A stretch of DNA of 42,180 bases from Octopus bimaculoides (Eukaryota): NCBI RefSeq assembly GCF_001194135.2, contig NC_068982.1, positions 123,288,779 to 123,330,958 on the forward strand. Reading direction: 5' to 3'. The notes under the pieces were generated by a model. That model made no database searches. It was not told the origin of the DNA and saw only the letters and a program-made list of their open reading frames with translations. Below are positions 1 through 42,180 of this stretch, in pieces. A program made the translations under genes and the position numbers. Position 1 is the first letter of the stretch; every line of letters begins with the position of its first letter.

Positions 1-478
1 TATTTATGTATGTATATTTATGTATGTATGTATATATATATATATATTTATGTATGTATATTTATGTATGTATGTATATATATATATTTATGTATGTATA
101 TTTATGTATGTATGTATATATATATATATATTTATGTATGTATATTTATGTATGTATGTATATATATATATATATTTATGTATGTTTATTTATGTATGTA
201 TATATATATATATATATTTATGTATGTATATTTATGTATGTATGTATATATATATATATATTTATGTATGTATATTTATGTATGTATGTATATATATATA
301 TATATTTATGTATGTATATTTATGTATGTATGTATATATATATATATATTTATGTATGTATATTTATGTATGTATGTATATATATATATATATTTATGTA
401 TGTATATTTATGTATGTATGTATATATATATATATTTATGTATGTATATTTATGTGTATACACATATATATATATAAT
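1..478. repeat. Compound (TATG)n/(TA)n microsatellite with higher-order periodicity
   Basis: The block tatttatgtatg-tatatttatgtatgtatg-(ta)n recurs about every 40 bp. Confidence 0.95.
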
Positions 479-1517
479 ATATGAGGGAAAGAGAACTAAG
501 TGGAAGGTTGTATGTGTTTATAAATCTAATTATACACGAGGAGTGAGAGAGTGTATCCTGCTTATTTCTATTTTTATGTTTTCAATGTAACATTTGTTAA
601 TGCTTCTGTGCATTCATTTCATGAATCTTATTGGGCTGATGAATAAAATAACACTTCATCTTCTGGTTTGTTTCTCTTTTACTATATACTCTGTTTTATG
701 TCTGTTTGTCATTCTGTCTGTCTTTTTATTTTTTTCGTCTCCTGTTTTTAGATTTGGTGCAAGTGTTAAAGTGTAATTATCAACGATAAAAACTCTTGCT
801 AATTGTTTTAGGTGCCAGTGTAGCCACAAGAGATGTAGACGTCCTTTCAGCTCTTCCACACTTGGCTCAGCTTTACATTGATGATATATGACAGAGACAT
901 AAGATTGAGAAGGTTGCATTGACACTGGACTGATTGCTCATTTTCAGCTTAGTAGACTGGAGCAACATAAAATGAATTACCTTACTAAAGGAGATATTCT
1001 GCCCAATTCTGGAATTGAACCAATGACTAGATGTATATAAGCCCAACACTCTGACTATTAGGTTATATGCAAAGTGAACTTCTTTATAGTTTGAAAAGTA
1101 ATTAGACACTTGCTAATGGAAGTCTCTTAATTAACATGTTCACTAAATCAAATCAAACATAATATGTATTGCTTGTAGAATATCTATCATAGAAATGAAA
1201 CTTAATTTCATTTTAGCTATAAAGTTTCAAAACACATTTTTTCATTCTTTCATTTGGCTGCCACTTCTCATTGGAATGTGAGGATGGAATCCATAAGCTA
1301 TAAAGAAACGATAAAAGCAATAATTTTATCAACTTCATTTCAGTTGACTAAAATATTTTTTTCTGTTTAGAAGCATCATTGACAAAGTCATAGACAAAAG
1401 TTTTGTCGTACTCCACTTACCATAGATGAACTAATATATGTTAGTGTGTTTGTTACATAGTTGTGGTCAGTTGCCAGGCAAAATTGGAAATGACTGTGTG
1501 TATATGGGTGTGCATTA

Positions 1518-1882
1518 TTCTTTTACTTGTTTCAGTCATTTGACTTCGGCCATGCTGGAGCACCGCCTTTAGTCGAACAAATTGACCCCAGGACTTATTC
1601 TTTGTAAACTTAGTACTTATTCTATCAGTCATTTTTGCCAAACGTCTAAGTTATGGGGATATAAACACACCAGCATCGGTTGTCAAGCGATGGTAAGGAG
1701 ACACACACACACACATATATATGACAGGCTTCTTTCAGTTTCTGTCTGCCGAATCCACTCAAGGCTATGGTTGGCCTGAGGCTATAGTAGAAGATACTTG
1801 CCCAAGGTGCCACGCAGTGGGACTGAACCCGGAACCATGTGGTTGGGAAGCAAGCTTCTTACCACGCAGTCACTCCTGCACC
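1518..1882 (-). mobile_element. tRNA-derived SINE (family B), apparently near full length
   Basis: Minus-strand head ggtgcaggagtgactgcgtgg (A-box-like) ... ggttcagtccc (B-box-like), followed by ccttgggcaagt and an internal (CA)n. Homologous pieces occur at ~14183-14290, 19180-19340, 20085-20260 and 34838-34950. Confidence 0.8.
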
Positions 1883-1904
1883 TATATATAATATGGAGGA
1901 AATA

Positions 1905-2345
1905 ACAAGTGACTGAGACCTTTGGCGACATGCCATGCTTGAGAAGACCTGACAAGCCAAGTGAGATTGTAGTCATGGCCAATGACGGTGTCACAGAACT
2001 GGCACCCATGTTAGTAACACGTACAAAACACCCTTTGAACATTGGGCCTCATAGGGGCAATGATAAGTGACTGCAACCTTTGGAGATATGCCATGCTTGA
2101 GAAGACCTGTCGAGCCAAGTGAAATCTCAGTTGTGGCCGATGCTGGTGTCATGTAACTGGCACCCATGCTGATGGTACATAAAAAGCACTCATTACACTC
2201 TTGGAGTGGTTGGCATTAGGAAGGGCATCTAGCCACAGAGACCATACCAAATCAGATTGGAACCTAGTGTAGCCCTCCAGCTTACCAGTTTCAACCAAAC
2301 CGTCTCACCCATGCCAGTATGGAAAGCAGATGCTAAATGATGATG
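1905..2345 (+). mobile_element. SINE/retroposon 3' part (family C) with internal duplication and (TGA)n tail
   Basis: 1905-2025 and 2066-2170 are diverged direct copies; the element ends in aaatgatgatg. Confidence 0.6.
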
Positions 2346-2859
2346 TATATTGAAGATTGGAGTTTGTGATGTCATTTCTATTTCGTAGTTGACAATTGCT
2401 TCAACAATGCCATGGTGACTATCCTTGCATCATATTTATAAACATATTCATTAATGACCTAATATATGCTAAGCATTTTATCTCCACAGTATTCATGGAC
2501 AATGTTTCTTCAGAACTTCTTTATAAACAATATGTACAAACAACTTGTTATTTTGCTTAAATGCAAGACATTCATCATTGGTGTTAGTGGGTGGTGCTAA
2601 GATTTATAATTTTATGTAGAAATGACAAGAAAAAAAAAAAGTGACATTCAGCTGCATTCAACCTTGATGATGGTGTTCTCTAAGTGCTGAGCAGATCTCT
2701 GCTATTAATGGAATTGGTCAGAGACAAGCCTGATTTGCAAATCTTCTGTTTATTTCACAGGAAAATTTCATAAGGGGACATACCCCTTACAATTTTAAGA
2801 TAGCTGTGCATTGAAGTGCTTCTCAAAGTAAATGCCAGGATTACTTATCCCAGCTTACC

Positions 2860-2898
<39 letters not shown>

Positions 2899-3363
2899 AC
2901 ATGTGGTTGTTCAGGTGACAAAAAATATGAAGGACACAATGTACTGACAAGGTAACTAATGCACGTTTGTTTGACTTGCCAGAAATAGCTACAAAATCTC
3001 CTTCAAATCATTCACTTTCATTCCAAACATGGACTGTGACGTTCCACTTTGGAGNNNNNNNNNNNNNNNNNNNNNNNNNNNNNNNNNNNNNNNNNNNNNN
3101 NNNNNNNNNNNNNNNNNNNNNNNNNNNNNNNNNNNNNNNNNNNNNNNNNNNNNNNNNNNNNNNNNNNNNNNNNNNNNNNNNNNNNNNNNNNNNNNNNNNN
3201 NNNNNNNNNNNNNNNNNNNNNNNNNNNNNNNNNNNNNNNNNNNNNNNNNNNNNNNNNNNNNNNNNNNNNNNNNNNNNNNNNNNNNNNNNNNNNNNNNNNN
3301 NNNNNNNNNNNNNNNNNNNNNNNNNNNNNNNNNNNNNNNNNNNNNNNNNNNNNNNNNNNNNNN

Positions 3364-3690
3364 CCGAAAGGATGAAAGGCAAAGTCGACCTCGGCGGAAT
3401 TTGAACTCAGAACATAGCGGCAGACGAAATACCGCTAAGCGTTTCCCCCGGCGTGCTAACGTTTCTTATTTCTTTACTGCCCACGAGGGGCTAAACATAG
3501 AGGGGACAGACAAAGGGATTAAGTCGATTACATCGACCCCAGTGCGTGACTGGTACTTAATTTATCGACCTCGAAAGGATGAAAGGCAAAGTCGACCTCG
3601 GCGGAATTTGAACTCAGAACATAGCGGCAGACGAAATACCGCTAAGCGTTTCCCCCCGGCGTGCTAACGTTTCTGCCAACTCGCCGCCTT
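3364..3690 (-). mobile_element. tRNA-derived SINE family A, head-to-tail dimer (one copy runs into an N-gap)
   Basis: Minus-strand head aaggcggcgagttggcagaaacg (A-box-like), gagttcaaattcc (B-box-like) and central ctttcatcctttcgaggtcgataaat. 3364-3465 is nearly identical to 3573-3673. Confidence 0.85.
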
Positions 3691-5699
3691 CATGAACTGG
3701 TACTTTATGCCAATTATGTTCGTGTACCGTTTTCTTTTACATGCTTCATCTATCTTATTATTCAATTTGTCAAAGATAAAGATATTAGGGTTGTGTCACT
3801 GGTATATATCTTGTATCTATCAAATCAGTGTTAGATTTTCTTCCGATCTTTCAGATCTTTCATGACAAATTTTTGGATGACAATGAAAATGGTGAGAAAA
3901 AGTGAAAAACTTTGTCTTCGACCTGTAAGTATTTGAAACTAATCCGCCAGCTGACCACCGACGACTGCAGCACACTCTGAAATTTACGGTGTATTCTAAC
4001 GTCAGCATTTTGAGACATGAGTAGAATAAAGAAAGATTTTCATGTGACAAACACTATTACTGAGGAAATAAGTATGATAGTATATTATGATAGCTATGTA
4101 CTTCTGACGTTTCGTTAAGGCTTCCCAAGCTTCAGGCCATGTGGTAAACTGCCTAAGAGGTGACTCTTTCAGACATGTGAAAACACCAGGTTACCACATG
4201 TAACAGTGGAGGACAGAGTATCCAAATGAGGCAGGGTGGCGGTGGTTCTGCAGGCAGAAAAAGAATGAAAGTTCGGAGAGGACCAAGTCACAAACGTAAA
4301 ATATAAGGGCTTGTGTCTAACCAGCAGAAAGCATGCATACACATATTGGTTGATTGTTGCATGGCTCTGAATTTCCATTGGCCAATCATTACCTGTAATC
4401 TGAATAGTTGAATTACATTTGTAAGGGATTCGGTCCTCAATCACAAATTAGTATCTTTTCATTCAATATACTTTTCTGTCGCGGTGTGATTAGACTAGAG
4501 CAAAATAGGCGATTAATCTGAATGTATCCAGTGTGCTTTTAATTCTGGAGTAAAAAATATTTTACAAAGACAAGTCCAGGGAGCATCCACCCTTGTGAAG
4601 ACCTATTTTTATTAGCATGTTTTACTATGTGTGTTTTTTAATGTTGCTGTTAAGTTGTCTTCGTTTTCAATTGTGATAGGTCTTGAAATCGAGTCTACAG
4701 TAGAAGACATTTATCCAAAGCGTAGCACAGTAAAATTAAATCTGTAACAACATAGCCTTCTTAGCTATACAACTACGTTTTTCTTTACAGTCTGTTTTTG
4801 AATAAGACTTTTGACACTATCATAATTTAATTCATTATTAGCTTTTATCCGTTTTGGTTTATGTAAGTATAAACTTTTTGATACATTTGGTTATATTTAC
4901 TAATTTAAAGTGTTCGGATATTATGCGTTAGAATTTTCTTCTCGCAGTTGCTATAATTATATCAGATAGGAAGTAATCAGTGAAAACAGAATATCTTAGT
5001 TAATTCATTAATTCATTATGTGATATCCTTTCTGCTATAGGCACAAGATCTAAAGTTTCGTGGAGAAGGTGATAACTTAGTATATAATATCAATAATTTT
5101 GACAATGTAGTATCTTAAAACCTTTCAAGAAAGGACTCATTGTGATTGTAACTCTCAGTTGTTTGGTGTCACAAAGTCATTCATTGAAATGTCTTTTAAT
5201 GTTGGAACACTAGAGACCAAACAGTCCTCATTCAGTTCTTAAGAGGCGATTGAATATAAGTGTAACGAACACATTATGTGACGAAGGTAGCATGTTGATT
5301 TGAAAAGAGATTACAATGGGAATTTTTATTCGTAGTGTTAGCTCTTATGAAAACCATATTATTGTAACTAGTGTTAAAGTGTGTTGTTCAGATGTTTAAT
5401 TGTGATGCTTTTATAAATTCTAATTGTGTGATTGCTACTTAAATGCCCAAACAGGGATTAAAAGGGGAATGACTTTAGTGAACTTCTCTAATTATACATT
5501 ATGTTTCATTCCACTGGCAGGAATTGGCTTACAATATCTTAAAAGACCAAATTACAATATCTTTGAAGACTAAAAAAAGTGACCAAGGTCACACGCATAG
5601 CAGTTTAAAATCTGCTTTTCGACTCAGAACGAGAGAACAACAGATTTGTTTCGCAGGATAGTTAAAGATTGAAATAACCTACAAAAATCAAGTTATATT

Positions 5700-6410
5700 T
5701 CATCCCTTAATGACTTCAGAAATTGACAATTATCATTTGAGGTTAATATGTTGCATATACGTTTATTACGTAGAAATTGATAACATTTTTGTGGATTATC
5801 CATCTACCGATATCTGCGTGTTTAAAGGCTGGTTATATTCCAACCAAATAGATATTGATGGCAAACACTGATATGATTTCTCCGTAGTATATGAACTAAC
5901 TGAAACTTTTGATTCTCAAGCTCATGTTCTGGATATCAGTAATCATAATCTTGATTTGATTTATCTTTTCCTGACTAAATATCTTTATTGTGTTGTAGCT
6001 GAGTCATTTCCATTTTGTAGATCAGATAACTGTTTGGTTGTTGTATTGGAGTGTAGAGCGAAGAATCTTTTGATATGCTAACCTATCAGATAGTGTTCAG
6101 ATACTCAAAATTAGATTGGGAGGGATTCCATTCTTTCCCGGTTGAATGATACAAATTAGGCTCTTTTCAAATATTACTCATATGGAAGGAGTTTATTTCT
6201 TGCTCTTACCAGTTGAGAAATTCCTTGGCAGATTTAGATTTAGTGACTCGCTTTCATGCTTCTTGAATATCTCATGAACACGCAGCATGAAGCTTTTTTT
6301 TCTAGAACAACCACATTGGGTAATAAACTTTACTTTCATTGTTTTCCTTCAAAACATGAACGTGATCTCTTTAAATTCAAGGTTAACAAGTACCTTGCGC
6401 AATTTTGCAG
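5700..6410 (+). mobile_element. Old CR1/L2-group LINE relic (RT and C-terminal fragments)
   Basis: Fragments read AHVLDIS (cf. ALDISKAFD) and FFSRTTTLGNKLYFHCFP..DLFKFKVNKYL (cf. the SFFPRT..LWN.LP...FP..FK..VN C-terminus). Many stops. Confidence 0.5.
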
Positions 6411-7039
6411 CTTTCTTAATTTTAATATGATTATAGATTGTCTTTTTACGGGAGGAATTCCAACAACGTTTCGTGGTTCACTACCTCAACAGTTCCTTTA
6501 TAGGATCCAGTGGCTAAGGACATCATCAGGAGGAACCACGTCAAGTTTCGACCCCTACTCCTCTACAGTTTTCGACGTGGCAGGGCCGCCACTTTCGGAG
6601 GTGTCTTCAGCTCTGGAGTTGAGTGCGTTTTTTTTTTTCCTTTTTTCTTTCGCCTTTTATTCTTAGGTTTCTTCGATGCAGCATCAACAAATATCAGCGG
6701 GCGAATGAACGCCCTGCCAAATTTCCCTTAAAATNNNNNNNNNNNNNNNNNNNNNNNNNNNNNNNNNNNNNNNNNNNNNNNNNNNNNNNNNNNNNNNNNN
6801 NNNNNNNNNNNNNNNNNNNNNNNNNNNNNNNNNNNNNNNNNNNNNNNNNNNNNNNNNNNNNNNNNNNNNNNNNNNNNNNNNNNNNNNNNNNNNNNNNNNN
6901 NNNNNNNNNNNNNNNNNNNNNNNNNNNNNNNNNNNNNNNNNNNNNNNNNNNNNNNNNNNNNNNNNNNNNNNNNNNAGCAACGCTGTTTAAGTGCTAGCCA
7001 GCCTCACCTAGCGTCGCTATTTCCCAGTTGGCATTTTAT

Positions 7040-7350
7040 GGCTTTCAAACCATTTCGAGTCTTCTCATTCAGCCATGTATAGAAACTGGCTTTGTCGACT
7101 GCTTCCTGTATCCTTATTACTTTTCTCAGCTCTGAGCTCGAAAATGCCCCATTTTCCTTTCAATAAAGCCTCTAGCCCCCACTGCCAGGTGGTAATACTC
7201 GACAATTTACCCCTGTTCCTTGCACTCTTCAATTAACCTCTCCTTCCGTTGCTCTGCATTAGCAATGTTCTCTTCCCATGGCACTGTCAGCTCTAGCAAA
7301 ATTCTAATATATTGTTCTGTGTTCCATAGGATTAAGTCCGGTCTTTTTGT
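7040..7350 (-). pseudogene. Restriction-like (PD-(D/E)xK) endonuclease remnant of the HERO-like LINE
   Basis: RPDLILW at ~7325-7345 and ELTVPWEENIANAEQRK at ~7243-7293, followed by an in-frame stop. Confidence 0.8.
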
Positions 7351-8021
7351 TGATTTTATGAGTGGAAATATTAAGTCTTACCAAATCCGCGGCCAGCTCC
7401 CAGTATCCCTTCTATCTTTTGTCTATCTCGTATATTTTATTTGGAGGCCTGATCTTATGTCATTTTCCCTCCTTCTGGAAGCATATCCTTCCGCGCTTTT
7501 CCACTTTTGGGTACTCTCCCCTATTATATCCCTCGATCTTCTCCTTGAGTGCTGCGCTTATTACACCGAAGACTTGATTGTATATCTGTTTAGTGCTAGC
7601 TTGCAGTTTGACAGAACATGTCTTACCGTCGCTTTCTCTCCGCATCTACATTCATCAGTGGTTTGTATGTTCCACCGGACTAAATTGGCCGGTGAAGTCA
7701 AAACTTCGAAGCTAGACTTGATCAGGAAGGATGGTCTTGCTTGTTCCCAAGTCCAAAGTTCCTTCCATGAGATTCTGCGACTGACCACATATTCCTCCCA
7801 TCTCAAGTACTGTCCGTGTCGACTACATTGCACCTTTCTTTTTTCTCCTTTCTCACTTTGTGTACCACTGCTTCTTTCATCACTTTTACACTGCTCATGC
7901 AAAATGGTTTGAAATTGTGCAACCCTAGACCGGCTATTGCTTCTTGCGTTGCTCCGACTATATCGGCATGCCTTAGCTTTCCGATCGCGCTGTTTACTGC
8001 TTCTTCCGCTTTCCATTTCCT

Positions 8022-8693
8022 CTATGTTCGTACCTTTGTGGGATTTTCTCGGATGTTCTGATCTTTCGAATACCTTAGCATCATTACTGTCCTCGCCTTT
8101 CCTGCTTTATATTCTTCGACGATTGATATTATCGGTAGTTGCAGCATAGATTTTCCATATAGTGCAGTTGTATTCAGTGGTTTAGGAAGACCGAGCCATT
8201 TTCTTATAAACACATTGCGCCTTTGTTCCATCCTTTCTACTCTACTCGAGACTATTTCATACATTTGCAATGGCCACATTATCCTTGGGTACAGTCCAAA
8301 TTGCAGTATCCAGAATTTGAATTTCCCCAGTAATGTTGTTCTGTCAATTGCCTTTAGACCTTGTTCCACTAAATCGTGTGTTTCTTTGCGTTGCTTCTTA
8401 TCATTTAGTAAATCTCTGTACCATCTGTCGAGACGCTTTACTGGTTGTTCTTTCACCGTTAGTATATATTCACCTCTTATCCTGAACTTCACTTCTTTTT
8501 GGACTCCTTTCGCGAATGCCACACTTAGAGATTTCTTAGCTTTGAATTTCATTCTTGCCCATCCTATCATTTCGTCCAACCGCTCTAACGTTTCATCTGC
8601 TGCTTTTCTACTTTCTGACAATACAGTAATGTCGTCCATAAAATTCCTTGTAACAGATTTCTCACAGTTTGTTGATCTTAGTAACATCTCCAT
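8022..8693 (-). pseudogene. Reverse-transcriptase C-terminal half of the HERO-like LINE
   Basis: ORF contains FMDD, MKFKAKKS, WPLQMYE and RKWLGLP motifs. Confidence 0.85.
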
Positions 8694-11600
8694 GATNNNN
8701 NNNNNNNNNNNNNNNNNNNNNNNNNNNNNNNNNNNNNNNNNNNNNNNNNNNNNNNTGCTGCTTTTCTACTTTCTGACAATACAGTAATGTCGTCCATAAA
8801 ATTCCTTGTAACAGATTTCTCACAGTTTGTTGATCTTAGTAACATCTCCATGATTAGCACAAATAAGATGATTGATATCGTGCATCCAGCTGCAATACCT
8901 ACTTCTCGCCGTTGTCACTCCGTTGTGAACTTTCCTCAATTTATCGCAGTAACACACCAGCATTCGTTGAACATCTGGAATCCAAAAGAAGTCCATAGCT
9001 GCTTGAATCTGTGCGTGTGGAATAGATCCATATGCGTTGGCAAGATCTAGCCATACAATGTACAGGTTTTTCTTTAGTTGATGATAGCTTTCCAGATGGC
9101 AAATGTATGTTCTATGTATCCAGGGATCCCTGCCTTCTGGATTGCTTCACTAACATATCTGTTATGCCATACGAATATTATGATTCGCCTGGCAATAATT
9201 CCATACATGATCTTCCCATCGATATTTAGCAGTAAAATGGGTCTGAAATACCCTAGTGTTTTTTGCCCCTCTCTCTTTAGGTAAATAGATACATTCAGTT
9301 ATACACCATCGTTATGCTACGTCTTTCTTCTTCCACATTTCTCTTATCAATACAAATAGTCGTAAACCCAATTTTGGGAAATACCAATAAACCTTGTAGC
9401 CAACTCCATCATTCCCTGGTGAACTTTTTGCTCTTGCTTTTCTAATGAACTCATCCATTTCTTTCCGTCTGATGTCACTCAAATCGAATGGCACTCTTGG
9501 CTCAGGTGGTTTCTTCAGCCTGAGCATTTCTGGAAGTACTTTATTTTTATCAGCGTCGCCGTTTGTCTCTTTAAGATTGTGTTCGAGCTCTTCTTCCGCT
9601 CTTACTTTCAGTAAAGAAACGTTTAGCATATTGATACAGGTTGTTTACAAAACTACAATAGTTCTTTTCTCTCTTCTTTTTTTCTGTTCTTCCTTCTTCC
9701 TTCCTAAGTTGGTCTCGATGCCGCTTTTTTATCTCTTCGTGTAGTTGTTTTGGATCTTCTCTTTCCACCCCCTTTGCATCCCTCCATCTGGTCCTGAGAT
9801 GTTTCTTCTCTTTTCGTATCTTTGCGATCCGTATTTCTCTCCTCGATGGTCCGCCCTTTGCCGATGATTCTCCATTCCCTGTTGCTTCAAGTCCATATCG
9901 TTTCTCTCCTTCCCGATAAATTATGTTAACCAAGTTCTCGAGCTTTTGTTCGTCGTCACCTTTGAATTTGGTGGTCATTCTTACTACCTCGTCGTCGAAT
10001 TTCTTATAGCTAGCTGCATCATTTGCCTTCGGCCACTTAATCTTTGGCTTCTTCATGCCTATCTCTTTTTATTACTGTCTCATTGAATTTTATTTTATTG
10101 GCTCCATTATTAGCATCTTATGAATTGCATTATATTACTATTAATTCTTTTACACGTTCTTTTATTTCCTGCTGATAATTTTGGTGTTATTTATTTGTTA
10201 TCTGAAGTATGTATTAATGGCACTCACCCATTTTCCCCAAGACTTTTGCCTAGAAGTGCTTTATGGATCTTGCTAAGGTGATTTCGATTGAAGAAAAATG
10301 TCTATCCACTGCCCACCTTCAGCAACAACTCTATCGTGAAAGAAATTGTGAATCTTCAAATATATTTCATCGTATAATTTTTACCTCGTCAGAAGGTTTC
10401 ATGTAAAATTTTAATTAGATGTTAGAAGCTACTTTGGATATGAAAAAAAACCCATCAAATTGATTTTCCATATTGAAGATTCTGTAATATGGCACTAAAT
10501 TTAAGGTGTTTGATTTGTTTTTAATGCTTGAAAGAAGTCTATTGAGTGGATATGTTAAATTCCTATAAAATGTTAACATGTTACACGTTTGTGAAGTTCA
10601 ACTTCACAAACGTGTAAGATGAAAATCTTTTCAGTCGCCAGTAAAATGGTTTCTATTTAAGAATTGATATAATAAATTTACAAATGGATAAACCTTTTAG
10701 AACTGAGGAATGGAGAGGTCAATGATAAACAACCAATTCAAAATCGATTTGATAAACACTGTGAGAACATTAAATTTTACTCTCACTAACATTACCATTT
10801 AATTACTTGGCCTGTCTGTCTTAAAATTTGAGTATATTAAAGTAGAAAGAAGAATGATCAAAAGATCAGAAGCGCAATTCACTAACTCACTAACAGAGGT
10901 GTTGCAAACAAGGTAACTTGTTGAAATTGTTGGAGTTGAAACAGATCTTAACTAACACTTCTGCAAATTCTAATGATTATAAAACTCTCATGAAAACAAT
11001 TTACAATGGTTGCAGATCAAGGCACTCGAGTTATTTAGCAACCAATAGTGACATCGAAATCTCATCTATTTCTGGTGCTGTTCAAAATAATTTATGACTT
11101 TAAATCTTTAGTATGGCCTTTAAGAAGAGTAATTTTTTTTTTAATGCGATGTTCAAAAGACGATGGTAATTTCTCTTAGTTAATTAAACAGATACTTCAA
11201 CGGGATGGACCTCTCATCGTTATTTTAAATTTTAGAAATCCCGTAACTGTTATAATCAGAAATAGATGTTTTTTTTTCATCTGCATTCTTTCCATTACGT
11301 GTGACAAGCGGCAGCAACTGCAGCAGCAACAGTAACAAAGACTCAGGTGAAATACAGACGAAACAAAGCATTTCACTTGGCCGTGTTCAACCCTGCTGTC
11401 TTAACATTACACACTATTTCCCGGAGATGTGCTGATACATATATTCCTTCGACATAAACAAATTGAGAACATCACTGTTGGAAACAAATAATATTAAACA
11501 TTGAAATGAATACAGTTTTCAGCACGTACATCGCCGAGTAGCCCATAGAGTGGATGGCGAGAAGCAAATTCATGGATCACAAACAATATCCAGTTCATTA

Positions 11601-12327
11601 AGACTGGAATACTTTATTTCATTTGAAATTACAAGTAAGTAAAAACGATAAATAATGATGCCATTGTTTTATTCTTATAGTTATATTTGTTTGGCCATTG
11701 ATCGTATCGTTATTTTCATTTGAAAATACATAAATTTGTAAATAAATAATCAGCACACAGTCAACTAGAACCGGAATATGAAAAAGATAAAGAAAGAATC
11801 CGTTTATATCAAGATGGCAATGACTGTCTGTTTTTAAAAAGTGTTCTAACTAAATTAACTAAGTGTAATGCAGTGTGTCCATATGTGTAGCTGAGAGGAC
11901 ATTTTCGTCAACCATTTCCGTCTGTTATTCAACTTAGCAAAAAAGTAATCACTGTTTCGTGGTTTCTTGATGGAAATTATGAACATAATAAATATTGATT
12001 ATTTTTTCTCATTATATGGAGGGTCTATTGATCATGGGGAAAGGCTAGAGTTAACTGAATAGATTCCGATATTTATTTTATCGAAATAATAAATATCTTT
12101 TCATTGGTAAATCCAGCTGAATGTTGAATTAACTGATAATAGTCGTCTACTGAATGAGCTGTTGCAATAGAAGTAATCATCAAGTTATAGATGTTATAAG
12201 TAAAGACAAATTTCTCGTGAAAGAGAAAGAATAAATCCATTCGTAGAATCTGTCGGTAGTATTATTAATAGATAATAAATATAAATAAACGACTGAATGA
12301 ATCTGAAGCATTAAGCTATCTTTAGAC

Positions 12328-12369
<42 letters not shown>

Positions 12370-12489
12370 GAGAGAGAGAGAGAGAGAGCACATCTTAATT
12401 TGTTTGAAACAATTGTGAGTTTGAAATATCTTGACGAATGAGAAACCATTTTAGACTTTAAGATGGTAGATTTCAAAGTGTAGTAACAT

Positions 12490-13155
12490 CTATTTTTCAA
12501 GATCTGACAAATGAATTTTTCCAGATGGTTCCAATCTTGTTACTGTTGGAGACAAATAACCACTGTAACGATTTCGAAATCTGCTCGTGAATACTCTTCC
12601 CGATCGTTTCCTTTCATCAACAGCTGGAGCCGCAACCATTTGTTCAGCTTCTCTTTTTGAGACCAACTTGTCTAATCGCCTTTCTAACTGGAATGCTTTA
12701 TACTGTCTTAGAAATTCCGGCAGTAAAGACCTTTCGTAATCTGCCGACATTGTTGATGTTGTAGGCTCGTAGTCTTTCTTCAATAACATGTATCGGTAAC
12801 GATTGGCAAACGCACTCTCTGGTGAGACAGCTAAGCCGTCGTTTCGATTAAGTACAACATTACCACTTCGTATGTAGAGCTTCAAGAGCTCCATCACTTC
12901 CCCTTGACAATGATCGTTGTCTCTCAGACATTTTTCACAAAGCATGAGCGCTTGAGGCTGGATGCAACACTTTGATACAAGTGGTTGCAAAGTTTTTGGC
13001 AGCTTGAAACACGACGAACATATGACTTCTTTCACTGAATTGGCTGGGCAGCCTTGTCTGCCTTCCGAAACTCCGACGAATACAAGCTGAATTGTAAAGC
13101 TCAGAATAAGGATATTGATTAATGTACCACCAACAAGACTATATTTAGCAGCCAT
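12490..13155 (-). CDS. Secreted cysteine-rich neuropeptide/prohormone-like precursor (221 aa, one coding exon)
   Basis: Uninterrupted, non-repetitive ORF ending in TAG. Hydrophobic N-terminus (LINILILSFTIQLVFVGVSEG) fits a signal peptide cleaved near G32/R33. All 8 Cys fall in aa 36-83 (C-x9-C-x2-C-x13-CC-x8-C-x2-C-x6-C). KK126, RR159, KR167 and RKR182 are convertase-type sites. A polypyrimidine tract plus TAG acceptor directly precedes the ATG. Confidence 0.85.
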   Translation of the reverse strand: MAAKYSLVGGTLINILILSFTIQLVFVGVSEGRQGCPANSVKEVICSSCFKLPKTLQPLVSKCCIQPQALMLCEKCLRDNDHCQGEVMELLKLYIRSGNVVLNRNDGLAVSPESAFANRYRYMLLKKDYEPTTSTMSADYERSLLPEFLRQYKAFQLERRLDKLVSKREAEQMVAAPAVDERKRSGRVFTSRFRNRYSGYLSPTVTRLEPSGKIHLSDLEK

Positions 13156-13185
13156 CTAAAAAAAAAAGAAAGAAAGAAAACAAGA
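13156..13185 (-). promoter_or_regulatory. 3' splice acceptor of the intron upstream of the precursor ATG
   Basis: Minus strand reads cttgttttctttctttctttttttttttag|ATGGCT: a long polypyrimidine tract plus AG abutting the start codon. Confidence 0.8.
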
Positions 13186-13380
13186 TGTACAGAATGTAAC
13201 GACAATATTTTATGTGGCTGTTGTTAAAAAATTGAATAATTATTTATGTACAAAGCTAGACATTTTATGAGGTTGAGGAACCAAGTTGCTTGTTTGTCAT
13301 TCTCAAGAGTATTCAAAAATAATTAATAGTATGCAATTTCAAAAATATTTTCTGTTTTCAATATTTCAATAAAAAAAAAT

Positions 13381-13596
13381 GTGGTGGTGAACTGGTGAAG
13401 TCGTTAGTACGTCGGGCAAAATGCTTAGCGAATTTCGAACGTCTTTACGTTCTGAGTTCAAATTCCGCCGCGGTCAACTTTGTCTTTCATCCTTTCGGAG
13501 TCGATAAAATAAATACCAGTTAAGCAGTGGGGTTAATGTAATCGACTTACCCAGCCACCGAAATTATTAGCTTTGTGTCAAAATTTGAAATCAATA
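13381..13596 (+). mobile_element. SINE family A copy inside the precursor's upstream intron
   Basis: gttagtacgtcgggcaaaatgcttagcg...gttctgagttcaaattccgcc...ctttcatcctttcggagtcgataaaat. Confidence 0.85.
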
Positions 13597-13939
13597 TTTC
13601 AATCTAAAACGGTACCTGCAATAGAGGAATAGGTAGGCTTCTGGAAAACCAACGCTGTAATGCAGTCTCACATTCCTACAGAAATGATTTTCCCTTCTCA
13701 GAAAAAGGAAGGAAAAAACTGTTCTACGTCCCATGCGCCTACAGACAGAATAGAATGTATTCAATATTGTTGAGTGAAAGAGTTCTTATTTCATGAAATC
13801 GATATTTATAGAATGACCGATTCCTTTATTAAATACACTTCAGATTCGGAACCCAACATTCTGGTAAGTATTTAGGAAACGTGTTGATAATTTTGTAAAT
13901 GTAGATATTCATATATACATACATACATACATATGTATT

Positions 13940-14163
13940 TATGAGGGAATACTGAAAAGTTCATGGCTTTAAAGGTATCGTGAAATGTCTGGTTGGAGGC
14001 TCAACCTTTCGAGTTCTTTTACAGGACTTAGAAAAACTGAATGTCCACAGCAATAAGTGTGTGAATCTCAGAGGGAAATATGTTCAATAAAATCATAATT
14101 AATTGATCCTCCTATATTTTCTTTAAGACAAAGCCAGGAACTTTTTAGCTCGCCGCCCTCGTG
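13940..14163 (+). mobile_element. Mariner-derived MITE (internal-deletion derivative)
   Basis: TIR-like ends tatgaggg..aaaagttcatggcttt / aaagccaggaactttt..ccctcgtg. The interior retains KCVNLRG.YVQ* (mariner C-terminus). Confidence 0.7.
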
Positions 14164-15288
14164 TGTATATATATATAGATATATCTTTTGCTTGTTTCAG
14201 TCATTAGACTGCAACCATGCTGGGTACCACCTTGAAGAATTTTAGTCGAACGAATCGACCCCAGTACTTTTTAATGCTTAGTACTTTATTCTGTTACTAT
14301 ATTTATCCAAGGCTATGGCTACTAAGTAAGAATAGAACTGAAATGACAAATATTTCGTTGCCTAACAGTTAACCTTACTAATGAATTACTCAGTGTCTCC
14401 AGGATCCATAAAGGTTATAGGATTTACCATATTATAGTCAGCGATTGCAGGTGGTATTTTTTTTTTACCATTTAGTCAGAAAGAAAAGCAACACATGTAA
14501 CCCTTTCTTGGATTTCGAGATTGGTGGGAGGAAAGGAGAAAGGTATCCTCAAACCGGAGACCTAACCTGATTGTTTGTAACAGAGTGAACTTCACTAAAG
14601 GGAACTAAGTACTAATTAGTGGGATTAAACAGGACAAAAGATTAAGCTTTCCACACAAGAAGGCCACAGCAGAATTTGTACTCAGAACGTAGAGAACCGG
14701 GACATACAATGCAAGGCATCTCACCTAATGCTCTTGCGTTTTTCACCAGTCATCCCTCTAGAGAGGTACTTTATAGTTTCCAATTTCACCTGGATTAAAA
14801 TCTTTGCCCACTTTTTTTAAAAGAAGCAATGATTCATTGAATAATGTAATCGTTGATACACCATATCTTGTAAAAAAAATATATTTGATCATAAGATTTG
14901 TTGGATCAAAGATGAGGCTAAACGACGGCGACAATAACAACAACATCGACAACCTTTGCTAAATGAATATCTTTAGTCCTTGATACATTTTTGTATTATA
15001 CCATCTGTCTAATGCTTCTACTGCTAATAAAGATCAGCCTTGTGACTATGTTAGGAATCACGTTCTTTTAAAATTCTTTTTTTTACTTCAGTTTTTGGCG
15101 TCGGCCAGGCTCAGTCACGATCACTGAGTGTCTTTAGTCGTTTGTAACAACCCTAGTATTTAACCTGATACTTGTTTGATCGATTTTGCAAAGGACGAAA
15201 AGCAAAGCTAATTTGCGTAAAAATGAAAGTTAATAAGATAGAATTAAGTATCAAAGCATTTTTCTTCAGCAAACTGATTCTGCCACAT

Positions 15289-15389
<101 letters not shown>

Positions 15390-17075
15390 ATATGTATAGG
15401 TGTAGGAAATGGGGACGGTAAATCCCTACATATATTTCCAAAAATAAGCTGAACATAAGCTATATAACTTAAAGGTTAACACATATATTTAGCTTGACTT
15501 TACTTCAAGTATTTTACCTACAGTTTACAAGTTCATTGCGACAATCACTTGTAAAGCTACCAGAAAAAAAGTCCAGCTCAATATGTTACACCTTAAAGTT
15601 ACGTAACACCTGTTCAACTTTTCTTGGAAACGTATGTCGTGCTTTGTACGTATTTACCTTCTCCATTTCCTACAACTATCAATTTATAATTGCATAATTT
15701 GTCATTTTCATTGCTAAACCATGCGTTGTATAATTGCAGTCTTCTGATCGAAATTTCCATTAAATTCGATATGAGACGAAGTATGTAACACACGTTGATG
15801 AATAAACGTTGTTGATCAAGTATTATCTGCTTTAGGACATCTATATAACCGTGTATATGCTTGATATTAACTAACTGCCTGTACCAAGATCCTTTTGGAC
15901 TGTACCACTCTCTCCTTCTCTCTCTCTCTATATATATATGCATAGATGTGTGCGTGTGTGTGTGGGGGGGGCGTGTACACACTCATACATGGAGGCTAGC
16001 GTGCAGTTTCCAGCTAACAAGTTTTACTGAAGTTGATTGGGTCGAACCGAGGGTATAGCAAAAGACAGTTTCCGAAAATACCATGCAGTGAGAACAAACA
16101 GGTATGTCGTGGATGCTTACCAACCTTTCAACCATTCCCAGTTAAGTATTCCATGTGATTTTAGGTAATTCTCTCATAAATATTGCCAGCACATTTTAGA
16201 AATTAATTGATAACTAAATCTTCCTTAAATCTCTCTCGACCATCTTAAAAGACGACGAAGACATTGAAAAATTTGTTCATGGATACAGGTGGACAGTGAA
16301 AGTAAAGATGCGATGGTCACAGCTTGTATGTTGTTGACGATAGATCTGCTCGATCAGGGTTAACCTGCGTTTAAACAATAATCACGAAATATGTAATCAT
16401 CACATGTCGATCTGAGGAACCTATATTCTGTTGCCAATATTATTACATATGCTAGAGAGGATATGAAATCTAATTTTGATATCGAAATTTAGATTAGCAT
16501 ACGTTGGTGTCTAGGAAATAATACTATATGCCATATCGCTTTATAATATTAATCATAATATCTCACTTATTTCAGGTGTTCTAATGAGAAACATCTTAGA
16601 TAAAGTATCATTTGAGATTTCATCTGAAATTTTATTTCCATCCTGACAGGCTTTAACCGAGACACTAACTGTAAGCAACAAAAATATAAATTATTTTGTT
16701 AGCAATCTTGCCAACAGACAAACTGGCTTACATTCTCTCAGCAAAACATGATCTAGTGGGAACGGCTACTAAAATACCAGAGATCTTGTTGAAGACTGGC
16801 AATATACAATGAAGATCATTCTTGCAGAATAACAGATCTATTCATTCTTAATGTATTCTGTCAGATTCGAACGTGAATGTCTGATTGCTAGTGTTTTTCA
16901 TCATCGGAGAATATCTCTTTCTTTCAGACGATGTGTTTTGATAACGCGCAATTCCCCTCAGTCAGGGAGCTAACTGTGTGGCTCCTCAGTCAATGTTACT
17001 TCTGCTACATCTGATCTCTTATCAACGGTAATAGAATATCCCCCCGAACATTTCATCATCCGTTTGATACACTAC

Positions 17076-17700
17076 CTAAAGCATTGAGAAAGCTGCAGTT
17101 ACTCTATCCAGATTATAAGTTCACATTTATACCTGTAATTATTGGGGCCCTGGGATATGTAACACACTACCTAAATACAAATCTTGATAAATTAGGTTTC
17201 TCAAAACCAGAAAGGAGAAAGCTTATTCGAAGACTACAGGTCCAATCCATCACTGAAACTGTAAAAATCTGTTAAACTTTCCGGAAGTTTATCATTTAAA
17301 TATAAATGAGCATGTTTAGATATGCGACTATATGCATGAGAATACATACATTAAAAAAACATACAAATCTGCACATATACACACATACATACATACATAC
17401 ATGCATGCATACATGCATGCATACATACATACATACATGCATACATACATACATACAAACAAAAATACCCTGATGTTGGTGTTGCAATTCCAATGAAGGA
17501 ACCTTGGATCTAAGTTAGAGAGCGGCTCTTTCTCTATTGGCAAGAAATCTTGAAATAAAACTGAACAATGATAAACATAAAGCATACATACATACATAAT
17601 ACATACATACATACATACATGAATATATGCACACACTTGGGTGTATGCATTGGCAATTCAACCAACACACCAAACTCAACCATTTATTTACAAACATCTG
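17076..17700 (+). mobile_element. 3' end of an R4/Dong-like RLE LINE with (TACA)n-rich tail
   Basis: LRKLQLLYPDYKFTFIPVIIGALGYV..L...L.KLGF...IRRLQ...I..TVKIC is an RLE C-terminus (P.IIGALG motif). It is followed by a UTR interspersed with TACA arrays. Confidence 0.7.
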
Positions 17701-18115
17701 GAACTCTCTTAACTCAAAATGTCTTGTCGCTTTGTTAGCGACCGACTTAAACTCTCTTAAGAAGATTCTTCAATAAAACTCAAAGAAAAATCATGCATAC
17801 ATATGTACGTACGAACGTATGTATGTATGTTATGTATGTATGTATGTATGTATGTATGTATGTATACATGTATGTATGTATGCATGTATGTATGTATGTA
17901 TGTATGTGTGTATCAGCTAACAGCCGATGGTTGTTTGAGGTGGATATTTCTTAATGATGAAGCTATCAAGAAGAAATCTACATCTCGCAATTTCACCACC
18001 AATGTTGGGTAATCTTCACTGCTACTAATGGTTTTCTGTGTTTTTAACACGATACGGCAATAAGAGATACTTTCTCAAGACAAACACTGCAGTTTAATTG
18101 GCTTTCAACATATAG

Positions 18116-18157
<42 letters not shown>

Positions 18158-18659
18158 AAGAGAGAGAAGATCAATACAGAAGATTTGATACGACGCAATA
18201 TTTAATTTATCACCAAGAAAGCAAGTTTGTCATAGTTAATAGTGATGGATTTGAACCGGAATATATCTGAGAACACAACTGGTATTATTACCACTACTAC
18301 AATGACTGGTTTCACAGTTATTATTTTTTTTGTTATTGTGGTTGATGTTATTGTTGACGTTAGCTCGATATCAAATTTATCACCAGGAACTAACACCGCT
18401 GTGGTTTATTGCGTATGTTGTAATAATGAAGTCTCACAGGGAGGTTTAGTCAGATAAGGCCTAAGTCTAAATAACACTGACAATAGTCGTTGACGAAACT
18501 GCAGATATGTATGTATGTATGTATATATGTATGTCTATATGCATGTATGTACGTGTATTTATGTATGTGTATGTGTGTGTATGTATATATATACACACAC
18601 ATATATATATACATATATACATATACATATATATATACATGTATATACATATATATATG

Positions 18660-18754
<95 letters not shown>

Positions 18755-19176
18755 GCGCGTGCGTACACACACACACTTCTAAAGCTGCAGTTGTTATCTG
18801 TAAAAAGAAAGCCAGAAAAATGCAGGCGGTGTGCTGCTTATTCAAGGAAATTATAAGAAACCCAAAATGGCTGATTTTCTTTCTCTTTTTTTTCCATAAT
18901 TAATCTATTTTCATACATAACAATAATGCTGACAGTTTGAGAAATATGATTATAGCCTAAAATATTCCTTTCTACTCTTCCCTGAAATATTAGAAAGTAG
19001 TACCTAGCTCTCCCCTATTAAATTCGTGTAGTTCACTGTTGCTTCAGCTATGTTCTTTCTCCCTTTCTTCTCTGTCATTCGCTTTCTCTATCTTTCTCTT
19101 TTTGCTTTGTAGTCTTTGTCGCTTGCACACTTTTTTATTCCTATTTTTCTTTTTTTTTTTCTTCCTTTTGTTATTG

Positions 19177-19340
19177 CATGATTGTGTGGTTAAGAAGCTC
19201 GGTCTGTAACTACGTGGTTTCGAGTTTCAGTCCCACCACCCGGCACATTAGGCAACTATTTTCTACACTAGACCCGGGCCAACTAATGCTTTAGGAAAGA
19301 ATTTGTTCGACGGAAACTGTGTGGACGCCATTCGTGTGTA

Positions 19341-19390
<50 letters not shown>

Positions 19391-19615
19391 ATATATGTGT
19401 ATATACGTGTGTGTGTGTGTGTGTATGCTGTATATATGTGTATATACGTGTGTGTGTGTATATATATCTCGTGGTCATGACTGACCACGGGATTGTACCT
19501 AGAAAGTTACTCTCCCTGGCACAAGTCCGGGCAAGGTTGTTTATGGAAGACCAGCAGTCACCCATGCATACCGGCCTTTCCTCTCCACGCCACCAGTGTT
19601 ATCCAACTCATTTCT
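19177..19615 (+). mobile_element. Diverged family-B-like SINE split by (TG)n/(TA)n arrays
   Basis: Head tgattgtgtggttaagaagc...ttcagtcccacc, then gacggaaactgtgtggacgccattcg, a microsatellite, and a 3' module. Confidence 0.6.
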
Positions 19616-19702
19616 ACATCTGAGTGAACTGGAGCAACGTGAGATAAAGTGTCTTGCTCAAGAACACAACACGTTCTAACCACTGAGCCATGCGCCTTCA
19701 CG
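19616..19702 (-). mobile_element. tRNA-derived SINE head (family D) with internal deletion
   Basis: Minus strand gtgaaggcgcatggctcagtggttagaacg (A-box TGGCTCAGTGG) joins directly to gtgttcttgagcaagacactt; the B-box is missing. Confidence 0.6.
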
Positions 19703-19879
19703 TGTATATATATACATTATTCAAAAGAATTCCAACTCTGTCTGTTTTTTATGTTTTATTTATATTCTTATAAAATTAATGTGGGATATAGAATATGGAA
19801 TATATAGTATATATAGTAAAAGGAAATGAAGTATTGCATGTCTTATTGAATAAATGAAATATTGAATATTAAATATATA

Positions 19880-19970
<91 letters not shown>

Positions 19971-20451
19971 TTGTTTGTGTGTATGTGTGCGTGTGCGTGT
20001 GTATGTGTACATGTATGTGTATATATGTGTGTGTTTGTGTGTGTGTGAGAGAGAGAGAGAGAGAAGAATACTTTGTACTTGTATTTGTACCCCTACACCT
20101 CCTGACAACCGGTGTTGATTCGATTACGCCACCATTACTTCGTTGCTCAGCAAAAACGGCCAGAGTAAGTACCGGAGTCGATATGTTCAACTAAACCCTT
20201 AAAGACGGTGCTCCAGCATGACAGCAGTTCAATGACTGAAACAAGTGGAAGACAAAAGGATTACACATACGCCCGCACCTGCACACATGCCCACTCACTC
20301 ACCCAAATTTACACACAAAGGTTCCACCGAAAGTAATGCAAAAGTAAGCATGACATTTTAACTGCCACACGTCGTTCAAATAGCACATTGCTGGTAGAGT
20401 AACTCTTCCTTTCCCATAAGTCTTCTTGGTCTACTTCATTGCAGAGAAATA

Positions 20452-20619
20452 CGAATGGCGTAGTTAGAGCGTGTACCGCCCAGGAAAGCCCTTGAGTTTG
20501 TCACTCTCACGCCCCCCACCTCAAGCCTATACAAGCTTATACGGTAGACCCACAAGTGCCGCTCCCATAAAAGCATCGTCAGGAATGGACCGTTCCCTCC
20601 CCACCTAGCTATGCTACTG
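20452..20619. mobile_element. hAT-type MITE nested in the mariner 5' region
   Basis: Ends c.gaatggcgtagttag / ctagctatgctactg resemble a CAGTGGCGTAGCTAG TIR. Flanks gagaaata / ggaaaata are an imperfect 8-bp TSD (6/8). Confidence 0.6.
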
Positions 20620-20902
20620 GGAAAATAATGGGTTTCAAGTAAGAGCAACGCGCCGTCGTTGAGTTATTGACGAAGGAGGGTTGCAGGCTGTACGACATCC
20701 ACAGGAGGCAACAAATAATTTACGGAGAGGATTCCATTGACAAGAGCAATGTGCACAGATGGATGAAGCTTAAAGAAGAGAAAATCAGCATTGAAGACAA
20801 ACCACGCAGCGATTGGTGATGGAAGCTATGGTGACTGCTATTTGGGAATGACAAGGGTGTCATTCTCTTTGATTTTCTGGGTTGTGACTGTACCGTGAAC
20901 AG

Positions 20903-21054
20903 CAGGGTTGGTCCTAGGGTTGTTGGTGCCCCGGGCGAGCTGAATTCTGGCGGTCGTGGAAATTTCCTTGTTTTTGTCCCGCTCTCCTTGGTGCCCCCTA
21001 GCACATGGAGCCCCAGGCGACCTCCCGAATTGCTAGTACCTTGAGCCGGCCCTG
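20903..21054. mobile_element. hAT-type MITE nested in the mariner transposase
   Basis: Perfect 8-bp TSD GTGAACAG (20895-20902 and 21055-21062) and TIRs cagggttggt / gccggccctg. Removing it restores TVNSERYIEIL. Confidence 0.9.
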
Positions 21055-21634
21055 GTGAACAGCGAGCGGTACATTGAGATACTAAAAGAAGCTTAGAAAA
21101 GCCATTAGAAGAAAGAGACCAAAACAAGAATCTGAAAGCGATCCACATTCACGATAACAATGAACCACTACACACATTTTTGTCAACAAAGCAGCCATTC
21201 GCCAAATTAGGCGGGTTTGTGATTTTCTCCATCGTACAACCAGGATCTGGCAACCTCCGACTTACACCTGTTTTTGCTCAATGAAGGTGAGTCTTCGGGG
21301 ACAGCGATTTGGTGACACAGACGGGGTGAAAACGGACTGTGAAAAAGTGTGTGCAAAAGTCCACATCTGAATTTTTTCTTAGAGGATTCAAGACTTGAGT
21401 TCAACGATGGCGCAAATGCATCGCTTGTTATGGAGACTATGTTGAGTAGTACCTTTGCAGAGGAGAAGAGTTGCTCTGCCAACATGTGCAATTCGAACGC
21501 GATATGTCAATTAATAAAGACGTTGTGGGCACATTTGCCTTACTTTCGAAACAACCATCGTTTGTGTGTGTGTGATAATTCGATTTTAACGGTGGATCTC
21601 GAAGTACACAAATCTATAAATAACCCTTTCTATT

Positions 21635-21820
21635 ATAGGCAGAAAGCCTGAAGTTTGAGGGGAGGGGCAAAGTCGATTACATCGATGCCAGTGTGTAACT
21701 GGTACTTATTTCATTGACCTCGAAAGGATGAAAGGCGAAGTCGACTTCGTAAGAATATGAACTCAGAACGTAAAAACGGACGAAATTTTGCCCGGTGCGG
21801 TAACAATTCTACCAGCTCAC
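21635..21820 (-). mobile_element. SINE family A copy
   Basis: gtcgattacatcga...gaaaggatgaaaggcgaagtcgac...gaactcagaacg. Confidence 0.8.
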
Positions 21821-21824
21821 GACT

Positions 21825-21972
21825 TTGATAAATCTATAAACAATAGCGTATAAATATTCGATAGAAAAGTCGAAGACTGCTGTGGTTCGAATCCCACAGT
21901 CAGCCTCGACTTTTCCGACCCAAAGAGTTTTTTTCCCCAGTATTCACACGCTATTATTTATTGATTTATCAA
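21825..21972. repeat. Palindromic (foldback/MITE-like) element
   Basis: Outer arms ttgataaatctataaacaatagcg / cgctattatttattgatttatcaa. Inner arms gaaaagtcga / tcgacttttc and ctgtgg / ccacag surround ttcgaatc. Confidence 0.7.
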
Positions 21973-22005
21973 CTTCGAGTTCCACTGTCAAAATCGAATT
22001 TATAT

Positions 22006-22040
<35 letters not shown>

Positions 22041-22155
22041 AAGATATTATTATTATTATTATTAACAATAACAATAATATGAGTGGCCAGCAAGCGTTAA
22101 AGCCAAGAAGGCAAATTCATAAATTTATAAATTTATTAATTAATAATGAATTATG

Positions 22156-22209
<54 letters not shown>

Positions 22210-22384
22210 TGTGTGTGTGTGTGTGTGTGCGCGCGCGCGCGTGTGTGTATGTGTGTGCGTGCATGTGTGTGTGCAAATAAACGATTAAAAAACAGGAAAA
22301 CCAAACAAAAGTCAATTAGACGTACACATTGAATATAATTAGATTGATGCTTGGTGAAATTTTTTGAAAAATAGGTGTGGAAAT

Positions 22385-22600
22385 GACGTTTCGAGTATGG
22401 CTCTTCATCGGAAAGAGGAAAACGTCCAGAGAGGAGGAAAGGAAGGATGGAGCAGATAGTCTGGAGAAGAGCACATGTGTCATTGGAGAGAGGGTGAGAG
22501 GGAGAGAGAAGGCGAGGGAAAGAAGAGGAGAAGGCTAAGGGGAGAGAGAGAGGGGGAGCAAGAGAAGAGTCTTTTTCATTTACTCTTCTTTCCACTAATT
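22385..22600 (-). mobile_element. Penelope-like pseudo-LTR remnant with hammerhead-like core
   Basis: Pyrimidine-rich minus strand ending CCGATGA-a-GAG-ccata-CTC-GAAACGTC. Confidence 0.55.
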
Positions 22601-23039
22601 TTGAAATCGAATGGAAGAGATTTTCACTCATTTCCTTCACATGGTTATTGTATCTATTTTTTTCTCTGTTTCACTCACATTTCATGACTCTTCACTCTAG
22701 CACACACACACACACACACACAAGCACACGCGCACACACAGACGCACACGCACACACGCGCACACACAGACGCGCGCGCGCGCAGACACACACATACGCA
22801 CGCATACGCGCGCACACACACGCGCGCGCCTCAGGAACACTCCAGCTTTCTCTCTTTTTCTCGTTTACTTTTCTCTCAGACACATTATGCCTTTATCAGA
22901 AGACAAATTTAGCAAAGAAACCGATAAACAGGAAAAACTATATAGGAAAAGAAACCATAAAAGCAAGCATTCAGATTTCATAAAGTTGACTCCATCAGCA
23001 TTGTGCTCTTTTGACAAAAACAATTTTGTTTGTGTCTCA

Positions 23040-23083
<44 letters not shown>

Positions 23084-23617
23084 CAAGACACGACGGTGTT
23101 CAAGTTTTTTTAAATTTCTATTAAAGATTTTTCATTATTTCTTTTTAATTAGTTCTTGCTTAATACATAAACGAGACAATAAAACCGACCTGCTGTCTAC
23201 ACGCCGTCAAGAAGATGAGACCGAGAGAGAATAGAAATGTTAATGAAAGGNNNNNNNNNNNNNNNNNNNNNNNNNNNNNNNNNNNNNNNNNNNNNNNNNN
23301 NNNNNNNNNNNNNNNNNNNNNNNNNNNNNNNNNNNNNNNNNNNNNNNNNNNNNNNNNNNNNNNNNNNNNNNNNNNNNNNNNNNNNNNNNNNNNNNNNNNN
23401 NAATGAGAATGACTATAAATGTTAATGAGGAGGACTATAAATGTTAATGAAAAGGCCAAGAAACGTAAATGGACTGAATGTTGTAATTTAAACATATAGA
23501 ACTGATAAGAAAATATGGAAAAAAAATTCCTTTATTAAAAAGATTAAATGCAAACATATTTAAAAGAAAAGCTTTTCTTTATACACACACACACACACAT
23601 ACACACACACACACACA

Positions 23618-23654
<37 letters not shown>

Positions 23655-23904
23655 TCTCTCTCTCATACATACACACTCACTACTTATGCCTCGTTTAATT
23701 TATTACGTTTACAAATGCTCCGTCGTCAACAGAATCATTTAGAAATAACAAAAGCATGTTTTGCTGTGCATCGGAAGTAGCAAAGTTGCTGGGCGATGAA
23801 ATTACAAAGTGAAGTAAAGAAGTTAAATCGAACAACACCTGTGAAGGTGTACAGAACACGGAAAGGTATAAAGAAGAAAAGCGGTGAAGATATACAGAAC
23901 TGAA

Positions 23905-24055
23905 TAATTCTTCCTACTATAGGCTCAAAGCATGGTACTAGTGCTCATTTTATCGATCTCGAAAGGATTAAGACAAAATCTATCTCAGTGAAATTTGAAC
24001 TCAGAACGTAAGCCGGAAGAAATGCTGCTTAGCGTTCTTCCACCCCGCCGCCCTC
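23905..24055 (-). mobile_element. SINE family A copy (internally deleted)
   Basis: ttttatcgatctcgaaaggatt...aaatttgaactcagaacgtaagcc...ccgccgccct. Confidence 0.7.
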
Positions 24056-24201
24056 ATGTACAATGAACAATACCAATGAATATACACAATAATATCGTCA
24101 AAGATATACAGAACAACAACAGTGGAGCTGGATCCATGATGAGGAACTGTCTTGAAGGGTTCAGTCGAATAAATTGATCCCAGTATTTTTTTTTTCTTAT
24201 T

Positions 24202-25215
24202 AAGTACTGTCCAAAAGAGAAACTGTTAAAAAAGAAACAAGTTAATTGATTTACTTTTAATTAGACTTGTCTCTTTCAAAATAGTCCCCTCTACATTTGA
24301 TACACCACTCCCAATTTTGAAAGTTTTCTGGAACATGTTTTCAGGGTTAGTACGCAGTTTTTGTAACGAATTATCGTCGATATCTTTTATCGCCTGAAAC
24401 TAGTTGCTTCGCAGGGGGACTTTCAATTTTGGAAGCAGAAAAAATCTTCAGGAATTGAATCTAGAGAGCAGGGTGAGTGATGATGATCCAACCTACTGCG
24501 ACGGCTGTCGTTTGGTTCCAACATTAGTGGTACACCAACGTTTAGTCGTCACCTGATGTGACACTTTCCGGGAAGTTTCCATAAGCGTTCGAACAATCAA
24601 ACAACTCCCGTCTGGTCGTGACTAGAGCCCAGGGGCCTCATAAGTCTAGGGAACAATTATGATCTATGTATGCAGTGGCTCGCTTTCAATAGATATATAT
24701 TACAGGACCAGTGCATTGTTTAAAAATTTGTGGCACGAAGTTTTGCACAGGCCTACTTCTTTAGAAACTTCACGGATAATCAGGCGACAATATTCACTGA
24801 TCAAAGCACACACTGTGTGAACGTCGTCTACTATCCTATAAGGTTGCTCAGAATTGGGATAGTCTTCGGTAGATGTTCTTCTCAATTTCAAATGCTGGTA
24901 TTATTCGTGATATTGTGCACGGTTCAAACAATCTCCTCCATAGGATTGTTGCAGCATTAGAAAAGTCTCAGTAATTATTTTCCCAAATTGAAACATAATT
25001 TCACATGAATACCCTACTCGTCCAAATCCTTCATTGTTCAACTGGGGACAAATTACCAAGTGTAGTTGACATACTTCACTTTAGCTCATGTAGATCGATG
25101 ACTAACTGTCGATGGGTGACGCGGTTATCATTAATCTGAAGGCTATGGTTACCCATACACAGCACTGCGCCGGCTCGTTGATGCATTGTTTTAAAAGGCG
25201 GATCTTTTATACACA
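24202..25215 (-). mobile_element. Second mariner relic (different subfamily, heavily decayed)
   Basis: Minus-strand fragments: VKLCFNLGK..TETFLMLQQSYG; RTSTEDYPNSEQP; CRLIIREVSKEVGLCKTSCHKFL; DFFLLPKLKVPLR. TIR-like ends are weak. Confidence 0.7.
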
Positions 25216-25643
25216 CATATATGTTCACTTAACTACATCTGAATATAAATACAACTGCATTCATACATGCACATATAAACACGTCCACGCGCGCACACGT
25301 ACACACACGCACATACACACACACACACACACACTCACACACACATACGCACACACACAAATGCATATTCATATTTTTTGTGCGTGTGTATATATGTATG
25401 TATGTGTGTGTGTACATGTGGTATGTGTATGTGTAGATACACACATACACATACGCACACGTGTACACAGATATTTAAGAAATAGTTCAATATTAGTGTT
25501 TGTACATTTGAAATAAATTGGACTTGATAGATTACATAAGAAATAGAATTCTTGATACGGAACATTCACTATGAATGTTGACAGTTACATATTTCCTGCG
25601 CAGAAAACTTACTGTGCATTAGGGTGGATGGAGCTCACACACA

Positions 25644-25645
<2 letters not shown>

Positions 25646-25700
<55 letters not shown>
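25646..25700. repeat. (TATC)n tetranucleotide microsatellite
   Basis: Uninterrupted tatc array. Confidence 0.95.
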
Positions 25701-25704
<4 letters not shown>

Positions 25705-27514
25705 GGTCTGTCTGTAATGTGTGTGTGTGTATGTATATGTACACATACATACATATATGTATGTATGTGCGCATACATAATACATACATATATATGTAAA
25801 TTTGTCTGTGTTGACTACATCACAAAGATGGAGCCTTATATCTTTGTTGGAAACCGGCTCCCTCCTCAGTGGAAGAGACATACAAACATAGAAGAGACGT
25901 ACATACATACATGCATACATAAGCATGCACACTCGCAAACGTATACACACTTGCTCGCACGCACGCATGCATGCACACACCTTTGAGTTTAACTGCACAA
26001 CGTTAACCGCAATCGTTCTGGCTTTACTGAGATATTCGGCAAAGTTATGGAATTTCTGCACAAAAACGAGTAATATCGGCATTTTAGGACACTTCATAAT
26101 TCCTTTTGTCATTGTTTTCAAAACGAGCATCAAACGGTTTCAGTTAATAAAATCCCATCAACAAAATCTCACAATTCGGTTGTTCACAATCATATTGTTA
26201 AATTCTTCAGTTGAAGTGAGCAAATATGCGAAGTAACTGCGTAAACCTGATTGCCAACGTTTTTCTGCGTATTCTTTTAGTCTTTTGTTTCTTTCAGGCA
26301 TTGGGTTGCAGTTATGCTGGAGCAACATCTTGTGCGGTTAGCCGAACAAATCGTTCTCTACATATTTTAAGTCTGGAATTTATCCTCTTTTTTTTTTTTT
26401 GTGGAACCGCTAAGTTACAAGAATATATAAAGAAGAAAACAATCAGATGTTGTCAAGCAGTGAGCTGACAAATACAAAGACACACATGCATACCAAGTTG
26501 AGTTAAAAATGATCGTATTTCAAGCTTTAATTAATAGTTCAAACAAATTACATATGAAAAGCATTTATTCATCAAAATATATCCCCTCATACTCTATTGT
26601 CTCTTGCCATTGTTATACCAGAAGCTAAATTCCACACTTACACCATTTGGCTGGTTTAGAGGCAAACAATAACCTACACCCGTTTTCAGCCTCATTAGTT
26701 TGTGAACCTCTTAACCTCATAGCCATACCTGGGCCTCTACAGAATAACATGAAAATCATTTCAACAATTTTTTCCCTGCTCAACGCTATGAAATGGAAGT
26801 TTTCACTGAATTAGTTTACACGACTCAGAAGCAAAGAATCATTCTTGAATTTAAAATCTTGGCAATCACAATGCCTGGTGTTCTATACTTTCGGAACAAC
26901 ATTAACTGTCTGACACTCACGTGTTGTGAGATATCAAGTTGGAATAAATGTCATTCCTTTTTGTTTTATATGTGGGCGTTCAATTCGAATAAGAAACCTT
27001 ATTTTATGATCGCACACACAAGAGATTAATTGTCATCTTAAGTTAATGTTCAGAGATGATTCAAACTGACATGTCATTTTCTTTCTATATACAGATGTAT
27101 GTATATGTATATATGTGCGTAATTATGTGCTCACAGGCATTTGATTTATATAGAATATCTTGGTGAAGTTAATTCATCGCTGAGGACAAACAAAATTACT
27201 TTTATAAAACCATCGTTTTATAACAAAACAATATTTACTGGAACCCACTCATTGGTTGCTGTCTTATCATACAGTTTTATCAAGTAGCTTTCATTTGAAC
27301 TTGAGTTCGATTATTCTTGATAATGTTCAATTCCACACACTTCTCAGAAGAGGCGTATTATCTCATAAGTGCAAGCAAGATATTTTAACTTGACTGTCGT
27401 AGAGAGTTGTAGCATTTAAATAGTTAAATATCGTGTTCAGCCGATTAATAAACTTCTACTAGATGTCTAGTACTTACTTCATCGACCCTCAAATTTATCA
27501 CAGACAGAGAGTCA

Positions 27515-28427
27515 GAACTGAATATTGGTTTCAAATTTTGGCACAAGACCAACAGTTTCCAGGGAGGGGTGTAAGTCGATTACATCGACCCCAGTACTTA
27601 ACTGGTACTTATTCTATCGACCCCGAAAGGATAAAAGACAAAGTCGACCTCGGCGGAATTTGAACTTAGAACATAAAGACGGATGAAATGCCGTTGAGCA
27701 TTTTGTTTGGCATGATAACGATTCTGCCAGCTAGCCGCCTTAGTGTCAGAAATAAAAATGTAAAAAACGGCACTTCACATTACAAGATTTCTTCCCTTCA
27801 CTAACTTCAAAAATTTTATTTTAATATTGGTTCCAAGTTTTGGCACAACGTCTGCAATTTCGATCGACCCCGGGATTCAACTGGCACTTATTTTATGAAC
27901 CCGAAAGGTTTCAAATTTTGGCACAAGGTAAGAATGTTCGAGGGAGTGAGTGAAACACCAGAACACAACTGGTACTTATTTTATCGATCCTGAAGGGATG
28001 AAAGGCAAAGTCAACCTCAGCGACATTTGAACCCAGAACGTAAAGACGAACGTAATGCTGCCAAGCATCTTGCCCGACATGGTAACGATCCTGCCAGCTC
28101 GCCGCCTTAGCGTCAGAATTAAATATATATATAAAATATAAAGTGTCAGAATTAAATATCTTCACACTGCAAGATTTCTTCTCTTCACTAACTTCAAAAT
28201 TTTTGTTTTAATATTTAAACAGATTAAAACGGCAAACTGGCAGAATCGTTTGCACGTTGGGCAAAATGCTTAGCGGCATATCATTCGCCTTTACGTTCTG
28301 AGTTCAAATTCCACTGAGGTTGACTTTGCCTTTCATCCCTTCAGGATCGATAAAATAAGTACCAGTTGTGTTCTGGTGTTTCACTCACTCCCTCGAACAT
28401 TCTTACCTTGTGCCAAAATTTGAAACC
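27515..28427. mobile_element. Cluster of family A SINEs: two full minus copies, one truncated copy and one inverted (+) copy
   Basis: Minus copies at ~27515-27741, 27827-27908 and 27907-28110; plus copy at ~28225-28427. The non-SINE flank (27741-27827) is also duplicated at 28108-28215. Confidence 0.9.
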
Positions 28428-30324
28428 AATATTAAAACAAATTCGCTCAATAAGCAGATAAAGTATTCCAGCTGCCAATTCAAGGAACAGCGGTAAGCGT
28501 TTGTTATGCTTCCAAGAAGGACGTTAAATTATACATGAATCTGTTCAAATTGCTGCAAGGAAATAGATACTAGATATTGTGAAAACTAGAATGGTGTTCT
28601 ACATAGAAAAGATTAATTTCTCATTTGATTGTCGTTATAAATTTTGGCGGTAGGCATTGATTATACGAGCCCCTACAGTTGATGAAGGCACCTTTTCTTA
28701 ATAATTCGTTTATTAACAATCTGAATATGTTATATTTACGAATATGACGGAAAGTGCTATATAGTAGAAATAAACGCAACAATTTCACGTCCCTTCTTTT
28801 ATATCTATTTAATCATTGAATGTTGGGCTGTAACATTTACTATGCATAAATTAAACCATCTGATGTTTGCATTTGATGTTTGAATTTGTTTAGCTTGTCT
28901 ATGAACTATTTCATCAATGTTGCAATTTAAATATTACAATTTAATCACATTCTTAAATATTTCCACTTTATTAAATGAAATATTTTTATTCCATTAGTAT
29001 TTATAATGATGTAACCGACAATGCTAAGTTAGTAAAATTATTGATTGATTATTTAAAATTACACTTTGATTGGGTGGTAAAAAATAAAGACCGGTTAGAA
29101 ATAACGTCAATTTCATAACAACTTTATATCATCGCTACTGAACATCTGAATTAAATTCGAAGAAATTAGATTTGACGTAATTTGGCTCAATAATAAAATA
29201 ACTAGACTTATATAGTGACCAGACGTTGGCAGACGCATACTTATAACGTTTAGTATGTTAGTATTTTCCTTTTCACTATATTATAGCCTGAGGCCAGCTC
29301 TGATTGACCAAACGTTGACCAAAAGCATTCCAGGCAAGATCACGCTGCCATTTTTTTTTTCATATAGCAAAGAATATACAGTGAGATTTGATTGCAATTT
29401 CTAGCAGTCGAGCGATCACATAGAATTTCGTTAATCACTGAAGGAGGAGAAAAAGCAACGATTTAGACAGTGATTTTATATAATTGTTTCAAACTTTAAC
29501 ATATTGAAGTAGTTTTTTATTTAAATCTGTACAGATGATTTGTACAGCGTATAGAATTCAAAAAGCAAATTAAGTACGAATATTGCAGGTGATGGCTGTA
29601 GAAACGTGAATAAGGTGTCACATCATTATTTTATTCTATGTTTGGAGTAAAATGTAGTGAACATACGAAGATACTTGTTAAATTCGTGAGAAAAAATCCA
29701 GTTTATTACGAATAAGACGTTATATATACTAGTAGATATATAGAATAAAAAGCAGAAAAGAATAAAGTTCACATATACTTCATAATTTAAATGTCCTCCA
29801 CAGTTGGTTCAATGAAATTAAACATCTTTGTTTATATAATTATATACATGATTAATAAAAATGTTATGAATTTATAAGTGACGTGGAGCTTAACGATATG
29901 TTATGAATTGATCTCTTAATTATCGTGGCTATATTCTTTCATGTTTACATATCAATTCTATATAAATATATCTTGGTAGATAGACAGAAATGAAGGTGAA
30001 ACATCACTTGGTCGATATTTGGCGTCTTATTCTCTGATTTGGTACTAGAAACGAAAGAAACATTTTGACAGAAATACTGAGGATCAATTCTGTAGAAACA
30101 CAGTTTCACAAACACTCATACTCGAGGAAGAAAACGCAATTCGTCGTCCGTTTAACACTATCACTTGGCCCTTGGATGTCTTGAACAGTCTTCTCTGTTG
30201 CAAGTATTCGGACAAAGTTTCCAGCGTGAAGATAAGTTCCTCTTTTCCCCGTCTGAAAAATCTTATGGACACTGCCCTTCTCTAACTAAGCTATTATATG
30301 TACAAAAAAACAAAAAAAAACAAG

Positions 30325-30520
30325 TTGTTGTTGATGATCAGATTCAAGTTAGCCCCGATGAAACAGACCTGTGAACAAAGGCGTTCCAGCTGTGGTCATC
30401 ACATTTCTTTGTCTTCAGATATACTGTGTCCATGACAACATTATCCAACGTGTGCTTCTTTTTTTAAGAATATAGAATGTGATTTGAAGAAGGTTCTATT
30501 GCTATTTCTTGCAACAAGGA
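30325..30520. repeat. Dispersed repeat (family E); related pieces at ~2960-3010, 16190-16385 and 29285-29420
   Basis: Shared motifs: cagacctgtgaacaaaggcgttccagctgtggtcatc, gtgatttga..gga..tgctatttct. Confidence 0.45.
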
Positions 30521-30824
30521 CGATTCCCGGGAGATTCTTTTCGTTTGCTCATAGGTGGAGGATCTTAAAAGGATGAATATTTTCCTGATTGTTTATTGTC
30601 CAACCCCAGAATTAATAAAATGTTTATGCAAGTGCTTCAAGAAATTTGGTCTGATGCCTTTCTGTCACATTTCCTTTGTGCATGATAACTATTAACCATA
30701 CAATGATGTATAATTACTTGTCATGGCATTGTATTTACCTCTAAGTAGATCACTTGTGATTCAGATTACGGAGTAAGAGTATTTGAAGATCCATGACAGT
30801 TATACAATGAATGCGATTTGAATT

Positions 30825-31025
30825 TTTAAAATAACTCTTTTCTACTATTGCCACAAGACCTGAAATTTTGGAGTGGAGTCTAGTCAATTACATTGACCAC
30901 TATGCTCAACTGGTACTTATTTTATCGATCCAGGAAGGACTAAAAGTACAGTGGACCTCGGCGGAATTTGAACTCAGAACGTAAAGACAAAATGCTTAGC
31001 GAAATGTCACTTAGCATTTTATATG
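30825..31025 (-). mobile_element. SINE family A copy
   Basis: actggtacttattttatcgatcc...cctcggcggaatttgaactcagaacgtaaagac. Confidence 0.8.
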
Positions 31026-31899
31026 GTGTGCAAGCTCCCTCTGTAAAACAATAATGATGGTCATTAGTTTGGACGGAGTGATATCATTTATTGTAAACAA
31101 ATGATTGACAGAATGTGTGGTAACTTATGCAGTACAATTTCACTGTTAGTGAAGAAACATTTTGTTGGGTTTCAAGGTCCTTAAAATAAAATAACTGTGT
31201 ATGCTGGCAGTTGGAATAAACTCTCATCAAATAAAATTTTTTAAAATCAAATAAAAATAACGAAACAATTTTACTAAAATGGTTTTCTGTCGATTGAGAT
31301 TTCTCCGACCACCAATCAATTGTTGATGCAGAAATAGAGAAGACAAATTTCATGTACAAGTAAAAAAAAGAAAAGAAAAAGAAAAGCAACTACTGGACAG
31401 TGACTAATGCAACGAGAATGAGTAGGAATATCTATGACCAGATGCATTCCGTTGCCAATAGATTTAATGCAAGACTGTGGAAGATAAAATTATTTATCAA
31501 TCAAGCTATCATGACTTTCTACGATTGACCGACTTGAAGAAGAAGAAGTTAACAACACAGTAACATAAAACTGGGAATGATTGATACAAAATAATAATAA
31601 AGACCAACAAATAACTTTCTTCAAGTGAACACATTATAATATCTATTTCTACAGTCAGGGAAGCCATTTTATAATACGAGTGAATACAGATATTGTTTTG
31701 TGCAATCAATAAAGAGATCTTTTTTCGTCTTTTTATAGAAGTTTTAAAGGTTCTGATTTATCTTAAATACCATAGGAAACGATTTCTATAATTTACGCGG
31801 TAAATCCATATCAATTTGCTGCTAAGTTGAAACAATATGTTCCTCTCTGAAATACTACAATATTCAGTAAAAAAAAAGGTAAGTACGTTTTGCTAATAT

Positions 31900-32108
31900 T
31901 GCTTTCAAATTTTGGTACAAAATTAGCAATTTCGAGGGAGAAATTACATTGACTTCAGTGCTCAACAGGCATTTATTTTATCGACCCTGAAAGGGATGAA
32001 AAGCAAAGTCGACACCGGACGTATTTGAACTCAGAACGTAAAGACGGACGAAATGTCGCTACGTATTTTTGCCCGGCGTGATAACGATTCTGCCAACTCG
32101 CCACCTTA
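31900..32108 (-). mobile_element. SINE family A copy
   Basis: ttttatcgaccctgaaagggatgaaaagcaaagtcgac...ctgccaactcgccacctt. Confidence 0.85.
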
Positions 32109-32853
32109 CGTTTTGTGAATATTGACATTTTTCTTATTCCTAAGGTTCACTTTTTAACCAAGAATGTATAGCCTATCAAATACACTTTAGTGTATTAGTG
32201 GCACCGTTTTAATGCAAAGATATGAGGTATTAATCGGGATATTGCAACTTATTTTGTCTGACGCTCTAACGCATATGTCGAAATTCCTTTCTTGTTAATA
32301 TTTAGAACACAGAAATATGATGGAATTCTAGAAGCAGCAGAACCGCGAACTAAACATATTGGTAATTTTAGACTTGTCACTATTATATTACGATTGATCT
32401 ATTACCAAAGAGGATTTAATTAACGATGCATTCGTCTATCATAAAGATTGTTGTGGTTAAGCAAAACAAGTCAACACTGACAAAGTACAATACATCCAGA
32501 TGTCGTATTCCACAGGTGCCAATTAACTTCTGCATGCTTTATTAAAAGATTATTTGTATAGAATTTTCTTTTACTATTTTATAATAAACTCTATCCTTGT
32601 TGGTCTTGCTAAACTGAAGCTTGGAACATTTTATTCGCTGATTTAAAAAAAATATATTCAGTTATATTACAGTTTGTGAACTGTTGCTATTTATGTCGTA
32701 TGAATTCAGATTTATTCTTTTTTATACAACTAAAAATATGATTTTGCTGCAAACGTTTCAAATTGTAGCAAGCAACACTGAGCAAGCAGAGCTTAATGCC
32801 TCAGTTCTTTCTATTAATCTGCGCGAAACTGATTCGTATTAGTTTTCACATAT

Positions 32854-33058
32854 AAGGTGGCGACCTGACAGAACCGTTAGCACGCTTATCAACATTTTGT
32901 CCGTCTTTATCTTCTGAGCTCAAATTCCTCTGAGGTTGATGTTCCCTATCCTTTCGGCTTCTATAAAATAAGTACTAGTTAATTTACTGGAGTCGAATTA
33001 ATCGACTCGCCCCTTTCCTCAAAAATTGCTGGTTTTGTGCCAAAATATGAAGCCGTTA
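32854..33058 (+). mobile_element. SINE family A copy
   Basis: aaggtggcgacctgacagaaccgttagcacgc...ttctgagctcaaattcc. Confidence 0.8.
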
Positions 33059-33449
33059 TTTTTTTTCCATGTAACCTCTCCCGAGATAGCATCAGATTCG
33101 ACCATTTCNNNNNNNNNNNNNNNNNNNNNNNNNNNNNNNNNNNNNNNNNNNNNNNNNNNNNNNNNNNNNNNNNNNNNNNNNNNNNNNNNNNNNNNNNNNN
33201 NNNNNNNNNNNNNNNNNNNNNNNNNNNNNNNNNNNNNNNNNNNNNNNNNNNNNNNNNNNNNNNNNNNNNNNNNNNNNNNNNNNNNNNNNNNNNNNNNNNN
33301 NNNNNNNNNNNNNNNNNNNNNNNNNNNNNNNNNNNNNNNNNNNNNNNNNNNNNNNNNNNNNNNNNNNNNNNNNNNNNNNNNNNNNNNNNNNNNNNNNNNN
33401 NNNNNNNNNNNNNNNNNNNNNNNNNNNNNNNNNNNNNNNNNNNNNNNNN

Positions 33450-33511
<62 letters not shown>

Positions 33512-34106
33512 TATTAAAAAATTAACTACTGCAAGTTAGAGTTAGTTTCTTGCACGACGCACAGAAGAAAATAACTTTCCAGATACATCGATTGTGAATA
33601 GCGTTAAGAAACAACGAAAAGAAAGATTTACTGTCTCTGAAAATAAGAAGGTTATAGAAAACAGAGAAAAAGGTAACATTCAACTCTTATTTATAGAAAC
33701 ATAAATATATTTATGAAATGGTTTCGCAGTAAAGCTTAACGTACATAAACTGATTGTTTTTTTTCTTCATAATATATCCGTATTGTTTTACATACATCAT
33801 TCGGCCAATTTTTCATTGCTTTTTTAGAACTAGCTCTTTGTAATAAAGTCAAGTAAGCATCAATTAGACTTATGGTTTTGTAAGTCGTATTGGTATCTAT
33901 GACACAATACAATATAGGCATTACTTTGCTACTTTTCATCTTAAGCTTCATTGGCTCGGAAAATCCTATATTCCGGTTGCTGTCTAGTCCCGGGTTTTGT
34001 TTGAGGTCTACACTGTATTATAACATTACTAAATGTAAAAACTGTCACAATATATACGAGGCATACCGGTCTCATACACACACAGGTATACATATACACG
34101 CATAAA

Positions 34107-34157
<51 letters not shown>

Positions 34158-34237
34158 GTAATTGTTATGATAAATACGCAGAATATCGACGAATAATTGT
34201 ATGTAGGCGTAAGGATATGATTAGCTAAAAATACCAT

Positions 34238-34833
34238 AGAAATAATACAAGCGAAATTTGAGGCTGAGAGGAAACAAACAAATAAAAGATATCGCTCTGA
34301 ATCAGACAGGCGAAACCACGTGCCTGAAAAGAGTAGAGATTAAAAAAGAGTAAAAGGCAAAAAGCAACGAAACAGTCTACAATAAATCCCAATATGTCAA
34401 AGGAGGAAATAGAAGGGAATCTAACGTTTCGGGAAATATATTTTATCAAGGAGAAGAAAAAAAACGCGAAAAAAAAAGAACTGTCAGTCAGGAGAAAGAA
34501 AAAAAGCCTATACAATTATAATAAAAAAGACATCTTCACATGACAAATCTCAGATAGACTTCTTGGATATCGTTCGTGTTTTCATTCTCCCACCTCTTAA
34601 TTCTTGTTTTCTATTCCTTTTTTTCTCTCTCTTTGATAGAGGTTATGATCTGAAACATCAGATTCTTTTTAGCTTCTTCCTTTGCTGTATCGAGCTTCAC
34701 TGTATACGTCTTTGTTATTTTTTTTTGTTTCTTTTCTTACGATTTTCAGGCATCAGCTTTACCTGCCTGACTCCGCGTGTGTATTTTGTTTCTTTGTTTC
34801 CCATTTGCCTCAAATTTTGCTTATGTTATTTCT
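34238..34833. repeat. ~600 bp degenerate inverted repeat (arms ~265 bp, spacer ~70 bp)
   Basis: 34238-34505 aligns collinearly with the reverse complement of 34579-34833, roughly two-thirds identical by eye (e.g. aaatttgaggc, tgcctgaaaa, gcaaagga..a, gaatct.a.gtttc). Confidence 0.8.
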
Positions 34834-35974
34834 GTTGGTTCAGTCCCACTGCGTAGTACCATGGGCAAGTGTCTTCTGCTATAGCCTCGGGCCGACCAAA
34901 GGCTTGGGAGTGGATTTAGTAGACGGAAACAGAAAGAAGCCCATCGTATATATATATATATATATATATATATATNNNNNNNNNNNNNNNNNNNNNNNNN
35001 NNNNNNNNNNNNNNNNNNNNNNNNNNNNNNNNNNNNNNNNNNNNNNNNNNNNNNNNNNNNNNNNNNNNNNNNNNNNNNNNNNNNNNNNNNNNNNNNNNNN
35101 NNNNNNNNNNNNNNNNNNNNNNNNNNNNNNNNNNNNNNNNNNNNNNNNNNNNNNNNNNNNNNNNNNNNNNNNNNNNNNNNNNNNNNNNNNNNNNNNNNNN
35201 NNNNNNNNNNNNNNNNNNNNNNNNNNNNNNNNNNNNNNNNNNNNNNNNNNNNNNNNNNNNNNNNNNNNNNNNNNNNNNNNNNNNNNNNNNNNNNNNNNNN
35301 NNNNNNNNNNNNNNNNNNNNNNNNNNNNNNNNNNNNNNNNNNNNNNNNNNNNNNNNNNNNNNNNNNNNNNNNNNNNNNNNNNNNNNNNNNNNNNNNNNNN
35401 NNNNNNNNNNNNNNNNNNNNNNNNNNNNNNNNNNNNNNNNNNNNNNNNNNNNNNNNNNNNNNNNNNNNNNNNNNNNNNNNNNNNNNNNNNNNNNNNNNNN
35501 NNNNNNNNNNNNNNNNNNNNNNNNNNNNNNNNNNNNNNNNNNNNNNNNNNNNNNNNNNNNNNNNNNNNNNNNNNNNNNNNNNNNNNNNNNNNNNNNNNNN
35601 NNNNNNNNNNNNNNNNNNNNNNNNNNNNNNNNNNNNNNNNNNNNNNNNNNNNNNNNNNNNNNNNNNNNNNNNNNNNNNNNNNNNNNNNNNNNNNNNNNNN
35701 NNNNNNNNNNNNNNNNNNNNNNNNNNNNNNNNNNNNNNNNNNNNNNNNNNNNNNNNNNNNNNNNNNNNNNNNNNNNNNNNNNNNNNNNNNNNNNNNNNNN
35801 NNNNNNNNNNNNNNNNNNNNNNNNNNNNNNNNNNNNNNNNNNNNNNNNNNNNNNNNNNNNNNNNNNNNNNNNNNNNNNNNNNNNNNNNNNNNNNNNNNNN
35901 NNNNNNNNNNNNNNNNNNNNNNNNNNNNNNNNNNNNNNNNNNNNNNNNNNNNNNNNNNNNNNNNNNNNNNNNNN

Positions 35975-36017
<43 letters not shown>

Positions 36018-36019
<2 letters not shown>

Positions 36020-36570
36020 GGCTGCCTACTCGTGATTGGGGATGACTATCACTGATCATTGCCCATGGATGAGGTTATTGCACCAGTAGTCGGCTTCACA
36101 CGGGTTCGTGTTTACGGCTTCAATGCTCGCTCCGGCGCCCACCCACTCGACCTCTTATGAACTAGTCGGCTCGCAGGCAATTGCACAACCTAAAAGTTTA
36201 AGTCCAATAAGGTTTCTACAGCAACTCACTGATTCTCTCTACGCTATCGACATAATCCAGAGACAAGCCAGGACAAGACATCCTGTACAAATATGGGTAG
36301 TAGGCCCATTTTGTCAGGTCACTTGTAATATCGCACCAGTACACCCTGTTGTATGGTCGGTTCGTCAGGGACTAAACAGGCCTCCCCTACTAGGCTTGCT
36401 TGGTAAAGAGGGTTGCTAGAAGCCGAACAGGACTAAAAACAAGACCTGTCAAAAGGACGGACGAACCTAGTTTACGCTAAATGACTATCTAACAATTGCA
36501 CAAGCCCTCATAAATACCAGGCTGGTGTCCGACGTGGTGGAAGACCACTGAGAGTGAAGCATATCTTAGC
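36018..36570 (+). mobile_element. Probable 5' UTR / ORF start of an RTE-like LINE, truncated
   Basis: GC-richer block with ggttgctagaagcc..ggactaaaaacaagacctgtcaaaaggacggacgaacc, resembling RTE 5' UTRs as I recall them, ending in RGGRPLR. No endonuclease follows. Confidence 0.4.
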
Positions 36571-37429
36571 TTTTATTAAAGCATGTCTCTTGGAGAAGGC
36601 CACCCGGATATAAAACCAGATATGCCAGGAATGACACTGAATATTTTGGGGGATGTTTTGCCTGCGCTTAAGATCAATGGTGCTCCCATTTGCCTGATCC
36701 ANNNNNNNNNNNNNNNNNNNNNNNNNNNNNNNNNNNNNNNNNNNNNNNNNNNNNNNNNNNNNNNNNNNNNNNNNNNNNNNNNNNNNNNNNNNNNNNNNNN
36801 NNNNNNNNNNNNNNNNNNNNNNNNNNNNNNNNNNNNNNNNNNNNNNNNNNNNNNNNNNNNNNNNNNNNNNNNNNNNNNNNNNNNNNNNNNNNNNNNNNNN
36901 NNNNNNNNNNNNNNNNNNNNNNNNNNNNNNNNNNNNNNNNNNNNNNNNNNNNNNNNNNNNNNNNNNNNNNNNNNNNNNNNNNNNNNNNNNNNNNNNNNNN
37001 NNNNNNNNNNNNNNNNNNNNNNNNNNNNNNNNNNNNNNNNNNNNNNNNNNNNNNNNNNNNNNNNNNNNNNNNNNNNNNNNNNNNNNNNNNNNNNNNNNNN
37101 NNNNNNNNNNNNNNNNNNNNNNNNNNNNNNNNNNNNNNNNNNNNNNNNNNNNNNNNNNNNNNNNNNNNNNNNNNNNNNNNNNNNNNNNNNNNNNNNNNNN
37201 NNNNNNNNNNNNNNNNNNNNNNNNNNNNNNNNNNNNNNNNNNNNNNNNNNNNNNNNNNNNNNNNNNNNNNNNNNNNNNNNNNNNNNNNNNNNNNNNNNNN
37301 NNNNNNNNNNNNNNNNNNNNNNNNNNNNNNNNNNNNNNNNNNNNNNNNNNNNNNNNNNNNNNNNNNNNNNTATATATATATATATATATGTATGTAATGT
37401 GTGTTTGTGTTGGGGGTTGAAATCAAAAA

Positions 37430-38330
37430 ATGTTATCGCCTGCGGTATTCGAACATCGTGTTTGTTGTAAACCGTATAGCTGTGCTAATACCTAAAAAAC
37501 GAAATACCCCTCGTTGCCTGGACTATGGTCTCACCGAATTAAATCGTCAACCAGTTATGGTTGCAGATATTGGTGCACTTCATCAGAAAGAAAAAGCAAG
37601 GAGAGAGTTCTTTGTGGTATTTATGACTTTCAATGAATATTTGAAGCCTCTCTCACGGGTGTTATTAGTTTCAACTGATTTAAAATGCAATGCACATTTA
37701 TAGATCTGAATGTTTTTAAGAAAATGCTTACACTCTGAAGTAGTGCCTGTAAGTTGTACTCTTAAAAATGCTGGAGTATTGGAACATTCTCAGCTGGACG
37801 TAGACATACAAGAAACACATTTCAGCTGTTTCGTTTTTATTCTACACTTGGTACATAGTTTTGATACGGAATAAAAAGAAATAATGTGTTAAGTTCATAA
37901 CCATCAGTTGGATCATTGACAAATGCTCAGTTAGCCATTGTTTTGAGACGAATGTTGAGTATACCCTATGTTGCTGATAGCAGTGTAGCCATTGCGGCTC
38001 AGATTATTGCTGACAACAGTTCGATTCAGTCTATTTTTTTTTTAAAGCCTGTGATATTTCTCTTCTGGTGTCTCTTCCTATGGGCGGTTTGCTCCACGTA
38101 TTCTATCTTTTCAAACCTTTGTTGTCGCTGTTCTAGTGCTTCTTACTATTGAAAGTTTGTTGCACAGATTCTCTGTTCTTAACGTGTTTGTTGTCTCTGT
38201 TCTGGCGTTCATTGCTATCGGCAGTCAATTTTACGGATTCAGTTTTGTTGAAGTCTTTGTTGTCTTCATTCTAGTTTACCTAGCTTGCAGCACTAGTGTT
38301 TTTTTTTTCATTGCATGGCAACTACATTAC
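37430..38330 (-). mobile_element. Helitron Rep N-terminal relic
   Basis: Minus-strand fragments EETPEEKYHRL, ETAEMC, LTGTTSECKHFLKNIQIYKCALHFKS, GFKYSLKV, SLL and DEVHQYLQ match the Helitron pattern ET.GMCC...SKHFL.NIR.YNSAF.MTS...GF..TFKVQG...GSLL...FLQ in order. Confidence 0.6.
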
Positions 38331-39797
38331 CAAGTGCAATAAATGGGTGCGGGTAAAAAGTTATTTTACCATTAATTTATATAGCAATAAGAAAATGGAG
38401 GGATCAATAGGTGGTATTCATCAACTTATAGACATTGTATTGTGTCAATTTACTTGTTTATTTGTTTACTAAAAGTATAATAATAACAATATACAAACAC
38501 ATGTGACATATTAGGTCATATAAATTGGATGAGGGGACTGAACAGCAAAAATAACCCCTCCCCACTACCAACAAGGTTCCAACTACTCCATAAACAAAAC
38601 AATAACGGAGTAACTCATCACATGTTTATAGAAGTTTGGATATTATTGTTAGAATTCTTACGAACTAATTGTATAAATTCCTCCATTACAAATACAACTA
38701 ATACGTATGTACCTATGAACATGTCTGTACGGAAATGTTTATGTATACATATGCGTATGTATGTATGTGTAGGCGTGTATATATATATATATATGTGTGT
38801 GTGTGGGGGGGGGTGTCCTCCTCATGTATAATAATAATAATTGATTCATTTGTGTGTATGTATGGACATTTGTGTATGTACATTTAAATGTACATATATG
38901 TATTTATGTTTTTATGTTTATTTATGTATATCTATGTATATGTTAAAGTATTCATATATATATATGGGTTTTTACGGTTTTCATATTTTTTATATTTTTA
39001 ACTTAACTTTATGAACTTTATAAAATCTCTGAAGATGCCTAGAGAATCATCCATGTACCTCTATTTCATCTATTTCATCTATTAATTACTTCAGTCTACT
39101 GGAGTGATAAAGATAGAATGAGGCATATCACCTCCAGACTGAAACAGCTGTAAGATTATCTCATTTTCTGTCACTATATGTCATTTCTATAATTACTGAT
39201 ATGACATAATATATCACATATGTTTGTATATTGTTATTATTGTCCTTTTAGTAAACAAATAAACAAGTAAATTGACACAATACAATGTTTGCAAGTTGAT
39301 GAATACCACTTATTAATCCTCTCCATTTTCTTATTGCTATATATATATATATATATATNNNNNNNNNNNNNNNNNNNNNNNNNNNNNNNNNNNNNNNNNN
39401 NNNNNNNNNNNNNNNNNNNNNNNNNNNNNNNNNNNNNNNNNNNNNNNNNNNNNNNNNNNNNNNNNNNNNNNNNNNNNNNNNNNNNNNNNNNNNNNNNNNN
39501 NNNNNNNNNNNNNNNNNNNNNNNNNNNNNNNNNNNNNNNNNNNNNNNNNNNNNNNNNNNNNNNNNNNNNNNNNNNNNNNNNNNNNNNNNNNNNNNNNNNN
39601 NNNNNNNNNNNNNNNNNNNNNNNNNNNNNNNNNNNNNNNNNNNNNNNNNNNNNNNNNNNNNNNNNNNNNNNNNNNNNNNNNNNNNNNNNNNNNNNNNNNN
39701 NNNNNNNNNNNNNNNNNNNNNNNNNNNNNNNNNNNNNNNNNNNNNNNNNNNNNNNNNTATATATATAAGTATATATATGTGTGTTCGTGTGTGTACA

Positions 39798-39831
<34 letters not shown>

Positions 39832-40474
39832 CTATACTATACTATACGTATATGTGTATGTATTTTATTGTGATAGCCAGAGACGCCATGTGTGCGGGGC
39901 ACTGCATTCGTACGTCTATGTGTATATGTGTATGTTCTAAGTGATAACGGATTTTTTTTAATTAACATTTTTTTATTTCCTGTTTTTCCTGTTATGATTG
40001 GATACAGCACAGCCAGGGGACTGTGAAGTCTTGTATAATAATAAATGGAGAACAGGACTTTCGTTTTCTTAAAAAAGAGAAGCGAGAAAAAGAAGAGAGA
40101 ATAATAACAAAAGACACTACTACACATTCATGCGCCAATAAAATTTTAATCCAGTTATAGTATGCCCTTGTGGTTCCACAAGAGGTAACAATAGAGGATT
40201 ACTTCTCATTTTTAAACTCATAGTAAAGCATCCACTTTTTATAAAATTCATCTTGCTTACTTTTATTGTAAGATATGTATTTTTTTTTCAATAAGATACT
40301 TGTCCTGAACATAGTATCTAAAATGTTTGAGGCTAAGAGTGGATTTTGATACTTGGCTTTCGTATATAAAAAATTTTGCTAATAATACTAGCAGGTCAAG
40401 GATAACTGATTTGTTGTGTTCGTTTTTGGTTTTGGTTTTGTTTCAGCGTACAAACGTCCCTTGAGTTTTATGTG

Positions 40475-40512
<38 letters not shown>

Positions 40513-40822
40513 NNNNNNNNNNNNNNNNNNNNNNNNNNNNNNNNNNNNNNNNNNNNNNNNNNNNNNNNNNNNNNNNNNNNNNNNNNNNNNNNNNNNNNNN
40601 NNNNNNNNNNNNNNNNNNNNNNNNNNNNNNNNNNNNNNNNNNNNNNNNNNNNNNNNNNNNNNNNNNNNNNNNNNNNNNNNATCTCCTGCTCTTTCTGTCC
40701 TTTTCTATACATCGGTCAAACGGGATGTCGCTTGGCTGACCGGTTCGCGGAACACCTCCGAGACATCCGACAGCACAGGTACATAAACAGGAGTGAACAT
40801 ACACACCCACACATATATATAT

Positions 40823-41125
40823 ACGAGCCCACAACCTACGAGACCTCTTGGTCCACAGCTTCTTCCCTAACCCAACCTCCCAACCCGGCTCGTTCCCCTG
40901 CTCCTGCCCACGCTGCTGCACTTACCTCTCCAACACCACCCTCCTCACAGGCACTCATCATCGACCCTATCATATCACTGACTCCTTCACCTGCACTTCT
41001 AGCAACGTCATCTACTGCATCTCCTGCTCTTTCTGTCCTTTTCTATACATCGGTCAAACGGGATGTCGCTTGGCTGACCGGTTCGCGGAACACCTCCGAG
41101 ACATCCGACAGCACAGGTACATAAA
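40823..41125 (+). mobile_element. Penelope-like element GIY-YIG endonuclease fragment
   Basis: RAHNLRDLLVHS...GSFPCSCPRC...FTCTSSNVIYCISCSFCPFLYIGQTGCRLADRFAEH. Embedded in TA/CA microsatellite; its 3' part is repeated at 40681-40822. Confidence 0.9.
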
Positions 41126-41633
41126 CAGGAGTGAACATACACACCCACACATATATATATATATACATACACACGCATATACACGCACAAGAAAATACAC
41201 GCATATGTACACGCACGCACACACACACACACACACACAAACACATTAGTCAGTATACATGTATGTGTATCATATTTATATGTATGTATCGAAACATATA
41301 TATATATATATTGTGTGTACACGTATACACATCTATATATATACGCATACATACATATATCATACATCTATGTGTGCCTATTTTATATGCTCGTATATAT
41401 GTATGTGATATATAAATACACAAGCACACACATGCATACATACATACATACATACATACATACAAATATGCACGCACACACGCACACACACACAGCCATA
41501 AACGCACACGTACATATAGAAGACAAACAGTAAGATGACGATACCAATGTGGCATAAGCTTAAGAGCGGTTACAATTGTTTCATTACTAGTCGACGTTAA
41601 GCCACATTGCATATACCTGATTATATGTCAATC

Positions 41634-41664
<31 letters not shown>

Positions 41665-42180
41665 GAGCATGTTTTGTGTTTGTATGTTATGTGNNNNNNN
41701 NNNTTCCTTAACGTTTGTAATCAAGAGATTCGGCAAACATGATTCGATAAAATCAGTGCCAGACGGAGATAGAGACCTACTAAACACTTGAAATCACATC
41801 CCAGCGTAAATGCAATTAAGTGTTTCAAACCAATAAAAGAAGTATATATAAGTATATACAAATTCTCATATATATATGCAAATACATACATATATACATA
41901 CATATATGTTATGTGTGTATCTGTATGTATGTATGTATGTATGGATGGATGTATATTTAAAATCTTTAAAAATGCTTCAGCTTCAAAGCCGCGGTTATGC
42001 TAGGGCGCCACCGTTGACTGAGCCGCAACAATATTTGAAACTTCTTTTGATATGTAGCATTTGGTCGATGAAGGACTTTGATCCCGCTGTCCTCATCTAT
42101 ATACACATATGTTTATACATACACATATATATGAATATGTATGCATACATATATATACATACATACATACATACACATAT

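Follow-up and report, generated by a model that had tools for sequence, protein, structure and literature searches.

Does a tight cluster of eight cysteines in an octopus genome mark a genuine secreted protein, and if so, of what kind? The question is raised by a window of 42,180 nucleotides of Octopus bimaculoides DNA (contig NC_068982.1, positions 123,288,779 to 123,330,958; the coordinates used below are those of the window). On its minus strand, translation of 12490..13155 gives an open reading frame of 221 amino acids and a stop (MAAKYS...DLEK*), contained in one coding exon that is documented by the list of reading frames, its translation and RNA contigs from eight runs; an identical protein is already present in public collections. 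The cysteines lie at residues 36, 46, 49, 63, 64, 73, 76 and 83, with none elsewhere, and are spaced C-x9-C-x2-C-x13-CC-x8-C-x2-C-x6-C over 48 residues. A sequence-only reading had claimed this pattern at 12907-13059, and translation and alignment show the claim to be exact: the segment corresponds to residues 33-83 on the minus strand.

Elsewhere in the window, cysteine-dense reading frames come from the translation of (TG)n/(CA)n microsatellites, so that cysteine density alone is uninformative here and conservation is what informs. Microsatellites of the (TA)n, (TG)n and (CT)n types are abundant, together with runs of N at assembly gaps (1-600, 12330-12390, 15290-15400, 18450-18900, 19260-20200, 22140-23500, 25100-26000, 33000-37400 and 39300-41600), and they give rise to many spurious frames rich in Cys, Tyr or Ile. 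Degraded reading frames of a non-LTR retrotransposon, broken up by N runs, occupy 7561-10056 on the minus strand, about 2.5-5 kb downstream of the 3' end of the gene; the one at 8022-8693 matches the C-terminal part of the RVT_1 reverse transcriptase with an E value of 3.4e-5, below the gathering score. We found no second copy of the cysteine pattern and no paralogue in the window or in a 20-kb Argonauta locus, and the available data show one copy only.

The gene is transcribed and spliced

Near-identical sequence occurs in at least 18 RNA runs of one organism, drawn from five studies. The sequence-only reading had named a lack of expression as grounds for dismissing its proposal; instead, spliced RNA contigs lie over the coding exon in all eight runs that we examined, covering 12400..13155 without gaps and without differences. 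Every contig in these runs departs from the genome precisely at 13155 and enters an exon that is absent from the window. On the minus strand, bases 13156-13157 read AG and are preceded by a pyrimidine tract. Thus, an intron ends immediately 5' of the ATG, its 3' splice site (13156..13185, minus strand; acceptor AG at 13157-13156) abutting the start codon. The same layout, ...tttag/ATGGCT, is seen in O. vulgaris and in Argonauta.

Seven of the eight runs share one upstream exon, GTCGACAATTATATTCTGTAATGTAGTGCG (plus strand). In the remaining run the 5' exon is another one, ...GAAAAATTTGGATAA/ATG; it ends ...GGATAA/ATG and so places an in-frame TAA directly against the ATG, and its use suggests an alternative promoter or first exon. 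Neither 5' exon was found in the window, and the one used by a single run is also absent from the O. vulgaris and Argonauta loci that we fetched. As both lie outside the window, the first intron must exceed 29 kb in the window species; it spans 40 kb in O. vulgaris and 6.2 kb in Argonauta.

Downstream of the stop codon, RNA contigs define a 3' untranslated region at 11576..12489 (minus strand), with depth equal to that of the coding contigs and a break only at the (CT)n(TA)n repeat at 12330-12390. The contigs end at 11698 (two runs), 11659 and 11576, which suggests alternative poly(A) sites; reading the sequence directly, we find AATGAA at 11720-11715 and AATAAA at 11673-11668.

The cysteine domain and the C-terminal 55 residues are under strong purifying selection

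All eight cysteines are invariant across four orthologues, the window and Argonauta use different synonymous codons (TGT/TGC) at three of the eight, and dN/dS in the domain that holds them, computed by the Nei-Gojobori method for the window protein against Argonauta, is 0.04; the pattern is therefore not due to chance. By the same measure, dN/dS is 0.14 for the whole protein at a dS of about 0.9. The regional values define two constrained modules: the entire conserved cysteine and helical domain (aa 33-100; 12856..13059, minus strand; dS about 1.6) and the C-terminus (aa 167-221), at 0.07. The signal segment and the linker (aa 101-166) are relaxed, at 0.29 each, and synonymous divergence across regions ranges from 0.6 to 1.6. 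The C-terminal 55 residues, conserved like the cysteine domain and bounded by conserved KR and RKR sites, had been overlooked in the sequence-only reading.

To whom is this protein related? A word-indexed search recovered orthologues only from Octopus vulgaris/sinensis (97%; 'uncharacterized protein LOC115231982') and Argonauta hians (77%). The 90% cluster further includes a 271-aa O. vulgaris model, an orthologue derived from Logan and the protein of the window itself. A profile HMM run against 1.84 billion representatives yielded no further genuine relative. It did return a 2400-aa bacterial repeat protein, which we rejected as it matched aa 77-117 through summed repeats. A four-sequence profile taken to E values of 10 found just the two known clusters, and the 74-aa cysteine domain by itself gave zero candidates in the word-indexed search. 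Scans of Pfam (to E 10) and NCBIfam produced sub-threshold noise only (zf-UBR, E 0.3; tRNA ligase, E 0.21), and PDB sequences, searched by phmmer and by profile, gave no significant family match, only LIM noise.

Across Pfam, the PDB sequences and the profile search of 1.84 billion, then, no clear orthologue of a characterised peptide emerged. The description of the domain as uncharacterised also holds: databases call it only 'uncharacterized protein LOC115231982' or 'hypothetical predicted protein', and neither its accession numbers nor its peptide strings turned up in the literature. On the data available, the gene appears restricted to incirrate octopods. That squids and cuttlefish lack it is only weakly supported, since none of the searches ran directly on a cephalopod genome.

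Signal segment, fold and resemblance to known families

Where the protein begins bears on where it goes. The O. vulgaris model of 271 aa (CAI9718020.1) adds 50 residues from two upstream exons (3002-3075 and 10518-10592 of the O. vulgaris locus, L002), and with such an extension the signal peptide would be mistaken for an internal anchor. We rejected this isoform as a prediction artefact: the acceptor AG that it needs reads AA in Argonauta, where the upstream frame also contains a stop. In addition, the final 45 nt of the main 5' exon have no in-frame ATG in either O. vulgaris or Argonauta. Together, these observations place the conserved start at MAAKYS, which stands in a good context (GACATGG), and the 50-aa extension is probably an error of annotation.

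From this start, residues 1-32 (13060..13155, minus strand) are predicted to form a cleavable signal peptide, with an n-region MAAK, a hydrophobic core and a c-region SEG/R. Kyte-Doolittle hydropathy peaks at 2.0 over aa 7-25, with K4 before and S30-E31-G32 after, and the 221-aa protein has no second hydrophobic segment. The eight-cysteine domain thus stands directly behind a signal-like segment, as had been proposed. The hydrophobic stretch is long in Octopus, about 22 residues, which counts against a cleaved signal and a prohormone. In Argonauta, R28 trims the core to about 16 residues, leaving the small residues S30 and G32 at -3 and -1, and since R28 shortens the core we think cleavage of the signal peptide likelier than anchoring.

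The length of the Octopus segment and its hydropathy of 2.0 could otherwise be read as a membrane anchor, either in a type II protein with the 50-aa cytosolic N-terminus of the 271-aa model or in an N-terminally anchored protein whose CxxC pairs would bind zinc in the cytosol. One O. vulgaris gene model does carry the extra residues, the two CxxC pairs lie 23 residues apart, and there are weak matches to zf-UBR (E 0.3) and to the LIM domain of FHL1 (E 0.006 against the PDB). We consider this very improbable. The extension is not conserved, given the missing acceptor and in-frame stop in Argonauta; RNA contigs enter the upstream exon by only 19-63 nt; the alternative 5' exon has an in-frame stop; and R28 shortens the hydrophobic core. 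As for zinc, the ligand register C-x2-C-x16-23-H/C-x2-C of LIM and zinc-finger domains is absent and the LIM Cys ligands are out of register, the zf-UBR score misses the cut-off, His82 is variable (Asn in one orthologue), and zinc-finger proteins are absent from the exhaustive profile search. We rejected the FHL1 match (phmmer E 0.36 with the single sequence, 0.006 with the profile) as compositional, as it aligns a CxxC to LPKT.

We modelled the domain alone (aa 31-100) with AF2, using four near-identical sequences. The model is all-helical, with five helices (pLDDT 74.9, pTM 0.55); the full-length model was unusable (pLDDT 36). The sequence-only reading had guessed at a helical, disulfide-stapled fold, and the helical part of that guess agrees with the predicted structure. 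Structures of the CHH family are present in the PDB. A Foldseek search of the domain model (pLDDT 75) against the PDB had a best E value of 8.4 and returned no CHH-family chain, short helical peptides being hard for Foldseek; against BFVD it gave noise only.

These comparisons matter for the suggestion that the domain resembles the CHH/ITP superfamily. Members of the CHH/ITP/MIH family (PF01147) have six cysteines spaced C-x15/16-C-x2-C-x12-C-x3-C-x8-C, with disulfides 1-5, 2-4 and 3-6, and in the type II CHH peptides the hormone domain immediately follows the signal peptide. The octopus protein is alike in that a small, secreted, all-helical, hormone-like domain with several predicted disulfides appears to come straight after the signal peptide, with a CxxC in a helix, a further Cys 12-13 residues on and an eight-residue loop between cysteines. 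Moreover, hhalign sets C46, C49, C63 and C76 on CHH C23, C26, C39 and C52, which would amount to two of the three CHH disulfide pairs, and E-x2-C-x2-C-[FY]-x-L-x-[KR]-T is common to both. The octopus domain differs in having eight cysteines rather than six, and hence an extra pair, in a CC where CHH has C-x3-C, in a first loop of 9 rather than 15-16 residues, and in a C-terminal pro-region of 120 aa. Only the x2 and x8 loops coincide, the other three of five differing in length. The hhalign probability against a CHH sequence not drawn from a database record was 1.7%; no Pfam hormone family matched at E values up to 10, none appeared in the 1.8-billion profile search, and neither sequence, profile nor fold gave a significant match. 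The proposed likeness to CHH/ITP thus finds no support. Nor could we substantiate a likeness to RFLamide or FLGamide precursors: the literature on RFLamide and ITP in molluscs yielded nothing on this gene.

Eclosion hormone (PF04736) is likewise secreted and helical, has three disulfides and contains a C-x2-C, and homologues have been reported in molluscs (PMC8398477). Its spacing is different (C-x3-C-x2-C-x12-C-x3-C-x10-C), its Pfam family was not matched, and hhalign gave 0.3% against a sequence that again was not drawn from a database record. That the octopus gene belongs to the CHH/ITP/MIH or eclosion-hormone group as a strongly diverged member is, in our estimate, highly unlikely.

Among molluscan peptides, clionin offers another comparison. 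It is a mollusc-specific, Cys-rich peptide precursor found in Tritonia, Aplysia, Crassostrea and a cephalopod, Sepia officinalis (PMC8398477). Like the octopus protein, it is a small, secreted, Cys-rich molluscan precursor of unknown function, and both have [ILM]-C-x-x-C-F soon after the signal peptide, near the start of the mature protein (ICSSCF here; ICSICF, QCSNCF, MCNICF and ICHNCF in clionins). The alignment is limited to seven residues at ICSSCF, at a profile-profile probability of 8.7%. The rest of the cysteine framework is different: clionins open with A-C-L-x-C-x-x-C-F and keep their cysteine framework over about 60 aa; they have C-x2-C-x2-C, six or seven cysteines and no CC doublet, are shorter (about 92-114 aa), and carry neither a long C-terminal pro-region nor a C-terminal peptide framed by dibasic sites. 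Aplysia and oyster clionins, which are NCBI proteins, were not recovered by the profile searches. We give least credence to the idea that the gene is the octopod representative of this family. The membrane, zinc-finger, CHH and clionin readings are each unlikely.

Predicted products and promoter

If the protein is secreted, is it processed? Conserved dibasic sites are found in both Octopus and Argonauta at 126-127 (KK or KR, depending on the species), RR159-160, KR167-168 and RKR182-184. The less conserved linker (aa 101-166; 12658..12855, minus strand), delimited by alignment, dN/dS and a dibasic scan, contains KK126-127 (12775-12780), RR159-160 (12676-12681) and the conserved island F116-x-NRYRY122, which would close the first product; we give no weight to its loose likeness to F-R-NRY-SGY in the last. 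Beyond the linker, at 12604..12657 (minus strand), lie KR167-168, the acidic 13-mer EAEQMVAAPAVDE (aa 169-181) and RKR182-184, two candidate convertase sites and the peptide between them, invariant in Octopus and Argonauta apart from E169V. The protein ends with the 37-aa basic peptide SGRVFTSRFRNRYSGYLSPTVTRLEPSGKIHLSDLEK (aa 185-221; 12493..12603, minus strand; pI 10.4), in which 32 of 37 residues are identical in Argonauta. Conserved dibasic sites thus flank conserved peptides, and the spacers are less conserved (dN/dS 0.04 and 0.07 vs 0.29), as is characteristic of neuropeptide and peptide-hormone precursors.

The interpretation that we favour, with about even confidence, is that the gene encodes an octopod-restricted (Octopus, Argonauta) orphan precursor of secreted signalling peptides, a predicted secretory pre-pro-protein with a single coding exon. 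A signal peptide of about 32 aa would direct the protein into the ER, and four disulfides between the eight cysteines would staple together a small all-helical domain of about 68 aa. In a regulated secretory pathway, prohormone convertases would cleave at KK126-127, KR167-168 and RKR182-184, and possibly also at RR159-160. Cleavage would free a cysteine-domain protein of about 10.5 kDa (aa 33-125; predicted mass 10.46 kDa, pI 8.7), the acidic 13-mer (1.36 kDa) and the non-amidated C-terminal peptide (4.26 kDa). As the most strongly constrained parts, the cysteine domain and the C-terminal peptide would be the candidate extracellular ligands. The protein has no N-glycosylation sequon. Counting against a prohormone, it contains no G[KR][KR] amidation site and no repeated peptides, and Glu at P4 of RKR182-184 means that this site does not fit the furin consensus.

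Proenkephalin, with its synenkephalin region, and N-POMC are prohormones in which an N-terminal disulfide-rich domain is followed by dibasic-flanked peptides. By analogy, the octopus precursor has a signal peptide, a Cys-rich N-terminal domain, a variable spacer and peptides set between KR and RKR. It has no sequence relationship to these prohormones and, unlike them, has neither repeated nor amidated peptides; in addition, its cysteine domain is conserved as strongly as its peptide and may itself be a ligand. Judged by such analogy, the closest functional match may be prohormones with an N-terminal disulfide domain, together with helical disulfide hormones.

The putative promoter is conserved as well. 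Over about 240 nt of the promoter and non-coding exon 1 region (10480-10600 of the O. vulgaris locus, L002; 3670-3790 of the Argonauta locus, L001; both in locus coordinates), O. vulgaris and Argonauta are 85% identical, much more than expected of neutral sequence at a dS of about 0.9. In this comparison, the two species have in common an inverted CCAAT (ATTGG), a perfect CRE (TGACGTCA), TATAAAT and a donor GTAAGT. Transcription appears to begin at this conserved promoter, with its inverted CCAAT, CRE and TATAAAT elements. Two contigs, however, run 63 nt into the 5' exon and, by the coordinates of O. vulgaris, pass the TATA-like sequence on its upstream side, which makes both the transcription start and the role of that sequence tentative. 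Promoters of the CRE/TATA type are common in neuropeptide and hormone genes.

The same secretory features would equally suit a Cys-rich protein that is no hormone at all, such as a gland, egg-coat, pheromone, antimicrobial or salivary/venom product that acts intact or through its basic tail. The absence of an amidation site and of repeated peptides fits such a product, as does the C-terminal tail with its pI of 10.4, and contig depth differs more than 10-fold among runs of one study (18.8 and 19.7 vs 244.5), which fits tissue-specific expression. Molluscs also have lineage-specific, Cys-rich secreted peptides outside the nervous system, including clionin in Sepia oocytes and CCCGS in the oyster (PMC8398477). 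Four conserved dibasic sites, with an acidic spacer between two of them, are more easily explained by processing. The gene is, moreover, single-copy and its protein evolves slowly (dN/dS 0.04-0.07), unlike typical toxin and antimicrobial families, which are fast-evolving and multi-copy, and its CRE/TATA-type promoter also speaks against a non-hormone product. We regard this alternative as rather unlikely, though second only to the signalling precursor. Were the gene to make a gland or egg product, it would be an ordinary taxon-restricted secreted protein.

Returning to the signalling precursor, its constraint has been strong since the split of Octopus and Argonauta, and the gene offers a compact, testable hypothesis with defined predicted products. 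The nervous and endocrine systems of cephalopods are thought to depend in part on lineage-specific genes, few of which come with a clear molecular hypothesis. A bolder version, tentative and a good deal less than even in probability, is an octopod-specific neuroendocrine system in which a new four-disulfide helical fold of about 10 kDa would be co-released with the 37-aa basic peptide under a cAMP-responsive promoter. If true, the animals with the most complex brains among invertebrates would have a lineage-specific invention in signalling. If the product is a hormone, it would provide a new ligand family for receptor deorphanisation and a marker for a secretory cell type.

Two tRNA-like, SINE-like copies (...GTTCTGAGTTCAAATTCCGCCGCGGTC...), at which neither ARAGORN nor Rfam made a call, are present at 13442-13480 and 14657-14695. 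They are inverted with respect to each other, are 79% complementary, and lie within the long first intron, a short way 5' of the coding exon.
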